Part shown: positions 1 through 64,000 of the stretch, piece after piece | Layout of the letters: each line of letters opens with the position of its first letter | Numbering within the stretch: the stretch's first letter is position 1 | Origin: a virus | Taxonomy: Duplodnaviria; Caudoviricetes | Virus record (IMG/VR): IMGVR_UViG_3300020577_006105 | Reading direction: 5' to 3' (one strand) | Length of the DNA: 64,000 nt | Program-made: the position numbers and the translations under genes | Notes under the pieces: model-generated | Seen by the model: only the letters and a program-made list of their open reading frames with translations | Told to the model about the DNA's origin: nothing | The model's database searches: none

Positions 1-2
1 AA

Positions 3-1946
3 GAAGCCGGAGACGTTTCTGCTGTTAGTTTTCCAGGGAAATGGCCAAGGGTAGACCCTGTCGCTGGAAGGGTTATGTACACTAAAGAGCTTACCGCAAG
101 TAATGTACTTGTGTGGCGAAATATTGACGGCACTGATGAGATTGAACTCACAGAAACATATTCTCAGGATACATCACCAAGATACAACAGGGCTACAGAT
201 GACATCATTTTTGTCTCAGACCGAAATGGTAATCATCAGATTTACTCAGTGAATTTGTCTGGTACCGAGACACAGGTGATGTCGAACGCATACAACGACA
301 AACACCCATACATGAACACAACAGGTTCATATATGGCATTTTCCAGTGACCGTGGAACCAATTCCAATCTTGATATTTACAAACGCGCTACATCTGGCGG
401 TGCTGTTACACGATTGACCACCAGCACTGGTGAAGACTATCGACCATGTTGGAGTCAAGACGATACTAAAATCGCATTTGTTAGTACCAGAACAGGCACT
501 CCACAAATTTGGATAATGAATGCCGATGGAACCAGTCAGACACAGTTGTCGACTGTCGGTGACAATGATTATCCAGCCATTTCGCCAGACAATACCTTAG
601 TGATGTTCACTAGCAATCGTTCTGGCCAATGGGAGTTGTATTATGTGCCCATCGCTGGTGGTACCGAAACTAAGGTTGAAGTTGGAGGTATCAGTGTATA
701 CCAAGCGGATTGGCGCAGTGACGGTGTAAAAATTGTTCTCGTTGGCGGCGATGGCAATTATCACCACATTTACACTCGAGACACCCCGCTAAATCAAACC
801 AATTTGACACCGGTTCTACTGTGGAACAGCGGTGAATGTGGCAGCGCGTATTATGGTGAGTCAGATGCAAAAATCACTTTTGATTCCAATATTGATGGTC
901 AATATGAGATTTACAAAATCGCATCCACTGGCGCTGACAACAACACTATTGCAGAAAGTTCATATGCTGATGCATACCAACCAGCATGGAGCAAAAATGG
1001 AACCGAACTGGCTTATGTCAGCCAAGGCAATGGTGGAATCAATATCTACAAACTTGACTCGAATTCAGTGCTAAGTCTGTTGACAAATCACTATGGTTTG
1101 CTCATCCAGAGTTCTCAACCATCTTGGGAACCAGTAGATAGCAACGCCAGAATTGTTTATCAGACCAATGATGATTCAATCATTTATCTTGACATTGTCT
1201 ATGGATTTTCATTTGGTGCCATGTCGTTCTTGAATTATGGAGTGGCAATAATGAATAACGATGGTTCAGGAAAGATGTTCTTGACAGACCCTAATACATC
1301 TAATTCTATAGAACCAGTGTGGAACCCAAGTGGAACGCATGTGTATTACGCAAGACAAGAAGGTGTAGGCAATTATGAGATATGGAAAGTGACACCAGAA
1401 GCCACTGGTCATGAGGTGGTTGTCAGTGTATCAGGAGATTGTAGGTATCCATGTTTGAATCCATCTGGAACAGTAGTTGTTTACGCAAACAACAGAACTG
1501 GTGAATATCAGTTGTATTCATACGAATTAGCCACAGGCACCGAAACACGACTTACGCAAAACACTTATGAGTGTACTAGACCTACATACACGCCGGATGG
1601 CGATTATGTGGTGTACACGCGATATTCTCCAGAAGGAGAACCAAGCATTTGGAGAATCAAGACAGATACTCTCGAAGATGAAGAGTGGAACAATCCAGAC
1701 GGTCTAAATATAGATGATGCCTCGTCTACGTATTCTGACGCATTTGGAAGCACATTGTTGCAAGACCCAGATACCTGGGCAAATCTTCCTACAACCCAAG
1801 ATGATGCCATCGACCTTGGAATTGCCTACGTAAATCCAAGACTGATTGGTTCGTCAAAGAAATTGGCCATCGCAGTCAAACCGCCAATAGGCGAAGGACC
1901 GTATCAACTTGCTAACTTACAATTAAAAGCAACGTTTCGAGTGTAA
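3..1946 (+). CDS. TolB/PD40-like double beta-propeller protein (5'-truncated by the window edge), probably a virion protein
   Basis: Repeated PD40-type motifs (P-x-WS-x-DG/DD-x-x-IAFVS-x-R-x-G-x-x-QIW/IY), e.g. PCWSQDDTKIAFVSTRTGTPQIW and PAISPDNTLVMFTSNRSGQWELY. The frame of the 75..1946 ORF stays open back to base 3, so the true start is upstream of the window. Confidence 0.8.
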   Translation, partial: EAGDVSAVSFPGKWPRVDPVAGRVMYTKELTASNVLVWRNIDGTDEIELTETYSQDTSPRYNRATDDIIFVSDRNGNHQIYSVNLSGTETQVMSNAYNDKHPYMNTTGSYMAFSSDRGTNSNLDIYKRATSGGAVTRLTTSTGEDYRPCWSQDDTKIAFVSTRTGTPQIWIMNADGTSQTQLSTVGDNDYPAISPDNTLVMFTSNRSGQWELYYVPIAGGTETKVEVGGISVYQADWRSDGVKIVLVGGDGNYHHIYTRDTPLNQTNLTPVLLWNSGECGSAYYGESDAKITFDSNIDGQYEIYKIASTGADNNTIAESSYADAYQPAWSKNGTELAYVSQGNGGINIYKLDSNSVLSLLTNHYGLLIQSSQPSWEPVDSNARIVYQTNDDSIIYLDIVYGFSFGAMSFLNYGVAIMNNDGSGKMFLTDPNTSNSIEPVWNPSGTHVYYARQEGVGNYEIWKVTPEATGHEVVVSVSGDCRYPCLNPSGTVVVYANNRTGEYQLYSYELATGTETRLTQNTYECTRPTYTPDGDYVVYTRYSPEGEPSIWRIKTDTLEDEEWNNPDGLNIDDASSTYSDAFGSTLLQDPDTWANLPTTQDDAIDLGIAYVNPRLIGSSKKLAIAVKPPIGEGPYQLANLQLKATFRV

Positions 1947-2043
1947 GAAGGTACAGATAATTCGCTTACATAAAGGAACATTGTCGACCAATGTTTAATG
2001 AATGGATTAGGGTGACGTCGAATCACACTGCAGGAAAGATTAA

Positions 2044-2511
2044 ATGCTAAACATAGAAGCAAAATTACATGAAATGCTGCTTGAGGTTGCACCTTATTAC
2101 AATGAGGGCGAACAAGCGCAGATTGTTGCCTATGCTTCATCTTTGTTTGACGGCATGGAAAGACAAGCATCTACACACGCTGCCGAAAGCCAGATGATGG
2201 ATGCAATGCTACAGGCAATTGGCCACTTGCGTGACTGGAGTGATATTGATACACCAGATTTCATAGATGGTCGCGGATTAACAGCGGAACAAATCGTGCG
2301 CTCAGCCGGCCGCACCTTGCCAGAAACAGGATTTGACATTATCAACGAAGACGATTTGGATGTATTCTTTGGAAACTCAGACTACCAAGACCCTAATGGT
2401 TACACTATGGATGATGTTGCTACTTTTGCTGATGGTGAAGAAGCACACCCAGATAGATATTTCTTTAAGCCGGGATTTGGACGACATCGAACAGATTCAC
2501 AATCGAGGTAA
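2044..2511 (+). CDS. hypothetical acidic protein (start may be ATG 2074)
   Basis: 155-aa ORF packed tightly against the next gene (2 nt gap); no recognisable motif. Confidence 0.6.
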   Translation: MLNIEAKLHEMLLEVAPYYNEGEQAQIVAYASSLFDGMERQASTHAAESQMMDAMLQAIGHLRDWSDIDTPDFIDGRGLTAEQIVRSAGRTLPETGFDIINEDDLDVFFGNSDYQDPNGYTMDDVATFADGEEAHPDRYFFKPGFGRHRTDSQSR

Positions 2512-2513
2512 AC

Positions 2514-3167
2514 ATGAGGCGTTTTGCACAAGCACCTCCTCCCGACGCCGCACCTCCAGTCGGTGCTCTACCAATGGCACCGCCGCCAATGGGCGGAATG
2601 CCACCACCTCCAATGGGCGGAATGCCAGGAATGCCACCACCTCCAGGCGCACCACCATCTGGTCCTAGACAAGAGTTAATTGGTCCACTTGATTCTGTGT
2701 CCAAAATCTTGTATGATTACGACATTGGCACGGTTGTAGACGGTAACGCCGCTCGAGACGCCGAAGAACTTGCACTCGAGGTATGGAAAGCATACGGTGG
2801 CACTGAAATGGGTGATGATGTTGAGTCGAAAACAGGAAATCGAACGCCAGAATCAACCAAAGCCGCACCCGAAAAACAAGAGGCTGAGCACAAGGCTACT
2901 GAAGACAGTCGATGGCAGCGACTACCTTTTGGAAAAACTATTGAAGATATCACGACACTTGATGAGCTTTCTGAAATCTTATCAGGACTGATATTTGGTG
3001 CAGTAAAAGCCAAGGCACCAGCCGCAGCACCACCAGGTGGTATGCCACCGCCAATGGCAAATACGATTGAACTAATGCGACGATATTCAGCACTGGCCGA
3101 TGCTAGTGGCGCATATGATGTTGCTGATGAAATTGATTCAATCATTGCGTCAATCATTCGACCTTGA
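2514..3167 (+). CDS. Pro/Gly/Met-rich hypothetical protein, possible internal head protein
   Basis: Starts MRRFAQ, has PPPMGGM repeats, and ends in a helical tail ALADASGAYDVADEIDSII. Confidence 0.65.
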   Translation: MRRFAQAPPPDAAPPVGALPMAPPPMGGMPPPPMGGMPGMPPPPGAPPSGPRQELIGPLDSVSKILYDYDIGTVVDGNAARDAEELALEVWKAYGGTEMGDDVESKTGNRTPESTKAAPEKQEAEHKATEDSRWQRLPFGKTIEDITTLDELSEILSGLIFGAVKAKAPAAAPPGGMPPPMANTIELMRRYSALADASGAYDVADEIDSIIASIIRP

Positions 3168-3174
3168 TAACCAC

Positions 3175-3204
3175 TTGACTGGTTCGAAACGAATGTGTCA
3201 TAAT
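3175..3204 (+). promoter_or_regulatory. candidate sigma70-type promoter for the topoisomerase pair
   Basis: TTGACT (3175-3180), 18-nt spacer ending in TGT (extended -10), CATAAT (3199-3204), 14 nt before the ATG at 3219. Confidence 0.5.
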
Positions 3205-3218
3205 AGGTTAATCAGCCT

Positions 3219-5141
3219 ATGTCTAAGTACAGCACACAATCAATCACGGTTTTAGAACCGATGGACGCCGTTCGTTTGCGTCCTGGCATGTACGTTGGTG
3301 ACGACGGAGAACGAGGAATGCACCACCTAATAGGTGAGGTTCTGGACAACTCTGTAGACGAAGCAATGCAAGGATTTTGCTCAAACATCAACGTTGTTCT
3401 ATACAAAGATGGATGTACCGTGTCGGTTGAAGACGACGGTCGAGGAATACCAGTAGATAATCACCCATCTGACGGAAGGTCAACGCTTGAAGTTGTTATG
3501 ACCGTTTTGCATGCTGGTGGTAAGTTTGGTCATGATGAAGCATATCAGGAATCCGGTGGGCTTCACGGTGTTGGTGTATCGTGCGTCAACGCACTATCGG
3601 AGCATTTTGAGGTTATTGTCAATCGGGTTGACAAATCAGCCGGCGCAGTGGGTAGTTACAAACAGACTTATTCAAAAGGCAAACCACTAACCAAGGTTGA
3701 AAAGATTGGCAGCGCAGGAAAATCTGGAACCAAAATCACATTCACGCCAGACAAGGGTATCTTCAAGTCTGTTAAGCATTATGATTCAAACATCATTGTT
3801 CGTAGGCTTCGAGAAATTGCACACCTTAATCCGGGTTTGAAAGTAACATTCAACGATGAACCAAATGACAAACAGTATGCATTTTTGTCTGATGGTGGCA
3901 TTATTGACATGTTGTCAGATTTTGTAGGTGATTCCACCGGGCTTTATCCAGAGCAACCACTGGTTATTGAAGGCAAAAGTGGTACGGTCACTGTCAAACT
4001 TGGTATGCAGTATCGTTCTGACGATGACGAAAGCCTGCATTCATATGCTAACAACATTCACACTCCAGAAGGTGGAACGCACGTTTCGGGATTCAAACGC
4101 GCACTAACCTCAGCAGTTAACACTACGGCCAAGAAAAGTGGTCTTATCAAAGACGGTCTGCAAAGTGACGACATTCGAGACGGATTGGTTCTTGTTCTCA
4201 CTGTGCGATTGCGCCAACCACAATTTGAAGGACAGACAAAGGGAAGACTGGGCTCTTCAGAGGCTGAGTCGTCAGTTCTTTCTGTCGTATCTGAGCAACT
4301 TGGCGATTATTTCCAGAGAGACCCTCAATTCCTCAAGCGCATTGTCGAACGCGCACAATTGGCACAAAAGGCTCGAGAAGCAGCCAAGCGAGAATCTGAC
4401 CTTATCAAGCGCAAAGGCGCGTTTGCTAAAAGCACAAGGTTGCCCGGAAAACTCAAAGATTGTAACGTTGACAGTCGACACAACAGTGAACTGTTCGTTG
4501 TAGAAGGTGACTCTGCTGCTGGTTCTGCTATTGATGGCAGAGACCCACAAACGCAAGCAATCCTACCGCTTCGTGGTAAAATCATGAACGCAGAAAAGAA
4601 CGACCTTGCAAGCATTCTCAAGAATGAAGAGGTAAAGAGTCTCGTACTTGCGATTGGCTCCGGTGTTGAGATACCTGGCAAAGAGGCATTCAGGCTTGAA
4701 GACCGAAGATATGAGCGAATCATCATTATGACTGACGCCGATGTGGATGGCGGTCATATTGAAACTCTTTTGCTGGCCTTCTTTTACCGATACATGAAAC
4801 CACTGGTATCATATGGTCATCTATATTTGGCTGTTCCACCGCTTTACAAAGTTGAGGACTCAAAGGGTGGGAAGCACTATTGCTGGAACGACGAAGAGCT
4901 CAGAAAGATTGTCGATAAACTAAAGAGCCCGAGGATTACAAGGTTTAAGGGGCTTGGAGAAATGAATTCACATGAATTGGCAGAAACCACAATGGACTAT
5001 GCCACGAGAAAGCTGATTCGCATTAGCGTGCCAGATGCCGCCGATGCCGAACGTGTGTTGTCGACGTTTATGGGCAAATCAGTGTCTGCGAGAAAGGAGT
5101 ACCTGCTTGAAAGAAGTAGTGAGGGTGTAGAAGTTGGCTAG
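3219..5141 (+). CDS. gyrB: type IIA DNA topoisomerase B subunit (GyrB/ParE family)
   Basis: VRLRPGMYVG, EVLDNSVDE, DDGRGIP, LHAGGKF and GGLHGVGVSCVNALS (GHKL ATPase); EGDSA, PLRGK and IMTDADVDG (TOPRIM); RFKGLGEM. Confidence 0.97.
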   Translation: MSKYSTQSITVLEPMDAVRLRPGMYVGDDGERGMHHLIGEVLDNSVDEAMQGFCSNINVVLYKDGCTVSVEDDGRGIPVDNHPSDGRSTLEVVMTVLHAGGKFGHDEAYQESGGLHGVGVSCVNALSEHFEVIVNRVDKSAGAVGSYKQTYSKGKPLTKVEKIGSAGKSGTKITFTPDKGIFKSVKHYDSNIIVRRLREIAHLNPGLKVTFNDEPNDKQYAFLSDGGIIDMLSDFVGDSTGLYPEQPLVIEGKSGTVTVKLGMQYRSDDDESLHSYANNIHTPEGGTHVSGFKRALTSAVNTTAKKSGLIKDGLQSDDIRDGLVLVLTVRLRQPQFEGQTKGRLGSSEAESSVLSVVSEQLGDYFQRDPQFLKRIVERAQLAQKAREAAKRESDLIKRKGAFAKSTRLPGKLKDCNVDSRHNSELFVVEGDSAAGSAIDGRDPQTQAILPLRGKIMNAEKNDLASILKNEEVKSLVLAIGSGVEIPGKEAFRLEDRRYERIIIMTDADVDGGHIETLLLAFFYRYMKPLVSYGHLYLAVPPLYKVEDSKGGKHYCWNDEELRKIVDKLKSPRITRFKGLGEMNSHELAETTMDYATRKLIRISVPDAADAERVLSTFMGKSVSARKEYLLERSSEGVEVG

Positions 5142-7533
5142 GAAGAGAAAAGACGCAGTTAATATCGAGTATTTCGGTGACATTGAAGAACAGTCACTGC
5201 CAAGGGTTTTGGACAACTCATATGTCCGATACTCTACACATGCCATTCTTCAACGCGCTATTCCAAACTCTAAAGATGGACTCAAGCCGGCGCAGCGTCG
5301 CCTTTTATATTCAATGTATCGGCTTGGATTGGATGACGGTACAAAATACTGCAAATGTGCCAAGGTCTGCGGACAAACCAGCGGCGACTTGCACCCACAC
5401 GGCGAGTCAGTCATTTACCCAACCCTCACTCGTCTTGTGCAAGATTGGGTGCTAAGGTACCCGCTAATTCACGGTCAAGGTAACTTCGGCACCGTCGATG
5501 GTCTTGATGCAGCAGCAATGCGATACACAGAGGCCAGGTTGAGCCCATATGGCATTGCCGTGGTTGATGATGTCAGTGCAGATGCGGTAGATTTCCAGCC
5601 AAACTACACTGAAACTGATTTCGAACCAGTGATTCTTCCTGGGTTGTTCCCCAATCTTCTGTGTAATGGTGGTTCTGGTATTGCAGTGAGTATCGCGTGC
5701 AATTTTGCGCCACACAACCTGCGCGAAGTTGCTGCTGTAATTCGCGAATGCGTTACGAACAAGGATGTGACCGTTGACCGGCTTTTAGAACTTATGCCTG
5801 GCCCGGACTTTCCAACTGGTGGCATTATTCGCGGACAGGGTTCCACACGTCAGTATTACAGCACTGGCCGTGGAACGATTACAATAGATGGCATTTGGGA
5901 AACAGGTTCGGATTCCAAAGGTAACAAAACAATCACTGTTAATGAACTTCCGTATGGTTCTTCTCCAGATAAGTTGGCGCAACAAGTTGCAGAGTTAGTG
6001 CAAAACAAGAAACTCGATGGTGTTGTAGACCTTAAAGAATTGAGCCATCGTAAAGACGGAACAAAGGTCATCAAAATTGTGTTCACGTTGTCCAAGACAG
6101 CCGATGAACAACTGGTAATAAGAACCCTGCTTCGCAACACTTGTTTGCGCAACACGTTCTCGGTGAACCAAACTGCCATCGTCAATGGCCGAGCTAGTGA
6201 AAACGTTTCAATAATTGACCTTGCGCTGTCTTATTACAATCACCGAGTTTCCATTCTCAAAAGACGCAGCGAGGCAGAGCTCGAGAAACTCACCAAGCGC
6301 ATTCATATTCTCGAGGGTCTTGTGAACATATGTTCAAAGATTCGAGAGGTTGTCGATTTGATTCTTGATTCTGAATCACCGGCAGATGCAAAAGAGCGGT
6401 TGATTGCACGCAAATATGTCAAAACCGACGAACAGGCAACAGCGGTGCTTGAAATCAGCCTGAAGAAGTTGACCAAACTCGAAGTCAATCAGCTACTGGA
6501 GCAAAAAGACCAGGCCGAAAAACGCGCATCAAAACTTGAGAAGCTACTATCTTCCAAGTCTGCAATGCGTGATGCGGTTTTGAAGCAACTAGATGATTTT
6601 GTTGAGAAGTATGGTGACGACCGCAGAACACAAATTGGAGAAGATGCTGAAACAGTTTCTGCACAAGACTTCATTAAGAAAGAAGACATTGTAGTCAGTG
6701 TCAATATTGACGGATATGTTCGCAGAAACGGCTCGTTTGACCCAGGTTCTCAATACATAGAAACAAATACACTGAACACCATTGTGTTTGTTACAGACAC
6801 AGGAACGGCTTATTGCAAGCAGGGACATGACATACCATACAGTGGCAAAGGTAAGGGTACTCATATTGCACAACTCATAGGTTGCCGCCCAGATGAAAGT
6901 GTTGTTGGTGTATATGAACTCGAGTCTGCTGTCAAGAAGGTGTTCGTACTGACAACAAAAGACGGTCATGTCAAGCGCATCAAAGGCACAGAATTTGAAT
7001 CCAAGAAACGAACCGGAATCAATATCATGAAAATCAATGATGGTTCACGGCTAATCAGCGCACATCCCTGTGTTGACAATGGCGACTTGCTTGTCGCAAC
7101 AGAAATGGGCAAGGGTGTTTGCTATCCGCTGTCTTCTGTGCCTGTTCAGGGCAGGAACTCAAACGGTGTTAGGGCCATCAAGCTCGCGACCAACGACAAA
7201 ATAGCACAGTCAGTGGTTATCCACAAGGACTTCAACGGGCATGTCATGTTCGTTGCATCGCTAGGATATGTTCAGAAGTTGCCAATATCTAAGTTCAGGT
7301 GCTATTCAGGTCGTCAAGCCGTAGGTAAAAACACGATTGATAACGTTAAGTTTGACAGAACTGGATTGGTTATCGCAGCGATACCCATTGCCGACAATAC
7401 TGCGCTTGTTTGTAGCACTAAAGATGGCTCGAGCGTAATGCTGAATCCTTCAGAGATTCGAGAATCAATCAAGCCATTGCTTAAGGTGCCACCAGAGAAA
7501 GGCGATGAACTCATAGCCGTTAGTACAACATGA
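5134..7533 (+). CDS. gyrA: type IIA DNA topoisomerase A subunit (GyrA/ParC family), GyrA box absent
   Basis: RAIP..KDGLKPAQRR, HPHGE, GQGNFG, AAAMRYTEARL (catalytic Tyr) and GPDFPTGG, plus C-terminal pinwheel-like repeats. TTG start overlaps the end of gyrB. Confidence 0.95.
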   Translation: MARKRKDAVNIEYFGDIEEQSLPRVLDNSYVRYSTHAILQRAIPNSKDGLKPAQRRLLYSMYRLGLDDGTKYCKCAKVCGQTSGDLHPHGESVIYPTLTRLVQDWVLRYPLIHGQGNFGTVDGLDAAAMRYTEARLSPYGIAVVDDVSADAVDFQPNYTETDFEPVILPGLFPNLLCNGGSGIAVSIACNFAPHNLREVAAVIRECVTNKDVTVDRLLELMPGPDFPTGGIIRGQGSTRQYYSTGRGTITIDGIWETGSDSKGNKTITVNELPYGSSPDKLAQQVAELVQNKKLDGVVDLKELSHRKDGTKVIKIVFTLSKTADEQLVIRTLLRNTCLRNTFSVNQTAIVNGRASENVSIIDLALSYYNHRVSILKRRSEAELEKLTKRIHILEGLVNICSKIREVVDLILDSESPADAKERLIARKYVKTDEQATAVLEISLKKLTKLEVNQLLEQKDQAEKRASKLEKLLSSKSAMRDAVLKQLDDFVEKYGDDRRTQIGEDAETVSAQDFIKKEDIVVSVNIDGYVRRNGSFDPGSQYIETNTLNTIVFVTDTGTAYCKQGHDIPYSGKGKGTHIAQLIGCRPDESVVGVYELESAVKKVFVLTTKDGHVKRIKGTEFESKKRTGINIMKINDGSRLISAHPCVDNGDLLVATEMGKGVCYPLSSVPVQGRNSNGVRAIKLATNDKIAQSVVIHKDFNGHVMFVASLGYVQKLPISKFRCYSGRQAVGKNTIDNVKFDRTGLVIAAIPIADNTALVCSTKDGSSVMLNPSEIRESIKPLLKVPPEKGDELIAVSTT

Positions 7534-7576
7534 TAAGGTGAACAGTGCCCTATGGTGGAAATAAACACCATAGACG

Positions 7577-8581
7577 ATGATTTACCGTGACACCCCAGGA
7601 CAATATGATGCCGGCCAAATTGCCACAGGTATTTTGGTGCGTGGAATCCGTGTGGATGGATACTACACGATTGTCAATTCGTGCGACATCAACTACGAGC
7701 ACGAAGTAGACCTGAAAAATTACATTCAGGGTGGCCCAAATTCCTCTATCGTTGATATGGGCAAGAAGGTAATAAAGGGCAGCATCACACTTCCGTTGCG
7801 CGTAGATAGAGACGGCGCACTAGAGTCAGCGGCACAAAGACTGCTTCAAATTGCACACAACCCTAGTGCGTCATCTGTTATCGACACAAATCATGTGTTG
7901 TCCTATGGTGGTATTGCAGCCGACAGGGACAACGGCGGTGACGCAGACAATGAACTTCTGTCGCTGAATTGCATGGTCATCGAATCACTCACAATCAAAA
8001 TGTCACCAGACTCTGGCGTCAACTTAACGGCTGCCTTTACTGGAATGATTGACAATCGCGAACCAGCAGACTTGGTGGCACCACCAAGTGACTATCTTCT
8101 CGGTCGACAATTGTCATTACAGGACTGTGATTGCTCTCGCGTCTCAAGTGCAATGAGGAACGTGGTTTCTTTTGAAGTATATGTGCGAAACAAGATTGTG
8201 GCACCTGTGTTTATTCCACCGTGTCATATCAACAATCGAGATGCAAGCGCACCGGGGACAGGACCAAATCAACCAAGTGATTGGGCTTTTATGCCAGAGC
8301 AGCCATTGATTCTCGGAGTGGAAGAAACTCGCTGGGGTGGCACATTTGAGGAAGTCCTTAGACTTGGCGGAGATACCGAAACGCACATGCACGCTGGTTG
8401 GATTCAGGATGAAGACCTTACATTCCAGTTTGGTCCAGCAAGCGCACTATTTAGAATTCCACTGTACAAAGTGTCAACAGTACCATTAATAGCAGGGGTA
8501 ATGAGACGCAAAACAGACTTCATGGGCATAGTTAAGCCCAGTCGCAAGAATAATCCAACCGAATTGTTCTTTTTCTCGTAA
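7577..8581 (+). CDS. putative tail-tube-like structural protein (paralog 1)
   Basis: Beta-rich; shares YIQG-x-P-x3-I-x-D-x-G and I/L-T-L/M-P-L/I with the next gene. The tail-tube role is inferred. Confidence 0.45.
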   Translation: MIYRDTPGQYDAGQIATGILVRGIRVDGYYTIVNSCDINYEHEVDLKNYIQGGPNSSIVDMGKKVIKGSITLPLRVDRDGALESAAQRLLQIAHNPSASSVIDTNHVLSYGGIAADRDNGGDADNELLSLNCMVIESLTIKMSPDSGVNLTAAFTGMIDNREPADLVAPPSDYLLGRQLSLQDCDCSRVSSAMRNVVSFEVYVRNKIVAPVFIPPCHINNRDASAPGTGPNQPSDWAFMPEQPLILGVEETRWGGTFEEVLRLGGDTETHMHAGWIQDEDLTFQFGPASALFRIPLYKVSTVPLIAGVMRRKTDFMGIVKPSRKNNPTELFFFS

Positions 8582-8679
8582 AAAGCAGGACTGTTTCAGC
8601 CAGTGGCTTAAATCTGTAGTAGGTGCATGACGTTCAGTATGAGAATTGAAATGTATGCCTTGTAAGTTGGGAAGATAAC

Positions 8680-9711
8680 ATGCCTATTAGAAACGAACTC
8701 TTGGGAGTATTCAAAACATTACGAATCGGTGGTGACCGCTTTGTTTTGGCCGAAACAGCAAAGCGCAACCGGTCGATGGATGTTCAGGCAAAAACATACA
8801 TTCAAGGTACGCCAAAAGCACGAATTCTAGACATCGGCGGCGCACATGAAAAGATTGACCTAACAATGCCTATTCTAGTAGGTCCGGGCTCTGCGCTAGA
8901 CGGCAGAACCTTGCTCTTGGAGCAAATCACAAATGCACTTGACCCAGTGAACGCCACGTTGCCACTTATTCAAAATGCAAGCATTTCTATCAACGAGAAC
9001 CAAACAAGTGTAAATCTTGGACTCATCAGCGATGGTGACCCAAATCAACCTCCGGTCTTCGAGGTGTTTTCAGACGTTCCTGCAGGATTTGATGGTGCCG
9101 GAAACAACGTACCGTCTTATCTGCTAGACCCTTCACTCGCCGGATGCCCAACACGCGTCGCTCGTTTTTATGATTTCAGAGTCAACCTTGCTGGATACTA
9201 CATGTATGTCATGAATGCACAGCTACAGGTTCAGGTACAAACCGCAGAGCACTACTTCCTTGGTGGTACCACAGACTGTGATGCCGGCAATGATGTTCAA
9301 GATTTGGCCCGCAACTGGGGCACCCAGTTCCCATTCATCGGTGTGTCTGGTGTTACTATTTCTGGTTCAGGTACCGCTGCTGTTTTGTTAGATGACCTGA
9401 CAGGCGACTACGATTTTGATGATTATGACCAGACCTATGCATGGCAAGAGGGAGATGAGTCTCTAAACCTTTCTTATGGAGAAAACGCAGGTTCAGATAT
9501 CACGCTTCAGTTGCCAGGACAATCGGTTTGTGTTCCTAGCACATTCTGCTTGAACATCTACAATCCAGATACAACCCAATGGGAGAGCTTGTTCTGGGAT
9601 GGAGCTCAAGAAGTTGTCGACCTGAGCAAAAGTGTAGTCAAGTCGTCATCGTTCAACGTCAGCACAGGATTGCTTACTGCTGAGTTTGAATTCTTCTGCT
9701 GGGTTAAGTAA
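8680..9711 (+). CDS. putative tail-tube-like structural protein (paralog 2)
   Basis: KTYIQGTPKARILDIG aligns with KNYIQGGPNSSIVDMG of the upstream gene; beta-rich and acidic. Confidence 0.45.
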   Translation: MPIRNELLGVFKTLRIGGDRFVLAETAKRNRSMDVQAKTYIQGTPKARILDIGGAHEKIDLTMPILVGPGSALDGRTLLLEQITNALDPVNATLPLIQNASISINENQTSVNLGLISDGDPNQPPVFEVFSDVPAGFDGAGNNVPSYLLDPSLAGCPTRVARFYDFRVNLAGYYMYVMNAQLQVQVQTAEHYFLGGTTDCDAGNDVQDLARNWGTQFPFIGVSGVTISGSGTAAVLLDDLTGDYDFDDYDQTYAWQEGDESLNLSYGENAGSDITLQLPGQSVCVPSTFCLNIYNPDTTQWESLFWDGAQEVVDLSKSVVKSSSFNVSTGLLTAEFEFFCWVK

Positions 9712-9712
9712 C

Positions 9713-10213
9713 CTACCACTCATCCACATCATAGTGATATGGCCATTCATCAATGGTACACATATCTTCTAGCAAGGCTGTAACCACGCCTGGTGTGATT
9801 CCGTGTGTGTTAGCAAAAATAAACACATCACCCGGTGTAACAATTTGTGTGAACAATTTGCCTTCAGAGTCCTTCCATACTAGTCTTCCATACACAACAT
9901 CGCCGTGTTTCGCCTCGAGGATAGCGTGTGTTAACACAAACCCTAAACTCTTGGCCAGGTGCATGTATGTAGCATAAATATCTGGGATATGTGCGTGTTT
10001 GGCAAATCCATTGATGTAGTACGACGCCGTTATCGACTCGAGATGATTAAGTGGTGTGACATACTCGTTGTTGTTGGCTACAAAAACGAGTCCTACTTCA
10101 TCAGTCTGTGGTGACACGATGATTTTGAATCCTGTAATGCTTATGACTTTAAGCTCATCCACCGACCTTAATTTTGACATCATTTCTTCTGAAGTCAGGT
10201 TGATATCTTTCAT
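9713..10213 (-). CDS. divergent bifunctional-nuclease (DUF151/BFN-like) domain protein
   Basis: PDIYATY..L...LGFVLTHAIL...GDVVYGRL....TPGDVFIFA follows the DUF151 pattern RP.THDL...G..L..V.I....G.FYA.L...RPSDAIALA, but is degenerate. Confidence 0.55.
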   Translation of the reverse strand: MKDINLTSEEMMSKLRSVDELKVISITGFKIIVSPQTDEVGLVFVANNNEYVTPLNHLESITASYYINGFAKHAHIPDIYATYMHLAKSLGFVLTHAILEAKHGDVVYGRLVWKDSEGKLFTQIVTPGDVFIFANTHGITPGVVTALLEDMCTIDEWPYHYDVDEW

Positions 10214-10869
10214 TGTTTTCGCCTCAGCAAATCGCTTCTTCCAGCATCTGGATTGATTCCATCTACCTTGTATGAGAACCGATGTAATCCTCGTACTTTT
10301 CCGTGTTGCCTAACAGCAGTTTTATGCACTGGCGATACGTAACCCTTGTGCGCATCGAGATGATACTCTGGATATTGCTCTCCGAGTTCGCTCATTAGAT
10401 TGTCTCTATATGTCTTGGCTATAATTGAGGCGGCCGCCACCACATGTGACAGAGAGTCTGCTTTTGCCATCATAATATGCGGCTCAAGGTCACACTCGGG
10501 CATCTGGTCTAAGACGAACAAATCAACATCCATACTCTGTTGGATTATCTTTCCTGCTTCGTATGATGCCGTTGCATTTGCCCAGGTAAGCCCCTTGCGG
10601 TCAATTGAAGGTGCTTCAATTTGGAACACGGTCCAAGCCAGAGCGACCTCTTTAATTTTCTCAGCAAGTGATTCACGAAGTTGCGCCGATATTTGTTTGC
10701 TGTCTGTCAGTTTTGGAATTACGACATCTTTGGGTAACACCACTGCTCCGACCACAAGTGGTCCCGCCCAGGAACCTCGTCCTACTTCATCTATACCACA
10801 CAAAATATCTCCATATTGCTCGCGGAGTTTTGTGTCATTGGCATAAGCCTCTTCTGGAGTAATTCTCAT
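10210..10869 (-). CDS. rnhB: ribonuclease HII
   Basis: GIDEVGRGSWAGP, DSKQI, KADSLSHVVAAASIIAK.YRD, HKGY and HRFSY. Confidence 0.95.
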   Translation of the reverse strand: MRITPEEAYANDTKLREQYGDILCGIDEVGRGSWAGPLVVGAVVLPKDVVIPKLTDSKQISAQLRESLAEKIKEVALAWTVFQIEAPSIDRKGLTWANATASYEAGKIIQQSMDVDLFVLDQMPECDLEPHIMMAKADSLSHVVAAASIIAKTYRDNLMSELGEQYPEYHLDAHKGYVSPVHKTAVRQHGKVRGLHRFSYKVDGINPDAGRSDLLRRKQ

Positions 10870-12590
10870 CTAATCAACTTCGATGCAAATTCAGACAGTT
10901 CTTTATTGGCCTTCACCATGATTTCTTGACATGATTCATCAAGAGATTCCAGCAACTTGATGTTCTTGTCTTCTTGTGCATCGACTAAAGATTGGAATGC
11001 ATCATCAATTTCTTCTTTGATGCCTTCACTAAGCACGCCCCATGCATCTCTCTTCAGGGCTTCTATTTGGTGTATTCTACCACGAATTTTGTCTTGTGCA
11101 GCGGCGAGGATGAAATACTGTTCATCATCTGCTCGAGACTGCTCTGCCTCATTCATCATTTGCTCAACTTCTTCTGATGTTAAACTTGAACTTCCAGTAA
11201 GTACAACCTTTTGCGCGATTTGGCTCACAAGCTCTTTGGCTTTGACGCTCAAGATTCCGTTGGCATCAACATGGAAACCAACTTCAATTTCAGGAACACC
11301 TCTCGGTTTCTCTGGAATTCCCTCCAGCTTAAACTGACCAAGGAGTTTATTACCATCAGCCTTGAGGCGCTCGCCTTGATAAACCTTGATTGCTACTGAA
11401 TTCTGGTTGTCTTCAGTGGTTGTGAACATCTTGGTGGCCTCTGCTGGAATGGTTGTATTGCGATTTATCATTCGGTCCATAACACCACTTGCTGTTTCAA
11501 TACCCAGGGTCAAAGGGATGACATCAACCAGGAGAATATCGGGCGCAGTTTGACCAGACAGGATAGCGGCTTGTCTGGCTGCGCCAACAGCGACCGCCTC
11601 ATCTGGATTTACGCTCTTATTTGGCTTTTTGCCGGTCCATTGCTCGACCATGGATGCAATGAGGGGTATGCGTGTAGAACCGCCTACAAAGACAACCTCG
11701 TCAATCTGAGAGGCATTTATGCCTGCATCTCTGAGTGCTAGTTCTAGACAAGACTTGGTTTTCATGACAATTGGCTCAATTAGCTGATTGAAAGTTTCTC
11801 TTGTCAGGGTTACCACTGGCATTCCATGAATTGCGATTTTGGTCTGTTGTGTAGAGGTCAGAACTTTTTTAGCAGATTCAGCAGCAGTACGTAATGCAGC
11901 CTCGGAGTCATCATTTGCCACATAATCCTGCCATTGATTTCGACAGTAATCCATAATGACATGGTCAAAATCATCACCGCCCAAGTGCGTGTCGCCGCTT
12001 GTGGACTTTACATTGAACATGCCGTCGCCACTCAACTGTAGTACTGTGATATCAAATGTTCCTCCGCCAAGGTCGTAAACCACAACCGTCTGCCTTTCTT
12101 TTTTGTCGAGACCATAGGCCAGTGCAGCAGATGTTGGTTCGTTGATAACCCGAAGTACTTCAAATCCAGCAATTTCGCCAGCGGTTTTTGTGCTTTGGCG
12201 TTCATCACTGTTGAAATACGCCGGCACAGTAATAACAGCCTTGTCAACCTTGTATCCAAGGTATGCTTCGGCATCGTTCTTGATTTTGGATAAGATAGCC
12301 GCACTAATTTGTTCTGGGCTATACTTCTTGCCGCGCACTTCAACGCGATAATTCGTACCCATGTGTCGCTTGATAGACCTTACGGTGCTGTTAGCATTCA
12401 TGGACTCGCCATCGTGCGCCAGCTTACCAACGATAACTTCGTCGTCGTCCCACACCGCAAAGACAGATGGCGTAAGTCTTTCGCCTTCGGCATTTGGTAT
12501 GATTTCTATGGAACCATCTTCCCTGAGGCACGCTGCAACACTGTTGGTAGTACCAAGGTCGATTCCCAGAGCTTTGATTTTTTTACTCAT
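10866..12590 (-). CDS. dnaK: Hsp70/DnaK chaperone
   Basis: [51 protein letters not shown], linker [22 protein letters not shown]. Confidence 0.97.
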
Positions 12591-12604
12591 GGTGAACTTA
12601 TACT

Positions 12605-12618
12605 GGTTGAATTCAACC
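12605..12618. promoter_or_regulatory. perfect 14-bp palindrome GGTTGAATTCAACC upstream of dnaK (candidate operator or hairpin)
   Basis: Read directly in the 12591-12639 intergenic gap. Confidence 0.35.
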
Positions 12619-12639
12619 GGCTATGTTAATTATGCCAAT

Positions 12640-12993
12640 CTATTCTGAATTGTTGTCGTTATCAAGTATGTTCTTGAGGCTCTCTGGTTTGGATAGTTTT
12701 TTACGGAAGTTGCGCATCTCTTCTACTGTGATAGGTTCGCCTTCTTTCACGGCCTCTTTCAGTGTCTTTGGCAACTTGTTGTAGTATTCATGCGCCATAG
12801 ACATAGGTTGACTTATGACAAATGTGTCAAGACACACTGGGCATCGAAGCACAGCATAGACCTCGATTTCGGACTGCAACATATAACCAAGATGAGACCC
12901 CCTTGTGAACAATCCATCGCAGTTGCGATTGAGACATCTTCGTGGCATACCAGAGATTTTGTGACTTCGCATAATGACCAAACCTATAATCAA
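12640..12993 (-). CDS. small Zn-finger protein
   Basis: C-x4-C (CLNRNC) and CPVC pairs. Confidence 0.6.
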   Translation of the reverse strand: MIIGLVIMRSHKISGMPRRCLNRNCDGLFTRGSHLGYMLQSEIEVYAVLRCPVCLDTFVISQPMSMAHEYYNKLPKTLKEAVKEGEPITVEEMRNFRKKLSKPESLKNILDNDNNSE

Positions 12994-13018
12994 CTTCTAC
13001 AAAAACTCAACCTGCACC

Positions 13019-15706
13019 TTATTGAACTCTGTATACCTTAAATTCTGGTTCAAGTGCATATGCTCTCTTCCTTTTGAGAGAGTGGTCGTGCAAATCATCT
13101 TGCTCGTCTGAAAAATCAATAACAATCGCGTTCTCTTTACCCTCTGCTGGTCTTAGGATTCTTCCAACCTGCTGGAATGTCGTTACAGAAGACCGATTAG
13201 AACCCGCAAGTATCAATGAGTCAATAGCTGGTTCGTCAACACCAACGTTTGCCCATTGTGTTGCAATCAAAATATGTTCACCACGACCGCATCTGGCAAG
13301 CATTTCTAATCTGTAGTTCTCTACTTCTTCTGTAATGGTTTCATTACCACTACCATCATCTTTGCCTGGTACAAAGACCGAATCGTAAACCATTTGCTCG
13401 AGGATTTCACCGTGTTCAAGTCTTTCGACAAGTATGAGGACTTTTCTGCCTGCTGCAAAAAGACCTTCGGCAAACTGTTTGATTCGATAGTTTCTCTCCC
13501 AACAATTCACAACATGCTTGAAGTACGCATCATTGTAGTCTGAATGCGTTTCAATATGCTTGATTTTGACCATGAAGATATACGGTTTTACTAGCCATCC
13601 ATCTCTAATCAAGTCACTGGGGCGAATATTGATAAGAATGCGACCGAATGTGCCCTCAATACGTATCTCTTGGTTGTCCTCTCTCCAGGCCGTGGCTGTG
13701 ACACCAAAGCGGTAATACGATTTGGCTGCGTGCTCTCCAAGTCGCTGAATGACAATTGCAGCCGTGTGCGCCTCGTCTACAATGAAGACAGGCGTGTTTC
13801 TGATGAGTTGCTTGATTTGGCCCTTGTTGATAAGTTGTTGTTCGCGGTTTTTGAGCCGTGTTTGTGCCTTTCTCAACGCTGCCTTAGCTGATTTGACATC
13901 ACCCTTGCTTTCTTCGGCTTGTTTGAGCTTCCTTGTGGCATCATTCACGTCATCAATCAGTTGTGCCTTGGTTTTGCGAACTTGCAATCCAGTGAATTCA
14001 TCATATACAACCTTGTCGCCCTTTGCTGTGTATTTCTCATCAAATGCTTGTAGCGCGGTTTGCCATGTTAGGATATTGATGCCATCTGGATTCAAGTCGC
14101 AAATACTGTCGCCGGCGATACCGATTTTAGTCTTTTCTCCGTCAATTCTAAGGTACTTGTGAAACTCTTTTCTGGTTTGGTGCATCAGTGTTTTTGATGG
14201 CACAATGAACACAACTGGTAGTGCTTTGAGTTGCGCTATCAATTCGGCGGAAATCATAGTATTGTGTGTTGGAATCAATGTTTCGCCCGCAAGATACAGC
14301 TTACTTGGTGAGTCAACAGTAATGCATCTCACCGGAGTTGAACTGCGTTCATTGATTGATTTAACATACACGCGACCAATAGTCTTTCTTCGTTTGTAGT
14401 TTATTTTTTCAGATTTTCTAGGGAGTAAACACATGATGTAGTTACTTGGTGAAATCTTTATCCTCCATCTACTTCCAACAACTACTTTGTTTAGTTTTGC
14501 ATCTGATTTCTTAGCATTGACCTGGGCACCAAGACTTCTGCACAATTCAACTACATCTTTGGCAAGCCTTTCGTTGCATAATGTGATTTCTATACGACCA
14601 CAAGAGTCAACATGACCGTCTGTGTCTATGATTCCTGCTAAAACATGCTGTCTTGTTGTGATATTCCCTCGTAGATATTGTTCAGGCACATGCTTGTTAT
14701 TCCAAACACCGATTTCGCGCAATTTTTGTCGCATACCCTTGACGTAATAGTCATATTTGCTCACATGCCTAAGAATGAATCCATGTTTGGCAAATGCATC
14801 TATAAAATGAGACTCGGAAGTAGTGAATATGCCAGATTTGGTGCCACCATCGCCAAGCCAGCAACCGAGCAAATATGGGTCTAGCTCTACTTTCGCATCA
14901 ATTGAAGGATATGAAATCACACTTGGTCTGTCGATATAAAACATTGAACGTTTTTCAGTTCTTCTTTTTCGCTTTTTGGTTCTCCAAGTGCTATCGCCTT
15001 CATTGCGCATGTCATTGAGCATTTGCTGAGTGGTTACTGTAATCATTTGAGACTTGTCACTGTATCCAGGGGTAACTTTTACATTCCATAGATGCTCAGC
15101 GTCGGCAGTGATTGTACTACCATCAGAAAACTCAATATCATAACATGTCTGGTTAAACAATACCGAATGAGCGCACAAAACACGAGTCGTATTTCCATTA
15201 TCATCAAATACAATATCTCCCGTTTCGATTTCACCCATGGTGACCCATCCTCGATTTGCGGTCAAAATTGGAGTATTGATACACAGAGCTTTTCCGCCCC
15301 CGGTGGCGACTGATAACACACCTCGGCCGCGTGCCTTCGCAGCCTCAATGACCAATTCTTGATATGGTCTTAGGGTTCTTTTGTGCTCTTCAAACGCAGT
15401 TGTTACAAGTTTGTCCGTTTCTGGTTTTTCGCGTTTGTTTTCTATTACAAACTCAACATGTCGGTCTTGTAATACTTGCTTAACTCGAAACAACAATCCA
15501 GTTGGGAAAGATTTATCCCTCTTGTTGTATAGGGAAATCTTTCCATCCCAAGTACCCTCTTTGTACTTTTCAGACCACTCAGCACCGCTGACTTGATATG
15601 CCAAGGCATTGCGAAGCTCTTCTCTAATCTCATTAGAGACTTCGTAATCAGTGTGGAAATTCCCAAGTATGTTTGATACTGCGTTGTCTAGGACTATACG
15701 AACCAT
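13019..15706 (-). CDS. superfamily 2 DExH helicase (UvsW/XPB-like), intein-containing
   Basis: Q-motif LRPYQ, Walker A ATGGGK|T split by an intein, DEAH, TAT (motif III), QQVGRILR (motif VI). Confidence 0.92.
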   Translation of the reverse strand: MVRIVLDNAVSNILGNFHTDYEVSNEIREELRNALAYQVSGAEWSEKYKEGTWDGKISLYNKRDKSFPTGLLFRVKQVLQDRHVEFVIENKREKPETDKLVTTAFEEHKRTLRPYQELVIEAAKARGRGVLSVATGGGKALCINTPILTANRGWVTMGEIETGDIVFDDNGNTTRVLCAHSVLFNQTCYDIEFSDGSTITADAEHLWNVKVTPGYSDKSQMITVTTQQMLNDMRNEGDSTWRTKKRKRRTEKRSMFYIDRPSVISYPSIDAKVELDPYLLGCWLGDGGTKSGIFTTSESHFIDAFAKHGFILRHVSKYDYYVKGMRQKLREIGVWNNKHVPEQYLRGNITTRQHVLAGIIDTDGHVDSCGRIEITLCNERLAKDVVELCRSLGAQVNAKKSDAKLNKVVVGSRWRIKISPSNYIMCLLPRKSEKINYKRRKTIGRVYVKSINERSSTPVRCITVDSPSKLYLAGETLIPTHNTMISAELIAQLKALPVVFIVPSKTLMHQTRKEFHKYLRIDGEKTKIGIAGDSICDLNPDGINILTWQTALQAFDEKYTAKGDKVVYDEFTGLQVRKTKAQLIDDVNDATRKLKQAEESKGDVKSAKAALRKAQTRLKNREQQLINKGQIKQLIRNTPVFIVDEAHTAAIVIQRLGEHAAKSYYRFGVTATAWREDNQEIRIEGTFGRILINIRPSDLIRDGWLVKPYIFMVKIKHIETHSDYNDAYFKHVVNCWERNYRIKQFAEGLFAAGRKVLILVERLEHGEILEQMVYDSVFVPGKDDGSGNETITEEVENYRLEMLARCGRGEHILIATQWANVGVDEPAIDSLILAGSNRSSVTTFQQVGRILRPAEGKENAIVIDFSDEQDDLHDHSLKRKRAYALEPEFKVYRVQ
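14261..15289 (-). mobile_element. class 3 intein (343 aa) with LAGLIDADG homing endonuclease, inserted in the helicase P-loop
   Basis: Begins with Ala (ALCINTPI); block B TADAEHLW, block F VRCITVD, block G IPTHN|T, giving the W-C-T triplet; LAGLIDADG motifs YLLGCWLGDG and VLAGIIDTDG. Confidence 0.92.
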
Positions 15707-15739
15707 AATACAGGCAATGCCTTATTGTATTATCGCACC

Positions 15740-16195
15740 CTAGAGTTCACACGGGCACGGCAAAACCGGCAGTTTATAGTTATCCTCGTCGTCACTCGTT
15801 GCTACAACCTCGCCATCCTTGCTCCTTTGTTGGTTCATTGTTACAAGAATTTTGGCCAGCTCGCGCTCTTCATCATCACTCAAAACTATTTCATTTCTCA
15901 TCCTGGTGATGAAATAGTTTTCACTATATGTTTTGGACTTGCTGTTGGCGGTTTGTTCTGTTTCTTTGACAATTTCATTCCATAACTCAAGTACCTGCTT
16001 GCTTTTTTCAGCGCCAAGTGAGGACTCGAGTTGGCCTTGTAATACATTCATCAGCATTTTGGCATACTGCCGAGTCTTTTTGTTGGCCAGTATGAACTTG
16101 AATAAGAATGTGGCAAACAGCAACGCAATTGGTGGCACAACGTATGGTGCCGCCAATGAGAGATACTGCTTGGCTACTTCAGACCATTCGCTCAT
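15740..16195 (-). CDS. hypothetical single-pass membrane protein
   Basis: Hydrophobic segment YVVPPIALLFATFLFKFIL followed by NKKTR. Confidence 0.6.
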   Translation of the reverse strand: MSEWSEVAKQYLSLAAPYVVPPIALLFATFLFKFILANKKTRQYAKMLMNVLQGQLESSLGAEKSKQVLELWNEIVKETEQTANSKSKTYSENYFITRMRNEIVLSDDEERELAKILVTMNQQRSKDGEVVATSDDEDNYKLPVLPCPCEL

Positions 16196-16380
16196 TGTTC
16201 TTTCGATTCAGGCTCTTCTTCGATGGATGTCGCTGGTGTTGCGACTTCTTCTTCAATGACTTCTACTGCTTCCTCGACATCTGCTGGGGTGATAGTAGTT
16301 GCAATCACTTCTTTACCATTCTTAGATTGAGTGTAAATAGATTCCACTCGGCCACCTGGTACTGTTCTCTTCATGCTCAT
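16192..16380 (-). CDS. small acidic hypothetical protein
   Basis: 62-aa ORF filling the gap between dnaJ and the next gene, with an ATGA stop/start overlap. Confidence 0.5.
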   Translation of the reverse strand: MSMKRTVPGGRVESIYTQSKNGKEVIATTITPADVEEAVEVIEEEVATPATSIEEEPESKEQ

Positions 16381-16385
16381 TTTGT

Positions 16386-17450
16386 TTATTTCTCCGGCGC
16401 ATTCTCGTTGGTTGTCAAATATGCATTCAGCGCTGCTTCTTGCGCATCTGACAACTTGTCAGGCATCTTATACACGACTACGATATTTGCGTCATGTCGT
16501 TTACCGCTCATATCGCACAAACCTTTGTGTTTTAACACGATACGAGTGTTTGGTTCTGTCATCTTAGGAATATCTATTATCAATTCCTCTTTTGGCTTCA
16601 AGCCATTGGCTTTTACCTTACATCCAAGCATGGCTCTTATAGGGTCTACAAGCAGTTCATAGTTGGCTGTATACCCGTCAAATTTACAATGCCTGCTGAC
16701 AGGCACGACTACGATGACTAAATCACCTGGTGGTGCTGATAGTGTTTCTTGATGGCCTTGTTCGGATACAACCATACTACCGAATGCACAATTAGCCGGC
16801 ATTTTGAGAGAGATTTCTTCGTTTGATGTCTTGAGTCCAATTCCATCACATGATTTGCAATTTGAATCGTAGGTTTGACCTTTGCCTCTGCATTTATCAC
16901 ATACACCTCGCTCTTGTATTACCATGTTGCCCGCCCTTCTTACTTGCGTTCTATATCCAACACCCTGACATTCGTTGCAGATTGTTATGTTGCCAGCACC
17001 ACCGCTTCCAGAGCAATCTCGACACGCAGACACTTTTTGATACTTGATGTGTGCGTCATGTTCTGAGAACAGTTTTGATGCATTGACCTCATAATGCACT
17101 ACAACATTCGGATTTCTGACTTGTGGTTGATGGAAGTTAAACCCAAATCCATTCATAAAGTCGAATGGATTTCCAGCCCCGTCCCATTCGTGCCTGCCAG
17201 TACGAGAATAAATCGGTTCTCCGCTGGAGTCAATTACCCCGTTGTCAAAATCCCTGCGCTTTTCAGGGTCGGTTAAGAGCGCATAAGCAGCTCCAATTTC
17301 TTTGAATTTCTCTTCTGCCTCAGTGTTGTTTGGGTTGACGTCTGGATGATATTGCCTCGCGAGCTTGCGATAGGCAGATTGGATTTCCTTGGCCGAAGCT
17401 GTCTTGCTTACTCCAAGTATCTCATATGGAGATTTTGTTTGGCCACTCAT
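16386..17450 (-). CDS. dnaJ: DnaJ chaperone (class A)
   Basis: J domain with YHPD, short G/F region, four CxxCxGxG repeats, C-terminal domain (PGDL). Confidence 0.96.
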   Translation of the reverse strand: MSGQTKSPYEILGVSKTASAKEIQSAYRKLARQYHPDVNPNNTEAEEKFKEIGAAYALLTDPEKRRDFDNGVIDSSGEPIYSRTGRHEWDGAGNPFDFMNGFGFNFHQPQVRNPNVVVHYEVNASKLFSEHDAHIKYQKVSACRDCSGSGGAGNITICNECQGVGYRTQVRRAGNMVIQERGVCDKCRGKGQTYDSNCKSCDGIGLKTSNEEISLKMPANCAFGSMVVSEQGHQETLSAPPGDLVIVVVPVSRHCKFDGYTANYELLVDPIRAMLGCKVKANGLKPKEELIIDIPKMTEPNTRIVLKHKGLCDMSGKRHDANIVVVYKMPDKLSDAQEAALNAYLTTNENAPEK

Positions 17451-17465
17451 AATGATATGATACCA

Positions 17466-18131
17466 TTATCGAGACATTGAGTGTATAGCATCGGCAACAA
17501 TAGACACCAGCTTGTTACTTGGCTGTACACTGTTGAGGCCGACAAGCAATGGTGTTTGCCCGGTTCTGTCAAGAATTCCCAGAACCATTCCAATGAGCTT
17601 TCCGTCTTGGTTTAAGACCATCCCGCCACTTGAACCAGGCAGAAGGTCAATATCAATGAGAATCAAGTCGTTCCATGCTGGCGAATTCTCATCTATCTCT
17701 GGTGATTGGTGAATGTTTGTGACTCTGCCAACCGTACTTGTATCGTGAAACCCTTCCGGGGAAGCAATTACTGCTATCATATCCCCTCGCTCGACCTCAT
17801 TGCTGTTTCCGAACTCTATCTTTCCAATGTGTTCTTTGATTTTTGGCAAATAGACAATAGCTATGTCCAATTCGGGATTGGATGAAATCATTTTAGCCGG
17901 ATACATTGATATGCCATCGAATGTAACATTGATAGACACTGAAGGAGAGTACTCACCAATCACATGAGCAGCCGTCACAATCAATCCATGCCCGACGTGA
18001 AACCCGCTTCCTGTGGCGTATTCTTTTGGCGTAACAACAGACACAGTACACGAAGCCTGTTGCCCAATGCGAATTACTTCTCGCATTGGGTCTTCGTTTT
18101 TGTACTGGGCGTATCTGTTGATTCTATGCAT
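17466..18131 (-). CDS. trypsin-like serine protease (S1C/HtrA-like protease domain, no PDZ)
   Basis: GSGF, TAAHVI (His), DIA (Asp), PGSSGG (Ser); N-terminal NRYAQ motif. Confidence 0.9.
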   Translation of the reverse strand: MHRINRYAQYKNEDPMREVIRIGQQASCTVSVVTPKEYATGSGFHVGHGLIVTAAHVIGEYSPSVSINVTFDGISMYPAKMISSNPELDIAIVYLPKIKEHIGKIEFGNSNEVERGDMIAVIASPEGFHDTSTVGRVTNIHQSPEIDENSPAWNDLILIDIDLLPGSSGGMVLNQDGKLIGMVLGILDRTGQTPLLVGLNSVQPSNKLVSIVADAIHSMSR

Positions 18132-18687
18132 GTTTATGATTGAAGTTTACAGGCGGCGGTGTTTTTCTTTGGTTCACAACTGATGGATACCAAAATGTCT
18201 CCGGTGTTTCTGTATAGTTCATTACTCCTATGATATCTTTTACATCAACAAGTCCAATATACCCAGAACCTAAACTAATATTGTTGGGTGCATCGCCCTC
18301 AACCCATATGTAATCCAGTGGTATGCTTATCCATTCATGCGACAGATTAAGCCATACGTATTCCATCGACACAATAGATGCATAGAACTGTCCATCGTTG
18401 ATGCCGTAACACACTGGTATTTCATCACCAGATAGTGCTACGATTCGTTTGATGTATGTTTCATTTTTGATTTTGAAGATGATAACATCTCCGCGTTGTA
18501 ATTGCCTCCCCTTTTTGTTTGCCAAATGCCATGAACCGTTTTTGTAAGTTGGTTCCATAGAGTGACCGTTTATGGTCACAAGCACGAATGGTGAAAAAAA
18601 GTTGAGCCACACAAGTGACAAGATTAAAGATATTGATATAGTGTATACGGTTAGTTTAGTCCACTTTTCGTGTTGAGACACCTTCAT
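18124..18687 (-). CDS. signal peptidase I family (S26) protein
   Basis: N-terminal TM helix, GHSMEPT (catalytic Ser), RGDVIIF, YIKRIVALSGD (catalytic Lys); box E is degenerate (EGDAPNNISLGS). Confidence 0.88.
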   Translation of the reverse strand: MKVSQHEKWTKLTVYTISISLILSLVWLNFFSPFVLVTINGHSMEPTYKNGSWHLANKKGRQLQRGDVIIFKIKNETYIKRIVALSGDEIPVCYGINDGQFYASIVSMEYVWLNLSHEWISIPLDYIWVEGDAPNNISLGSGYIGLVDVKDIIGVMNYTETPETFWYPSVVNQRKTPPPVNFNHKHA

Positions 18688-18729
18688 TTATTTGGTTACC
18701 ATCATTTCTGTTACAGGTGCCAAAGTACA

Positions 18730-19650
18730 TTATTGTTTCCAATTGACGTTGGCAAAATCAGGGATACCAAAGCCTACATCTCCATCCTTGCCGATGTGCC
18801 CTGCACGACCCTTAGGGTCGCATACTGAGTCAAGAGCCTCGAGCATCTTCAGATACCCCTTAATTGGCTCAACCCCGGCAGTATTACGGCTGTGTGATAT
18901 CAATAAAGCACACACACCAGCCACATAGGGCGCCGCTTGACTAGTTCCATTCAAGACAGCATATCCATTGTTCAAACTAGTGGAGTAAATACCCACACCA
19001 GGTGCGCTAACATCGACTGCGGAGTCATGTGAAGAGAAATGTGCCATATTGCCCTGTTGGTCAATGGCGGCAACCGCAATAACTTCGTCGTATCTTGCGG
19101 GATAATTTACAGCAGCGGCGTCGTTCCCTGCCGCAGAAATCACAATGATTCCCTTGGCGGCGGCTTCTTGAATTGCTGCATATAAGCTGGGTGGTGGTGG
19201 CTGAGGAGAACCAAGGCTAAGGTTGATGATATCAGCACCATTTGAAATAGCGTGATGAATTCCCTGCTCAATCCAACCATAGTTTCCACGCGCAGAATCA
19301 TTTAGAACTTTGACTGACATAATTCTGGCTTCTGGCGCAACCCCAATAACACCATTGTCGTTAATTTCTCTAGCCGCAATAATTCCGGCCACGTGTGTTC
19401 CATGTCCCTGTTGGTCTAGAATAGTTTGTGAATCTGTGAAGTTAACTTTGTCGCCAAAAATCGCGCCGTCTAAACACGGATGCGAGGCCACACCGGTGTC
19501 TAATACAGCGACAAGTACGCCTTCACCCTTTGTGTGCTTCTGTGCTTCAGAAATATGCGACATGAAAATGCCCCAATTTTGGGCTTTCTCAATAGACATG
19601 GCCATAATTTCTGGATACATGTCTTCTGGTGTTAGAAAATCAATTAACAT
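18730..19650 (-). CDS. subtilisin-family (S8) serine protease without signal peptide
   Basis: VAVLDTG (Asp), HGTHVAG (His), SAAGN (oxyanion Asn), GTSQAAP (Ser). Confidence 0.95.
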   Translation of the reverse strand: MLIDFLTPEDMYPEIMAMSIEKAQNWGIFMSHISEAQKHTKGEGVLVAVLDTGVASHPCLDGAIFGDKVNFTDSQTILDQQGHGTHVAGIIAAREINDNGVIGVAPEARIMSVKVLNDSARGNYGWIEQGIHHAISNGADIINLSLGSPQPPPPSLYAAIQEAAAKGIIVISAAGNDAAAVNYPARYDEVIAVAAIDQQGNMAHFSSHDSAVDVSAPGVGIYSTSLNNGYAVLNGTSQAAPYVAGVCALLISHSRNTAGVEPIKGYLKMLEALDSVCDPKGRAGHIGKDGDVGFGIPDFANVNWKQ

Positions 19651-19677
19651 ATGTGCCTCATGTCATATATTCGATGA

Positions 19678-22600
19678 CTAGAGCACAGTTACCTCGTCGC
19701 TTCTAACACTTGTTCCATAGTTTTGTCCGTCATATGGCGACACTATGAATGACAGCACTCGACCTGATGTGACCAGTTCGATTGGCAAGCTAACACCCAC
19801 ATACAACGATTCTTCCGAATCTTTGTTGTACCATGTAACAACACTTTCGTCATTGGTGCCATCAATGTCCTCAAATACATATTGAGCAGTGACAGTTGCG
19901 CCTGCCGGCACATAGTATTTGCCATCAATAGTGGTTTTCTGTGGCGAAGATACGTTAGCGCCAGTGACCCATGGTGGCGAGTTGTCTCCAAGCATAATTG
20001 AAGGCAATGAGTCCACTTCATCCCCATAACTGAACCCGTCATGTGGTGCAACCTTGACGTACCATCTATCCCCGTCCTTGAACAAGTCAAGTGTTCCTAT
20101 GTCAATCAATCGTTGTACGGTTCGGTTGTCATAATCCTCGCCGCCAACAAATCCATTGATTGCAGCAATTCGGACGAAATCATTATCATCAACCTCGCTG
20201 TAAATACCAGTGTCTTCTCCTGGGCGATACCTCCACCAACTTGTAGTGGTTTGTCTCTCCTTCGCATCATTTGGAGACAAATATTCGTACTCTATTGTTA
20301 GCCTTGTGTATGCGGTAGCATCATCACCTGGTGAAATCATTAGAGTGCCGTCGACAACCTGCGGTGGGTCTGGATTTTGATAACTAAATATGATACTGCG
20401 ATTTGTTCTTTGGGTGTAATAAACCCCAAATCGCTCAACATTTACACTGGTGTTGCTGTAATCCAATACTTCACAACCAACCCTAAATACGCCGGCATGC
20501 TGGATATACACAGTGACAATATCAGACACTTCACGTTCTTTCAAGAAGACAATAAGACCTTCTTCTGGAGACGTCCAATAACCACCGCGCTGAATATTTC
20601 CGTTCACTAATACAACCACTGTAGCGTCATACGGCCAACGACCGTTTACGGCATGGTATACACGATTGTCAGTTGTGGTTGTTGGTTCACCATCGTATAC
20701 ATATAGCTTTTGTGGGGTTATGATTGTTACTCTAACCTGTGTTCCTGCTGGCTGCTCGTCTCTGAAATACACAATACCTAGCGCATAATCGTATGTGTAA
20801 TATGGATTTTCTGGGTCATATCGCACCTCGACACCACCAATGTACACTTTAATGGTATCATCTGGTAACCAATTGGTTGGTTCTCCATTGCCGTCCAAAA
20901 CCTGATATGCGATATTGTCGACTGTTGATGTGTTTAGCAATTCTTGCACAATCTCGTCGCTAAATTGAATGCTTTGTTGTCTGTTTGGCAAACATCCTTT
21001 ACGGTTAGTGCGAACTGTCTCAAAATCTGCAAAATCAGTAGAATTGCCACGCACAATACCCCATGTGATTGAAGATGTTCTAGGGATATCTATGACAGGT
21101 GACAATAGATATTCAAACAGCATTCCATCAATATCGCGGGCCTCGGTCACAAGGTATTTTCTACCAGGTGTGACTTCTGTGTACGTGATACTATTGACTT
21201 GCGGTCTGATTGGCACTTCGTTGAATTCGTCCCAGCCATCAGACATTGACACGGTGAATTCCAGACCATAAACCAAGCAATCTACAGTTGAAGAAATACC
21301 ACTTTCGAGTGTAATCCAAGATGACCAATCAACTCTGTTTTGCGTAAAACGGTATTGAATTGAGCAGCTTGAACCTGGGTCTGCACTAAATCCAGCTTCC
21401 ACATTTCTAATCCAAGTAGATTCATCAAAATCAATCGACTTTGTCCAACTACTTGCAAAAATTGAATTGTCGCCAGTGTGCATCAATGTGCCCTCCACTG
21501 ATTCCCAATCGCCACCGGATGCACCTCGTTTGATAGTGGCATAGATGCCACCAGACTCATCACCCATGGTTTTCAGGTCTGTTTGCCTTTGTGATGTTTC
21601 GGTGCCCAATGCTATAATCTTGGTGCCATGCTGTGGCCAGCCGGCCACAGCACTTAATGCTACATTCTCGGCAGTTTGGCTGCCAGTATCATCACCGTCG
21701 CCAACAACAACAATGATTGGCATAAAGGTATTCGCCCATCGAGTGATGACATATTCTGAAACGTCTTCATAGTCTTTGATTGCGTTGATTTTGACTTCAT
21801 CAGAAGGGTCATCATATGGCCAATCAGAACGAGTTCCAACCGGTTCTGATTCGAACCATGTTACGATGTCATCGAGACGTAGTAATTGCTTGCTTGGGTC
21901 ATTAAGATACTCTACGACTTCTCCAACCAAAACACTCCAATCATCAGATTCCAAAATAGACTCTATGATAGCTTGAGGGAACATTGTAGTTGTTGCAAGT
22001 TGCGCGGCTTCATTCAGTGTTGATTTGGTGCCTCTTTCAAACAAGCCGCCAAGATAAATAGCTAACTGGTCTGGGTCATTGGTATACCCGCCTGTTCTGT
22101 CAATGATACTTGTCCCAAATGTGTACACTGAACCCCAAGATGGATAGTAGGTATCAGAATCAACTGTGATGTACTTGGTTCTTCTCCATATTTTATTCAT
22201 CAAAGAGGTCAATGAATCGCCTCTTGAACCATCGCCCAAATCATTATCCGGGTCACCCCAGTCCATACTTTGTGAGTCATCAATGACCCATGCGGCTGCG
22301 ATTTTGAAGTCGGTTGTTAGCGCGTTGCTGTCTGTGGCGATAAAACCACGGCCCTCGCCTTCTGACAAATCCACACTAACAACAGTTTCGGTGGCCTCTG
22401 GCTCAGGGTCAAAATGCACCCTAAAGAACAAATCAGCAATACCACCATTGTAACCATCAATAGTCGACCACGAACCATCATACTTAAACGCCTTACCGTC
22501 AGTGTATGGATTGTCCAATGTTGTTTTGTGCCACCTGAAGACCTTTGTGCCACCGGCTCCTGGGTCTGGCACCTCTTCGGCAACCAAAGCATAAGTGCTA

Positions 22601-25600
22601 GTGGAATCCGGCAACGTAAATGTGAATTCAGCAGACCAGAAATTTGGATACAGTACATCAGACGCAACAATATCAACGTTAGCAGTATCTAGAAGTGTGA
22701 CTGGTGCGCCATTCACATCGGTTGACCATATTGTGAATCTCAGATAGTTGTCAAGCAATGCCGTAGGATTGTCGTGCGTCTCTGGGTACTCTACAGACAG
22801 ATAAGCGGCCACTCTGATTACATCTGTTTGACCAGTCACAGGCTTAAATGTTTGCGCTATGTACTGTCCGTCAAACTCCTCTGATATTGAAACTGTTGGC
22901 CTTGTTTGTAAACACGCATTTACATTGTTGGGGTCTGGTCGATGCCAGGTGTCTCCGTCGTCGTCTGAGTAGAAAATACCGCTTTCTGTGGCAGCAATCA
23001 GGCATTGTCCATCGAACACCAAATCATAAACCGCTATATTGTCGTTGTTTATCCTTTCGCATCTATCATATGTGGTACCATCGTTGTACGAGCGATATAC
23101 ACCATAATCTGTGCCCACAAAAATCTTACTGAGTGGTTCGACACCATCAGCACAAGCACGTGTTGTTAGTGCATAGCAGTTGCACGTAATTCCGGCTAGA
23201 TTATGGCTTTCGGCATGAAAGTCAAGACCGCCGGCATCAGATGGGTCGCACCATCGCCAGTTCCTAACCTTGTAAACACCATTGCTGGTCAAGATGTGAA
23301 TGGGTATTGGTTGTTTTGCAGTGCTTCCATCACATGTTGGCCTAGGCAATCCTCTGAAAATACGATAGATTTTCACAGGGACTTGAATCGTATTGCCATC
23401 TGCATTGGTGTACGAAACCTCGAGTGGGTTGTCACCAAACATTTCACGACCGGTCAAAAACGCAGAATAAGTTCCCGAAGTAGCACCGTTGGTTACACCA
23501 AACAAACCATTTTCTGTACACAAATATAGTGCGTCGATTTCTTGTTGTTCGCCATTATCCTTAATGCGTATGAACTTGTTTTTCCACAAACCATAAACCT
23601 TGGTTTCTGCGACTGGCATAAACGGGTCAGACGTAAACTCGCTATCGCCAACAGTCCACACAAACGCTAATCCATCGCTTTTGCCAAACGCCTCAAATGT
23701 ACCATCAAACCAATCTCCACTGTCGTGTGCAAATATGTTTTGTGGATACAATGGATTGGCAGTCCACTCTCCGCCTATTCTTTGCCACAGTCCATTATTG
23801 GCCCCAATTGTAAGCGTACTTTCTCGACTTTTGATGAAGTACACTCTATTAGATTCGTCAAGTGCCGATTCCTTCTTCCATCGGGAGTCTTCATAAATCC
23901 AAACACCCTTGTCGGTACCAATTCGCATGCCTTCGCCGGTTTGGTCGACGTCATATAATGCGTAAATGCTTCTAGGGTTGTATGGAACGTCAAGTTCTGA
24001 AGGTTCAAGTTTGGAGCACACATTGGACGATGAACCAAGCGGGTCAAACGAATCAACCAATGAATTAAAGAAAAATGCTCCCTTGGGTCCACGGTCAGCA
24101 CTAAACCCAGGCCCAGGTGACCGCGAAAAATTGGTGTAAAAGTTAGCGTCCTTTTCCTCGGCTGTCATTGACATCTGAATAGTGTTGACGCCAATCAGCG
24201 AGTTCATGTGATATGTCTGATTGGAAGTAGCTTGACTTATGACATCTTCAATGCCGAGCACATTTGTGATTTCAACCAAATACACTTCTGTGAAATCTGC
24301 CGGGAATGTATTGGTGCCCTGTCTGTCATGTGCGAGATAAACCCGATTGTTGTCAGGGTCTACAACAACACTAACGCGTTCTTGGAACGAACGATATCTA
24401 AGTTCTAACAGGACAGCAGATGTTGGAACTGTGGTGCGGTCTTTGAGGATGATTTCAGTGCCAGCCACTGCGTTTCCAACCAATTCGTAAGCCAGTTTTG
24501 TCAGTGCGGTCAATCCAGCCACTGTAGCATTGAATAATTCTTCGTGCGGTGTGCTTCCTACATTCGAAATATATGCGCCGGCACGAATGATGGTCACCTT
24601 CACAACATCCTCAGAGCTCAATGTTGACGAGAAGCTAATTCGACCCTCATCTGGATACAGCGTGTATGGAATTTCTGCTACGCTATCATTGATGTACACA
24701 ACCACATCTGCATTCAGTGGATTCCATGGGCTAACGTAGTACTCTGTGTACACGCGCTCATATACATATGAAGTCCATGGTGTTTGTGCATCTACAAATG
24801 TGACAGCTTGCGTGTCTGCATCAACGGTGTAGTCCAAATCTGACAATCGCTCAAGTGTTGCAGTGTCGTATATTGTAACCGTATCGTACTGTGTGAATTG
24901 TTGAGAATTTCTTTTCCAGGTCTCGCAACTATCTGTTGACCTCCAAATACCTCGAGTAGAACCAACATAAATGCTTCCATCCGATGTTGACCACGCATAT
25001 ATTGGAGAGTCTTGTTCGCTGTTAGACCATGTTTTTGAGGTTACAGTTGGTGTTTCTAGGACATTATCGTCATCATATGTCAAAACCATGCTTCGGCATC
25101 TGTTGCTGCCCAACTTGGCCAAAACAAAAAACTGATTGCTTGTGTCTGCTTGTAAAACTGCTGAAGTAAACAGTTCTCCAGCACCATAAGCTATTCTGTA
25201 CCACAAATTGTTGTATGTGATATTGGAGCCATCTACACTGCATAGCCACCCAGAGCCATTCAGACTACCACCACCGTCAACTTGCACTCGAACTGTACTA
25301 AGTTGCGAACCAGCAACAAGGTTCAGGTTGGCACCATCAAATTCATAAACACCGTTTTCAGAGGCGTCTGATTGGTTTTTCACCAGAACTCGGTCGCCAA
25401 TACCGAGTGTATATCCGTCTACCGATGCCACAGCCGGCAAAGTTATGGCGTCGATGGTTGCAACCTGCACCTCAAACAACACAGTGCCAACGTCTGCCAG
25501 AGGGTGAGTCCACATATCTCGACCGCTGCCGTCTGGATTGGTTTCAACAATGTGTTCTCCAGAATGCGAAATATAGGTCGCATCATCCGTCCACCAAATC

Positions 25601-27768
25601 AACTGGTTCTGTGCGTTGCCGCTTCGTATCCAATAGAAACCCTTGACTTCTTCGGTGTTCAATCGGTCTCCGTTGATATAGAATCCATCATCGGCACCGA
25701 CATATACGGTTCGGTCTTGACTCTCGATTGAGCTACCATCCGCACTATAAGTGATATTCTTGGTGCAAATTTCTTGAATTGTGTACACTAAGTCTTCGGC
25801 ATATGCTTCTTTGCTCCAAACCCAATCATTACTAGCTGTTCCCTCTGGTATATTGGCTGTCCAAACACCGTGGTCTGTGGCCAGGTAGTATAGTGTTGAA
25901 TACTCAAAAACCTTAACTCCGCTATTGGTTTCACTTTGTGTCTTTTGTGTCGATACCCAGAAGTCAGTGGCACCAGATATAACATCTGCATCAATCGGCA
26001 TCCTGATAGCTGCCCAGCTTGCGCCCTGATTCTCGCTGACATATAGCTTTCCAAGTGTGTCTCGCCCCGGTTGTGTTATGAGATAAATTTCGTTGAAATG
26101 ATTTGTCTGAGACCCATCTTGCAATAGGTTGTCAATTGTCTTCTTGGGCCTTCCTCTGTCTGGATTCCATGTTGACAATAAAATACCAGACGATATGTCT
26201 GATGTCTGCATGAGACCACGTCTTGTGCTGAGCAAATATGGACTTTCGTCAATGTTCACTGTTAGGTATGCGTGATAAACCTCGGTTGCATGTTGTAATT
26301 CAGATGAAAGAATTTCTGGATAGTATCTGTAGTCATCACCAAGCTGGAATAATCTCTTCGTTGGCCGCAACTCTGCCACTTCTTGGTATCGAACTAATCC
26401 AACATGGTCTAGTTGTCTTATCCGCGTAGGGTCAAGTGTGCCTCTGGTTACTGTACTTGCATCAAGGTTCTCAAGCCGCTCTCCAGAAATGGTGTTTTCA
26501 ATCTCTTGACCAAGTTCTGTTAATACAAGCGTAAGGCTCTCTGATGTGTAAATACTTCCGTCAAGTGCTGGGTTGAAATTGATGCTACCGTCTTCTGGGG
26601 TGATTTCGTACAAATCACTGTCAACAAGCGCCTCATCCAAGAACACTTGTGCATCGCGATATAATCCACTATCCCAAGTAAAAATAACCTCGTGCTCTTG
26701 TCCGTTTTCATCTACTTCTGTACTGCCGTCTGTTATGTAGATGGGTCGCAATCTATCTGGGTTTAAGCCTTGATAGCTGTCGGTTATCAAGGAATCTTCG
26801 TGCATTCTCAGTGGGATTTGGTCAAACAATGGCATCACAATCGTGATGGCCGAGCCTGCAGGCAGACTGTTTTTCAGGAATATCCGTCTAGACGCCACGC
26901 TAATTGTGTAGTCATTTTCAGACAAAACCTCGTCATCAAGTCGCACAATAGGTATACCAAAGCCACCGTTGTTCCACTTGTCAAGATACTCATTAGGCAC
27001 CACAATACTGAGAATAGTTGAACCTGCTGGACCAACTGTCTCGAGTACGACATATGTGCTAAGTTGAATCTTGCTTGGGTGGTCAAAGCCACCAAGATGA
27101 ACGTGACGATAAAACGCCAAGTCAAGCGCTTCTTGAAGTGCTCCTTCTAGATTGCGCAATGCCTTTCTGCGCTCATCATATGTCACACTCAGGACAAAAC
27201 CCTCGCCAGGATACGACTCGTGCTCTGTGACCTCTACAGTCGCCAAATATGTAGCAGTGGCTCGTTCATCATGTTCGTACAGTCCGTCTTCTGGCACGGT
27301 AATATGACATCGTCCTTCTGACGCTAGGCACAAACCTGATTCTGCCCATACGTAAAACACTGTATCTGGTGTTTGGAATCTAAAATAGGCGTCTTGTACT
27401 GTTTCGGCCGCGAATACACCAACAATTCCAGTCCCTGAAGAAACCTTGACAATTTGTCCCCATGCCAACTCGTCCATCAATGACGGGCTGCCCAACAACT
27501 CATATACCTTTGCTAAATACGTTCCGGCCTCAGCATCAATCAATGAACTGCGCTCAGCAAGTTCATCACTGCCAATCGTATCTCCGCGCAAGTCGGATGG
27601 CATCATTGTGACTTCCCATTCGTCTAACACGCCTGGCCCCACAAATTGATACAGCGCACTGAATTGATTTTCAGTTGTGACCATGTTGCGCTCGTCGTAC
27701 CCTGGGTACCATACGTCGCGAAGCTCAGTGAGCGTGTAGAATCGGTAGATATCAGTGATTTTTGGCAT
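19678..27768 (-). CDS. giant (2696 aa) virion tail/baseplate-associated protein with BNR/Asp-box propellers and a vWA-like domain
   Basis: Asp-box motifs (SENQGASW, STDSCETW, SYNDGTTY, SDDDGDTW); MIDAS-like WVIDDSQSM...VGDG; tail-fibre motif DRVLVKNQSDASENGVY; N-terminus paralogous to 41059..44712. Confidence 0.7.
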   Translation of the reverse strand: MPKITDIYRFYTLTELRDVWYPGYDERNMVTTENQFSALYQFVGPGVLDEWEVTMMPSDLRGDTIGSDELAERSSLIDAEAGTYLAKVYELLGSPSLMDELAWGQIVKVSSGTGIVGVFAAETVQDAYFRFQTPDTVFYVWAESGLCLASEGRCHITVPEDGLYEHDERATATYLATVEVTEHESYPGEGFVLSVTYDERRKALRNLEGALQEALDLAFYRHVHLGGFDHPSKIQLSTYVVLETVGPAGSTILSIVVPNEYLDKWNNGGFGIPIVRLDDEVLSENDYTISVASRRIFLKNSLPAGSAITIVMPLFDQIPLRMHEDSLITDSYQGLNPDRLRPIYITDGSTEVDENGQEHEVIFTWDSGLYRDAQVFLDEALVDSDLYEITPEDGSINFNPALDGSIYTSESLTLVLTELGQEIENTISGERLENLDASTVTRGTLDPTRIRQLDHVGLVRYQEVAELRPTKRLFQLGDDYRYYPEILSSELQHATEVYHAYLTVNIDESPYLLSTRRGLMQTSDISSGILLSTWNPDRGRPKKTIDNLLQDGSQTNHFNEIYLITQPGRDTLGKLYVSENQGASWAAIRMPIDADVISGATDFWVSTQKTQSETNSGVKVFEYSTLYYLATDHGVWTANIPEGTASNDWVWSKEAYAEDLVYTIQEICTKNITYSADGSSIESQDRTVYVGADDGFYINGDRLNTEEVKGFYWIRSGNAQNQLIWWTDDATYISHSGEHIVETNPDGSGRDMWTHPLADVGTVLFEVQVATIDAITLPAVASVDGYTLGIGDRVLVKNQSDASENGVYEFDGANLNLVAGSQLSTVRVQVDGGGSLNGSGWLCSVDGSNITYNNLWYRIAYGAGELFTSAVLQADTSNQFFVLAKLGSNRCRSMVLTYDDDNVLETPTVTSKTWSNSEQDSPIYAWSTSDGSIYVGSTRGIWRSTDSCETWKRNSQQFTQYDTVTIYDTATLERLSDLDYTVDADTQAVTFVDAQTPWTSYVYERVYTEYYVSPWNPLNADVVVYINDSVAEIPYTLYPDEGRISFSSTLSSEDVVKVTIIRAGAYISNVGSTPHEELFNATVAGLTALTKLAYELVGNAVAGTEIILKDRTTVPTSAVLLELRYRSFQERVSVVVDPDNNRVYLAHDRQGTNTFPADFTEVYLVEITNVLGIEDVISQATSNQTYHMNSLIGVNTIQMSMTAEEKDANFYTNFSRSPGPGFSADRGPKGAFFFNSLVDSFDPLGSSSNVCSKLEPSELDVPYNPRSIYALYDVDQTGEGMRIGTDKGVWIYEDSRWKKESALDESNRVYFIKSRESTLTIGANNGLWQRIGGEWTANPLYPQNIFAHDSGDWFDGTFEAFGKSDGLAFVWTVGDSEFTSDPFMPVAETKVYGLWKNKFIRIKDNGEQQEIDALYLCTENGLFGVTNGATSGTYSAFLTGREMFGDNPLEVSYTNADGNTIQVPVKIYRIFRGLPRPTCDGSTAKQPIPIHILTSNGVYKVRNWRWCDPSDAGGLDFHAESHNLAGITCNCYALTTRACADGVEPLSKIFVGTDYGVYRSYNDGTTYDRCERINNDNIAVYDLVFDGQCLIAATESGIFYSDDDGDTWHRPDPNNVNACLQTRPTVSISEEFDGQYIAQTFKPVTGQTDVIRVAAYLSVEYPETHDNPTALLDNYLRFTIWSTDVNGAPVTLLDTANVDIVASDVLYPNFWSAEFTFTLPDSTSTYALVAEEVPDPGAGGTKVFRWHKTTLDNPYTDGKAFKYDGSWSTIDGYNGGIADLFFRVHFDPEPEATETVVSVDLSEGEGRGFIATDSNALTTDFKIAAAWVIDDSQSMDWGDPDNDLGDGSRGDSLTSLMNKIWRRTKYITVDSDTYYPSWGSVYTFGTSIIDRTGGYTNDPDQLAIYLGGLFERGTKSTLNEAAQLATTTMFPQAIIESILESDDWSVLVGEVVEYLNDPSKQLLRLDDIVTWFESEPVGTRSDWPYDDPSDEVKINAIKDYEDVSEYVITRWANTFMPIIVVVGDGDDTGSQTAENVALSAVAGWPQHGTKIIALGTETSQRQTDLKTMGDESGGIYATIKRGASGGDWESVEGTLMHTGDNSIFASSWTKSIDFDESTWIRNVEAGFSADPGSSCSIQYRFTQNRVDWSSWITLESGISSTVDCLVYGLEFTVSMSDGWDEFNEVPIRPQVNSITYTEVTPGRKYLVTEARDIDGMLFEYLLSPVIDIPRTSSITWGIVRGNSTDFADFETVRTNRKGCLPNRQQSIQFSDEIVQELLNTSTVDNIAYQVLDGNGEPTNWLPDDTIKVYIGGVEVRYDPENPYYTYDYALGIVYFRDEQPAGTQVRVTIITPQKLYVYDGEPTTTTDNRVYHAVNGRWPYDATVVVLVNGNIQRGGYWTSPEEGLIVFLKEREVSDIVTVYIQHAGVFRVGCEVLDYSNTSVNVERFGVYYTQRTNRSIIFSYQNPDPPQVVDGTLMISPGDDATAYTRLTIEYEYLSPNDAKERQTTTSWWRYRPGEDTGIYSEVDDNDFVRIAAINGFVGGEDYDNRTVQRLIDIGTLDLFKDGDRWYVKVAPHDGFSYGDEVDSLPSIMLGDNSPPWVTGANVSSPQKTTIDGKYYVPAGATVTAQYVFEDIDGTNDESVVTWYNKDSEESLYVGVSLPIELVTSGRVLSFIVSPYDGQNYGTSVRSDEVTVL

Positions 27769-27797
27769 GGTCAGCTAAAGTATTTGTACAGACCACA

Positions 27798-30700
27798 TCA
27801 CATGAAGTTCATGTCTTCATCGCCGGCATCCAAAATCACACCAAATTCATCAACTACTGCTGGGTTGATTGAATCTATAGACACAATCATAATGCCAAAA
27901 CGAATCTTTGATGATGTAGTTGGCAACGCAAAGATTCTATTTGGTGTAATCTCCTCGTACTGTGCAAAATCAAATGTTGCTCCTTCTTCGTCGCTTGTTG
28001 TGTATCCGTATTTGATGATTCCGCCGTTTGGAAGACTGTTGGCTGTCAAAATACCCCTGCGGAATTCTGGTGCCGGCACGGTCGCGCTATAGTTTGAAGT
28101 ATCAAACATGGTTGTGAAGAAGTACGATGCATCTGCTTCCAAATAGCTTAGTGTAACAGCGTGTACCACAGGAGACACATTCTGTTGCGCAGTGATAAGT
28201 TCGAGTTTGAATTGCAACCACTTTTTCTGCTCAATTGGTTCAAGATTAAACTCATCTACCAACGCAGTGTCTACATATCCAGAATCCGTTTCTGGTGGGA
28301 TAGTTGACCGAGTATATGCCTCACCCCAGTCTGCCGCCAGGAGTTCGTCTCGAGTGTCGCCTGTTCTAACGTACAGATTGACCTCTACACCCTGCTCAAG
28401 CCCAGCGACCTGCTCAGTCCCCGCCGATAGCGTTGCGGCGAATGAAATCATATCCCATCTGGTCAACGCTGCGACATAGAATGGTACAGACTCGTATCGA
28501 CCACTGATTCTTAGTCTTCGGTCAGGCGCGTATAGCGCACCGTTTTGTTGAGGTGTAAACGTGGCGACAATCTGCTTATCTGTGGTGACTTGATAGATTT
28601 TGCCACTCGATACAATCTCATCCCCGCGTCTCTCTGTGTCCTCAAGAATGAAATCGTTGGTAAGTACGGTTGAGGCAGTAATGTTGCCTGCCACATCTTG
28701 GAACCTTGCATACACACGTCGAACTCGTGATGATATTGGACTTGTATCAAGAGAGTGCAACCTGCCGTCACTTCCCGCATAAATGTACGCATTGCTGAAC
28801 TCGCACACATCATAAAGTGTTGCCCTTGAGTCAACAACATTATCCAAGAATAGATTTTCAGCAGGTACGGTGGTCTTGGTTATGTTTGCGCTTGCCCATT
28901 TGAAGTGAATATCAAAATCACCAGTAGACCGGTATACCTCAACTCGAATCGGGACCATTTGGCCAGCAATTAACTCATATGTGGCTGATTTTTCACCAAG
29001 AGATGGTGTATCCCAGTTGTCTATGAGCAATTCACCACCAGTCCAATCATCACCGTCAAGTTCACCACCAATATAGACTCTGAAACCCTCTGCACCATCG
29101 GCATAGATGGTATATGTATCAGTGAAGTCTGCACGCATATATCCAGTCCAACATGCATTCTGATATGTCGTGTTAATTGATGGGGTTAATGTTGCCGCAT
29201 ACGTCAAGATATCATCTTGGTCGACTACATATTCTGTTACAGTCGCTTGCTCTAAACCGCCTGGCAAGTACTGTGTGTCTTTGTAATTGCTAACATCGCT
29301 CTCAGTGTAGACAGCAGTCACACCATCGCTGTAGATTGCCGGTCCCTCAATAGATGAATATGTTTGTTCTGGCACATAGTAAACCTGCAGTCCTATGTCT
29401 GTAACAAACCAAACAAAATTGCCGTCTGAACTGGCTTTAATTTGATAGTATTGCTCTGCGTCACTGGTTTGCGGTGGAATGTCCCATTGTGTGGCAGTAC
29501 CAGTGTTGTCAAATGACAATGTGTGAATTATGCCACCAGACATACCGGCCCAAAGAACGCCAGCTCCATACCCCATTGCATCAACTCTGTCAGTGCTAGT
29601 GTCTCGAGACGGAGTCCATGCAATGCCGTCATACAGATAGATAACACCACCGCTTGTGTTGGTATCATCACTCAGGCCTACAAATAGATACTTGGATGTT
29701 GACGCCATACAACTGACGTATTTGCCAGAAAAGCTCTTGGCGTTGGTCGTGCTTGTGCCGTCATAAGAGTATACATACGATATATCGTCGCCGTCTCTGG
29801 ATGTACCAATCCACAATACCCCACCAAATGATTGCAAAGCAGTGATTCCTGGTAGCGATGTGGACGGATTGATGTGTGTGTACGACGAGCCGTTGGATGT
29901 TCGGTAAACGCGGCCGTCACTAAGGCCAATATAGACATCATCGCGATGTGTGGTAATCGCTTGGATATTTCCACTGAATGTTTGAGACAATGACATGCCA
30001 TCTGTGCTCGACCAGGTGTATGCTTGCGTGGTTGTAAATGCTATCAGCGTGGTGCCCATAGATGTTACAAACTTAATCGAGCTACTGAGTTTGCCTCTTT
30101 GGTGCATCCACAAACGATTAACATTTACTAGTTCCCAATCTACCAAAGAAACACCGTCTGTGTAATCAAACCAACCATCGGCACCAGCAGTAGAGAAATC
30201 CGCGGCATCTCTGAAGTCTGAAAAGTGTGAGATTTGCGCTCTGCTAACGTGACTTACATCATCATAAGCGGCAAATGTGAGTTCACCAGAACCAGTTGCC
30301 GCATACACATTTCCACCGTGTCGAACTCGAACTCCGGCTGTTTTGACCGCGTTGGCAAAATTGACAGTGTAGTACTCTTTTGTAATGTCGTTGGCTATGC
30401 CATAAAATACTGGCGACCATTGGTCTGTGGGTTTCATCCTGGCATCAATCAAGACTGCCTTTGGAACCGTGCTGACACAGCAATATTTGACACCTTTTAC
30501 TTCTGGATATTCAGATTCTGTTTTTGGTAATGATTTGCTAATTGCGTGTATGTTACCAGTGCCTATGATTTCATAAAGACTCTCATCATCGGCACCGGCA
30601 AGCTCTCCGGCTTTCCTTACTGGCCTGCCTGCTATGTTCTCAAGATAGTTTGTGCCAGCAATTGCATCACCACTAGAGTCAACTGCCTCAAACAGATGCA

Positions 30701-31523
30701 CCTTGATACCACCCGACGCTGCGTCTTCATTGAGAATCACTTGACCATACGGCGCAACTGTATCCAGCAAAACTGTGGTGTATGGAAAACCTCTTCGATA
30801 TTCAAGTAACCTCGCATCAATGTTGATTGTTGCGGCATCCGGACCAAATGGTTCATCACTCAATCCACCAAGTATTTCTAGCAGACTATATGAGTAGCCT
30901 GGTGTCATGTTAAGTGCGTTAAGCAAGTAGAAGGACGACAGGTAATTGGCTGGACCGGCAGTGTCTGTAACAGAACCAGCACTGACAGTGTTGATGTATG
31001 TTACTTCAACAATATCACCGAACCTAACTGGACTACTTAGCGTTAGCCTAACAGTTCTAAGGTCGTAATAGTCAGAAGCACCTCTTCTGACAGCAGATGT
31101 AACACCCCTTAGAATACCATTGACCAGAACATAAAAGTCTGTGATGCTGACGGCCGGCAGAATACCACCAGGTGTGTACATCTGGTTTATGGTGACGTCT
31201 ACAATGCTTGCATTAGCTATTGCTCCAACCGCGCCAAGAAAACCCGCAGGGGTTTGAACTCCGCCGCTTGGCGCCATGGTTTCTGCAAATTGTGCTAATA
31301 CTGATTGGCTGTAGGATTCGAATGCCGTGAAATCATCTATTCCACTTAGTGTGATTGACAAACTTGGCACATCAGAAGACAGATTTTCGTCAGACAACCC
31401 ATCTGCTGGTATTGAGTCAGCAGCCATCGACCCATGCGCTGGATATGAAATACCATGTGCATAAGTGTTCGCAGGCAATGAACCTGGGTCTATAGGTTGT
31501 GGTTCGTAATCGTCTTGAGGCAT
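27798..31523 (-). CDS. large virion protein with beta-propeller and PA14-like domain
   Basis: PA14-like WTGYMRADFTDTYTIYADGAEGFRVYIG...LIDNW...PIRVEVY; propeller repeats (LWIGT, LFVGL, LWAGM); Ig-like RRVYARFQDVAGNI. Confidence 0.7.
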   Translation of the reverse strand: MPQDDYEPQPIDPGSLPANTYAHGISYPAHGSMAADSIPADGLSDENLSSDVPSLSITLSGIDDFTAFESYSQSVLAQFAETMAPSGGVQTPAGFLGAVGAIANASIVDVTINQMYTPGGILPAVSITDFYVLVNGILRGVTSAVRRGASDYYDLRTVRLTLSSPVRFGDIVEVTYINTVSAGSVTDTAGPANYLSSFYLLNALNMTPGYSYSLLEILGGLSDEPFGPDAATINIDARLLEYRRGFPYTTVLLDTVAPYGQVILNEDAASGGIKVHLFEAVDSSGDAIAGTNYLENIAGRPVRKAGELAGADDESLYEIIGTGNIHAISKSLPKTESEYPEVKGVKYCCVSTVPKAVLIDARMKPTDQWSPVFYGIANDITKEYYTVNFANAVKTAGVRVRHGGNVYAATGSGELTFAAYDDVSHVSRAQISHFSDFRDAADFSTAGADGWFDYTDGVSLVDWELVNVNRLWMHQRGKLSSSIKFVTSMGTTLIAFTTTQAYTWSSTDGMSLSQTFSGNIQAITTHRDDVYIGLSDGRVYRTSNGSSYTHINPSTSLPGITALQSFGGVLWIGTSRDGDDISYVYSYDGTSTTNAKSFSGKYVSCMASTSKYLFVGLSDDTNTSGGVIYLYDGIAWTPSRDTSTDRVDAMGYGAGVLWAGMSGGIIHTLSFDNTGTATQWDIPPQTSDAEQYYQIKASSDGNFVWFVTDIGLQVYYVPEQTYSSIEGPAIYSDGVTAVYTESDVSNYKDTQYLPGGLEQATVTEYVVDQDDILTYAATLTPSINTTYQNACWTGYMRADFTDTYTIYADGAEGFRVYIGGELDGDDWTGGELLIDNWDTPSLGEKSATYELIAGQMVPIRVEVYRSTGDFDIHFKWASANITKTTVPAENLFLDNVVDSRATLYDVCEFSNAYIYAGSDGRLHSLDTSPISSRVRRVYARFQDVAGNITASTVLTNDFILEDTERRGDEIVSSGKIYQVTTDKQIVATFTPQQNGALYAPDRRLRISGRYESVPFYVAALTRWDMISFAATLSAGTEQVAGLEQGVEVNLYVRTGDTRDELLAADWGEAYTRSTIPPETDSGYVDTALVDEFNLEPIEQKKWLQFKLELITAQQNVSPVVHAVTLSYLEADASYFFTTMFDTSNYSATVPAPEFRRGILTANSLPNGGIIKYGYTTSDEEGATFDFAQYEEITPNRIFALPTTSSKIRFGIMIVSIDSINPAVVDEFGVILDAGDEDMNFM

Positions 31524-31558
31524 AGCGTCTGTCCGTTGGATTTAACCCTTGGGTTAAT

Positions 31559-32571
31559 AGCGAGTTCCAATCGCTGATTATCCTAGCGAGAACAGATACT
31601 GCTGACTCGCAAGCGTATTACCCTTGACAAGTGGACTTGGATACCAAGCAGCCTTGGCAAGCAACACTCCGCCAGCAGGAAATGTGCTTACTGCCGCAGG
31701 CGGCGGAACCGCCACGCTACCCACCAATGCTTCTGTCCAATGGAATTGAGCCTCTGAAGCGTCGTAGTCAGTTTGCCAAGTTAGTGTAGGCAGACCGTCA
31801 ACCAGTCCTTCAGTTGGGTAACTAGCCGCAACTGCGCGATATGCTTTGTCTGAACCATATCCAGATGCCGTTAGGTCTGCTGCGTTGTTTCTACCCGAAA
31901 TAACGACATACGTGCCACTAGAGCGCGAATATCGTAATGGTTTTGTGAACGTAATTGTTCTGGCTAGAGGACTTCCACTTGCGGCAGAAACCGTTGCTAC
32001 CTCGGCATACTCAAAGTTGGTTGGGTCTGGTGGCCATGGTGACGTGGATGGTGGTGGTGTAGTGCTGTCAGTAAACAATAACACATCTCCGGCCGCAATG
32101 GTCGTAGTGTATGTGTTGTAGTTGTTCTGTGCATAGTTGCTGGGTGTCTCTCTGACGCTGATGCTATCGGCTGTACCATTCGCAGTAAAAGCTGCGGCAA
32201 GTTGCCCAATAACCAATCCATTGCCAACGCCCAAAAATGTATAGGCATTTGAGAACTTCTGAACAGTTGTTGAGATACCCGCACCCCAGCACAACAGACC
32301 CGCAAGACCGTCTAATACAGCCACGTTTGGCGTCTCATAAACGTCTGTGCAATAACCGTAATACTGCTTCCAGAATGAATCATCTCGATGCTCGGGTGGC
32401 GTTTTGAGCATTAGGTCGTTGGCCGCAGTTCGTGCCTTAATATCTGGCCATAATAAAGCACGAAAACGCCCGAATTTTTTCACACTTTCGGCTTGCATTA
32501 AGCCGGCAATTGCTTTTTGTACGTCGTTTGGTCTTGAGTTTGTCATATTTGTCTCCGCGTTGGAACTCGCT
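31559..32571. repeat. 12-bp inverted repeat pair flanking the 322-aa gene
   Basis: AGCGAGTTCCAA (31559-31570) and TTGGAACTCGCT (32560-32571) are exact reverse complements, each in a short intergenic gap. Confidence 0.75.
31578..32546 (-). CDS. putative tail/baseplate structural protein
   Basis: N...G...LL...FLGVGNG...YPT...TW..DY...EA..HW.E pattern resembling phage tail-fibre/baseplate anchoring domains; lies inside the structural block. Confidence 0.5.
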   Translation of the reverse strand: MTNSRPNDVQKAIAGLMQAESVKKFGRFRALLWPDIKARTAANDLMLKTPPEHRDDSFWKQYYGYCTDVYETPNVAVLDGLAGLLCWGAGISTTVQKFSNAYTFLGVGNGLVIGQLAAAFTANGTADSISVRETPSNYAQNNYNTYTTTIAAGDVLLFTDSTTPPPSTSPWPPDPTNFEYAEVATVSAASGSPLARTITFTKPLRYSRSSGTYVVISGRNNAADLTASGYGSDKAYRAVAASYPTEGLVDGLPTLTWQTDYDASEAQFHWTEALVGSVAVPPPAAVSTFPAGGVLLAKAAWYPSPLVKGNTLASQQYLFSLG

Positions 32572-32586
32572 TGTCTACTTATACAT

Positions 32587-35500
32587 TTATTCGGGGGCTT
32601 CCATGATATTCACTCTATCAGCGCAGACAACTAATGAATTTTGATATTGGCAGGCTGTCCTGACATTGACAAATCCATACACAACCTCATCCCTTGGCAT
32701 ATTCGGATTCTCGGTCTTCCAGTATTCTCCTACGCGATTGTATGAATAAGCATGCGCTGTTCTCGAGTCTGGATTGTCAAAAGCATTGTATTGAGGATAG
32801 CCCTGTGTAAATGCCCACAACGCACCCTGATATGTGGTCAATGTAGTTACTCCACCAGATGAAGGGAATCTCCACATCAAATCAAAGTCTTTGGTTTCAT
32901 ACAAAACAGGCGCCTGTGACTCGCCAATATAGAAGCGCATATGTGACCAACCAAATGTTGACTGTGCTTCTGTTGCCATGATTTTACCAAAGATGACTTC
33001 AGACTTCTCTGTTGGCCATCCAAGAAAATCGGTTTCATTGATAACCGGCGTGCTCTTTCTACCAACCCAAACTTTAACATCTCTGTCTGTCACACCAATT
33101 CGAATCGGTGTGAAGTTATCAGTGATGTTATTGCTACCAAGGTCAGTATTGCAGCTAATGTAGTCAATATCAAAGGTGTAATCACCTTCGTCATCTAGTG
33201 CAGGAATAGCTTCATCGGATTCGCGCAAAACACCGCGCAATTGCAATGCAATCGAGCGCATGGTGCCAACCCAAGGTGGCGAGAATTTGTACGTAACAAA
33301 GTGCGCGTCTGCGCTAACATCTACGCTTTCAGAAAAAACAAAGTCAGTTGGTGCAGGGTTACTTACCGGAGACCAAGCCATGTACAGCTTCGTGTCATTA
33401 GTGTTGAACCCGGATGCATTCAGTCGCATTCTAACATAGAAATACACAGAGTTGTCTACTTCTACACCGTCGTCATCTGCTTTCCAGTAGATGACTGGGT
33501 CACCATCAAGCAATGCGTGTACTCGCAAGGATTGAGTTTGGCGAGCGAAGGTCGCAGTATCTGACTCGTTTTCAACGAATATGTTACCCGCCGCATTGTT
33601 GGTAAACGGAATTACGAAATCACCAGCAAGCCAATCTTCGGTTTCACCAGCACCTTCTTCGCCAGTCCAGTATGGACCATAGTCATTGCCCTCAGTGGTG
33701 CCTGCAAAGTTCCACACCTTCTTATTACCTCGTTCTGGATATACAATTCCACCGGTGTGTGTTAGAATTGTGACGTCATCACTCCAGCCAGCGTAGTTCC
33801 TGACGACTGTGTTGCTACCACTCGTTAGGGTCATTTCGGTGTCGTCAAAATCAAGCCTAACTCGATATCTACCATCAGCAATCTCAATACTTTGTCTTCC
33901 GTCTCCTTGAATGTGCATAAGATTGAATTCCATCATCCAGTTTTCAGCATTACTACATGCCTGTTCCCAGTCCGAACCAGTGTCTGTTCTGAATATCACA
34001 CTTCGTTCTGCGGGGCCGTCAAGGGTAATGAGCTCTCTCATTCCAATTTCTTCATTGGGTTCAGTGATGGCGGCCCAAGTAATCAATGGGTCGTTCTCGG
34101 ATGACATTGTGATTCCGCCAGAAAGCTGGTTTACATCAGTTGCGAAAAATTGCCATGGTGCAGGGTTGTTGACAAACCATCTGTCAAAATATGTTGTTGA
34201 CCACAGTTCATCAGTAATTGGCTGGTCGACTTTCTTTTGAGAGTATGACCATATTTCTGGTTTGTTGCCAATACCAGCAACAACCTGCTCGTTTGCTGCC
34301 GCCAAACAAGTAACAGGCATGCTGTAAGATTCGTTCACGCCAATAAACTTCGACCGCAACTCGGTTTCTACCAATGCAGCCTCTGTGTCTCCTAGTTCTG
34401 CGTCGTATTCTCGAATGTATTGCAGTATCTTGTTTGAGTCTGTGCCGATAAACAGGCGATTGTATTCACCGACAGCGCAAGTCAAACTGCCTGGTTCGGT
34501 GCTTTCCAAAAATCCTGTACCTATTTGCTCGAGTCCACTAGTGGTTTCAAGTGTTTCTGCGGCAAATCTATACAATCTTGGTTTGATTGCTGTGCCGGCG
34601 TAAACATGCGAACTGCTTTCGTGCTGGAATTTGAATTTGACCAAGAATGTCACTGGTAATTCCACATCATCCTCGGACAGAGAGAACAGGCTTGGGACAA
34701 CTACTGTACCGTCAAATCCCCAGATATTTCCAGAGTATCCACCTAGTGCAATATAGTCAGAAAGTGGGAGAATACTCAGTACGCCCTTCTCGCCATATCC
34801 TCCGATGTCATAAGCAAGTTCTAGCCTAGCGCCGTCCCAGCGATACAATACACCTGTTTTTCGAGACACTGTTACGTTGAATGTTGGTGACTCTGGCAAT
34901 GCACCACAGAACACAATCAATCCACGCTCGTTGTCAATACGATATGAATTGGCAGGCGCACCGTAGCAAAGGTCATCGCCGCCAAATGGGACAAATCTTG
35001 TCCACTCTTCACTGTCCACGGTAATGGTGATGTCATCTATATCGCGAACATACACTACTCTACCAAGGTCGTTTTCGTTTGGAGATGTGACTAAGTACGC
35101 ATCTCCGCTAGAGTATTCTGGGTCAGTACTTACTGTTAGAGTGTAGTCTTCATATGTGATGAATTCAATTCCACCTAAGTACAACCATTCTTTATCACTG
35201 CCGGGCGGTGTCCAAGTACACGAACACGTAAATAGCCTTTTGCTACCGGATGTGTCAGAAATGATTTCCCACAACGGTTCTGGTTGATTTGCATTGTTGC
35301 CATAATCTCTGAACTGTGCCTCAATACGCTTGATGCCATCGGCCAGTAAATCGTCGTCTGGTACATTTACGCCAATATCATTTTTGATGTATTCAAGATA
35401 AGGTGCCCAATTAGACCAACTAGAGCCAACACCGGCTTGAGACATTCGAATTCGAACATCTTTGACATCCGTAATTCTATCATTCAAGTCTAGCTTGACC

Positions 35501-38500
35501 GTGCTGTCAGCTTCCTTAGTTGTAGACAGCGTAGCACCAGAATCAGGGTTGACAATCGCAAGCTCACCGGTTGGTGCAGTGGTGTCAACGAGCGCAAGGG
35601 ATTGAGCAGTCACAGTCAACGGCTCGCTTTCGCTGATATTTCCGGCAGTGTCCATGACCTGTGCCCAGATTCTTCTTGCGCCATCCATGGACTGGTTTTG
35701 TGACAACATTTCTGTGTCAAGTTCGCCTTGAGAGTCAAGCGGCCAGCGGCCGTGCAAATACACTGTGTAGTGTACTGTGGTTGCCTCTGGGGCAACTGTA
35801 AGCCATGTTTGGCTTGTTGTGCCCATTACATAATATGGAGGTGTTTCATTTGGTTCATCAAGGTGTAAATACCATGTGGTTCCGCCATATGTAGTCCCTT
35901 CTTCAACCGCAATCTTGATGTTTGGATGCAATTCGTCATCTTCATCAAAATCTGTCGCTCGAGACCACGCACCCGACAGATTAACAATGTATACACCGTT
36001 CGCCGCCGAACTTGATTGTGCCACCAACAAGATTCTTTCACCATCAGACCAGCTTGAATATCCGTCTATTGTTCCAGGCGAACCATTAAGCACGACCTGG
36101 TTTGATGTCTGAACAACCTTGACCGTACTGAGTGTTCGGTATGCTACAAAGTGATTCCAATTCTGCCAAGGGCCGTATTGAGCGATACCATTGTCGCCTT
36201 CTTTGATAATTCTGAACGCCATGATTCCAGAATCACTATCATTGGCGTCGATGGCCAACAGAGCACTGCGCACTGATGGCTCCTGCACTTCTGAAATCTT
36301 CGGCCGCGTGCTTGTGTAATATCCAGGCGCAACACGGTCTACCAGTACATAATCTGATAGTAACGATGCGTTACCACTTAATCGCGCATGTGAGTCAGCG
36401 GAAAGTCTGCACTGAATATATGCACCATTAAGTGCATTGTTGTATCGTTCTGAATGATACAAAAATAGCTTGTGATACACCCCAAAAGCGCGTGTGGCAC
36501 CAATCAACCCGCCCTCAGTGAACCGTTGTAGTTCGCCCATGCGTTTTGCGTTTCCGGTTGCAATCTCACACCCAGAAGGCAACATTACAGACATCCACAG
36601 TTGTCTGCCCTCCGTGGCGGTTACTTCTGAAGTACACAGGTCAAATTGAACTAGATAGTTTTTGGACATCGTGTATCCAATAGTTGTGTGGAAACCATTT
36701 GATGTACCGTTGGTATGCCATTGGCTTACTGGATTACCAACTTGCTCGTCCTCAACATATTCGTAAAATCTTACCTTTGGTGATGTTTTTGGCTTGAAGT
36801 TGTTTTCTGTAGGTCGGATTAGTACTTCTGCAAGTTTTAGGTAAACATCTTCTGAGTTAATCAATTTGTTTACGCCAGTAAGCGTTATCAACTGATTAAA
36901 CATCGCTGATTTCCATGTCAATGGAGTGATGTCTAAATTGAATGTTCCAACCCATTCATCAATATACCAAGCAGTACCCAAGCAACTACCAGAACTTGTG
37001 GTTAGCTCAGTTATGATATATGGTGTTTCATTGATAACAAGGTTGCCGTCAGTAGTGGCACAAAACACAGAACCTTCATATGTATTGCCATTCAATACGA
37101 TGATGATAGTTCCGCTTGGGAACTCTCCATACGTATCTGCATCAGTAGACCTAACCCATATACCATCGCTACCAGTGCCAACTACAGAAACAGTGTAAAG
37201 GCCATTTTTTACTTGCTCTGCAGGGTCGTCGCCTATGACTAAAATAACATCATTCACGCGCACAGGAAACCCATCAACAGAGCTAGGCATGTTTTGTAAC
37301 GTGCCTGTAAAGACATACTCTTCACCAGCCAAGAATTCATATGCCAATCTTGCGTATCGAGCGTCATCAACTTCAACCCTGTTTCCGTATTGAACATGTG
37401 CATTAGTAGACAAGTCGTATGAACGAGTCCATATTCCGTTTGAACCAGAACCTACTGAATTGACGACATAGATACCATTCTCTGATGGATTGGTTTGATT
37501 GACACACAATACGCGATGGTTCACCGACAGCGGTATGCCGTCTACTGTATCTGGTGCCGAACCAAATGAAATGTTTTCTTGGGCCACGCATTGAACATTG
37601 GTATATGTCTCAGGCGCCGCAGGAATTTTAATCCACATGTCAGACTCATCGGTAATTGATGAAACCATTCTTTGCCCAATAAGGTGCTTGTGATTGTGCT
37701 GTGCTGTTTTGCCCTTGGTAAATCTTCTGAAGTGCGGCGAAGGATTGCCGTCTAGCGGCTTAACAATTGGTTCTGGCATCATGCTGAATGCTTTAAGAAC
37801 CGCGTGTCCTTGTGCTAAGTTGTTGTCTTCAGACCAATCGCTAAAATCACCATTAAGTCCTCCTCGAACGCCTGCAGCAACGTACCATCCGGTTCCGTTG
37901 ATGTTTCCACTTAATGGTAAGTCTAGTTTGTGACTGCCCCAAAATTCTCCGTCTTTTCTGACAACAATCCAAGTTCCGTGTCCTCTTCCCTTTGGGGGAA
38001 CAGTAGATACCTGAATGTTCCACTCTGTAAACGTTTCTGCTCCAACATCTTCGGAATCAATCGGTGCATATCTTCTCATCTTACGCTTGGTAAGGGTTCC
38101 ATCAGAGTGCCTCTGTCTAATTTCAATAGAGCGGTCTCTTGTTTTGAAGCAAACCATGATGGCTTCTGGTGAAGATGTTTCAACATCTTCGTATTCACAC
38201 CTCAATCCGGTTGGTATGCCGTTTTGAGCATAGTCTTGACTAAGCGTAACATAGAAGTCTCCAGAGTAGTGCGCAAGTTCAAAGTCAATGAATGTTCTCA
38301 ATCCAAATGATGGTATATACGCCTGGACCTCTGAATATGATATGCTGGATTCTGACGACGGCGCTCTTAGATACAATCGGTCGTTGTCGGCTATGGCAGC
38401 GTCGCCATATGCAGTTTCTGTGTAAGTAAACACACCAAAGTCTGTATCTAAATTGTCAGCCCAAAGATGGTCTGAATCGTCAATTTGAACGTGCGGGAAC

Positions 38501-40029
38501 TCTACTACTCCGGTATGGTTGCATGTACAGTCACCATAGTCACCACCTATAACAAATCTGCCAGCCGCCATCGCAAGTTCGTGGAACCAAACCAAACAAT
38601 CAACATTAGACCCAGCACCAACAATTGCGCCAAGATACGAAAAATCATCTAATGATTGAACAATGGCGTCTGCTATGACATACGAATCACAAGGAGAAGT
38701 ATTTTCATATTGTGTGATTTCACATGGTGTGATATAGGCACGAATCAGTGCCAGTCCATCATTGCGGTCTGTGGCATACATCTCAAGCAATCCCCCAAGA
38801 CGAATCTGCTCTGTGGCTTGCTCAGGTAATGTAGTAGTCAGAATGACATTTGGTTCCTTAACACCGTCGTGTAGTCGGTATAGCTGTGCAGTAGCTGCAC
38901 CATAGGCAGGAACATCTACGCGTACAATATACGCATGACCAACATTGGGTAAGTCCCATGCATTGTTGCCAATACCAATGTAAAACGTTGTTTCTGCTGT
39001 TGGATTGTCTTCAATCTCAAATTGGATAGATGCGTTGATTGCTATGTCCGGTCGCTTGAGGTCCAGGTCGACTTCTTCAACAGTTATGGCTGCCATGTTG
39101 GCACCAGCCGCGAAAGCAACAGGTGTATGAGCAGGAATTAGACCAATTGCTGTTCCAAATGTTTCTCCGTTGAACATGTAACCATATTTATAAGTGTGTT
39201 GTGCTGGATAGTGTGGCAATATGAGTCGTCTTACGCCTGGGTTGTCAAATCCAGCCCTTGTGCTATAAAATGCGTTTTCAACACCATCAACAACTGGCCT
39301 AAGTTCAATGATATCAGTGACATACCGAGAAACACCTGTGTTGTATCGCCCCGACGCATGTTCTTCAGAGGCCCTGAATTCCCATGTAGTTTTCTTCCCT
39401 GTGTATTCATCTGACACATTGATTGCATATGGCTTTCCTGGGGCGCCTGGTCGCTCTGACTGCCAGAAAATCTGGTCATACAATCCGTAGTCATTTGGAT
39501 AAGTAATAACTTGCGAACTTCCAGTCGCAAGAACCTCGGCCTGAAGATAAACCGCACTTAAGCCACCGGTTGCAGAAAGTGGCCAGCCTTCAATGACAAA
39601 AAATCCAGTAAACCCAGTTGTGCCGGCTTCTGCACCGTCGTCGTCCCAGCCGGTTCTGTATTGGTCTACTGATTCTCCAGTGAAAAACAATGGGTTGAGC
39701 TTTCGTCTATAGTTGTTGCTCGTGCTAAAGGTGGCTGGCGAAGCAGGCCAGTTTTCCACAACCACAGTATTGCTCGCATGAAACTCAGGGTCGTTACTGA
39801 GTCTAAGTGAAATAATTCTTGATAGTGCGACCTCTTCTCTTGTTTCTGTGTCAACAAGTTTGAACCCAATGACAATATCGTGTTGATTGTACGATGTATC
39901 AGCATCGTACAACGAAGAATCCGCGCTAACCTTGTCTGTGGAGTACACTTCACCTCTTTCAACAAAATCACCGCGCAGATAACTGCTTCTCAGGTTATCG
40001 GGTAGTAAAACTTGGACTTCTATTGGCAT
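32587..40029 (-). CDS. giant (2480 aa) tail-fibre-like virion protein
   Basis: Three copies of a tail-fibre module (RVL/RIL..Q....NG[IV]Y.V....W.R[SA].D), Ig-like D-x-AGN modules and propeller repeats. Confidence 0.7.
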   Translation of the reverse strand: MPIEVQVLLPDNLRSSYLRGDFVERGEVYSTDKVSADSSLYDADTSYNQHDIVIGFKLVDTETREEVALSRIISLRLSNDPEFHASNTVVVENWPASPATFSTSNNYRRKLNPLFFTGESVDQYRTGWDDDGAEAGTTGFTGFFVIEGWPLSATGGLSAVYLQAEVLATGSSQVITYPNDYGLYDQIFWQSERPGAPGKPYAINVSDEYTGKKTTWEFRASEEHASGRYNTGVSRYVTDIIELRPVVDGVENAFYSTRAGFDNPGVRRLILPHYPAQHTYKYGYMFNGETFGTAIGLIPAHTPVAFAAGANMAAITVEEVDLDLKRPDIAINASIQFEIEDNPTAETTFYIGIGNNAWDLPNVGHAYIVRVDVPAYGAATAQLYRLHDGVKEPNVILTTTLPEQATEQIRLGGLLEMYATDRNDGLALIRAYITPCEITQYENTSPCDSYVIADAIVQSLDDFSYLGAIVGAGSNVDCLVWFHELAMAAGRFVIGGDYGDCTCNHTGVVEFPHVQIDDSDHLWADNLDTDFGVFTYTETAYGDAAIADNDRLYLRAPSSESSISYSEVQAYIPSFGLRTFIDFELAHYSGDFYVTLSQDYAQNGIPTGLRCEYEDVETSSPEAIMVCFKTRDRSIEIRQRHSDGTLTKRKMRRYAPIDSEDVGAETFTEWNIQVSTVPPKGRGHGTWIVVRKDGEFWGSHKLDLPLSGNINGTGWYVAAGVRGGLNGDFSDWSEDNNLAQGHAVLKAFSMMPEPIVKPLDGNPSPHFRRFTKGKTAQHNHKHLIGQRMVSSITDESDMWIKIPAAPETYTNVQCVAQENISFGSAPDTVDGIPLSVNHRVLCVNQTNPSENGIYVVNSVGSGSNGIWTRSYDLSTNAHVQYGNRVEVDDARYARLAYEFLAGEEYVFTGTLQNMPSSVDGFPVRVNDVILVIGDDPAEQVKNGLYTVSVVGTGSDGIWVRSTDADTYGEFPSGTIIIVLNGNTYEGSVFCATTDGNLVINETPYIITELTTSSGSCLGTAWYIDEWVGTFNLDITPLTWKSAMFNQLITLTGVNKLINSEDVYLKLAEVLIRPTENNFKPKTSPKVRFYEYVEDEQVGNPVSQWHTNGTSNGFHTTIGYTMSKNYLVQFDLCTSEVTATEGRQLWMSVMLPSGCEIATGNAKRMGELQRFTEGGLIGATRAFGVYHKLFLYHSERYNNALNGAYIQCRLSADSHARLSGNASLLSDYVLVDRVAPGYYTSTRPKISEVQEPSVRSALLAIDANDSDSGIMAFRIIKEGDNGIAQYGPWQNWNHFVAYRTLSTVKVVQTSNQVVLNGSPGTIDGYSSWSDGERILLVAQSSSAANGVYIVNLSGAWSRATDFDEDDELHPNIKIAVEEGTTYGGTTWYLHLDEPNETPPYYVMGTTSQTWLTVAPEATTVHYTVYLHGRWPLDSQGELDTEMLSQNQSMDGARRIWAQVMDTAGNISESEPLTVTAQSLALVDTTAPTGELAIVNPDSGATLSTTKEADSTVKLDLNDRITDVKDVRIRMSQAGVGSSWSNWAPYLEYIKNDIGVNVPDDDLLADGIKRIEAQFRDYGNNANQPEPLWEIISDTSGSKRLFTCSCTWTPPGSDKEWLYLGGIEFITYEDYTLTVSTDPEYSSGDAYLVTSPNENDLGRVVYVRDIDDITITVDSEEWTRFVPFGGDDLCYGAPANSYRIDNERGLIVFCGALPESPTFNVTVSRKTGVLYRWDGARLELAYDIGGYGEKGVLSILPLSDYIALGGYSGNIWGFDGTVVVPSLFSLSEDDVELPVTFLVKFKFQHESSSHVYAGTAIKPRLYRFAAETLETTSGLEQIGTGFLESTEPGSLTCAVGEYNRLFIGTDSNKILQYIREYDAELGDTEAALVETELRSKFIGVNESYSMPVTCLAAANEQVVAGIGNKPEIWSYSQKKVDQPITDELWSTTYFDRWFVNNPAPWQFFATDVNQLSGGITMSSENDPLITWAAITEPNEEIGMRELITLDGPAERSVIFRTDTGSDWEQACSNAENWMMEFNLMHIQGDGRQSIEIADGRYRVRLDFDDTEMTLTSGSNTVVRNYAGWSDDVTILTHTGGIVYPERGNKKVWNFAGTTEGNDYGPYWTGEEGAGETEDWLAGDFVIPFTNNAAGNIFVENESDTATFARQTQSLRVHALLDGDPVIYWKADDDGVEVDNSVYFYVRMRLNASGFNTNDTKLYMAWSPVSNPAPTDFVFSESVDVSADAHFVTYKFSPPWVGTMRSIALQLRGVLRESDEAIPALDDEGDYTFDIDYISCNTDLGSNNITDNFTPIRIGVTDRDVKVWVGRKSTPVINETDFLGWPTEKSEVIFGKIMATEAQSTFGWSHMRFYIGESQAPVLYETKDFDLMWRFPSSGGVTTLTTYQGALWAFTQGYPQYNAFDNPDSRTAHAYSYNRVGEYWKTENPNMPRDEVVYGFVNVRTACQYQNSLVVCADRVNIMEAPE

Positions 40030-40079
40030 TCGATAATATCACCACACACAATCCTTTTACAGTATTGTGTTTGTTCGCA

Positions 40080-41057
40080 TTAACCCAAAAGAGGGTCGTC
40101 TTCATATTGGTCTACAATTTCTGCTCCGGTTGCAGTGACCGCCATTGCGACGGGCAAGTCAGTATTGATTTCCATTGGCATGTAAACTGACAAATATGCG
40201 AAACCGTCGACATAATCGACTGTGTCTTCTTTATGGAATGCATACGATGCGTAGAACACCGAGCGCGTACTGTCTGTAGATACTTGTCGAGTCATCTCGA
40301 CTGCAACTGGTTCGTCAACAGTGTCGAGTCCAGCAGGCAAGTAAATGTGTAACACGGGTTCGACATCATCTGGAATAACAACATTGGAGATGATTTTGAA
40401 ATACATTGTGCGCTTTGTGGTACCAAGTCCTATTTCTAGTACCTGAAGCTCAGATTCACTGAGTCCTGCACGATATATTGGAACAGTTGAAATTACCGGA
40501 ATACCGAGACGCATTGGCCTTGGCACAGTTCTTGACGCATCATCAAACACCGCAATTGAGAACTCTGGCAATACACCGTTGCTTGTAACCACATAAGTTC
40601 CGCTTGACATCGCCCTGGCATTCATTGCAACCATGCTTGTCATGGCTTTGGCTGAATCATTAGGCATATAAAGCGTCACAATTGAGTGAGTACCACTTGG
40701 GTATATGTTGAGTTGATTGCCAGACGCCATGCATGTGCTTCTTTCGCACAACATGAAGACATCACTGACATTGAATGAGTTGTTTCCAATCATTTCAATG
40801 GCATCATTGAATTGTATGGTGTACCCCTCTGGTGCTGCGGTTTTGTTTGTAAACTGAACCACAACTGTATCATCGTGCTTGAATACAATGATGCTTAAAT
40901 CACCCTTGCGTATATTGATAGATTCGCCGCCCTTCATAGACATGATTTGGGCGTCGGCCATGTTACGAATTGAGAATTTAACCAATGTTTCGTGTGGGCT
41001 TTCAACACTGATGTTCAGCAGCGAATAGTCTTGTTTGGCAAAAATGCTAAAATCCAT
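40080..41057 (-). CDS. hypothetical beta-rich protein in the structural block
   Basis: 325-aa ORF abutting its neighbours; no motif recognised. Confidence 0.65.
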   Translation of the reverse strand: MDFSIFAKQDYSLLNISVESPHETLVKFSIRNMADAQIMSMKGGESINIRKGDLSIIVFKHDDTVVVQFTNKTAAPEGYTIQFNDAIEMIGNNSFNVSDVFMLCERSTCMASGNQLNIYPSGTHSIVTLYMPNDSAKAMTSMVAMNARAMSSGTYVVTSNGVLPEFSIAVFDDASRTVPRPMRLGIPVISTVPIYRAGLSESELQVLEIGLGTTKRTMYFKIISNVVIPDDVEPVLHIYLPAGLDTVDEPVAVEMTRQVSTDSTRSVFYASYAFHKEDTVDYVDGFAYLSVYMPMEINTDLPVAMAVTATGAEIVDQYEDDPLLG

Positions 41058-41058
41058 A

Positions 41059-44000
41059 TTACTCCGATACCAAAACGTCTCCGTTTGGCAATAAAGAAAG
41101 TCCAGTCGGCTTCACAAGCGTTCCAACTCCCCAAATCAAATTGGTGTTGCCTTGTGCGGTCATGCGCATTAGTCGCGACGTTTTTCCGCCGCCAACCCTG
41201 TCATATATCGCCACCCAATAATGCACCCCGTCTGAATCTGGCAATGCCCTAACTGGGTCTCCAGAAATTGACAAATCTACTAGCGGAATATTGCCAGCAG
41301 CTCGACTAATTATTGATAGTCTACCACTGGTGTCACTTCCAGCCGCCGGCGCTGCAATCAAGATATTTCCAGTTGGTAGTTCATATGCTGACCCACCTCG
41401 ACCTTCTGGTAGCGCAATTACAGACGAACTAATAGTCCACGACCTATCTCCAGTGGGGCTGTATGCGATAACAGACCTGGTTCCACCAGTTCCCACCACA
41501 TAATCTTCTTCGGTAGTATACTGCACAGATTGCGGGCTATACAAGTTATCTAGCACCACATTACCGACGTATACGTCAAGAATTACAGTGCCAACCTGTC
41601 CGCCTGGTCCCTGCAGTCGAGTTTCGTTGGGGTCAAACACGCCGTCTGAATCATCAGTTTCATCAGGAACGCTTAAACCATCTTCAGCGGTCAAAGGACA
41701 TGTAGCAGCAGGAATATACCCGCTGCCATTTAGCGGTCCAAAAAGCACACCATATTCGTCTGTGAGCCAATCTGGCAATCCGCAATCTGACAGACCGCCA
41801 GGACCTCCGCCGTCGCCACCGCCACCTGAATTACTACCACCACCAGAACCACTATCTCCCCCGCCGCCAGAACCTGGGTCTTGTTCATCTCCGCTACTCA
41901 CTCCAGCATCTGTAATCGCACCTTCGTTGATAACTAACTTGATACTGTCCGTCCATGCGTTGATTTGTGCAACTTGTGCTGTACTAAATCGAACCTCTAA
42001 AGTCGCGCTCTTGCTGAGTGTGTCCGGGCCAAACAGCACTACGTTCACACTCGAGTCTCCAAAATTGATTGAATCAAGACCGCTTGTCAATGCCATTTTC
42101 TCCCTAGCCGACACATTGACGTTTTGGCTAAACATTACCCATAAGCGGCCTCGAGTTGGATTGTAGTAAGCACACAATGCGGCCAACGCTCTTTCTTCTT
42201 TGCGTAATCTCAAATTGCCTTGAATAACGAGTTCAACAGTTTCATCAAGATTGACGTGTGCCATGCGGTCATTGGCAGTATCGGCCACGATGACAGAATC
42301 ATCAAGATACACTGCATCAACAGGCGAAGAGTACCCCTGTGATACGCTGCCGTTCCAGACTTGCATTGGCGATACTGGCAGTTCTTGTCCATCGGAATAC
42401 GTTTCTTCTGGGTCTCCTCCAGAGTCAAAATCAGCATATATGTTGTTACCTCTGATGAATCTCCATTCACCAACATGTGTAACATCAGCAATTTTCAAGT
42501 CGTTAGGTGGAACTTCGGTGTCGGGGTCACAGATAACATTTACGAATGCATTTGCTTTGCTCCATGCCGCAATATTCTCTCCATCCGCTGGTATCTTTCT
42601 GTCCCATATTTTTGTATTCGATGCGCCAGGACTTCTGAATTGAAGTGCTAGGTCATCAACAAATGGCGCAGTTAGGTTGTCTGTAGAACTACGAAGCTCT
42701 ACAATAATGTCAATCCATGTACCAGTGTTGCCAGATGGATTGACGATACCACCGCTGACAAGATATTTGTTTGCGGTTGCCAATTCTTCTTCGGTTTCGG
42801 CTACCCTGGTTTGAACCGTAACATATGAATCAATGTCAGTAGTCCAAACAACTGTATCGTATTGAGTGAGTTCGTAATTGGAATTGAATCTAAATACCAA
42901 TCTTGCTGAATCTGCGTAATATGCATCATTCCATGCAAATATCGTACCTGTCGTGTCTGGTAAGCTCGCTCTGTATTCAACAACCCTTGTATCAGGAATA
43001 TCAGTTTCATCTGGAACATTGAGTTCAAATGTCATTTCTTTGACATCCCAACCATATTCGGTGTCCCAAATAAATCCGATACCATTCACATTCAAAAGCT
43101 CTGTGGATTCATTGATGAACTCAGTTAGATTTTTGACCGCAAACAAGTCGTTACCAGTGTCGTCGTCGGCATCATGAATTTTCACCAACTTGGACAGCAT
43201 CAATGTTACTTCTGCGCCGGTCGTGGTGACAACTTCTTCCGATGTCCCACCAGACTCCAGCAACAAATACATGTAGATGTCACCTTGCACATTTTCAATG
43301 CCAAGGTTGTATCCAACCATGATTTTTGTTTTGTCAGTCCAGTCTTCACTGGAACCAAATTCGTAATAAAAATGTCGCCTGACGTCATAGTCGTCACTGA
43401 CTTGTGTTGGTGGCGGAGAGACTGGTAACTTGGTGGCATTATCTGTGAAAACATATGCTGTTGTCCAATCGGTTAAATCACTTGTGGCCACTCGATTGTA
43501 ATTCAGTGGCCTTTCAATGGTAATTCCACCATCAATACCATCGCCTGTTACCTCAATATTTCGCGTCTCTGGGTCTGGAGATATAACACGCGCCAATCCT
43601 AAGTCCAGCGCAGTTGTGAAGTCAGTATCTGTTATCCACGCAATCGCGTCACTATTGATTGGACTGCTAAGACTTCCTCTAATTTCTCGGTTATCCTTGT
43701 CAATGATGGCAAGCTCAATATTGCTTGGCACATACGGTGTGCCAATTCCAACCAATCCATATGATGCATAGTCTTCATAGTATGAAGCATAGCTATCTGG
43801 GGTTACTCCGGGCACATATAGAATTGCGTTGACGGTTTTGGCGTCAATATCGCTCCATCCGTCTCGCTTTTTAGCAGCCAAACCAAATTGGAGTATGTTA
43901 ACACCAAAAAGGTCTGATAGTCTGTCGCTGTAATCTATTTCCAAGGCCGCGAGCAAGCTGTCTATCTCTGCGTGCGTTAGCGTGCCTCTTCTGGTCAGCG

Positions 44001-44712
44001 TGTTGTGGTCTATTTGCGGCAGTCTTTCGGCATCAAGCGTGCCAGTAGTAAACTTCGACAGGTCACCATCTTCAATAAAATCACCCGATAGCTTGCCCTG
44101 TACGTGTCTGCGCAAGTCAATCGGAGAAGGATTGCGCGAACCACCAATGTGCTTGTGACGATTGACGATACTTGCAATGGTTGAGAATAGTGATATCTCA
44201 ACACGGCCGCATTCTGCAGTGTTATTTGGTGTTAGAACAATACCATTGCTGGTTTGGGTTGCAACGACACACCCAAGTCCGACGAACCTATCTAGGTCTG
44301 ATAGTTCCGTATTTGAGGCAAAGAACTTTACAGTCTGCCTGTGTGGCGTGGTTTTGTTGGCTTCTGCGTAAATATAGTATGTGAACGACTGATTTGTGCC
44401 AAGGTTTGGCGGCGCTGGAATATCAAGCGTATACGAGTCTGTGGTAACACAACTCTTCCAAGACACGTGACCGCGCCCAGGTGTAATTGTGACTTGTCGT
44501 GATTTGTTCTCTCCAGTTACGTTGAGAATATACCAACTTGGATTATCGGGGTCGTCATCAATGATGCCGTTACCAAAAATATCAAACAGCCAATACAGTT
44601 GACGCTCAATTGTTTGAAAACGCCTCTCATCCATTGTGAGGTCGTTTCCACCAATTTGAGCATATGGAGTAAGGTACCCCAGCTTATAAATGGCTGTTTC
44701 TGGTATTGTCAT
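41059..44712 (-). CDS. large virion protein (N-terminus paralogous to the 2696-aa protein; C-terminal NHL-like propeller)
   Basis: HKHIGGSRNPSPIDL and TTGTLDAERLPQIDH match the 19678..27768 product; VADTANDR (NHL-like); Gly-rich linker near 41800-41880. Confidence 0.7.
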   Translation of the reverse strand: MTIPETAIYKLGYLTPYAQIGGNDLTMDERRFQTIERQLYWLFDIFGNGIIDDDPDNPSWYILNVTGENKSRQVTITPGRGHVSWKSCVTTDSYTLDIPAPPNLGTNQSFTYYIYAEANKTTPHRQTVKFFASNTELSDLDRFVGLGCVVATQTSNGIVLTPNNTAECGRVEISLFSTIASIVNRHKHIGGSRNPSPIDLRRHVQGKLSGDFIEDGDLSKFTTGTLDAERLPQIDHNTLTRRGTLTHAEIDSLLAALEIDYSDRLSDLFGVNILQFGLAAKKRDGWSDIDAKTVNAILYVPGVTPDSYASYYEDYASYGLVGIGTPYVPSNIELAIIDKDNREIRGSLSSPINSDAIAWITDTDFTTALDLGLARVISPDPETRNIEVTGDGIDGGITIERPLNYNRVATSDLTDWTTAYVFTDNATKLPVSPPPTQVSDDYDVRRHFYYEFGSSEDWTDKTKIMVGYNLGIENVQGDIYMYLLLESGGTSEEVVTTTGAEVTLMLSKLVKIHDADDDTGNDLFAVKNLTEFINESTELLNVNGIGFIWDTEYGWDVKEMTFELNVPDETDIPDTRVVEYRASLPDTTGTIFAWNDAYYADSARLVFRFNSNYELTQYDTVVWTTDIDSYVTVQTRVAETEEELATANKYLVSGGIVNPSGNTGTWIDIIVELRSSTDNLTAPFVDDLALQFRSPGASNTKIWDRKIPADGENIAAWSKANAFVNVICDPDTEVPPNDLKIADVTHVGEWRFIRGNNIYADFDSGGDPEETYSDGQELPVSPMQVWNGSVSQGYSSPVDAVYLDDSVIVADTANDRMAHVNLDETVELVIQGNLRLRKEERALAALCAYYNPTRGRLWVMFSQNVNVSAREKMALTSGLDSINFGDSSVNVVLFGPDTLSKSATLEVRFSTAQVAQINAWTDSIKLVINEGAITDAGVSSGDEQDPGSGGGGDSGSGGGSNSGGGGDGGGPGGLSDCGLPDWLTDEYGVLFGPLNGSGYIPAATCPLTAEDGLSVPDETDDSDGVFDPNETRLQGPGGQVGTVILDVYVGNVVLDNLYSPQSVQYTTEEDYVVGTGGTRSVIAYSPTGDRSWTISSSVIALPEGRGGSAYELPTGNILIAAPAAGSDTSGRLSIISRAAGNIPLVDLSISGDPVRALPDSDGVHYWVAIYDRVGGGKTSRLMRMTAQGNTNLIWGVGTLVKPTGLSLLPNGDVLVSE

Positions 44713-44963
44713 TGTATGTTGCCCCCGTTGTCTTCAGAGTTCGCCAACTGGCCGGGAAACAGATATCCGGTGACTGGTTCAACACCAAAAGTTGATGTGC
44801 CCCATCTCATCACACTATTTGCAGCGTATCCAGAACCTTCGTCAAGGGTTTTGGCCTGGCCTGCATGCACAGACATGGGCAACGCCTGCGATATATCGCT
44901 GACGTTAATCACGTTTTCAACGTGATATCTAACTGCTTCGCTAAGTGAACGGAATCGAGACAT
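44709..44963 (-). CDS. small hypothetical protein
   Basis: 84-aa ORF with a 1-nt gap upstream and an ATGA overlap downstream. Confidence 0.6.
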   Translation of the reverse strand: MSRFRSLSEAVRYHVENVINVSDISQALPMSVHAGQAKTLDEGSGYAANSVMRWGTSTFGVEPVTGYLFPGQLANSEDNGGNIQ

Positions 44964-44964
44964 A

Positions 44965-47900
44965 TTATGTACCTGGTGTTGCGTTGGTTGGCGATGCTGC
45001 CACCAATGCGTCCGCAGTGATAACCGGGAAGGTTTCTCCTTGAATAGATGCTGTTATGGTATTGGCCTGCTTATCAAACTTGTACGAGACTTCTCGGTAG
45101 AAGTACATGTCAGTATTGATTGCGGTGTTTTGACCAACCATCGTTTTCAAGTAAAATCGTCCTTGGTGCATCAAAGGTCTGGTTACGTAACAACTAAAGT
45201 TGATAGTTTGATAAGACTTCCGACGCACATCATATATTGTTTTCGCCCTGCGACGCAGTGCATCCTTGGTCAACAATGACCTTTGCTTATCAACTTCAAC
45301 ATACCACTTTGGATAACCAACATATCCAATGTTCTCGGGTAATGGTTCGTTGTTCTCAAACGACTGATTGATAAGGTCAAGTGTTGCTTGTGAATACGCA
45401 TCACTGTTTCTATCCTCTGGTTCAATCGCTATTGCTGGTTCACCATATGGGGTCGTTCCCACCACCTGGAAGTCTGTGTAGATGTACGCATTTGAAGTAA
45501 CCTCTGCGTAATCTCCGGTCAGAACACCGTGAGTATGTTCTGCACTGACATTGGGCAAGAATGTAACATTGTTTTCATCCGGTGCCCCAACAAACTCTAG
45601 TGCGTCAACATACGCATTGTCGAATCTCCAATCAAGCCTGATGTAACCAGCGTTGTAATCCCAGTAGTACACGGGTATGGCATTGGTGTTCAGCATCAGA
45701 TTCAAAATCGGGTCTATGACTTCTGAAATAGATTTTGCTGGGTCGCCATTGATAACTGGCGTTGACAAAGCCGGGTGATTACTTGTTGTTGCCAATCGTA
45801 TTTCAATTGCCTCGCGGAAGGCTTGTAGCCCTAATTCGTCTTGCTCTGGGTCATTAGTAGAGCCAAATATCTCTTCCTGCTCTCGATACCAGTCAATTAG
45901 ACCGGTGTGTTCCATACATGTGCGAATGATATCATTGTACTTTACACCCGCAAAGTAAATAGATTGCCTGAAGCCCATGTTCTCGGTGAGAACACTGGCT
46001 ATGTCATCACACTCTAACACCGTTAGTGTTGTGCCGTCAGGTCGACGCCTTGTTGTTGTTTGAATCACTTGTCCTTGGAAGTATGTTTTTGGAGAACCAA
46101 AACCACCACCAAGTGTTATAGCAGGCTTGTTCTCGTTCAAGAATGCCAAAACTTTGCGCCCAAATTGAGTCGCGGCAAGATTAAGTAGGTTAACCCTTGC
46201 TTTGCCTTTGAGCCTAGATGCATTGTCGTTTTCAAGATTGTAAGTTACGTCCCACTCGGACATATATGTTGAAATATCGCCCCATTTCACAAATTGTTTG
46301 ACAAGTGGTTCTGGTTCTACTGGCGCCGGTCTTGGTTTGACGTAAAAGAACACAGGCCCCTCGAGTGTCGTATTGAAACTGACAATACCGCGACAAATTG
46401 CTGGAGTTCTCGGGTTTGTTGCAAGTTGTTCGTCTGTGGGCATTGTTAGCTGACCGTAATATACCAACTCAGGTCCTTGCTCTACTGTCCTTCTGCGCCA
46501 ATCTGCATAGTATGTCGGAGCTGCCTTTAGTTCATCTTCTTCTTCTGTTTCCTTGGGCTCGCGCATTCTATGTTGCTGGAAAAAATCATTGAGCAAGTCT
46601 GGCTGAATTGTTTCAGACTTACTTGGAGTTGTGGAAAAATCAGCGCGGACAAACCCAAGGTCTTCGATATCGTCATTCAGACCATCGGCCGTAATAAGTT
46701 CTGGATGATAGTTATTGAATCCAATTGGTCCATACTGGAACTTTGTGTTGATGTATCTAAATGTTACACTGATAGTGGCACGGTCTGATACGTAAATAGG
46801 AAATTGTGTATTGGCGTCATCTATTTGCTCATCGCTCAATGGTGGACTAAAGCAGTTCCATGTTAATGGATTGGGCTCAAAACCAATCAGCATAACTGAA
46901 CCAGCATAATGTACGAATACACTGTATTGCGATTCGTTTTGTCCTTGTGCAAATACTGGACCAACAATAGAGAATGTCTCAAACTGTCTTGAGCGCGGAT
47001 GATAGTATTCCAACTTGGGCTGTTGGTTAACCGTTAGAGTTAATCTGAACCTTGACACTGTAATTAAGTCTTCTGATTCACCAGCATCTTCGTCACCCCA
47101 TTCTATAACAATACTGCCGTCAAAGGCGTCGTTGTTTTCTGTAACAACGTTGGTTCTAGGCCTACCGTGCCAGAAATGCATTTGAAACCCGGTGTTTGGG
47201 CTTGATGCCATTTGAACACGCCTTGACGACACTTTGAACAGTTTATCGGCGGGGTAAACCAGCACGGCTTTGGTGTTCTCTGCAACATCTTCATCGTCTA
47301 CATGCCCGGTGTACATGTAATCCTTACTGATTGGAAACATCCGCTTCAGCGTGCAGTTTCCATAGATATCCAAAAACATCGAACTATCACCTGGAATTTG
47401 CGAAAACAAATCTCCAGTTGGCCCTTGGTTCTTTATCAACTTGGTGTCTTCGATTTCTTCTGGACTAATTCGCTTCCAGATATTATATGTCGAGCGCAAT
47501 GTTGGTTTTGAATCACCAAGCGAGTCAAAAACAGTGCGCGACGATGCCGGAATTGTTGGGTTGGGTATGCCAAAAACTTGTGTTGTTGTTTCTGGTGGTA
47601 AATCGTCATAATCTCCAGAAACCGCATCAGAAACAGTAGCCTCTGAGTCGTATTCTGGTTCATACTTTTGATTGTCATAGGTAGTGTCTGTTGTTGCTGG
47701 GCCCTTAATCAAATCGTAATACGCACTGACTTCATCCAAGGGCACTCCGCCATATGCAAACGTACACATAGGTGCGCCAAGGTTCATGTTTGCGTATGGC
47801 ATGATTCCACCACTGCAGTTTGGGACAGAATTCAAGCGCATAGAGATAATCAGCTCTTCGGCTGTTGAGGGTCTACCCTGGTGCGGGTTACGCATAGTGG

Positions 47901-48048
47901 TGATGAAGTTCCTCGAAATTGTACGAGTTTCTTCATCTTGAACAAATCCTTGTGCGTTAGTGCCGCCGGTTGTTCCTGGTCTTGGCAACAGGATTGCACC
48001 AAGCATACACTGCCCTCTCAATTCTTTTGGCTTAAACGAACCTGCCAT
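44965..48048 (-). CDS. putative baseplate hub/tail protein (likely start MAGSFKP, ATG at 48048)
   Basis: C-terminal half has a hub-like layout (ARVNLLN...YFQG.V......LECDDIAS.L...YWDY..G.IRL). The hub call is inference. Confidence 0.45.
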   Translation of the reverse strand: MAGSFKPKELRGQCMLGAILLPRPGTTGGTNAQGFVQDEETRTISRNFITTMRNPHQGRPSTAEELIISMRLNSVPNCSGGIMPYANMNLGAPMCTFAYGGVPLDEVSAYYDLIKGPATTDTTYDNQKYEPEYDSEATVSDAVSGDYDDLPPETTTQVFGIPNPTIPASSRTVFDSLGDSKPTLRSTYNIWKRISPEEIEDTKLIKNQGPTGDLFSQIPGDSSMFLDIYGNCTLKRMFPISKDYMYTGHVDDEDVAENTKAVLVYPADKLFKVSSRRVQMASSPNTGFQMHFWHGRPRTNVVTENNDAFDGSIVIEWGDEDAGESEDLITVSRFRLTLTVNQQPKLEYYHPRSRQFETFSIVGPVFAQGQNESQYSVFVHYAGSVMLIGFEPNPLTWNCFSPPLSDEQIDDANTQFPIYVSDRATISVTFRYINTKFQYGPIGFNNYHPELITADGLNDDIEDLGFVRADFSTTPSKSETIQPDLLNDFFQQHRMREPKETEEEDELKAAPTYYADWRRRTVEQGPELVYYGQLTMPTDEQLATNPRTPAICRGIVSFNTTLEGPVFFYVKPRPAPVEPEPLVKQFVKWGDISTYMSEWDVTYNLENDNASRLKGKARVNLLNLAATQFGRKVLAFLNENKPAITLGGGFGSPKTYFQGQVIQTTTRRRPDGTTLTVLECDDIASVLTENMGFRQSIYFAGVKYNDIIRTCMEHTGLIDWYREQEEIFGSTNDPEQDELGLQAFREAIEIRLATTSNHPALSTPVINGDPAKSISEVIDPILNLMLNTNAIPVYYWDYNAGYIRLDWRFDNAYVDALEFVGAPDENNVTFLPNVSAEHTHGVLTGDYAEVTSNAYIYTDFQVVGTTPYGEPAIAIEPEDRNSDAYSQATLDLINQSFENNEPLPENIGYVGYPKWYVEVDKQRSLLTKDALRRRAKTIYDVRRKSYQTINFSCYVTRPLMHQGRFYLKTMVGQNTAINTDMYFYREVSYKFDKQANTITASIQGETFPVITADALVAASPTNATPGT

Positions 48049-48712
48049 AGTTCTCTTTGTACAGAGCGTACATAATACACAGTGTGACTCAGAAACCAAC
48101 CACAACCAACACGCTGCACTAAGGCGTCAGTGGTATACATGCTTGTCGAAGTCCAAGCCTGACCTATCTGATGTATTGCCTGCGTGGCGATACACGCCTA
48201 ACGCATTTATCGAAGCAATGTATTGCCTCGGGTGGAAATCTGGGCACTCGATAGAGCGTGTGATTGAAGAGAACCCTCTTGAACCAGGCAATATACAGTT
48301 TGTGCCATATAATCACAAAATCCGCACTAGAAGAAGGGGCAACACAAGATATGTTACTGCATTTGGTGTTGTTGCGCCAATAGCATGGTTTATTGATAAT
48401 CATACATTGTGCAAGGTCAAAGATTATCATGTGATTTACGGAAGAATTGCTAGTGGTTGGTCTGTTGAAAAAGCCATGACCACACCGTCTTCTGGTCGAC
48501 CTAAGCCAGAACACTGTACATATTCTCAATCTACAGTGGTTGAATTCAACGGTGTTTCAGAAAAACTGTCTAATGTGGCAAAGTCCAGTGGGATAAAAAC
48601 AAAAGACCTGGTCAAGAGACTCAATCTTGGTTGGTCTCTTGACCAGGCAATTAACACTCCATTATATGGAGTGCGACCTTCTAGGAAGCCCGGCGCGAAT
48701 CGCGAAACTTAA
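47960..48712 (+). mobile_element. degenerate HNH-family homing-endonuclease-like gene, antisense within the structural block (start uncertain)
   Basis: PAW.....F...M.....G.SIER......EPGNIQFV matches the phage HNH pattern SIDRIDN...Y.P.NCRW but with catalytic residues altered; two C-terminal R...GWS.E/D.A..TP DNA-binding repeats. Confidence 0.6.
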
Positions 48713-48887
48713 TTTGGTCGTATGCGACACCACCAAAAATACCAGCTACGAACCACGCGACACCAACACTGAATGCTGCTTTAGTGTCATTGAGCTCCAT
48801 GTATGTCTTGCTGAAGCCCATACAAAAAGCACCAGCTCCAACGGTCACTGCTCTCTCAAAGAGAATTTTCCAATCAAAATTTATCAT
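48681..48887 (-). CDS. small two-TM membrane protein, possible holin
   Basis: WKILFERAV resembles the r1t-type holin N-terminus; two hydrophobic segments and a basic C-terminus. Confidence 0.4.
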   Translation of the reverse strand: MINFDWKILFERAVTVGAGAFCMGFSKTYMELNDTKAAFSVGVAWFVAGIFGGVAYDQIKFRDSRRAS

Positions 48888-48932
48888 TGTTTCACCTATG
48901 ATGACTGATTGTCACCTGGTTATTATGGCACT

Positions 48933-51900
48933 TTAGTTGATTTCGGTAAGTTTGAATGCTTTTCCGACACTTCCACTCTGACTTAAGTGTCTGCATACTA
49001 GGTCTCCATTTGCGGCTACGTAGTATATTGCTGTTTGCCCGTAATACTGTACGGTCCTGAGTGAAACGATGCCCGCTCGTTGTTGCAGGACGTTATCTTC
49101 GTTATCCGCCCTGTTCACTATTAGGTAGCCAGCAGATTGCATTTGCGTGAATGTATTGTCAGCGGTGCTGCCAGATGTGAAATCACTACTGCCGGCGATG
49201 AGATGTATCGGTTTGAGAACTGTCTGACCAGAACTGTTTTGACGTGGAATTTGTGTAGCAAACAACCGGCCACTTGACCAAAACACCACTGTACCCTCGT
49301 CATAATGTTCGTTAAAAGTCGCCGCTGGAGACACCATTGGTGTCTCGGACGAGTTGGATATACCGCCCTGTCTAAAGCTACACACCACAAATGCTCGACC
49401 AAATCCAGTTTCATCCAAGGTTCTTCCTATCAATTCTCCATCTCTGCCAACAACTGAGTAAATGGCCGTTGGCCTATCCCTGCTATCGACAAACACAGCA
49501 GCGTAATCCTCACTCACTGTGCCACTAATACCGCCTTTGGGTGGTCGTGGTGTTTGCTCATATGGCATGCTTGATTCGGGCGAACCATCTATTAAGAACA
49601 CATCACCAATTCCTCCTGGCCCTTGTTGCTGTGATTGCGTTAGTGTGGCAGTACGTAAAACTAACCCGCCGCCATCTACCCATCCAACTACATAGCATTT
49701 ATCTCCATTGTGCGATGTAGCAGTAGAGTGCAGCTTCAAACCTGCGGCGATGTATCTTGGTTGATTCAGTGTGCTAGAATTGAGTGCAGCATTGGCAGTT
49801 CTGAATGTCCCTGCATGAGCGTGTTTAGTACTTGCTCCGACATTAACCGTTGCTATTTCAGAGTCGGCAAATTGAGTAGACACGCCAACAACTGAGCCGC
49901 TTTTATCGCCGCCCGACAGGCTTGTTCTAAACACACTCGCTTCTGTTCCTTTTAGTTTGTTGTCGTCTTTATCTTTCACAACATCAACATACTGTGGTTG
50001 GCTTCTTCCTGCTTGGTGTGTTAGGACTTCTACGCCGCGCTCATCTTCCTCTACTTCGCCACGCTCATTGAAAACCACGTGAACTCGTTCGCTTATTGGG
50101 TGACCAACGGCAGAAACAGACAGTCGTTGTGTGGTTGTGCCGTCTTCGCCAGGAACTGTACGCACCCATAACTGTCTCGAGAATATGCCTGAATTAAGGC
50201 TCGGGGCGCGAACAATCACCTCTACGTCTTTTGGCATGTTCAAATACCAAACAGGCGAGTACATAGTTCCTTGTATCCTAAATGTGTCTGGTCGAATAAT
50301 GACTTTGAATTTCAAGTTTTCTTCATCGGCAATATACCAAAACTCATTACCGCCAATACTCCTAGATGGAACCAGGTCTAGATTTTCATAAAACGCAGGG
50401 CTTCCGATGAAACTTGGGGTTTGATTGATTTGCAGTGTTTCCAGGGTGTGCTTCATAATCGCAGCACGCGTAATACGCATGCCAACAGGCTTGTCGCCCA
50501 TTAGTGCCTGGATGTCATCTATTTTGACCGGTGAGCCGTTAGCTGAATATGGATACGCATAAAAGCGCAATACCAATCGCGAGTCCGCCGATGACGTTAG
50601 CACAAATGGAACTGTGATTTCTGTTTCGTATTCATAGTTTGCTTGCCCCGTAACAAACGGCACAAGCGGTGAGCGGAAGATACGCTCTGTGATTCTTCCG
50701 CTAACATCAACCACAAATCCTTCGACGCGCATATCGAGCTTGATTGACTCATTGTCAATGCCTTCATCAACACTCCATTCAACCTTCCATGTACCTGCCT
50801 CGGTGCTCGCACCAGTGGCACGAACATTTGATATCCTTCCGCCTGCAATGTTTTCTGCACTTGCACAAAAATCGGCTTTGACTTGCCCTTCAGCAGTGTG
50901 TGTATTGGGTATGACGGTGTATGGTATACAAAAGCCCACGGAATCTTCTTCTCCGCCACGCAATGTGTAAAGATTGTAGTATGCCGTAGTGCTTGAACTA
51001 GGGTCATATGGGCGCACAGTGTCGTCATATACGATAAACTCATCATCATTCGCATCAGAACCATAAAATCGCGTTTCTCTTATGCTCAATGGTGAATATG
51101 GGTCTGCGACGCCGCCATATGGCTGATACCTACTTGAATTGTATCGCAACCATCTGATTGGAAAAAGTGCATGTGACTGTGACATCAAACATGTGCCTTC
51201 GGCATATCCATATGTTGGGTCAAACTCCACCTGAACTCTCGGGCATGTTTTTGCTGTTAGTGACGGTGTTGTTGTTGAGCCGTCTCCAGTTGGTTCTGAC
51301 AAAACATAGAGCCCTACCGCCAGCTTCCAATCACCACCTGGAATATCCAGTGTTGTTCCTCCGTCTTCTGCTTGTTCAATGTATCTAACCACTTCATACT
51401 CGCGAAGAGTACTGTCGAGCGGCGGCGTAATCATCACATGTCTCAAATTGGTTGGTTTTCCAATCTTCAGCGTGCTTTTTTCACTACCGTCAGTGCCCGT
51501 TACTGAATCAAAGTATATTTCTGTGGTGTCTCTGTATGCCGCAATTTCTTCAGGTGTTGCAGTGCTTGGTATATTGGCAGGAACCAGCCACCACCTGGCC
51601 ATAAGGTGCATATCTGCTGTAATTTGGTCATCCAGTGCCTGTGCTCTGATTTTGAATCTCCATGCGCCTGGGGCAATCTGTATTGGATTTGTGAACACCT
51701 TTTCGTCATCAACTACAAATGTTGCAACCGCCGGCGCACTAAATGGACCATTTGGCAGATTGCTAAGCATTTCAACCCTTCTGGTTGCGTATTCTCTTGG
51801 TTCGCTATTGCTGATTGACGGTTCAGTTAACGCCTGGAACGACGTTTTCTCCGACCATACTTGACTCCTAAATGGAGTACTAACAAACTCCACATCACTA

Positions 51901-53318
51901 AGCAAATGTTGCCTTACTCTAAACCAGTCTGTGGATTTTGCGACATTGTCGTTTTCTGTTTTATCCAAATATAGATATGGTGAAATCATTGGGCCACCGT
52001 CTGAGTATGTGTTGTTAGTGTCCAACACGTATGTGTACACAGTTGAGTACTGAGAGCTTGTGGTTGGCGGACTTGCGCTTACACTACCTGTGTATTTTTC
52101 AACCACGATTTCTATGCAATTATCACGCACTGGAAACAAATCTAGCGGTACTACGCGCCCTGCTGGTGTTAAATTAGTCCGGGCCATCAAAGAATAAAAC
52201 GCATTGCGCCGGCCGGGCCGAGGCCCAACGAACATGCAAAAGAACGCCGATGGGTTCGCCATATCCTCGAGAAGTCCAATCAAGGAAAAATCACCGGGTG
52301 CTATTCCGTATGCAGGAATGGCAAAAATCAAGAACTTTAGGTATACAGAATGGGCTAATCCAGTTTCTGCAACATTTTCGTCTGGGGCGAATATCTTACA
52401 ATGAAAGTTTGGTTCTGAAGAACTGTTTGGCCACAATGCAGTACCGCGAATGGGGTCAAATTCAAAGTCAACCAAATATGCATATTGCAATAGTGCTGTT
52501 GGGGTTTGCCCATAAGATATGTTAACTCGTTCTGCGTTGAATAGTTGAATTTTGTGAATTTCAATCCGCAAGGTTGGTATTGAATATCTGTTTGAGATTC
52601 GAATGCGTTTTTGTACCGAGTATGACTCTGGCATGTCTTCATCGCCGTCGCCGGTTTTGAACTTGATGTGCAGGATTCTGATTGGTTGAGACTTGCCTTG
52701 AAAGCCAGTGAGCATAAGCTCTGATGGAACATCGTTGACTGGCTTTGGAAACTCATCTCCGTCTCCATCAACATCCAACGAAGCACGCACCATACCCCAT
52801 GGGTACTTCGGAAATTCGATGTCTGGATATGGATTGTTCTCTGGGTCTGCCCTATATGCCTGCACCAATTCCAGGTCTGATTCGTCCAAATACAGGTCAA
52901 TTGACTCATCTAGAATATCTACTGTTAGGCGATATTCAATGGTCATACCAGAGACCCTGTCAACATTATTTGGTAGTTGTACTGCCCACGAAAGCTCTTC
53001 TCCGTGCGCAATAAACGGCTCAGTCGGAATGGTGCCGGTGTATCCATAAGGGTCTTCAACATACCTATATGCCCTTGTAATTGGGTACATTTCAGAACCT
53101 TCTGCGCTCTCCACCTCACCTCCGGGTTCCTCTATAACAGCATTTCCGCTGTTGCCAATAACTGGCGCATCATTCCTGAATTCTCCGCGTTCTAATACCA
53201 GGTTTCGGTATGATGGCCCAGGCACAGAACCACCAAGGCCCTCTCTTGGAGTTGGGACCCAGTTAAAATTGCCGACATACGGCTTGTTGTCTGGATTTTG
53301 ATACGGGTCGTATGGCAT
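48933..53318 (-). CDS. large (1461 aa) hypothetical virion protein
   Basis: Long ORF co-oriented with and abutting structural genes; beta-rich. Confidence 0.65.
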   Translation of the reverse strand: MPYDPYQNPDNKPYVGNFNWVPTPREGLGGSVPGPSYRNLVLERGEFRNDAPVIGNSGNAVIEEPGGEVESAEGSEMYPITRAYRYVEDPYGYTGTIPTEPFIAHGEELSWAVQLPNNVDRVSGMTIEYRLTVDILDESIDLYLDESDLELVQAYRADPENNPYPDIEFPKYPWGMVRASLDVDGDGDEFPKPVNDVPSELMLTGFQGKSQPIRILHIKFKTGDGDEDMPESYSVQKRIRISNRYSIPTLRIEIHKIQLFNAERVNISYGQTPTALLQYAYLVDFEFDPIRGTALWPNSSSEPNFHCKIFAPDENVAETGLAHSVYLKFLIFAIPAYGIAPGDFSLIGLLEDMANPSAFFCMFVGPRPGRRNAFYSLMARTNLTPAGRVVPLDLFPVRDNCIEIVVEKYTGSVSASPPTTSSQYSTVYTYVLDTNNTYSDGGPMISPYLYLDKTENDNVAKSTDWFRVRQHLLSDVEFVSTPFRSQVWSEKTSFQALTEPSISNSEPREYATRRVEMLSNLPNGPFSAPAVATFVVDDEKVFTNPIQIAPGAWRFKIRAQALDDQITADMHLMARWWLVPANIPSTATPEEIAAYRDTTEIYFDSVTGTDGSEKSTLKIGKPTNLRHVMITPPLDSTLREYEVVRYIEQAEDGGTTLDIPGGDWKLAVGLYVLSEPTGDGSTTTPSLTAKTCPRVQVEFDPTYGYAEGTCLMSQSHALFPIRWLRYNSSRYQPYGGVADPYSPLSIRETRFYGSDANDDEFIVYDDTVRPYDPSSSTTAYYNLYTLRGGEEDSVGFCIPYTVIPNTHTAEGQVKADFCASAENIAGGRISNVRATGASTEAGTWKVEWSVDEGIDNESIKLDMRVEGFVVDVSGRITERIFRSPLVPFVTGQANYEYETEITVPFVLTSSADSRLVLRFYAYPYSANGSPVKIDDIQALMGDKPVGMRITRAAIMKHTLETLQINQTPSFIGSPAFYENLDLVPSRSIGGNEFWYIADEENLKFKVIIRPDTFRIQGTMYSPVWYLNMPKDVEVIVRAPSLNSGIFSRQLWVRTVPGEDGTTTQRLSVSAVGHPISERVHVVFNERGEVEEDERGVEVLTHQAGRSQPQYVDVVKDKDDNKLKGTEASVFRTSLSGGDKSGSVVGVSTQFADSEIATVNVGASTKHAHAGTFRTANAALNSSTLNQPRYIAAGLKLHSTATSHNGDKCYVVGWVDGGGLVLRTATLTQSQQQGPGGIGDVFLIDGSPESSMPYEQTPRPPKGGISGTVSEDYAAVFVDSRDRPTAIYSVVGRDGELIGRTLDETGFGRAFVVCSFRQGGISNSSETPMVSPAATFNEHYDEGTVVFWSSGRLFATQIPRQNSSGQTVLKPIHLIAGSSDFTSGSTADNTFTQMQSAGYLIVNRADNEDNVLQQRAGIVSLRTVQYYGQTAIYYVAANGDLVCRHLSQSGSVGKAFKLTEIN

Positions 53319-53319
53319 G

Positions 53320-54750
53320 TTATCTCATCATGAAATTGCTAAAGGCTTCGCGCAAGTCTTGAATCTTTTTGTTCATAGATTGTTGCATATTGGTAAGTTC
53401 GGTTGAGAATTTGTGTGTCAAAACATGTTCGAGTTCTACTCGACTGTTGGCCTCTTGACTTAATACATGTTGAATCATTTGTTCGATTTGATTTTCTTGA
53501 GTTGCAACCGTGCTGTTGTTCACAGCGGTAGAATTTGGTGATACTGGACTCGTTGCAGATTTTGCTGCTTTGATGACTTGTTTCCAGTCTTGTCGACCTT
53601 CACCAAGAATTGTCCTGACTTGTTCATACACTTCGGCATCAGACTGTGTAGTAACAGAGGGCATTGTGTTGTGTGTCACATTGTCATTACGACCAACATT
53701 AGTACCTGACTTGTTAGACTGATGTGATTTGCTCTGGTGCGCAATGGGGAGTTCTGATGCTTTACTTGGTACGCCAATAGATTCGCTGGTAGGTTGTTGA
53801 TGGTTTGATTGTGTGCTCGCTGTGTCTGTGTTTGTGGCACTTGACCAATCTCGGGCTATAGGTTTGTCATTTGATACAACTGTGCGATTCATTAGTTCAA
53901 TATCTATCGAATGCTCGGTGCTGCCATCTCTGGTGTAAGACTGAGGTTCTGTATGTTTGGAATCCAAGCCTTTCACATCTATCGAACTGCCATCTCTGGT
54001 GTAAGACTGAGGTTCTGTATGTTTGGAATCCAAGCCTTTCGCATCTATCGAATTATCTGTGTTGACCTTGGTGTAAGATGACTGCTCTGTGTTCCTGTTT
54101 GTACGATTGGTGAGTATAGAGCCCGGCGAAACAACTACATCAGATTTAATACTGTAGGTGTTATGATTGTGTGTTTGATTGTCATTGGTAATGGTTGAAA
54201 TATGGTTGTTGAATTCAACATTAGTCAAACTTGTTGGCGACAGATTGACCACAATGGCTTTTTCTTGAATGATTTGATTTGTGACATTCTGTGTTGGCGG
54301 AGCAACATCGCCGGCGTCAGAGTGTCCTAACTGCTTTAGCAAGCCCATAACATCCCTGCTCGGCCCGCCTTTTTCTGGTGCGACTGCATTTACAGGCTTG
54401 GCATCCTTCACAGACATAAAATTGTCATTCTGGAATCCGGTGGGTTTCCAAGTGAATTCTGATTCGTCACTGTTTTGTGGGAAAACAGCATCTTGACCCT
54501 TGCCGCCATTAGACTGAATAGGGATATACTTTCTTGAAATCCGTTTTGGTGTATTGGCCTCTGCGACCTCGGGTAATCCAGAATCGGGTTTTCCAGAAGT
54601 ATCACCTGCGGTATATGACGTAATATGAAGCGCATCAGTACGCACACCGTGACTAATGATGTCGTTTGATAACGCAGGGCTGACATCGCCAGGCAATGCA
54701 TCGTGCGCAACAAATGCGTCTTGGTTGAATCTAGTCGTCTTTTGGTTCAT
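53320..54750 (-). CDS. low-complexity S/T/N/Q-rich hypothetical protein with internal 22-aa duplication
   Basis: 476-aa ORF containing SID[AV]KGLDSKHTEPQSYTRDG twice. Confidence 0.6.
   Translation of the reverse strand: MNQKTTRFNQDAFVAHDALPGDVSPALSNDIISHGVRTDALHITSYTAGDTSGKPDSGLPEVAEANTPKRISRKYIPIQSNGGKGQDAVFPQNSDESEFTWKPTGFQNDNFMSVKDAKPVNAVAPEKGGPSRDVMGLLKQLGHSDAGDVAPPTQNVTNQIIQEKAIVVNLSPTSLTNVEFNNHISTITNDNQTHNHNTYSIKSDVVVSPGSILTNRTNRNTEQSSYTKVNTDNSIDAKGLDSKHTEPQSYTRDGSSIDVKGLDSKHTEPQSYTRDGSTEHSIDIELMNRTVVSNDKPIARDWSSATNTDTASTQSNHQQPTSESIGVPSKASELPIAHQSKSHQSNKSGTNVGRNDNVTHNTMPSVTTQSDAEVYEQVRTILGEGRQDWKQVIKAAKSATSPVSPNSTAVNNSTVATQENQIEQMIQHVLSQEANSRVELEHVLTHKFSTELTNMQQSMNKKIQDLREAFSNFMMR
53921..54052. 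repeat. 66-bp tandem duplication (2 copies, 1 mismatch)
   Basis: 53921-53986 and 53987-54052 are identical except tttcAcatc versus tttcGcatc. Confidence 0.9.
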
Positions 54751-57043
54751 GTCGATGAGACTTGTGTTTGTGTTTTCGAGTGTGCTCCTCTACTTCTTTT
54801 ACAGTCTCATGTCTATGTTTGTCTGGATGTTCAAGCACTGTGCCATATCCTGGTAGCAAATCATCAAAGTACTTTCTGATGATTTCGTCTGCAATTCTAT
54901 CAGCCTCTTGTTCTTCAACGTTGGCTATCCGCTCGTTTACCATACGACCAGTTAATCTTACTTGTTTCTCTAGGCTTGCTGGCGCACCACCAGCCACACT
55001 ACCCATCGTAGCTGCTATAATCTGAGTGTACTTAGCCTTAACGCCCTCAATTTTAGATACTAACTGCTTGCGTCTTTGAATCAGTGCATTAGAGATTGAT
55101 TTGTCCATTTGACCCGTGCCAAGAACGCTCTGGATTTTAGCAATAGCATTTCTGAACTCCATGACTACGCGCATGTAAAGCACAATCAGTGCCTGACTAG
55201 GCGCAGGACCAACAACGTTTTTGTATTGTCCGTCTTGGGTCATTGTGCGATATGTAGTCATGCCAAATTGGCCAACAAAGTCATTTCCTGTGTTGGCTTT
55301 AATTTGAGCACCAAGATTTTCGAACATCGAAATCTGCTCTTCGAGCCTAGTAACCCTAACAAGTGTTGGTAGAACAGTGGCGTAGTCCACCAGTTGTTGT
55401 TTTGACTTCTCTAACTCGGTTTGAAGCAGTTTTGAGTTGGCATCAAAATGTCTTATGGCTAAACTGAGCTGAGCCTTTTCTTGTTGGTGTGTTGATGGGT
55501 TCAGTAATCTATTAGACTCGTCAACGAACAACGAAAGAATACGCCCGTATTCCTGAATTTCATCAAATGTTCTCTCTATTAACGCACCGCATTTTGCAAC
55601 GGTTTGCGTAATCACCTGAGGTGTTAATAGTGTGACATTATTGATTTGGCTTAATTCACCTGTACCGCCGCCAACTTTCATACCACTCTCGGTGGCCATT
55701 GCGGCCTGCAATGGTTTCATATTGCTTTCAATGATTCTGTACATCCATCCGCCAGGAGGATTCTGCATAAGACCAAGATTTGCCTCCAGTTCGTTCATGC
55801 GTTGCAACTGCATTGCTAATCCGCCGTTGAGCTGCACCATGGTTTGAAAAGCGTTGTTTTGAACACCAAAAGAGTCTTTTTGAGCCTGTTCTTGCGTGGT
55901 TCCTGGTTTGATATATTGGTTACCAGCAGCAGAACCTGCAGCGCCTGCTCCTTCAAACGCCTTCTTGGAATTCTCGTTATAGTCTTCAAACTTGTTTTCT
56001 TCTTTGCGAACCTCTTGTCGTGTTTGTGCGAGAACCTCACGGTTTACGTATGTGCTTGCCTGCGGTCGAAGGTCTGGGCTTGAACGGCTTAGGCCAAACA
56101 TATCGTTGAAGACTGAAATTTTTGCACCAAAGATTAGAATGTTTTTGCTTAACATTTGAACAGCGGCCATTCCATCAAGTCCCAAGAATGTAAATGCCTC
56201 TTCTGGGTTTTTTGCCCAACTGTTGTATATCTCGCTCAGCATCTCAAAATTAGGTTCATATACCTTTTCCCATGCAAGTTTTGCAGCAGCCTCATCAAAG
56301 GTGAACTTCATTCTTTGCCATTTCTCAAACATCGCGGCTTTTTTGTTTTCGATGGTTAGTCGCTTGTGTGCTGGCGAGAATACCTCTGTAACAATACCAT
56401 TCATCTTTGTGTAGTATTCATTAAGGCTTCTTCCGTGCTTCATTGCGGCGGTGAACGCACCAATCCAGCTTAAAATTGGCAATGCTTGAATATCACCTCG
56501 AGATGCATCTGCAAACATTTTGACAATATTGAAGTTGGGGTTTTGTTGATATTCATGCGATAGTTCTTTGAGAACTTGCAAGATTCTATTAACCTTATCT
56601 GCTGGCGCTGCGGCGCGTGATTGAATCGCAACGCGCATCACGATTGACAGAACATCCCTGAAATTGCCACCAAGTTGCGGAACCATATCTTGCAATTTGC
56701 TAAAAAGCTCAGATTGCTCTGGGATTTGTAATCCATTGTGCAAAAGCGTGTCGCTAAATGCTTTGACTTCTTCTTCACCCATGCCATATTGCGCACCGAG
56801 TGCGTACATAGACTGTAGGTTCAAATACATTGGTCCCATTGCTCGAGCACCAGCTAGTGTCTTTGGTGCTCCCATATCACCGGGTTGAAGTGCGTCATTT
56901 GCAACATTAACTGCGGTTCCTGCCGCATTTAATGCTGGGTTATTGCCCAAAATCATACTAGCACCTTGTATAGCGGTGCTAGGTAGATTTGTTGGACTTA
57001 TTTGCGCAAATCTTCTCTGCCGCATATTGGGATTATTGCTCAC
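54731..57043 (-). CDS. helical 770-aa hypothetical protein, candidate internal head/ejection protein
   Basis: GTG start, N-terminal RRFAQ motif, internal REVLAQ, helical/coiled-coil composition, C-terminal EADRIADEII. Confidence 0.6.
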   Translation of the reverse strand: MSNNPNMRQRRFAQISPTNLPSTAIQGASMILGNNPALNAAGTAVNVANDALQPGDMGAPKTLAGARAMGPMYLNLQSMYALGAQYGMGEEEVKAFSDTLLHNGLQIPEQSELFSKLQDMVPQLGGNFRDVLSIVMRVAIQSRAAAPADKVNRILQVLKELSHEYQQNPNFNIVKMFADASRGDIQALPILSWIGAFTAAMKHGRSLNEYYTKMNGIVTEVFSPAHKRLTIENKKAAMFEKWQRMKFTFDEAAAKLAWEKVYEPNFEMLSEIYNSWAKNPEEAFTFLGLDGMAAVQMLSKNILIFGAKISVFNDMFGLSRSSPDLRPQASTYVNREVLAQTRQEVRKEENKFEDYNENSKKAFEGAGAAGSAAGNQYIKPGTTQEQAQKDSFGVQNNAFQTMVQLNGGLAMQLQRMNELEANLGLMQNPPGGWMYRIIESNMKPLQAAMATESGMKVGGGTGELSQINNVTLLTPQVITQTVAKCGALIERTFDEIQEYGRILSLFVDESNRLLNPSTHQQEKAQLSLAIRHFDANSKLLQTELEKSKQQLVDYATVLPTLVRVTRLEEQISMFENLGAQIKANTGNDFVGQFGMTTYRTMTQDGQYKNVVGPAPSQALIVLYMRVVMEFRNAIAKIQSVLGTGQMDKSISNALIQRRKQLVSKIEGVKAKYTQIIAATMGSVAGGAPASLEKQVRLTGRMVNERIANVEEQEADRIADEIIRKYFDDLLPGYGTVLEHPDKHRHETVKEVEEHTRKHKHKSHRHEPKDD

Positions 57044-57079
57044 TATGGTTACTTTACTGGATGCAATGGCTTGTCCCTA

Positions 57080-57292
57080 CTAAATGCTGGGAACTAATTG
57101 CTTTGCTCTTGCTTCAGAAATGACCTTATAGCATACTGTTCCGGCATGCGGGCACGTACCCCTAAGGGCGTAGCGATTGTTTTTCAGCTTAACCAATTCT
57201 GGTGCTGTGATGATGACCGTGGTTCTGCATTTGACGCAAAACATCTTTTCGGTGTGCGAAGGGTTTGTCTTGTAAGATTGTACTGTTGGCAT
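57080..57292 (-). CDS. small Zn-ribbon protein (DUF5679-like)
   Basis: MFCVKCR...P....LKNNRYALRGTCPHAGT; AAGGAG Shine-Dalgarno upstream of ATG 57292. Confidence 0.6.
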   Translation of the reverse strand: MPTVQSYKTNPSHTEKMFCVKCRTTVIITAPELVKLKNNRYALRGTCPHAGTVCYKVISEARAKQLVPSI

Positions 57293-57329
57293 TGGTGTCT
57301 CCTTGATATGTTTGTTGTACAAGTAAAGC

Positions 57330-57686
57330 ATGCCGAACTACGAGTTCGAATATGTCGACAACGATGGCCAGACTCATTACTTTGAGCAATGGGTTGAAGC
57401 TGACAGGCAAGATTTAGTTGCTGAGATGAAAAGTCCTTGTGGACAATATCCAGCTTCGCGTGTTTGGACAGCTCCACCTATGCATCATGGCATGACTGCA
57501 AAAGAGAAAACTTCTGGCACAACCAAGTATCGAAAGGAATTCTCGCACTATGCTCGCGAACAGCGATATGAGCGCAAAAAGAATTCGGAACCAGGCACCA
57601 GGGACGCCATTTCAAATGAACTCTGGACTGGAAACGAATCTTTCAAGAATGTTTTGTCCGCCGAACCAAAGGTGAACAAGGCTTGA
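57330..57686 (+). CDS. FmdB-like small protein with degenerate Zn ribbon
   Basis: MPNYEF...H.FE....SPCG...RV...PP pattern, with the first Cys pair lost. Confidence 0.5.
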   Translation: MPNYEFEYVDNDGQTHYFEQWVEADRQDLVAEMKSPCGQYPASRVWTAPPMHHGMTAKEKTSGTTKYRKEFSHYAREQRYERKKNSEPGTRDAISNELWTGNESFKNVLSAEPKVNKA

Positions 57687-57744
57687 TTTCCTAATAGACA
57701 AATTGCGCACATGCGCATGCTACAAAAACAAAAAGGAGCAGACA

Positions 57745-58596
57745 ATGAGTAACAAAAACACAACCCCACGGGCCAAGTCGCCTAGCAATACGCGAGCAGC
57801 TCGCACAACACCTCAGGCTGAAGCAGCGGAGCAGGTTCAAGAGACATTTTATGTCCAAAATCCGTACCCTGGCATTCACCACATTTCCGACATCGACCTT
57901 TCGTTTGGTCCATTTGAGGCTAAGAACCTTCTTTGGGAAAAGTCTGAATTGGTCAAACAAAGCTACGACCTTGCCAAAGCACTTAACAGCGGTTCGTTAA
58001 TTCGTATCAGCCAGTCTCAGTATGAAGCCATTCTTCAACAAGAGCAGCAGATTGAACAAATGGAGCTCGCGCAGAAAATGCACGGCAATCGCATGGTGGG
58101 TGTTGATGCCAATGGACGAAGAGTCGCCGCCGAGGCAATCAACGTCAATGCTGAAAGTCCAAACAATCGAGCACCAATGAGCTTGGCCGGCGATGCCAAT
58201 GACCCCAAAACATATGCAATGGCACTCCAGGTCTATACGCGAATGTGCGCTGCTAGTGGACAAGAGGCCAATGCGCGTGACTTTAATGCTCAAATTGAAA
58301 AAAATCCAAGGTTCCTTCAGGGATTACTTGACCAGATTGGATTTGTGCCAGAGGCACTCGGACAGACTTCGGGTGTAACCGGTCGTGGCAGGGCTACAGT
58401 TGCCACCGTTCCAGAAAGCACAGGCTTTGGTGGAACCGCACAGGTCAACATGAGCAATTTCCAGCGCGACCAATATGTTGCTGGCGGACAAAACACTCGA
58501 AGCAATAGCTTTGACTACGAAATTCCAGCCGGCGACGACAACATTGACTTGTTGCCAGACGCCGAAGAAATTGACTTGATGCTGGACGGCGACTAA
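57745..58596 (+). CDS. hypothetical protein (likely start MSNKNTT)
   Basis: AAGGAG Shine-Dalgarno upstream of ATG 57745 within the 57703..58596 ORF; followed by a hairpin. Confidence 0.65.
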   Translation: MSNKNTTPRAKSPSNTRAARTTPQAEAAEQVQETFYVQNPYPGIHHISDIDLSFGPFEAKNLLWEKSELVKQSYDLAKALNSGSLIRISQSQYEAILQQEQQIEQMELAQKMHGNRMVGVDANGRRVAAEAINVNAESPNNRAPMSLAGDANDPKTYAMALQVYTRMCAASGQEANARDFNAQIEKNPRFLQGLLDQIGFVPEALGQTSGVTGRGRATVATVPESTGFGGTAQVNMSNFQRDQYVAGGQNTRSNSFDYEIPAGDDNIDLLPDAEEIDLMLDGD

Positions 58597-58626
58597 CCAC
58601 TAGCACAAAATTCAACAAAACCAATT

Positions 58627-58654
58627 GAAAGGCCGGGAAACCCCCGGCCTTTCT
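58627..58654 (+). terminator. GC-rich hairpin, probable intrinsic terminator (short U tract)
   Basis: GAAAGGCCGGG-AAACC-CCCGGCCTTTC inverted repeat downstream of 57745..58596. Confidence 0.55.
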
Positions 58655-58668
58655 CGTATAAAGAAGTT

Positions 58669-59727
58669 ATGCCTGGATATGATATGAATGCATTTAGCGA
58701 GGATGTTCCTCTTGTTTACTATGGTTCACAAGATAGTCCTGGCGTTTATCTCAACTGGGATAGATACCCAGCACCATCTGCATCTATCGCCACCTATCAA
58801 ATCGAAAGAGCGACCAATTTCTATGGACCGTTTGAGATAGTAGATACAGTCGACTATCCAGTCAATGAATACATTGATGAAACAGGTCGACCAGAATATT
58901 ACTATCGCATAGTAGAGCTTGACGGTGACGGATTCACATTGAGAACAAGTCAGCCAATTATCGGAGATGAGCTGCTCGTCAAAGCATCATTGGCATACCA
59001 GGTCAGGGACTTGCTTCGTGTGCGCGTTTTAGATGAAGAAGTGCCATTCAATCGAAATCGCACAGTTGCATTTTCATCATTCCCGAACTGGAATTACTCT
59101 CCCAGACCTATGATTCGAATTTCTAGCCTGTCTAATGACGGCGCAAGAGACCCAATGGAGATTATGAGCGAAGACGAGGGTATCTTGCGTACATTTGGAA
59201 CCACAGACAATTATCCAAGCGGTCTGAAATACAAACTGGATTACCAAGGTCGCATCTATTTCATTGATGGCAATGACGAACCTCTAGCTGTCGATTACGC
59301 AGACACAGTGCTCGCAACATATTACGTCAGAATGTTCTCTGGTCGAGAAATGAATGACGCGCTGTATATGGCACTTCAACAAATCAACGCACTGCCTGGT
59401 GTCACTGCATACTCATCAGTTGGTGGTGCTCCATATTGGTACGATGCCGCGCTTGTTATTGGCGCAACATATTGGCTGATACGCTCGTTGATGCTAAGGC
59501 TAACCAACAGAGAAACCAGGTTACTAGTGCATGAACCTGGAGCAGACGACCCATGGTTTGACAATCTTAAAACGATTGCAGATATGTACAAAACCGACTG
59601 GGATTCAATCTTGAAGACGCTGCCTAAAGCCAGATACCCAAGCCTACGAACAGTCGTTACACCAGAGTACTACCTTCCAGGTGGTCGCTCAAGATTCTTC
59701 AGATACGTTTGGAAGGGAAATGCGTGA
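58669..59727 (+). CDS. hypothetical protein, possible head-tail joining (neck) protein
   Basis: N-terminal Fn3-like segment (LNW..YQIERA...YID.....YYYRI) and helical C-terminus (ALQQINALP...ALVIGA). The function is inference. Confidence 0.4.
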   Translation: MPGYDMNAFSEDVPLVYYGSQDSPGVYLNWDRYPAPSASIATYQIERATNFYGPFEIVDTVDYPVNEYIDETGRPEYYYRIVELDGDGFTLRTSQPIIGDELLVKASLAYQVRDLLRVRVLDEEVPFNRNRTVAFSSFPNWNYSPRPMIRISSLSNDGARDPMEIMSEDEGILRTFGTTDNYPSGLKYKLDYQGRIYFIDGNDEPLAVDYADTVLATYYVRMFSGREMNDALYMALQQINALPGVTAYSSVGGAPYWYDAALVIGATYWLIRSLMLRLTNRETRLLVHEPGADDPWFDNLKTIADMYKTDWDSILKTLPKARYPSLRTVVTPEYYLPGGRSRFFRYVWKGNA

Positions 59728-60684
59728 TTTGCCCAAGAAATCAAACCAATTTTTCCATCCCACATTAGAATATGTTTGGTCTGGATATTTAGGTGCATTA
59801 ACATCTGGATTGTTCGAGCACCACTTTCTCCATGCTAGACCGCTTTTGATACTTAATGACTGCGCTATTTTTTTACATTCATCATAGGAAATCCATGGTT
59901 CATAAGCCTTGACATTTAGGCAGTAGTCATCTTTGACTACAATATTGATATCGGGTATGTTGTTTTCAAAGAAGAGCACGAGTGCTTTATCTGCGTTTTG
60001 TATTTCATCGTATTTGATAATCAATAGCGGAATGTTCATTTTTTGACAATATTCATACTTTATCAAATCTTTCTTCTGTGTCTCTAGTAAGTATGCCAAA
60101 CCACCCCAATGTTCTACTGGAAAATAATGTTGCTGCCCGTGAAACTCTATTAACCCCAAGACAAAATCATTTTGAATAATTGCAAAGTCAAATTTGAGTA
60201 CCGCCTTATCTACACATTCACTTATTGAAAACTGATGCCTGTGTTCTATCTTTGAATCGCTTAAAATTCTAGATATAATCACTTCGCCATAAGAAGCACC
60301 TCTTCTATACCCTAAGAAATCAGACCAAGACACCCACCCTTTGCCAAGATATGCCAACCTCGGTTCACTTGGAATGTTTTTTGGTTTTTGACCCGACTTC
60401 ACAAATCTCTCCCAGTCAATTTTGGATTTCATATTCAGTGTTTGCGCAAATAACCTGCATTCTTCATAGTTTGTATAACTATGAGAAGAAATTGTATGTG
60501 TCTGCAGAAACTCGCCCCAGGAATCCCATTCATTATAAAATGTATCTGGTCTAGCAGGAAATTGCCCTGGACGACCATGCGCTTTCATATATGTGCTCAG
60601 TTGTCTTTTGGATTTGATTTTGTGGTCAACCACCCATTTTTGAGCCTCGTGATACGACCAATAGTTGCTCTTATTAACTTTCAT
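59689..60684 (-). mobile_element. free-standing PD-(D/E)xK (Vsr/DUF559-like) endonuclease with three integrase-repeat-like units
   Basis: SYGE..I..IL...I....Q......L.FDFAI....LIEFHGQQHY; repeats SY.E....V/A....KS...W....P..P...Y...GW..W.DFLG; AT-richer than its neighbours; antisense and overlapping the 3' end of 58669..59727. Confidence 0.75.
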
Positions 60685-60734
60685 AATTCATGCCTTCTTG
60701 GAAAGGTGGCGCAAAACCTACAATATTATGGTGA

Positions 60735-62363
60735 TTGTTCGTGATTGCCAACAGTCGCGTAACTGTGGTGAGTCAGGTCACCAGCGAAGAGTCTGCATCC
60801 AAATCATTACCAGTTCTTGTAGCGGCCTGCAATGGTTTAGTTGATGAACTGATTATTGTGGTGCCGAAAGCCGATAAAATACTGACCGGCGTAGTTTGGG
60901 GACTGCTATTAGATGCATCATGTGATGCAAGGGTAGTTGCATTCAGCGACCACGCCAGTAAAATGTACATTCCTGCCATTTTCGGCATTCCAGAACTTGA
61001 AAATGCAGAAATCATTGTATGGTGCTCTGAAGACCTGTGTTATATTCATCCAGACGCTATATGTAATCTTGTTTCACATATAGCCAGCAGAAAAGAATTG
61101 TCATTCGCGTATCCGGCATGTGTCGGCACTGAGCGAACCACATATATGCAACAAGCGATGGGTTTCTTGCCGCCATGGTGCTTCAAGATGTGGGATGGTC
61201 TATACATAGACTACCTAGACATACGCAAAGAGCACCCCAATTTGCAAGAGGCGTGTCATCGTGCGTGGCTTTCCGAATTAAACCAGGGTCGAGAGTCGTT
61301 GCAACAATTTGGAGTGATTCGACTTGAGGAAAAAGACATTCCGGTAGAGTGCTGTTTTGCTTTTGACAACAGGAAAAGGCACGAACTATTCAAGCCTTCA
61401 GACCGAAGTGCCAAGGTTGCATTGATGCGACACATCACAAAGACTGAAATTTGTGGTCGCGCCTGGACTGCGTATTACGCATATCCCGAGCATGTTAAAC
61501 ACATGGACCGGACAGATATATGGACTCAATATCTCTCACACATTCAGCAATCATCTGACGCGGTGGCCAAAGTTGTCGAAGACGAGATTCAATATGGTTC
61601 GGAGTCCAGCTTGTTAAACTCTATGGTTGGTGAATGCGCCAAGAGCCCAAGTGCTGAAGATTTAAGGTTTTGCATATCAACACACATAAGCGACATGCAT
61701 CGCTCCGTGCCTGTGATTACAAACAGCCTGTTTAGGAATGGGGTCAAACCAGAGCAAATTCATATCGTCGCAGGCGGATTTGAAAGTCAACAAACACTTG
61801 AAATCAACCGCGTAAAAGTTCATTGCGTCACACACAACTCGTATGACCACACTGCGTTAATTGACGTAGTTGAAAATAATGTCCCTGGGTGGTGGTGGTT
61901 CGTGATGCACGCCACGTCCGAGGTCGGCCCAAGGTTTATCGAACGAATTCTGGAAAAAGGACTCGATTGCGAACATATCGCAGTTCTCGAGTATGGCTGG
62001 CTAAACATGGGATTGATGTCCCGCTCGTTCATTGAAAAGAACACAAACTACATTCTAAATCTCAAAAACTGTTCTAAGATGCAAGCTATTCTCACAGAGC
62101 AAATGTATTGGCGTATGGCAGAGACTAGAGACTATTACAACGAAGTGAGTCCAAAGATATATGCCGGGAGTAGAGAGGTGTACCAGGACGGCATTCAAAG
62201 GCAGATTCTATATCTTGATGGATGTGACTTGTACAAATATCAAGCGTATCACATTATTCAAGAACGCACACAGAGGCTGTTGTCAGAAAACATTGTGCAA
62301 TCTTCAGATTTGATACCAAAAACCAAGAGTAACCAGCAACAATATGAGACCAACAAAAAATGA
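60735..62363 (+). CDS. two-domain protein resembling fused, degenerate glycosyltransferase-like domains
   Basis: WCSEDLCYIHPDAI (DxD-like position) in domain 1; HNSYDHTALI...WWFVMHATS.VG..F in domain 2. Recognition is by pattern only. Confidence 0.4.
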   Translation: MFVIANSRVTVVSQVTSEESASKSLPVLVAACNGLVDELIIVVPKADKILTGVVWGLLLDASCDARVVAFSDHASKMYIPAIFGIPELENAEIIVWCSEDLCYIHPDAICNLVSHIASRKELSFAYPACVGTERTTYMQQAMGFLPPWCFKMWDGLYIDYLDIRKEHPNLQEACHRAWLSELNQGRESLQQFGVIRLEEKDIPVECCFAFDNRKRHELFKPSDRSAKVALMRHITKTEICGRAWTAYYAYPEHVKHMDRTDIWTQYLSHIQQSSDAVAKVVEDEIQYGSESSLLNSMVGECAKSPSAEDLRFCISTHISDMHRSVPVITNSLFRNGVKPEQIHIVAGGFESQQTLEINRVKVHCVTHNSYDHTALIDVVENNVPGWWWFVMHATSEVGPRFIERILEKGLDCEHIAVLEYGWLNMGLMSRSFIEKNTNYILNLKNCSKMQAILTEQMYWRMAETRDYYNEVSPKIYAGSREVYQDGIQRQILYLDGCDLYKYQAYHIIQERTQRLLSENIVQSSDLIPKTKSNQQQYETNKK

Positions 62364-62695
62364 AAGACGAATCTCAAGCAATAGAAAATCTGGGGGATTT
62401 CCTCAAGCGGCTAGATTGGCAGGACTACGAATTTGTCCAGCAGCCAGAGCTACCGCATGGCGTGTCACCGCAAGCTAAAATCACCCCTGAAAATCAAGCT
62501 AAGCTGGAAGCCTATCGGTTACAGCGCGTAAAATGGCGCCAGTGTATGGAATCAATCACACCTGGCACGGTGCTGTTTTTGAAGACAGGCAAGTTCATAC
62601 TGGTTGGTCACGTGAACGAGAGTCTTACGTCTAAAGAGAACTACGAACCAGATTTTGAATACGAAGACATCTGTAAGATAGCCAAGTTGTGGTAA
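62360..62695 (+). CDS. hypothetical protein
   Basis: 111-aa ORF overlapping the previous stop codon. Confidence 0.6.
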   Translation: MKDESQAIENLGDFLKRLDWQDYEFVQQPELPHGVSPQAKITPENQAKLEAYRLQRVKWRQCMESITPGTVLFLKTGKFILVGHVNESLTSKENYEPDFEYEDICKIAKLW

Positions 62696-62704
62696 ACTGC
62701 ATGC

Positions 62705-63181
62705 ATGGAAATTCTGCAAAGACCAACGCACCAAGAGGTTTGCGACCTGGTTCAAGCCATTACTGGTTCATTTGAATCTATCTCGTGCGACCTCGATGCA
62801 AGTTTTGCCAACAAAATCACTGGCAAGACGAATTCAAGATTTGAGTCGCCTGTCATAATGGCGCTCCGTGTGTATCAAGATATTGTGGATGCATATTTCT
62901 GGTCTCATATGCTGGATTGCTCTGGTTGCGGTCGTGAAAATCGTGACCACGGAAATTTTTGGGGGCAATACTATGTATACTCCGAGATGGGTTGCACAAA
63001 GAAAAAGATTGACTCAGAATGGCCAGAAGGAACTCAAGATAAAGCGAAAGAGTTTCTAGACCACAGGAAGGATTACGAAGCCATTTTTCCACACATCTGC
63101 GAACTGTATGCATCTGGAATGTCATACGAAGAGGCCAGGGAAAGCGCAGAAAAAGCAGCCAAGACCCAAGTTAAGACGTGA
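62705..63181 (+). CDS. hypothetical protein with CxxC
   Basis: 158-aa ORF containing DCSGCG. Confidence 0.6.
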   Translation: MEILQRPTHQEVCDLVQAITGSFESISCDLDASFANKITGKTNSRFESPVIMALRVYQDIVDAYFWSHMLDCSGCGRENRDHGNFWGQYYVYSEMGCTKKKIDSEWPEGTQDKAKEFLDHRKDYEAIFPHICELYASGMSYEEARESAEKAAKTQVKT

Positions 63182-63227
63182 TTTTCGGGTTCAAACACGA
63201 CTTTTTTCGGATTTTTCTCGGAACCTC

Positions 63228-63256
63228 TTGACAAAAAACGAAGTCTGTTGTATAAT
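63228..63256 (+). promoter_or_regulatory. consensus sigma70 promoter
   Basis: TTGACA (63228-63233), 17 nt, TATAAT (63251-63256); T-tracts upstream resemble an UP element. Confidence 0.9.
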
Positions 63257-63295
63257 ATGAAGGTGAGCGATGAAAACATCGCGAAAGGAATGAAC

Positions 63296-63409
63296 ATGCG
63301 ATTTAGCTTGAATAACCATAATGGAAGCACACGGTTGGCCTATCAGGCCAATACCGCCGTGCATAATTATCCCAATATGGTTCGGGCTAACTGGGGGTAC
63401 CAGGCTTAA
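63296..63409 (+). CDS. putative attenuator leader peptide MRFSLNNHNGSTRLAYQANTAVHNYPNMVRANWGYQA
   Basis: AAAGGA Shine-Dalgarno (63284-63289) 6 nt before the ATG; 7 Asn, 2 His and 3 Tyr in 37 codons; its 3' end overlaps the antiterminator strand. Confidence 0.65.
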   Translation: MRFSLNNHNGSTRLAYQANTAVHNYPNMVRANWGYQA

Positions 63410-63442
63410 TCGTAAGATTGACCAATCCCCAAGAAAGCCCGG
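63382..63442 (+). promoter_or_regulatory. predicted antiterminator hairpin
   Basis: TCGGGCT (63382-88) pairs with AGCCCGG (63436-42) and TGGGGG (63392-97) with TCCCCA (63426-31), enclosing a TAATC-GTAA-GATTG hairpin. This sequesters the 5' arm of the terminator. Confidence 0.6.
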
Positions 63443-63468
63443 CTCACAAGGTCGGGCTTTCTTTTTTT
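63431..63468 (+). terminator. intrinsic terminator (attenuator)
   Basis: AAGAAAGCCCGGCT-CACAA-GGTCGGGCTTTCTT stem followed by a T-run to 63468. Confidence 0.9.
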
Positions 63469-63490
63469 AGATTTGACGAGGAAAAGGACA

Positions 63491-63514
63491 ATGGAGGACA
63501 ACGACAATAATTAG
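63491..63514 (+). other. mini-ORF MEDNDNN*
   Basis: GAGGA (63478-82) 8 nt upstream; codons ATG GAG GAC AAC GAC AAT AAT TAG. Confidence 0.35.
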
Positions 63515-63561
63515 CGCGAAGGCGTGCCACTTGATGTGACGCGCTGGAGCGCGAACATCAA

Positions 63562-63637
63562 GGCTCGTGAGCAAGCTGGTAGTTGCAGACGTCTGTTAAA
63601 CGGAAAGGGCTGGGGTCAGAACCCAGGCGGGCCTCCA
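63562..63637 (+). tRNA. non-canonical tRNA (anticodon GTT, Asn) with encoded CCA
   Basis: 76-nt cloverleaf: acceptor GGCTCGT/GCGGGCC + T + CCA; D stem GCAA/TTGC; anticodon loop CTGTTAA (GTT at 63595-97); T stem CTGGG/CCCAG. Atypical G8, T-loop GTCAGAA and two mismatches in the anticodon stem. Confidence 0.75.
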
Positions 63638-63690
63638 AAATTTCGAACTCATACAGAGGTATGGTTAACTTTTTTGGTTAACAAACACTT

Positions 63691-64000
63691 ATGAGTGCAA
63701 GTAAAACACACAAGGTTGTGTCATGGAGAAGAAGGGTAAAAAGATTGCTGATTGAGTACAAAGGTGGAAAATGTATCCAATGTGGTTACGAAGAAGATTG
63801 TCCGCCAGCATATGCATTTCATCATCGAGACCCGAATCAAAAAGACTTGACCATTAGTGGAAAATCATGGTCTTATGAAAGACTTAAAGCAGAAGCAGAT
63901 AAATGTGACTTGTTGTGTGTAAGATGTCATACAGAACTACATTACAAATGGCAAGCAACAAAAGACGACAACAAATGGGAGAAGCACAAGAAAAAGTCAC
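63691..64000 (+). CDS. HNH endonuclease (3'-truncated by the window edge), type common in phage tRNA regions
   Basis: Translated by hand: MSASKTHKVVSWRRRVKRLLIEYKGGKCIQCGYEEDCPPAYAFHHRDPNQKD...DKCDLLCVRCHTELH; absent from the ORF track because it has no stop in the window. Confidence 0.85.
   Translation, partial: MSASKTHKVVSWRRRVKRLLIEYKGGKCIQCGYEEDCPPAYAFHHRDPNQKDLTISGKSWSYERLKAEADKCDLLCVRCHTELHYKWQATKDDNKWEKHKKKS

Follow-up and report, generated by a model that had tools for sequence, protein, structure and literature searches.

Near one end of the window, by which we mean the whole 64,000-nucleotide stretch of phage DNA analysed here, a short open reading frame lies between a consensus promoter and an intrinsic terminator. 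A small tRNA-shaped RNA and the beginning of a homing-endonuclease gene follow. The features are listed below in order; MFE refers to the minimum free energy fold.

63228–63256, plus strand: sigma70-type promoter, TTGACA-17 nt-TATAAT, 12/12 consensus match
63267–63282, plus strand: 5'-proximal hairpin P1 (GCGAUG/CAUCGC) of the MFE fold
63284–63289, plus strand: Shine-Dalgarno (SD) sequence AAAGGA, 6 nt 5' of the ATG, in an unpaired stretch of the MFE
63296–63409, plus strand: leader ORF of 37 codons plus TAA, MRFSLNNHNGSTRLAYQANTAVHNYPNMVRANWGYQA; candidate sensing codons Asn, His and Tyr
63303–63320, plus strand: region 1, the 5' strand of helix P2 in the full-length MFE; codons 3–9, including Asn-Asn-His-Asn
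63327–63362, plus strand: inner hairpins of P2 with apical stem 63336–63352, marked by compensatory changes; possible pause hairpin
63376–63390, plus strand: region 2, the 3' strand of P2; its UCGGGCU (63382–63388) doubles as the 5' strand of the antiterminator
63392–63431, plus strand: helix P3, which holds the stop codon and on which, by fold energies, the antiterminator stacks
63431–63469, plus strand: intrinsic terminator, its 14-pair stem capped by a 5-nt loop and followed by a T run; region 3 is its 5' arm, 63436–63442
63478–63514, plus strand: mini-ORF MEDNDNN with a purine-rich SD, GAGGA (63478–82), ATG at 63491 and TAG at 63512–14
63530–63562, plus strand: conserved hairpin that directly adjoins the first tRNA-shaped RNA on its 5' side
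63562–63637, plus strand: 76-nt tRNA-shaped RNA with cloverleaf spacing, anticodon loop CUGUUAA (GUU, Asn) and encoded CCA
63691–64000, plus strand: HNH homing-endonuclease gene, cut by the window end and assigned through a homologue's PHROG match

An earlier note, made from the sequence alone, had called the promoter perfect, and with 12/12 positions it is the sole such match in the 64-kb window, where 0.04 would be expected. It lies 35 nt 3' of the preceding gene, the upstream genes being on the same strand, and is common to all relatives, with TATAAA as the -10 element in L033. Transcription would start at about 63262–63264, which places the leader AUG (63296), unpaired in the MFE, 34 nt downstream. 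The SD is kept in all relatives but L011, which has AAAAGA. The SD-led ORF has 7 Asn, 2 His, 3 Tyr and 0 Asp; for Asn our count agrees with that first reported, as it does for the 12/37 NAY codons, 9 of these 12 being NAU. Against a background of 0.113, this share of Asn, His and Tyr has a binomial probability of 5e-4, and at least 12 such codons are reached by 45 of 38,914 stop-free stretches of 37 codons in the six frames. The excess of NAU (9/12 vs 0.54 in the window's long ORFs) corresponds to a binomial tail of roughly 0.1 by hand estimate. The candidate sensing codons are scattered along the leader, and N27, N32 and Y35 fall where a stall should favour termination.

The leader transcript folds far better than its shuffles (z = -5.6), and three mutually exclusive helices are predicted in it. 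In the full-length MFE, region 1 pairs with 63376–63390 in a duplex of about -19 kcal/mol (1:2). The antiterminator (2:3) pairs UCGGGCU (63382–88) with AGCCCGG (63436–42), stacked on a UGGGGG/CCCCA helix, and is what the nascent RNA adopts as its MFE fold as long as the 3' arm of the terminator has not been transcribed; the complementarity of leader segments to the terminator's 5' arm and flank, claimed previously, is thus borne out. P3 is worth -16 kcal/mol alone and -27.9 kcal/mol with the antiterminator. The strong terminator that had been placed downstream of the ORF (3:4) was found as well, with a 14-pair stem contained within 63431–63463 and followed by the T run. The energies of 1:2, 2:3 and 3:4, about -19, -12 and -21 kcal/mol, resemble those of the trp leader in their proportions. 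The whole element is compact (~240 nt), and its alternative folds are predicted without assuming a phage factor. The energy gained by the antiterminator is matched by 7.7% of dinucleotide shuffles in the window (P = 0.077), with P = 0.15 in L033 and 0.37 in L034, none of them significant.

Folding with ribosome footprints was a check put forward in the earlier note. In these folds, the 2:3 helix stays formed with the A site at codons 1–25 and is blocked at codons 27–35, but the terminator is thermodynamically dominant in all constrained folds, and the switch must therefore be kinetic. One detail of the original proposal has to be corrected: a ribosome at the stop codon covers the 5' strand of P3, and not the antiterminator strand. 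Among known leader families, Rfam searches of the leader returned no T-box match at E <= 10 in the window, E <= 1 in L001 or E <= 5 in L008; the sub-threshold matches to Thr_leader, rnk_pseudo and MicC were driven by the terminator, and these families were rejected.

Beyond the terminator, the segment 63470–63565 folds with z = -2.9, and its hairpin at 63530–63562 is kept whichever tRNA comes next. The RNA that follows had been read as a tRNA with an Asn anticodon. Its 7-nt GUU loop with U33, its 76-nt spacing, which suits stems of 7/4/5/5 bp, and its CCA agree with this, but ARAGORN calls no tRNA anywhere in the window and the Rfam tRNA model RF00005 has no match in the window at E <= 10, nor in the L008 copy at E <= 5. 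The anticodon stem of the window copy carries the mismatches G27.A43 and A28.G42, and its MFE is not a cloverleaf. Its core (G8, G14, G54, G58, T-loop GUCAGAA, U73) does not match the conserved tRNA core of U8, A14, T54 and A58. In L002 and L008 the MFE of the corresponding copy is a cloverleaf, and the L008 copy is better paired. The tRNA-shaped RNA in the window is atypical and partly degenerate. We considered whether it might be a Y RNA and rejected this, given its normal anticodon arm and a YrlA-like match that lies elsewhere, beside Ro60. The HNH gene occupies the place of a canonical tRNA-Asn in relatives; its full-length homologue (L003:11003-11575) matches PHROG HNH families with E = 9e-23.

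The tRNA array itself is seen in relatives and not within the window. There, the terminator is followed by genes for tRNA-Asn, tRNA-His and tRNA-Tyr, without tRNA-Asp, so that the array expected beyond the terminator is present and matches the leader bias exactly. After the tRNAs come a YrlA-like Y RNA, Ro60 (TROVE + vWA) and an Rnl1-like RNA ligase in the same orientation. The YrlA-like RNA lies immediately upstream of Ro60 and scores 42 bits (E = 2e-7), under the Rfam cutoff of 69. The complete relative G001 (478,840 bp) encodes ~60 tRNAs for 17 other amino acids, including Asp, outside the island, and its tRNAs for Asn, His and Tyr are confined to the island behind the terminator. A scan of L001 for sigma70-type sites detected no promoter matching at least 10/12 positions between the terminator and the tRNA array. 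In the more distant Ro60 phages L022 and L023, tRNA arrays adjoin Ro60 without cognate mini-ORFs, and the stretch examined upstream of Ro60 holds no leader-terminator module.

A second module of this kind is present in G001, where a block of Trp/Ala/Ile/Glu/Phe/Pro/Met/Val tRNAs is headed by a perfect promoter, an ORF of 34 codons and a terminator. The amino acids of that block supply 22 of the 34 residues of this leader, and Asn, His and Tyr only 2. No leader-terminator module accompanies the other consensus promoters within the minus-strand tRNA cluster of G001. The mini-ORF downstream of the terminator also has counterparts: MEDNDNN precedes the Asn tRNA, MDDHHH... the His tRNA and MESDYNY... 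the Tyr tRNA. These are kept in diverged lineages. On the Asn side, relatives have MEESDNN (L011), MEDDNNNN (L034) and MEEGNNI (L033). Such cognate mini-ORFs are absent before 55 other G001 tRNAs.

In nine close variants the leader frame and stop are kept without indels. Variable sites number 6/10/12 by codon position, with no clear coding signature, and Asn/His/Tyr codons change about as often as others. Two more diverged relatives, L033 and L034 (Ro60 identity 78% and 71%), keep the promoter, the 5' hairpin, the SD, a 36–38-codon leader, the terminator and the same tRNA set. Their leader peptides are only 34–41% identical to that of the window. The invariant leader columns are M1, N7, N9, A15, H23, Y25 and A31, 4 of the 7 being Asn, His or Tyr, and the motif CAU-nnn-UAU, whose middle codon varies freely, is maintained within a loop that does not pair. 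No lineage has lost the SD, the AUG, the open frame or the stop, and all indels lie outside the ORF. Asn/His/Tyr enrichment is modest in the diverged leaders (7/36 in L033, 6/38 in L034).

The RNA structure is preserved as well. L002 and L018 (GCGG/CCGC), L034 and L033 build the P1 stem from different sequences, and the inner hairpin of P2 has undergone compensatory replacement of two base pairs, one in L008 (G-C to A-U) and one in L011 (C-G to U-A). All variants keep the terminator stem fully (100%) paired, one of its pairs having changed on both sides, and a terminator stands at the same position in L033 and L034. In these two, the homologous segment forms an antiterminator of 11 bp (L033) or 10 bp (L034), with lineage-specific extensions (GAGU/ACUC in L034, CCGGUU/GACCGG in L033). 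At column 172, a G to A change in L011 is compensated at both the terminator and the antiterminator partners, an observation from few independent lineages. The 1:2 helix hardly varies; L011 disrupts it twice. Homologues lacking the ORF or the antiterminator pairing had been named in advance as evidence against the switch; L033 and L034 retain both. The anticipated conservation of leader and terminator is found in the overall design and in N7, N9, H23 and Y25; the codon bias is weaker in L033 and L034, and the signs of covariation come from few independent lineages.

The region had no match in a DNA search of 50,697 phage records, nor did IMG/VR protein and exact-pattern searches with the flanking gene and the tRNA-like RNA return one. 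A degenerate leader pattern matched a single IMG/VR contig, and a metagenome scan added one locus, which is chimeric. A profile of the leader peptide searched against 1.84 billion representatives recovered the same clade only, plus one spurious match.

Judged from its sequence, we consider it likely that the locus is a leader-peptide (ribosome-mediated) transcription attenuator of the trp/his type, placed ahead of tRNA genes. Host RNA polymerase would start at the consensus promoter, and a ribosome would load at the SD and translate the 37-codon leader. With no translation, or with smooth decoding, region 1 would pair with region 2 or the ribosome would cover region 2 (A site at codons 27–35); with region 2 engaged or covered, the terminator would form and transcription would end at about 63469. 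If Asn, His or Tyr codons within the first 25 codons were read slowly because their GUN-anticodon tRNAs were in short supply, uncharged or damaged, the stalled ribosome would hold region 1. The freed region 2 (UCGGGCU) could then pair with the terminator 5' arm atop P3, and polymerase would read through. The resulting transcript would carry the Asn/His/Tyr tRNA island, represented here by the tRNA-shaped Asn RNA and then the HNH insertion. The idea of an attenuator that reads Asn/His/Tyr codons and gates GUN tRNAs, as put forward in the earlier note, has survived every computational test that we ran, but the antiterminator energy is unexceptional against shuffles and the tRNA-shaped RNA in the window is atypical. 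The tRNAs for Tyr, His and Asn belong to the GUN-anticodon, queuosine family and are cleaved by colicin E5-type nucleases. The downstream context of Ro60, Y RNA and an Rnl1-like ligase suggests that queuosine or anticodon nucleases might be linked to the physiological trigger.

It is conceivable, if unlikely, that the ~205-nt transcript stands alone and yields a 37-aa protein or an sRNA, with a coincidental Asn/His/Tyr bias and with tRNAs transcribed independently, either from an unrecognised phage promoter or through constitutive leak of the terminator. The stable fold (z = -5.6 vs shuffles), a strong terminator that is dominant in all folds and an antiterminator energy within the shuffle range would fit such a transcript, and an attenuator RNA may additionally work as an sRNA in trans, as rnTrpL does (PMC6614838). 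However, the tRNAs encoded beyond the terminator serve precisely the three amino acids in which the leader is enriched, and they are missing from the rest of the relative's ~60-tRNA set, and the second module in the lineage has a different, again matching, composition. A peptide that diverges to 34–41% identity with N7, N9, H23 and Y25 fixed is also unlike a folded microprotein, and no homologue of it was found outside the clade among the 1.84 billion representatives.

Alternatively, the leader could be a translation-independent RNA switch in which a bound factor picks terminator or antiterminator and the ORF is incidental; candidate factors include an uncharged or damaged tRNA (T-box-like), a tRNA fragment, Ro60 or a phage protein. 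The RNA structure is clearly selected, since P1, the inner hairpin and the terminator all show compensatory changes, variable sites do not follow codon positions as in a coding sequence, and the neighbourhood is rich in RNA-binding parts (Ro60, YrlA-like RNA); there is precedent in the Salmonella rsr-rtc operon, which is induced by damaged tRNAs (PMC7790460). We nevertheless regard such a switch as very unlikely, for an incidental ORF would not be expected to keep its SD, AUG, frame and stop in all lineages with indels confined to its outside, nor the unpaired CAU-nnn-UAU motif with only its middle codon left to vary. Cognate mini-ORFs moreover recur downstream, and no Rfam family, T-box included, matches the leader beyond sub-threshold similarity driven by the terminator. 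We give hardly any credence to a constitutive, unregulated partial terminator that merely sets the ratio of upstream mRNA to tRNA/Ro60 transcript without sensing. Leaky terminators are common inside phage operons, and the upstream genes lie on the same strand, but this would leave unexplained the dedicated consensus promoter at 35 nt from the preceding gene, the conserved leader ORF with its copy of the terminator arm and a codon-to-tRNA match that is seen twice in the lineage.

The attenuator might also be one part of a larger, translation-read 'tRNA rescue island' with two tiers, in which sensing, replacement and repair form one unit; we offer this extension tentatively and rate it as doubtful. 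In the first tier, the attenuator would open the operon when Asn/His/Tyr decoding fails, for instance under anticodon-nuclease attack on GUN-anticodon tRNAs. In the second, each mini-ORF, which abuts its own tRNA pair, would adjust how that pair matures. Stalling of a ribosome on the cognate codons would let the tRNA fold and undergo processing unhindered, and a ribosome that continued would enter the body of the tRNA. Variant-core replacement tRNAs, the Y RNA, Ro60 and the Rnl1-like ligase would all come from this one transcript.

Leader-peptide attenuation is textbook knowledge for amino-acid and synthetase genes, and our literature search turned up no report of its use on tRNA genes. Like trpL, hisL, pheL, leuL, thrL and ilvL, the proposed attenuator has a promoter-proximal, SD-led short ORF with regulatory codons in or just before region 1, exclusive 1:2, 2:3 and 3:4 helices and an intrinsic terminator before the regulated genes; like thrL and ilvL, it would sense several amino acids at once. 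It differs from the enterobacterial examples in being phage-encoded and in its regulated products, which are tRNA genes, Y RNA, Ro60 and RNA ligase instead of biosynthetic enzymes. Its stop codon lies downstream of region 2, inside the extra helix P3 that the antiterminator extends, and its sensing codons are scattered (12/37, fewer in relatives), unlike the tandem runs of hisL and pheL. Control of the decoding machinery by the state of cognate tRNA recalls the pheST (pheM) attenuator, which also works via a leader peptide, and the T-box, which binds tRNA directly without translation and has no match here. Both of these control aminoacyl-tRNA synthetase genes, whereas tRNA genes would be the target here.

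Bacterial and phage Ro60 proteins are known with YrlA Y RNAs (PMC4201824), and the rsr-yrlBA-rtcBA operon is induced by damaged tRNAs (PMC7790460). The relatives resemble these systems in the YrlA-like RNA directly 5' of Ro60 and in the RNA ligase of the same orientation, but the unit includes tRNA genes, the ligase is Rnl1-like rather than RtcB, and control would be exerted by a translated leader instead of the RtcR activator. Phage tRNAs are described as counter-defence against tRNA-cleaving systems (eLife 2023, PMC10264068), with T5 tRNA-Lys countering PARIS (PMC11464382) and phage tRNAs countering retron effectors (PMC11555353). The specific phage-borne tRNAs of the island, some with an altered core, could likewise replace cleaved host tRNAs. 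They differ in standing behind a candidate decoding sensor and beside Ro60, a Y RNA and an Rnl1-like ligase; the titles and abstracts of PMC10264068, PMC11464382 and PMC11555353 mention no tRNA-inducing sensor.

Collectively, these observations suggest that a huge phage probably makes its Asn, His and Tyr tRNAs, together with an RNA-repair set, only when those codons are read slowly. If this is true, the phage would gauge how well the host can decode particular codons and induce its own tRNAs as needed, and the long-standing question of why tRNA genes occur in phages could be approached from the side of their regulation. Through Ro60, the Y RNA and the Rnl1-like ligase, tRNA supply would be joined to RNA repair in one operon, and the element may therefore tie in with current work on tRNA-cleaving defence systems.

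The sequence elements from which an earlier note had proposed a translation-sensing attenuator in front of a phage tRNA locus are real, and those of the leader are as follows.

Elements of the leader (window coordinates)
63228-63256: promoter TTGACA-17-TATAAT, 12/12 consensus
Near 63262: predicted transcript start
63267-82: 5' hairpin
63284-89: Shine-Dalgarno (SD) sequence AAAGGA, unpaired in the fold
AUG 63296 to TAA 63407-09: 37-codon leader ORF, peptide MRFSLNNHNGSTRLAYQANTAVHNYPNMVRANWGYQA
63303-20 with 63376-90: outer stem of helix P2 (region 1 with region 2)
63392-63431: helix P3, with the stop codon inside
63431-63469: intrinsic terminator, 14-pair stem and T run

The perfect sigma70 promoter is the sole occurrence of its kind in the window, against 0.04 expected, and the strong terminator described behind the leader was likewise recovered. 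The codon counts given for the SD-led ORF were reproduced, with 7 Asn codons and 12 of 37 codons NAY, 9 of these NAU; the remaining NAY codons are 2 His and 3 Tyr, and Asp is absent. Asn, His and Tyr together (12/37) compare with 0.113 in the long ORFs of the window (P = 5e-4), and at least 12 such residues are found in 45 of 38,914 stop-free 37-codon stretches. The NAU share (9/12) compares with 0.54 in the long ORFs.

Behind the terminator, the claim of a tRNA with an Asn anticodon stood in part. The sequence at 63562-63637 has exact 76-nt cloverleaf spacing, a CUGUUAA loop and an encoded CCA, but ARAGORN calls no tRNA anywhere in the window, the Rfam tRNA model has no match there at E <= 10, the core carries G8, G14 and the T-loop GUCAGAA, and this copy, with two anticodon-stem mismatches, does not fold as a cloverleaf. 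Copies in relatives have the anticodon stem ACCGU/ACGGU or GCCGU/ACGGU and fold as cloverleaves. It is best described as an atypical, tRNA-shaped RNA bearing an Asn anticodon. The window stops 360 nt later, inside an HNH homing-endonuclease gene (window 63691-64000; about 11003-11575 in the related loci L002-L007), which in the window and the L002 group replaces the canonical tRNA-Asn of other relatives, so that the tRNA-shaped RNA is the sole Asn-anticodon RNA in the examined island stretch of those genomes. In some relatives (L001:10857-10943, L011:10844-10930) the first position is taken by a tRNA of 87 nt that combines a long variable arm with a GUU (Asn) anticodon, while in others and in the window the 76-nt odd-core RNA fills it, the boundary of the swap coinciding exactly with the tRNA 5' end. 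A long variable arm characterizes type II tRNAs, in bacteria those for Tyr, Leu and Ser.

Among the genes of the window are those for topoisomerase II subunits and a DnaK homologue, besides a helicase/terminase-like ORF and several ORFs of 1,000-2,700 codons; no deposited phage and no IMG/VR record matches its DNA. The proteins flanking the leader locus are related to proteins on metagenome contigs as long as 479 kb, of which one, an IMG/VR record, has direct terminal repeats and is rated complete; the window is thus a fragment of a huge phage. The DnaK/Hsp70 homologue (10866-12590, minus strand) is 42-47% identical to DnaK-annotated matches on phage-collection records and to unannotated stretches of uncultured phages of 480-735 kb.

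Relatives located through a 158-aa upstream protein (70-99% identical) carry, beyond the terminator, a tRNA array of the kind that the earlier note had proposed to look for: it begins with Asn(GUU), in one or two copies, and continues with His(GUG) and with Tyr(GUA), in one to three copies, with divergent additional copies detected by Rfam and no tRNA-Asp. The same strand continues with a YrlA-like Y RNA (42 bits, E = 2e-7, under the curated cutoff), a Ro60 protein with TROVE and vWA domains and, farther along, an Rnl1-like RNA ligase (phrog_562, E = 6e-32). Between terminator and array, the related locus L001 contains no sigma70-like promoter of at least 10/12. The complete relative genome, G001 (478,840 bp), has 63 tRNA-model matches. 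In its other clusters ARAGORN finds Trp, Ala, Ile, Glu, Phe, Pro, Met, Val, Lys, Ser, Thr, Asp, Arg, Cys, Gly, Leu and Gln tRNAs and no Asn, His or Tyr tRNA, these three being confined to the island behind the leader. The over-represented trio of the leader and its lack of Asp thus match the island exactly, so the check suggested in the earlier note gave the predicted outcome.

Several other features of these genomes were observed. G001 has suppressor-type tRNAs whose anticodons are CUA (amber) and UCA (opal) (L024:9329-9404 and L026:169-243), which may serve late-stage stop-codon recoding or suppression; the giant ORFs of the window are nonetheless open under the standard code. An IS605 OrfB/TnpB-type gene (Cas12f1-like TNB domain) directly follows Ro60 at L003:14583-15752. 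At L017:1855-2182 the contig changes, within the T-arm of the phage tRNA, to what by eye resembles a tRNA 3' end and then a gene, probably an assembly chimera via shared T-arm sequence.

A second module in G001 has the same layout, with a perfect promoter, an SD-led 34-codon ORF (peptide MLLLVNAMAIKESAAIFAVEPWFVVPAEHTRSRT) and a 13-pair terminator (L030:2167-2455; G001 about 148.2-148.5 kb). It directly precedes the main tRNA cluster, with Trp, Ala, Ile, Glu, Phe, Pro, Met and Val tRNAs; 22 of its 34 residues come from this set (P = 0.0016) and just 2 are Asn, His or Tyr, and the Asn/His/Tyr leader has this set at background level. The nascent fold of the second leader also sequesters the 5' arm of its terminator. 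Chance is a poor explanation for two leaders in one lineage that each match their own tRNA block.

The full leader folds far more stably than shuffled sequences (z = -5.6), into P1, a long P2, P3 and the terminator; region 1 of P2 comprises codons 3-9, including Asn-Asn-His-Asn. In RNA ending before the terminator 3' arm, the antiterminator pairing named in the earlier note is part of the minimum free energy (MFE) structure, with UCGGGCU (63382-88) paired to AGCCCGG (63436-42) atop P3. Approximate energies are -19 kcal/mol for the outer P2 stem, -12 for the antiterminator core and -21 for the terminator. When a 30-nt ribosome footprint was forced unpaired codon by codon, the antiterminator persisted with the A site at codons 1-25, which contain 9 of the 12 sensing codons, and was blocked at codons 27-35. 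In all full-length folds the terminator wins thermodynamically, so any switch must be kinetic; the trp attenuator switch is likewise kinetic. Dinucleotide shuffles match the energy gained by pairing the terminator 5' arm in 7.7% of cases for the window, and in 15% and 37% for the diverged relatives L033 and L034. The predicted antiterminator is therefore backed by conserved position and apparent covariation, not by strength.

Among nine close leader variants, frame and stop are kept with no indels within the ORF, whereas P1, the spacer after the SD, P3 and the loop of the terminator all show indels. The Asn/His/Tyr count stays at 11-13, sensing codons vary about as often as others, and variable sites number 6/10/12 by codon position, a pattern that at such shallow divergence says little for or against coding. 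Pair counts show compensatory changes that support P1, the inner hairpin of P2 and the terminator stem. In L011, G to A at 63433 is compensated at both the terminator and the antiterminator partner, the latter by a synonymous AAC to AAU change.

Deeper relatives were retrieved via Ro60 (L033, 78% identical; L034, 71%). Both share the gene order and the Asn-Asn-His(-His)-Tyr-Tyr array, and upstream keep promoter, 5' hairpin, SD, strong terminator and an ORF of 36 or 38 codons. Their leader peptides are 34-41% identical to that of the window, with M1, N7, N9, A15, H23, Y25 and A31 invariant throughout. In the window and in L033, CAU-nnn-UAU sits unpaired in a loop; its middle codon is AAU, GCU, UCG or UCA, which agrees better with conserved codons than with conserved pairing. 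In both nascent-RNA MFE structures the homologous ORF segment pairs with the terminator 5' arm (10 and 11 bp), with lineage-specific extensions GAGU/ACUC and CCGGUU/GACCGG. The Asn/His/Tyr enrichment of these leaders is modest (7/36 in L033, 6/38 in L034).

In L033 (NCBI GCA_018268375.1, contig JAFDWS010000002.1, 1,363,254 bp, from a MAG labelled Armatimonadetes), the island occurs on a 1.36-Mb contig, with syntenic flanking genes across the 13.6 kb examined. The contig could represent a very large phage genome or an integrated element, or else be mis-binned or chimeric. A further Ro60 (L035:6001-7617, 68% identical to that of the phage) has PhoX and pyruvate kinase neighbours and no nearby tRNAs, an apparently bacterial context and a possible clue to host lineage or gene source.

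The read-through part has short ORFs with purine-rich headers ahead of each tRNA group.

Mini-ORFs before the tRNAs
63491-63514 (window): MEDNDNN-stop, before Asn
Beyond the window end in its genome: MDDHHHTQLNN..., before His
Likewise beyond the window end: MESDYNYT..., running into Tyr
L001:11046 and 11593, L002:11543 and 12092, L034:4784 and 5244, L033:5318: His and Tyr mini-ORFs of the relatives

The His and Tyr mini-ORFs read into the tRNA bodies. All are nucleotide-invariant among close relatives; L034 has MEDDNNNN, MEDHHH... and MESDYSY..., L033 has MEEGNNI and MESDYTY, and across lineages the cognate codons of the His and Tyr mini-ORFs are constant and adjacent codons variable. No similar mini-ORF precedes the 55 tRNAs of the other G001 clusters, and distant Ro60 phages have none before their tRNAs. 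We take the mini-ORFs as an additional sign that translating cognate codons would matter in this locus. Within 63513-63546, AGCGCG directly behind the stop of the Asn mini-ORF can pair, by eye, with CGCGCU in the hairpin abutting the tRNA 5' end, so mini-ORF translation could alter the fold beside the RNase P site.

A full-text literature search found no attenuator of tRNA genes. Phage Ro60 and YrlA have been described (PMC4201824), as have TROVE proteins in jumbo phages (PMC7824862); damaged tRNAs induce an RNA-repair operon (PMC7790460), and three papers present phage tRNAs as counter-defence (PMC10264068, PMC11464382, PMC11555353). Taken together, the elements, folds and conservation favour the attenuator reading, as does the codon-to-tRNA match, which is striking, recurrent in the lineage and conserved; the atypical Asn "tRNA" of the window and an antiterminator energy within the shuffle range weigh against it. 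We propose that the leader is probably a leader-peptide attenuator of the trp/his type that would gate the Asn, His and Tyr tRNAs together with the Ro60, Y RNA and ligase genes. From the gene neighbourhood we infer that its trigger may be one of counter-defence.

Follow-up and report, generated by a model that had tools for sequence, protein, structure and literature searches.

A phage tRNA(GUU) gene with U73 and a rewritten tertiary core, a candidate spare tRNA-Asn against tRNA-cutting defences

Phage tRNAs have recently been recognised as a means of counter-defence against bacterial immunity systems that cut tRNAs, and the cases described so far involve a few changes in the anticodon arm. 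Near the end of the stretch of phage DNA analysed here (64,000 nt; the window) lies a gene with the anticodon of tRNA-Asn that goes much further: both partners of three tertiary pairs are exchanged and the discriminator base is different, although the fold and the anticodon loop are kept. The question raised by this gene, U73 tRNA(GUU), is whether it still encodes a tRNA and what such an RNA could do for a phage that has a canonical tRNA-Asn gene alongside. The answer that we favour, at a probability of roughly 45%, is that it is a spare tRNA-Asn that host tRNA-cutting defences cannot recognise.

Direct reading of the gene (Table 1) bore out the features listed in a preliminary description made from the window alone (76 nt, anticodon GUU, G8, T loop GUCAGAA, G1-C72, U73 and an encoded CCA). 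The stems (acceptor, 7 bp; D, 4 bp; anticodon, 5 bp; T, 5 bp) and their standard spacing are those of an elongator-tRNA cloverleaf; in the core, G18-G19 and U55-C56 are present, and positions 8, 14, 54 and 58 are all G. Judged by its sequence, the RNA keeps what an elongator reading AAY codons would need, namely, a 7/4/5/5 cloverleaf, G18-G19 facing U55-C56, the loop C32-U33-GUU-A37-A38 and CCA. The predicted tertiary pairs are altered on both partners (U8.A14 to G8.G14, G15.C48 to C15.G48 and U54.A58 to G54.G58), and the rewriting extends to sites commonly recognised by host enzymes and toxins (U1-A72/G73 to G1-C72/U73, and U39 to A or G).

Table 1. Features at and around the U73 tRNA(GUU) gene, in window positions
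Feature	Position	Strand	Details
Putative sigma-70-type consensus promoter	63228-63256	+	TTGACA, 17 nt, TATAAT; 12/12 matches
Leader ORF	63296-63409	+	37 codons, MRFSLNNHNGSTRLAYQANTAVHNYPNMVRANWGYQA; 7 Asn, 2 His and 3 Tyr codons
Intrinsic-terminator-like hairpin	63431-63468	+	14 pairs, then T run; between leader ORF and tRNA gene
Mini-ORF	63491-63514	+	MEDNDNN, then stop; behind purine-rich Shine-Dalgarno-like run
Leader hairpin	63531-63561	+	UUGAUGU/ACAUCAA around CGCGC-UGGA-GCGCG; abuts tRNA position 1
Non-canonical tRNA(GUU) gene	63562-63637	+	76 nt; position n = window 63561+n
Acceptor stem	63562-63568/63627-63633		GGCUCGU/GCGGGCC; 7 pairs, with wobble pairs U4.G69 and U7.G66
G8	63569		Followed by A9
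D arm	63571-63586		Stem GCAA/UUGC; loop GCUGGUAG; A at position 26
Anticodon arm	63588-63604		Stem GACGU/ACGGA; 3 Watson-Crick pairs, G27.A43 and A28.G42 unpaired; loop CUGUUAA
Anticodon GUU	63595-63597		
Variable loop			AAGGG
T arm	63610-63626		Stem CUGGG/CCCAG
T loop	63615-63621		GUCAGAA
U73	63634		
Encoded CCA	63635-63637		
HNH homing-endonuclease cassette (start)	63638-64000	+	604 bp overall; ORF from 63691, 182 aa, end at window-equivalent 64239

Set against bacterial tRNA-Asn(GUU) (for example, E. coli asnT/U/V/W), the gene and its relatives described below share the CUGUUAA loop, the 76-nt class I size with five nucleotides in the variable loop, the G18-G19 and U55-C56 bases, the encoded CCA and the overall body, but differ in G8, G14, C15:G48, G54..G58, A or G at position 39 and purine-purine mismatches at 27:43 and 28:42 (3/4 copies). 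With regard to tRNA-Asn identity, the anticodon G34-U35-U36 is unvaried in 4/4 copies, whereas the discriminator G73 is replaced by U73 in 4/4 and U1-A72, the GatCAB determinant of the indirect pathway, by G1-C72 in all. AsnRS is known to use G73 as an identity element, and all cellular tRNA-Asn have this base (PMC9976931, PMC13433404), in agreement with the preliminary description, and G1-C72 is an antideterminant for bacterial GatCAB, for which U1-A72 is a determinant (PMC9976931). U73 occurs in tRNA-Cys and tRNA-Gly (PMC13433404); the gene has this element of tRNA-Cys but the anticodon GUU, not GCA, and C:G, not G:G, at 15:48. An archaeal-type tRNA-Asn marked by U73 was considered and rejected, as the literature gives G73 for tRNA-Asn in each of the ancestral sets that have been inferred (archaeal, bacterial and universal).

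As had been foreseen, standard scanners miss the gene: ARAGORN made no tRNA call across the entire window, and Rfam gave nothing at the gathering threshold, with RF00005 finding no match even at E ≤ 10 on 63300-64000. RF00005 also misses the fully paired copy in contig L007 at E ≤ 0.01. Annotation that depends on these tools would therefore miss such genes and undercount phage tRNAs. The single-sequence fold showed no extra stability against shuffles (z = -0.42), so that folding energy alone would not have flagged the gene, and the evidence that rises above chance is comparative.

That evidence came from three further phage contigs (L007, L008 and L012), which contain the same block with a likeness that runs exactly from G1 to A76. 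The four distinct copies are 92 to 97% identical (about 95%) over 76 nt within unrelated flanks, and the block is preserved in phages that differ in flanks and base composition. G8, U73 and CCA are kept in 4/4 copies, and the loops are unvaried save for position 44. Over the 21 pairs of the cloverleaf, 92.9% of cells are paired in the four copies, compared with 26 to 46% when the partners are slid, and compensatory changes occur at three pairs in three separate helices (3:70, 31:39 and 51:63), a covariation that rests on few events because the copies are so alike. Of the 14 variable positions, ten belong to pairs that remain Watson-Crick or wobble throughout the four copies, and the other four (26, 27, 28 and 43) make up the top of the anticodon stem. 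The tandem purine-purine mismatches described there earlier are present in the window copy, and 27:43 and 28:42 are mismatched in 3/4 copies, but they are not universal (L007 has G27.U43 and C28-G42); position 39 is A or G. The search for homologues, a check that had been set beforehand, thus found relatives that share the deviations, which are not unique to the window copy. Decay, one of the possibilities first raised, is ruled out by relatives that keep the deviations and by stem changes that are compensatory. A protein-coding reading was likewise rejected: the 56-aa ORF at 63524-63694 had no Pfam or PHROG match, and the open frame across the gene shows 4 synonymous versus 10 nonsynonymous codon differences and is thus not coding. 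By this comparison, the 76-nt element is a genuine gene under purifying selection, a diverged tRNA-Asn paralogue of large phages.

Few relatives exist in the collections that we searched. Neither the element nor the stretch 62500-64000 had a blastn match among GenBank phages, IMG/VR gave nothing when scanned for an exact 52-nt match, and the neighbouring 158-aa protein used as a query found no relatives. A D-arm pattern scan returned only L007 and L008, plus three chance matches in coding DNA, and a looser anticodon-loop/T-loop/UCCA scan of IMG/VR gave back the same two contigs; a T-arm/3'-end pattern run on the genome collection yielded two chance matches and no cellular copies, and one metagenome match (L010) was due to chance. 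Covariance model R1, which scores family members at >100 bits, found no new members over 86 loci, the best outsider being a tRNA-Asn (L009) at 59 bits. In view of these sparse yields, we regard the four-copy family as rare in the collections searched.

To which tRNAs, then, is the family related? When the body without the anticodon loop was compared with ~600 phage tRNAs, the nearest were tRNA-Asn genes (both of the two best matches and 7 of the best 12), whereas tRNA-Cys (23 phage genes compared) and tRNA-Gly bodies were similar to it at background level, and the family covariance model ranked Asn tRNAs next after its own members. The resemblance to tRNA-Cys that had been pointed out is therefore real for G1, G2, C3 and U73 only, in a body closest to phage tRNA-Asn. 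The L009 tRNA-Asn shares the T loop GUCAGAA and, at the 5' side of the acceptor stem, the strand GGCUCGU, and is otherwise canonical (U8, A14, G73); it is the sole Asn tRNA in an array of 19 tRNAs, which indicates that G54..G58 does not preclude tRNA function. Four ARAGORN-called phage tRNAs (one tRNA-Asn, and Thr, Asp and Ser tRNAs) have GUC(A/G)G T loops, so the rewritten T loop is present as first described but is not unique. U73 also recurs: 7 to 10 of 52 distinct phage GUU tRNAs have it, five of them directly 5' of a G73 GUU tRNA, and ~13 additional U73-CCA GUU tRNAs were found in IMG/VR. Some U73 GUU tRNAs are the only Asn tRNA found in arrays of 11 to 20 tRNAs (L107, L113). A canonical tRNA-Asn adjoins the family gene in every genome of known context. 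A wobble pair at U4.G69 seemed to mark U73 GUU tRNAs in a first sample and failed as a mark in a second.

Of the surroundings of the gene, the part that matters most lies past the window end, out of sight of the preliminary description. The consensus promoter would start a transcript into an RNA island, and the leader ORF that follows is possibly a translation-sensing leader; the terminator hairpin region also draws weak Rfam terminator-type matches. The header of the Asn-rich mini-ORF, AAAG(G)ACAATGGA, is repeated ahead of tRNA-His and tRNA-Tyr beyond the window end; the repeated motif AAAGACAATGGA could be either a promoter or the Shine-Dalgarno sequence and ATG of mini-ORFs, the translations fitting the latter. 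The leader hairpin is common to the sister phage G001 only and is absent from L008 and L012. Beyond the window end, the island continues with tRNA-Asn, tRNA-His, two tRNA-Tyr, a YrlA-like Y RNA (L001 11935-12045; 41 bits, E = 5e-7), Ro60 (TROVE and vWA_Ro60 domains) and an Rnl1-like ligase (phrog_562, E = 6e-32). The complete 478,840-bp genome of G001 has the same island order, and the main tRNA bank of G001, as sampled, had no Asn, His or Tyr tRNA. U73 tRNA(GUU) lies 2.5 kb upstream of Ro60 on the same strand (about 1.1 kb in G001). Among G001, G002 and G003, TROVE was found in G001 only, an absence that is uninformative for the other two genomes because both are about half complete.

Comparison of the island between the two sister phages located their divergence in anticodon stems. 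U73 tRNA(GUU) differs between the window and G001 only at positions 26, 28 and 43, and in the tRNA-Asn alongside, 10 of the 12 nucleotides at 26-31/39-44 are different (binomial probabilities of 0.006 and 7e-14, respectively, against a background of 3.2%); the tRNA-His and tRNA-Tyr genes are identical. The paired CNG motif (28-30/40-42) is present in both GUU tRNAs of G001 and is lost from both in the window phage.

These positions are among those known to be read by tRNA-cutting enzymes. A phage tRNA-Thr resists P2-OLD through changes in CNG and a stem-shortening U43A (PMC12445682); the PARIS nuclease AriB cleaves tRNA-Asn(GUU) at 40|41 beside U36-A-A-U39, and U39A variants of T5 resist it (PMC12409363). 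CdiA-CT(EC869) cleaves tRNA-Asn at 71|72 and, as judged from tRNA-Gln variants, needs G73 and the weak U1-A72 pair, U73 or G1-C72 making cleavage inefficient (PMC9071432). Compared in sequence with these published determinants, the gene has A39/G39, a lost paired CNG, A43, U73 and G1-C72, as would a tRNA that evades defences. [quoted passage not shown] Like them, U73 tRNA(GUU) is phage encoded, has the anticodon of a host tRNA known as a nuclease target, carries substitutions at nuclease-read positions (39, 28-30/40-42 and 43, the last shortening the stem) and lies in a tRNA-rich region with interspersed homing endonucleases. In the known evaders, which scanners do call, the tertiary core is canonical and the synthetase identity elements are retained, whereas the U73 family, known here from sequence, has 8:14, 15:48 and 54:58 rewritten and carries U73.

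The spare tRNA-Asn reading, which takes up the nuclease-resistant tRNA among the early suggestions, thus builds on observed features, conservation, an Asn-type body, context and the sister-phage divergence, and from it we infer that the RNA would be transcribed and processed, charged by AsnRS despite U73, used by ribosomes and resistant to the nucleases. In such a scheme, a host defence or toxin would destroy or block the cellular tRNA-Asn, ribosomes would then stall on the Asn/His/Tyr-rich leader, and stalling would let transcription pass the terminator. U73 tRNA(GUU) would be the first product, a spare tRNA-Asn unseen by the attacking enzyme, and replacement and repair of the rest would fall to the neighbouring tRNA-Asn, tRNA-His and tRNA-Tyr, the Y RNA with Ro60 and the Rnl1-like ligase. 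Several points weigh against it. Charging may be poor because G73 is an AsnRS identity element, and since G1-C72 is a GatCAB antideterminant, amidation would fail in a host that uses the indirect Asn-tRNA route. Two adjacent non-Watson-Crick pairs in the anticodon stem and G8/G14 are unusual for a translating tRNA, and with a canonical tRNA-Asn alongside, the gene is not needed merely to supply Asn decoding. The anticodon-stem differences, moreover, could have arisen at the level of the DNA, by co-conversion in the course of homing or as changes that confer immunity to the neighbouring HNH endonuclease.

The RNA could also be a tRNA mimic that stays uncharged and works as a decoy, a role suggested at the outset, or as an inhibitor or sensor, with U73 and G1-C72 barring AsnRS, EF-Tu and the ribosome, and the Asn anticodon loop and L-shape binding, titrating or inhibiting an attacker of tRNA-Asn or serving as a ligand of Ro60 or the Rnl1-like ligase. 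This we hold to be unlikely, yet worth keeping in view. The bases at 73 and 1-72 are indeed not those read by AsnRS and GatCAB (PMC9976931), decoding is already covered by the adjoining canonical tRNA-Asn wherever the context is known, the common core modification sites U8, U54 and A58 are removed, and the gene stands on the strand of Ro60 beside a tRNA-mimicking Y RNA. A decoy should, however, retain the motif that its attacker recognises, yet in the window copy the paired CNG and two of the stem pairs seen in its sister are gone, with the bona fide tRNA-Asn changing in parallel, a pattern that fits escape better than bait. Stoichiometric decoys would also be weak against catalytic nucleases, some other U73 GUU tRNAs appear to be the sole Asn tRNA of large arrays, and the L009 tRNA, which has G73 and the T loop of the family, is the sole one in its array. 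YrlA-type Y RNAs, encoded beside Ro60, are tRNA mimics of circularly permuted layout, comprising a T arm, a capped acceptor hairpin and a D arm and closed by a Ro60-binding stem with GNCGAA (PMC4201824). U73 tRNA(GUU) resembles them in being tRNA shaped and within 4 kb of a same-strand Ro60 gene, in an island that has a true YrlA-like RNA, but its cloverleaf runs normally from 5' to 3', includes an anticodon arm and ends in a free CCA, with neither a Ro60-binding stem nor YrlA architecture; with no RF02553 match and no GNCGAA motif, a Y RNA reading was rejected. Rather unlikely, too, is the wider idea that GUU/U73 RNAs are a distinct functional class and not just imprecise tRNA-Asn genes, being either mimics with a rewired tertiary core, purposely withheld from aminoacylation, that act as bait, inhibitor or sensor in an integrated phage response to tRNA damage (stall-sensing leader, replacement tRNAs, Y RNA with Ro60 and Rnl1-like ligase) or carriers of a new identity set for an unknown enzyme.

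The odd bases might instead matter mainly in the DNA, as the site at which the adjacent HNH endonuclease homes or as an allele immune to it, those at positions 28 and 43 in particular blocking self-cutting or having arrived by co-conversion, and the RNA being a tolerated, hitch-hiking tRNA paralogue. The cassette fills precisely the space from A76 of the element to U1 of the canonical tRNA-Asn, which in the sister phage measures 3 nt; a related HNH is found after the element in L012 and, with one more tRNA in between, in L026; 27:43 and 28:42 are mismatched in the three HNH-bearing copies and paired in the HNH-free L007; and the 315 relatives of the HNH family in IMG/VR are very often flanked by tRNA-Asn genes. 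In contigs of a wastewater strain (four metatranscriptome runs of one study), the only ones from RNA libraries to extend to this locus, the sequence follows the window to 63562 and then continues into a different, class II-like tRNA (no matches in IMG/VR), so that the slot holds another tRNA with a break exactly at position 1, as in a cassette exchange. We nevertheless consider this explanation improbable as a whole: homing immunity accounts for positions 26 to 28 and 43 at most, and G8, the T loop, U73 and CCA occur in the HNH-free sister phage and are thus not consequences of the HNH. The RNA, with its compensatory substitutions, is also far better conserved (92 to 97%) than the associated HNH proteins (38 to 53% identical). 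Charging of a GUU tRNA with an amino acid other than Asn, through U73 and G1-G2-C3 and for deliberate misreading of AAY codons, strikes us as very unlikely. U73, G1-C72, G2-C71 and C3-G70 do match acceptor elements of tRNA-Cys, and U73 GUU tRNAs do recur beside G73 ones, but CysRS, GlyRS and ThrRS need anticodon bases missing here (PMC9976931, PMC13433404), the C15:G48 pair is not the G15:G48 of E. coli tRNA-Cys, and the body is Asn-like, neither Cys- nor Gly-like. Furthermore, AAY codons specify invariant Asn positions of the phage GyrB-like protein, including the GHKL catalytic Asn, so that appreciable misreading would harm the phage itself; mischarging on a meaningful scale, one of the early suggestions, is unlikely on these grounds, and the same alignment rules out a sense-codon reassignment of AAY. 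Least probable, in our estimate, is a cis-acting signal, a tRNA-shaped mark for RNase P and 3' processing by which the leader is cut off, with no role in trans. The element is the first structured one past the leader and the mini-ORF, with a hairpin abutting its 5' end, and in G001 tRNA genes come directly after it; against this, the anticodon and variable loops, U73 and CCA are unchanged in L008 and L012, whose leaders and neighbours are unrelated, although such a mark would need none of them, and ordinary tRNAs of the same array would already provide processing sites.

If U73 tRNA(GUU) is charged and decodes, as the spare tRNA-Asn reading has it, it would show how far the core of a working tRNA can be rewritten and that a tRNA-Asn can tolerate U73; if it is uncharged, it would be a new kind of tRNA mimic. 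It also heads a compact island that seems designed to detect damage to Asn, His and Tyr tRNAs and to replace and repair them, which offers a concrete test system for how giant phages survive tRNA-directed immunity. A further kind of GUU tRNA, the class II phage tRNA-Asn with an extra arm, was seen in HNH-linked loci; it has a long variable arm and a normal core, whereas members of the U73 family are class I tRNAs in which the core is rewritten and the discriminator is U73.

Neither of the standard tools registered the tRNA(GUU) element, as the preliminary description had considered possible: ARAGORN made no tRNA call over the whole window, and Rfam gave nothing at the gathering threshold for the window and, with the threshold relaxed to E ≤ 10, not one tRNA match for a 701-nt slice. 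The minimum-energy fold was no better than that of shuffled sequences (z = −0.42), so this single-sequence test could not tell the element from chance. Direct reading of the sequence bore out the 76-nt spacing, the encoded CCA, G8, the T loop GUCAGAA, U73, and the G1-C72, G2-C71 and C3-G70 pairs described earlier.

Scanning of IMG/VR and metagenome contigs with a degenerate pattern (D-loop GGUAG, 10 nt, CUGUUAA, 14 to 16 nt, GUCAGAA) yielded three further distinct copies: one (L007) in a complete 478,840-bp sister phage with terminal repeats (G001), one (L008, also seen as L026) in a 177,708-bp contig, and one (L012) in a 1,402-bp AT-rich contig. In a gap-free alignment the four copies have a mean identity of 95%; similarity is bounded by G1 and A76, and L008 and L012 have flanks unlike those of the window. 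G8, A9, the D loop, the anticodon loop, the T loop, U73 and CCA are kept in all four, so that the deviations at G8, the T loop and U73 are shared by the three relatives, with CCA, and are not private to the window copy. The tandem purine-purine mismatch reported at the top of the anticodon stem (G27.A43/A28.G42) holds for three of the four copies, the window element among them, and fails for that of G001, which has G27.U43 and C28-G42. Across the four copies, 92.9% of cloverleaf cells are paired, compared with 26 to 46% when partners are slid by 1 to 3 columns. Three pairs in three helices have changed on both sides (3:70 C-G to G-C, 31:39 U-A to C-G and 51:63 G-C to U-A), three more have changed on one side with pairing retained, and the only variable single-stranded positions are 26, 44 and the anticodon-stem top. 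A protein-coding reading was ruled out: in the sole open reading frame spanning the element, nonsynonymous codon differences outnumber synonymous ones by 10 to 4, and the frame has no family match, which places the constraint on the RNA.

The suggested resemblance to tRNA-Cys was not upheld. When bodies were compared with the anticodon loop removed, among ~600 distinct phage tRNAs gathered in the course of the analysis, phage tRNA-Cys and tRNA-Gly scored at background level and tRNA-Asn genes were closest (the top 2, and 7 of the top 12); with a family covariance model, Asn tRNAs rank directly after the element copies. We are highly confident that the element is a real, conserved, tRNA-Asn-derived gene missed by standard tools. 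Its nearest relative, the only Asn tRNA of a 19-tRNA phage array (L009), has the 5′ acceptor strand GGCUCGU and the T loop GUCAGAA in common with it, differs in having U8, A14, a fully paired anticodon stem and G73, and is called by ARAGORN. An ordinary-looking tRNA can thus accommodate a G54..G58 T loop. In the larger phage sample, GUC(A/G)G T loops also occur in one tRNA-Thr, one tRNA-Asp and one tRNA-Ser, and among loci L020-L099 swapped A54..U58 T loops (AUCGU) are common, in at least ten specificities; UGCAA.. T loops are likewise recurrent there. In the element, both partners of each of the three classical tertiary pairs appear to be changed (U8.A14 to G8.G14, G15.C48 to C15.G48 and U54.A58 to G54.G58), and G18-G19 with U55-C56 are unaltered; we infer that the changed pairs would be consistent with a maintained L-shape with rewritten contacts.

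Cellular tRNA-Asn has G73, an AsnRS identity element that the inferred ancestors (bacterial, archaeal and universal) also retain (PMC9976931, PMC13433404). Of 52 distinct phage GUU tRNAs, 7 to 10 carry U73 with G1-C72, and 5 of these U73 GUU tRNAs lie directly 5′ of a G73 GUU tRNA, the order found at the element; over loci L020-L121, ~15% of the phage GUU tRNAs sampled have U73 with G1-C72. A further scan of IMG/VR added ~13 U73-CCA GUU tRNAs, some of which have no other Asn tRNA beside them in arrays of 11 to 20 tRNAs (L107, L113). Thus, U73 is no private defect of the element. AAY codons stand at invariant Asn positions of the phage GyrB-like protein, the GHKL catalytic Asn among them, and AAY codons in the window phage are ordinary Asn codons; we regard it as very improbable that the element is a tRNA of altered identity.

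The island of G001 has the order of that in the window phage minus two endonuclease genes (element, 3-nt spacer, tRNA-Asn, His, Tyr, Y RNA, Ro60), and Asn, His and Tyr were absent among the 29 tRNAs sampled in its main tRNA bank (205 to 218 kb). The two phages are ~96% identical around the element, which differs from the G001 copy at 26, 28 and 43 only. Between the adjacent tRNA-Asn genes (that of the window phage and sister gene L100 3433-3506(−)), 10 of the 12 positions 26-31/39-44 differ, the anticodon stem being fully rewritten with pairing preserved, and only one D-loop base differs elsewhere; tRNA-His and tRNA-Tyr show no differences. With a background of 3.2%, binomial p is 0.006 for the element cluster and 7e-14 for the tRNA-Asn cluster. 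Both GUU tRNAs of G001 have a paired CNG at 28-30/40-42, which is lost from both in the window phage, and the window element additionally lacks two base pairs of the G001 copy.

We favor, with a probability of about 0.45, the reading that the element would be a functional spare tRNA-Asn evading host tRNA-directed toxins. The CNG loss and the lost pairs mirror a P2-OLD-resistant phage tRNA-Thr, in which CNG is altered and U43A shortens the stem (PMC12445682); a cleavage-kinetics comparison there included E. coli tRNA-Asn(GUU) beside tRNA-Thr(UGU). Other published nuclease determinants likewise fall on positions that differ in the element. PARIS AriB cleaves tRNA-Asn beside U36-A-A-U39, at 40|41, and U39A makes T5 variants resistant (PMC12409363), whereas the element family has A39 or G39. 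CdiA-CT(EC869) cuts tRNA-Asn at 71|72 and, on tRNA-Gln variants, requires G73 and a weak U1-A72, with U73 or G1-C72 making cleavage inefficient (PMC9071432). These matches are analogies to E. coli systems. Counter-defence phage tRNAs are a known kind, from which the element is set apart by unusually deep rewriting of core and discriminator. That it is instead an uncharged mimic or decoy seems rather unlikely, and a role as a processing signal is more improbable by far; a small share is left for something outside the five readings considered.

A mainly DNA-level, HNH-linked allele is a doubtful alternative with evidence of its own. The HNH cassette (Table) occupies a site where G001 has 3 nt; IMG/VR contains 315 relatives of its family, and tRNA-Asn(GUU) genes very often adjoin them, in some loci (L030, L098) on both sides. 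A related HNH lies directly after the element in L012 and one tRNA off in L026, and the 27:43/28:42 mismatches occur in the three HNH-bearing copies and not in the HNH-free one, so that the anticodon-stem changes could be self-cleavage immunity or homing co-conversion. However, G8, the T loop, U73 and CCA are common to the HNH-free phage, and the RNA is 92 to 97% conserved whereas the HNH proteins are 38 to 53% identical; such an allele explains neither.

Features at the element, in upstream-to-downstream order as reported (L001, contig of the window phage running past the window end)
Feature	Position	Details
Promoter		Perfect TTGACA-17-TATAAT
Leader ORF	window 63296-63409	37 codons; 7 Asn, 2 His, 3 Tyr
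Terminator		Strong; after leader ORF
Mini-ORF	window 63491-63514	MEDNDNN*
Hairpin		Abuts position 1
Element	window 63562-63637 (+)	GGCUCGU-GA-GCAA-GCUGGUAG-UUGC-A-GACGU-CUGUUAA-ACGGA-AAGGG-CUGGG-GUCAGAA-CCCAG-GCGGGCC-U-CCA
HNH cassette	L001 9616-10219 (window 63638 to ~64241)	604 bp, exactly between element A76 and tRNA-Asn U1; HNH endonuclease, 182 aa
Canonical tRNA-Asn	L001 10220-10293	U1-A72, G73; then tRNA-His, two tRNA-Tyr
Endonuclease VII-like ORF		
YrlA-type Y RNA match	L001 11935-12045	41.2 bits, E = 5e-7, under gathering score
Ro60 orthologue	L001 12137-13759	TROVE and vWA_Ro60 domains
ORF		Weak, sub-threshold glycosyltransferase family 8 match
ORF		No family match
Rnl1-like RNA ligase	L001 16620-17876	phrog_562, E = 6e-32

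The YrlA match, Ro60 and the ligase lie on the same strand, downstream of the Asn/His/Tyr tRNAs, and together look like a tRNA damage-response island. Three mini-ORFs (the one in the Table and others at L001 ~10310 and ~10860) have a common header, AAAG(G)ACAATGGA, which could be read instead as a promoter element; their codons NDNN, HHH and DYNY correspond to the tRNA next downstream of each. The sister phage lacks a 295-nt stretch at L001 10555-10849 whose end is formed by a T arm and CCA (~10770-10840), and a structured ~100 nt before tRNA-His (L001 10340-10440) is common to both; ARAGORN and Rfam call nothing in either.

Wastewater RNA-library contigs from one study match the window to 63562, beyond which they read ACAGGGTGGCCGAGTGGACGATGGCAATTG..., the 5′ half of a class II-like tRNA. 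This makes the slot exchangeable at tRNA boundaries, with different tRNA genes per strain; these contigs have no bearing on transcription of the element. Many phage GUU tRNAs (loci L020-L099) are 82 to 91 nt long with the long variable arm of a class II shape. In L008, the element copy lies between two more GUU tRNAs (8254-8329 and 8443-8518), one with U1-A72/G73, no G18-G19 and the T loop UUUGAAU, and the other with U73, G14 and a D arm resembling that of the element family. L009 7648-7720, between two tRNA-Leu genes, is a weak family-model match (17.5 bits) without an ARAGORN call and may be another unconventional tRNA.

The window phage, from riverine and wastewater samples, is large and novel; it encodes type II topoisomerase subunits, and its ORFs reach 2,696 aa. 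The minus strand of the window carries ORFs of 2,696, 2,480 and 1,461 aa (19678-27768, 32587-40029 and 48933-53318), with several more of >1,000 aa in the same row.
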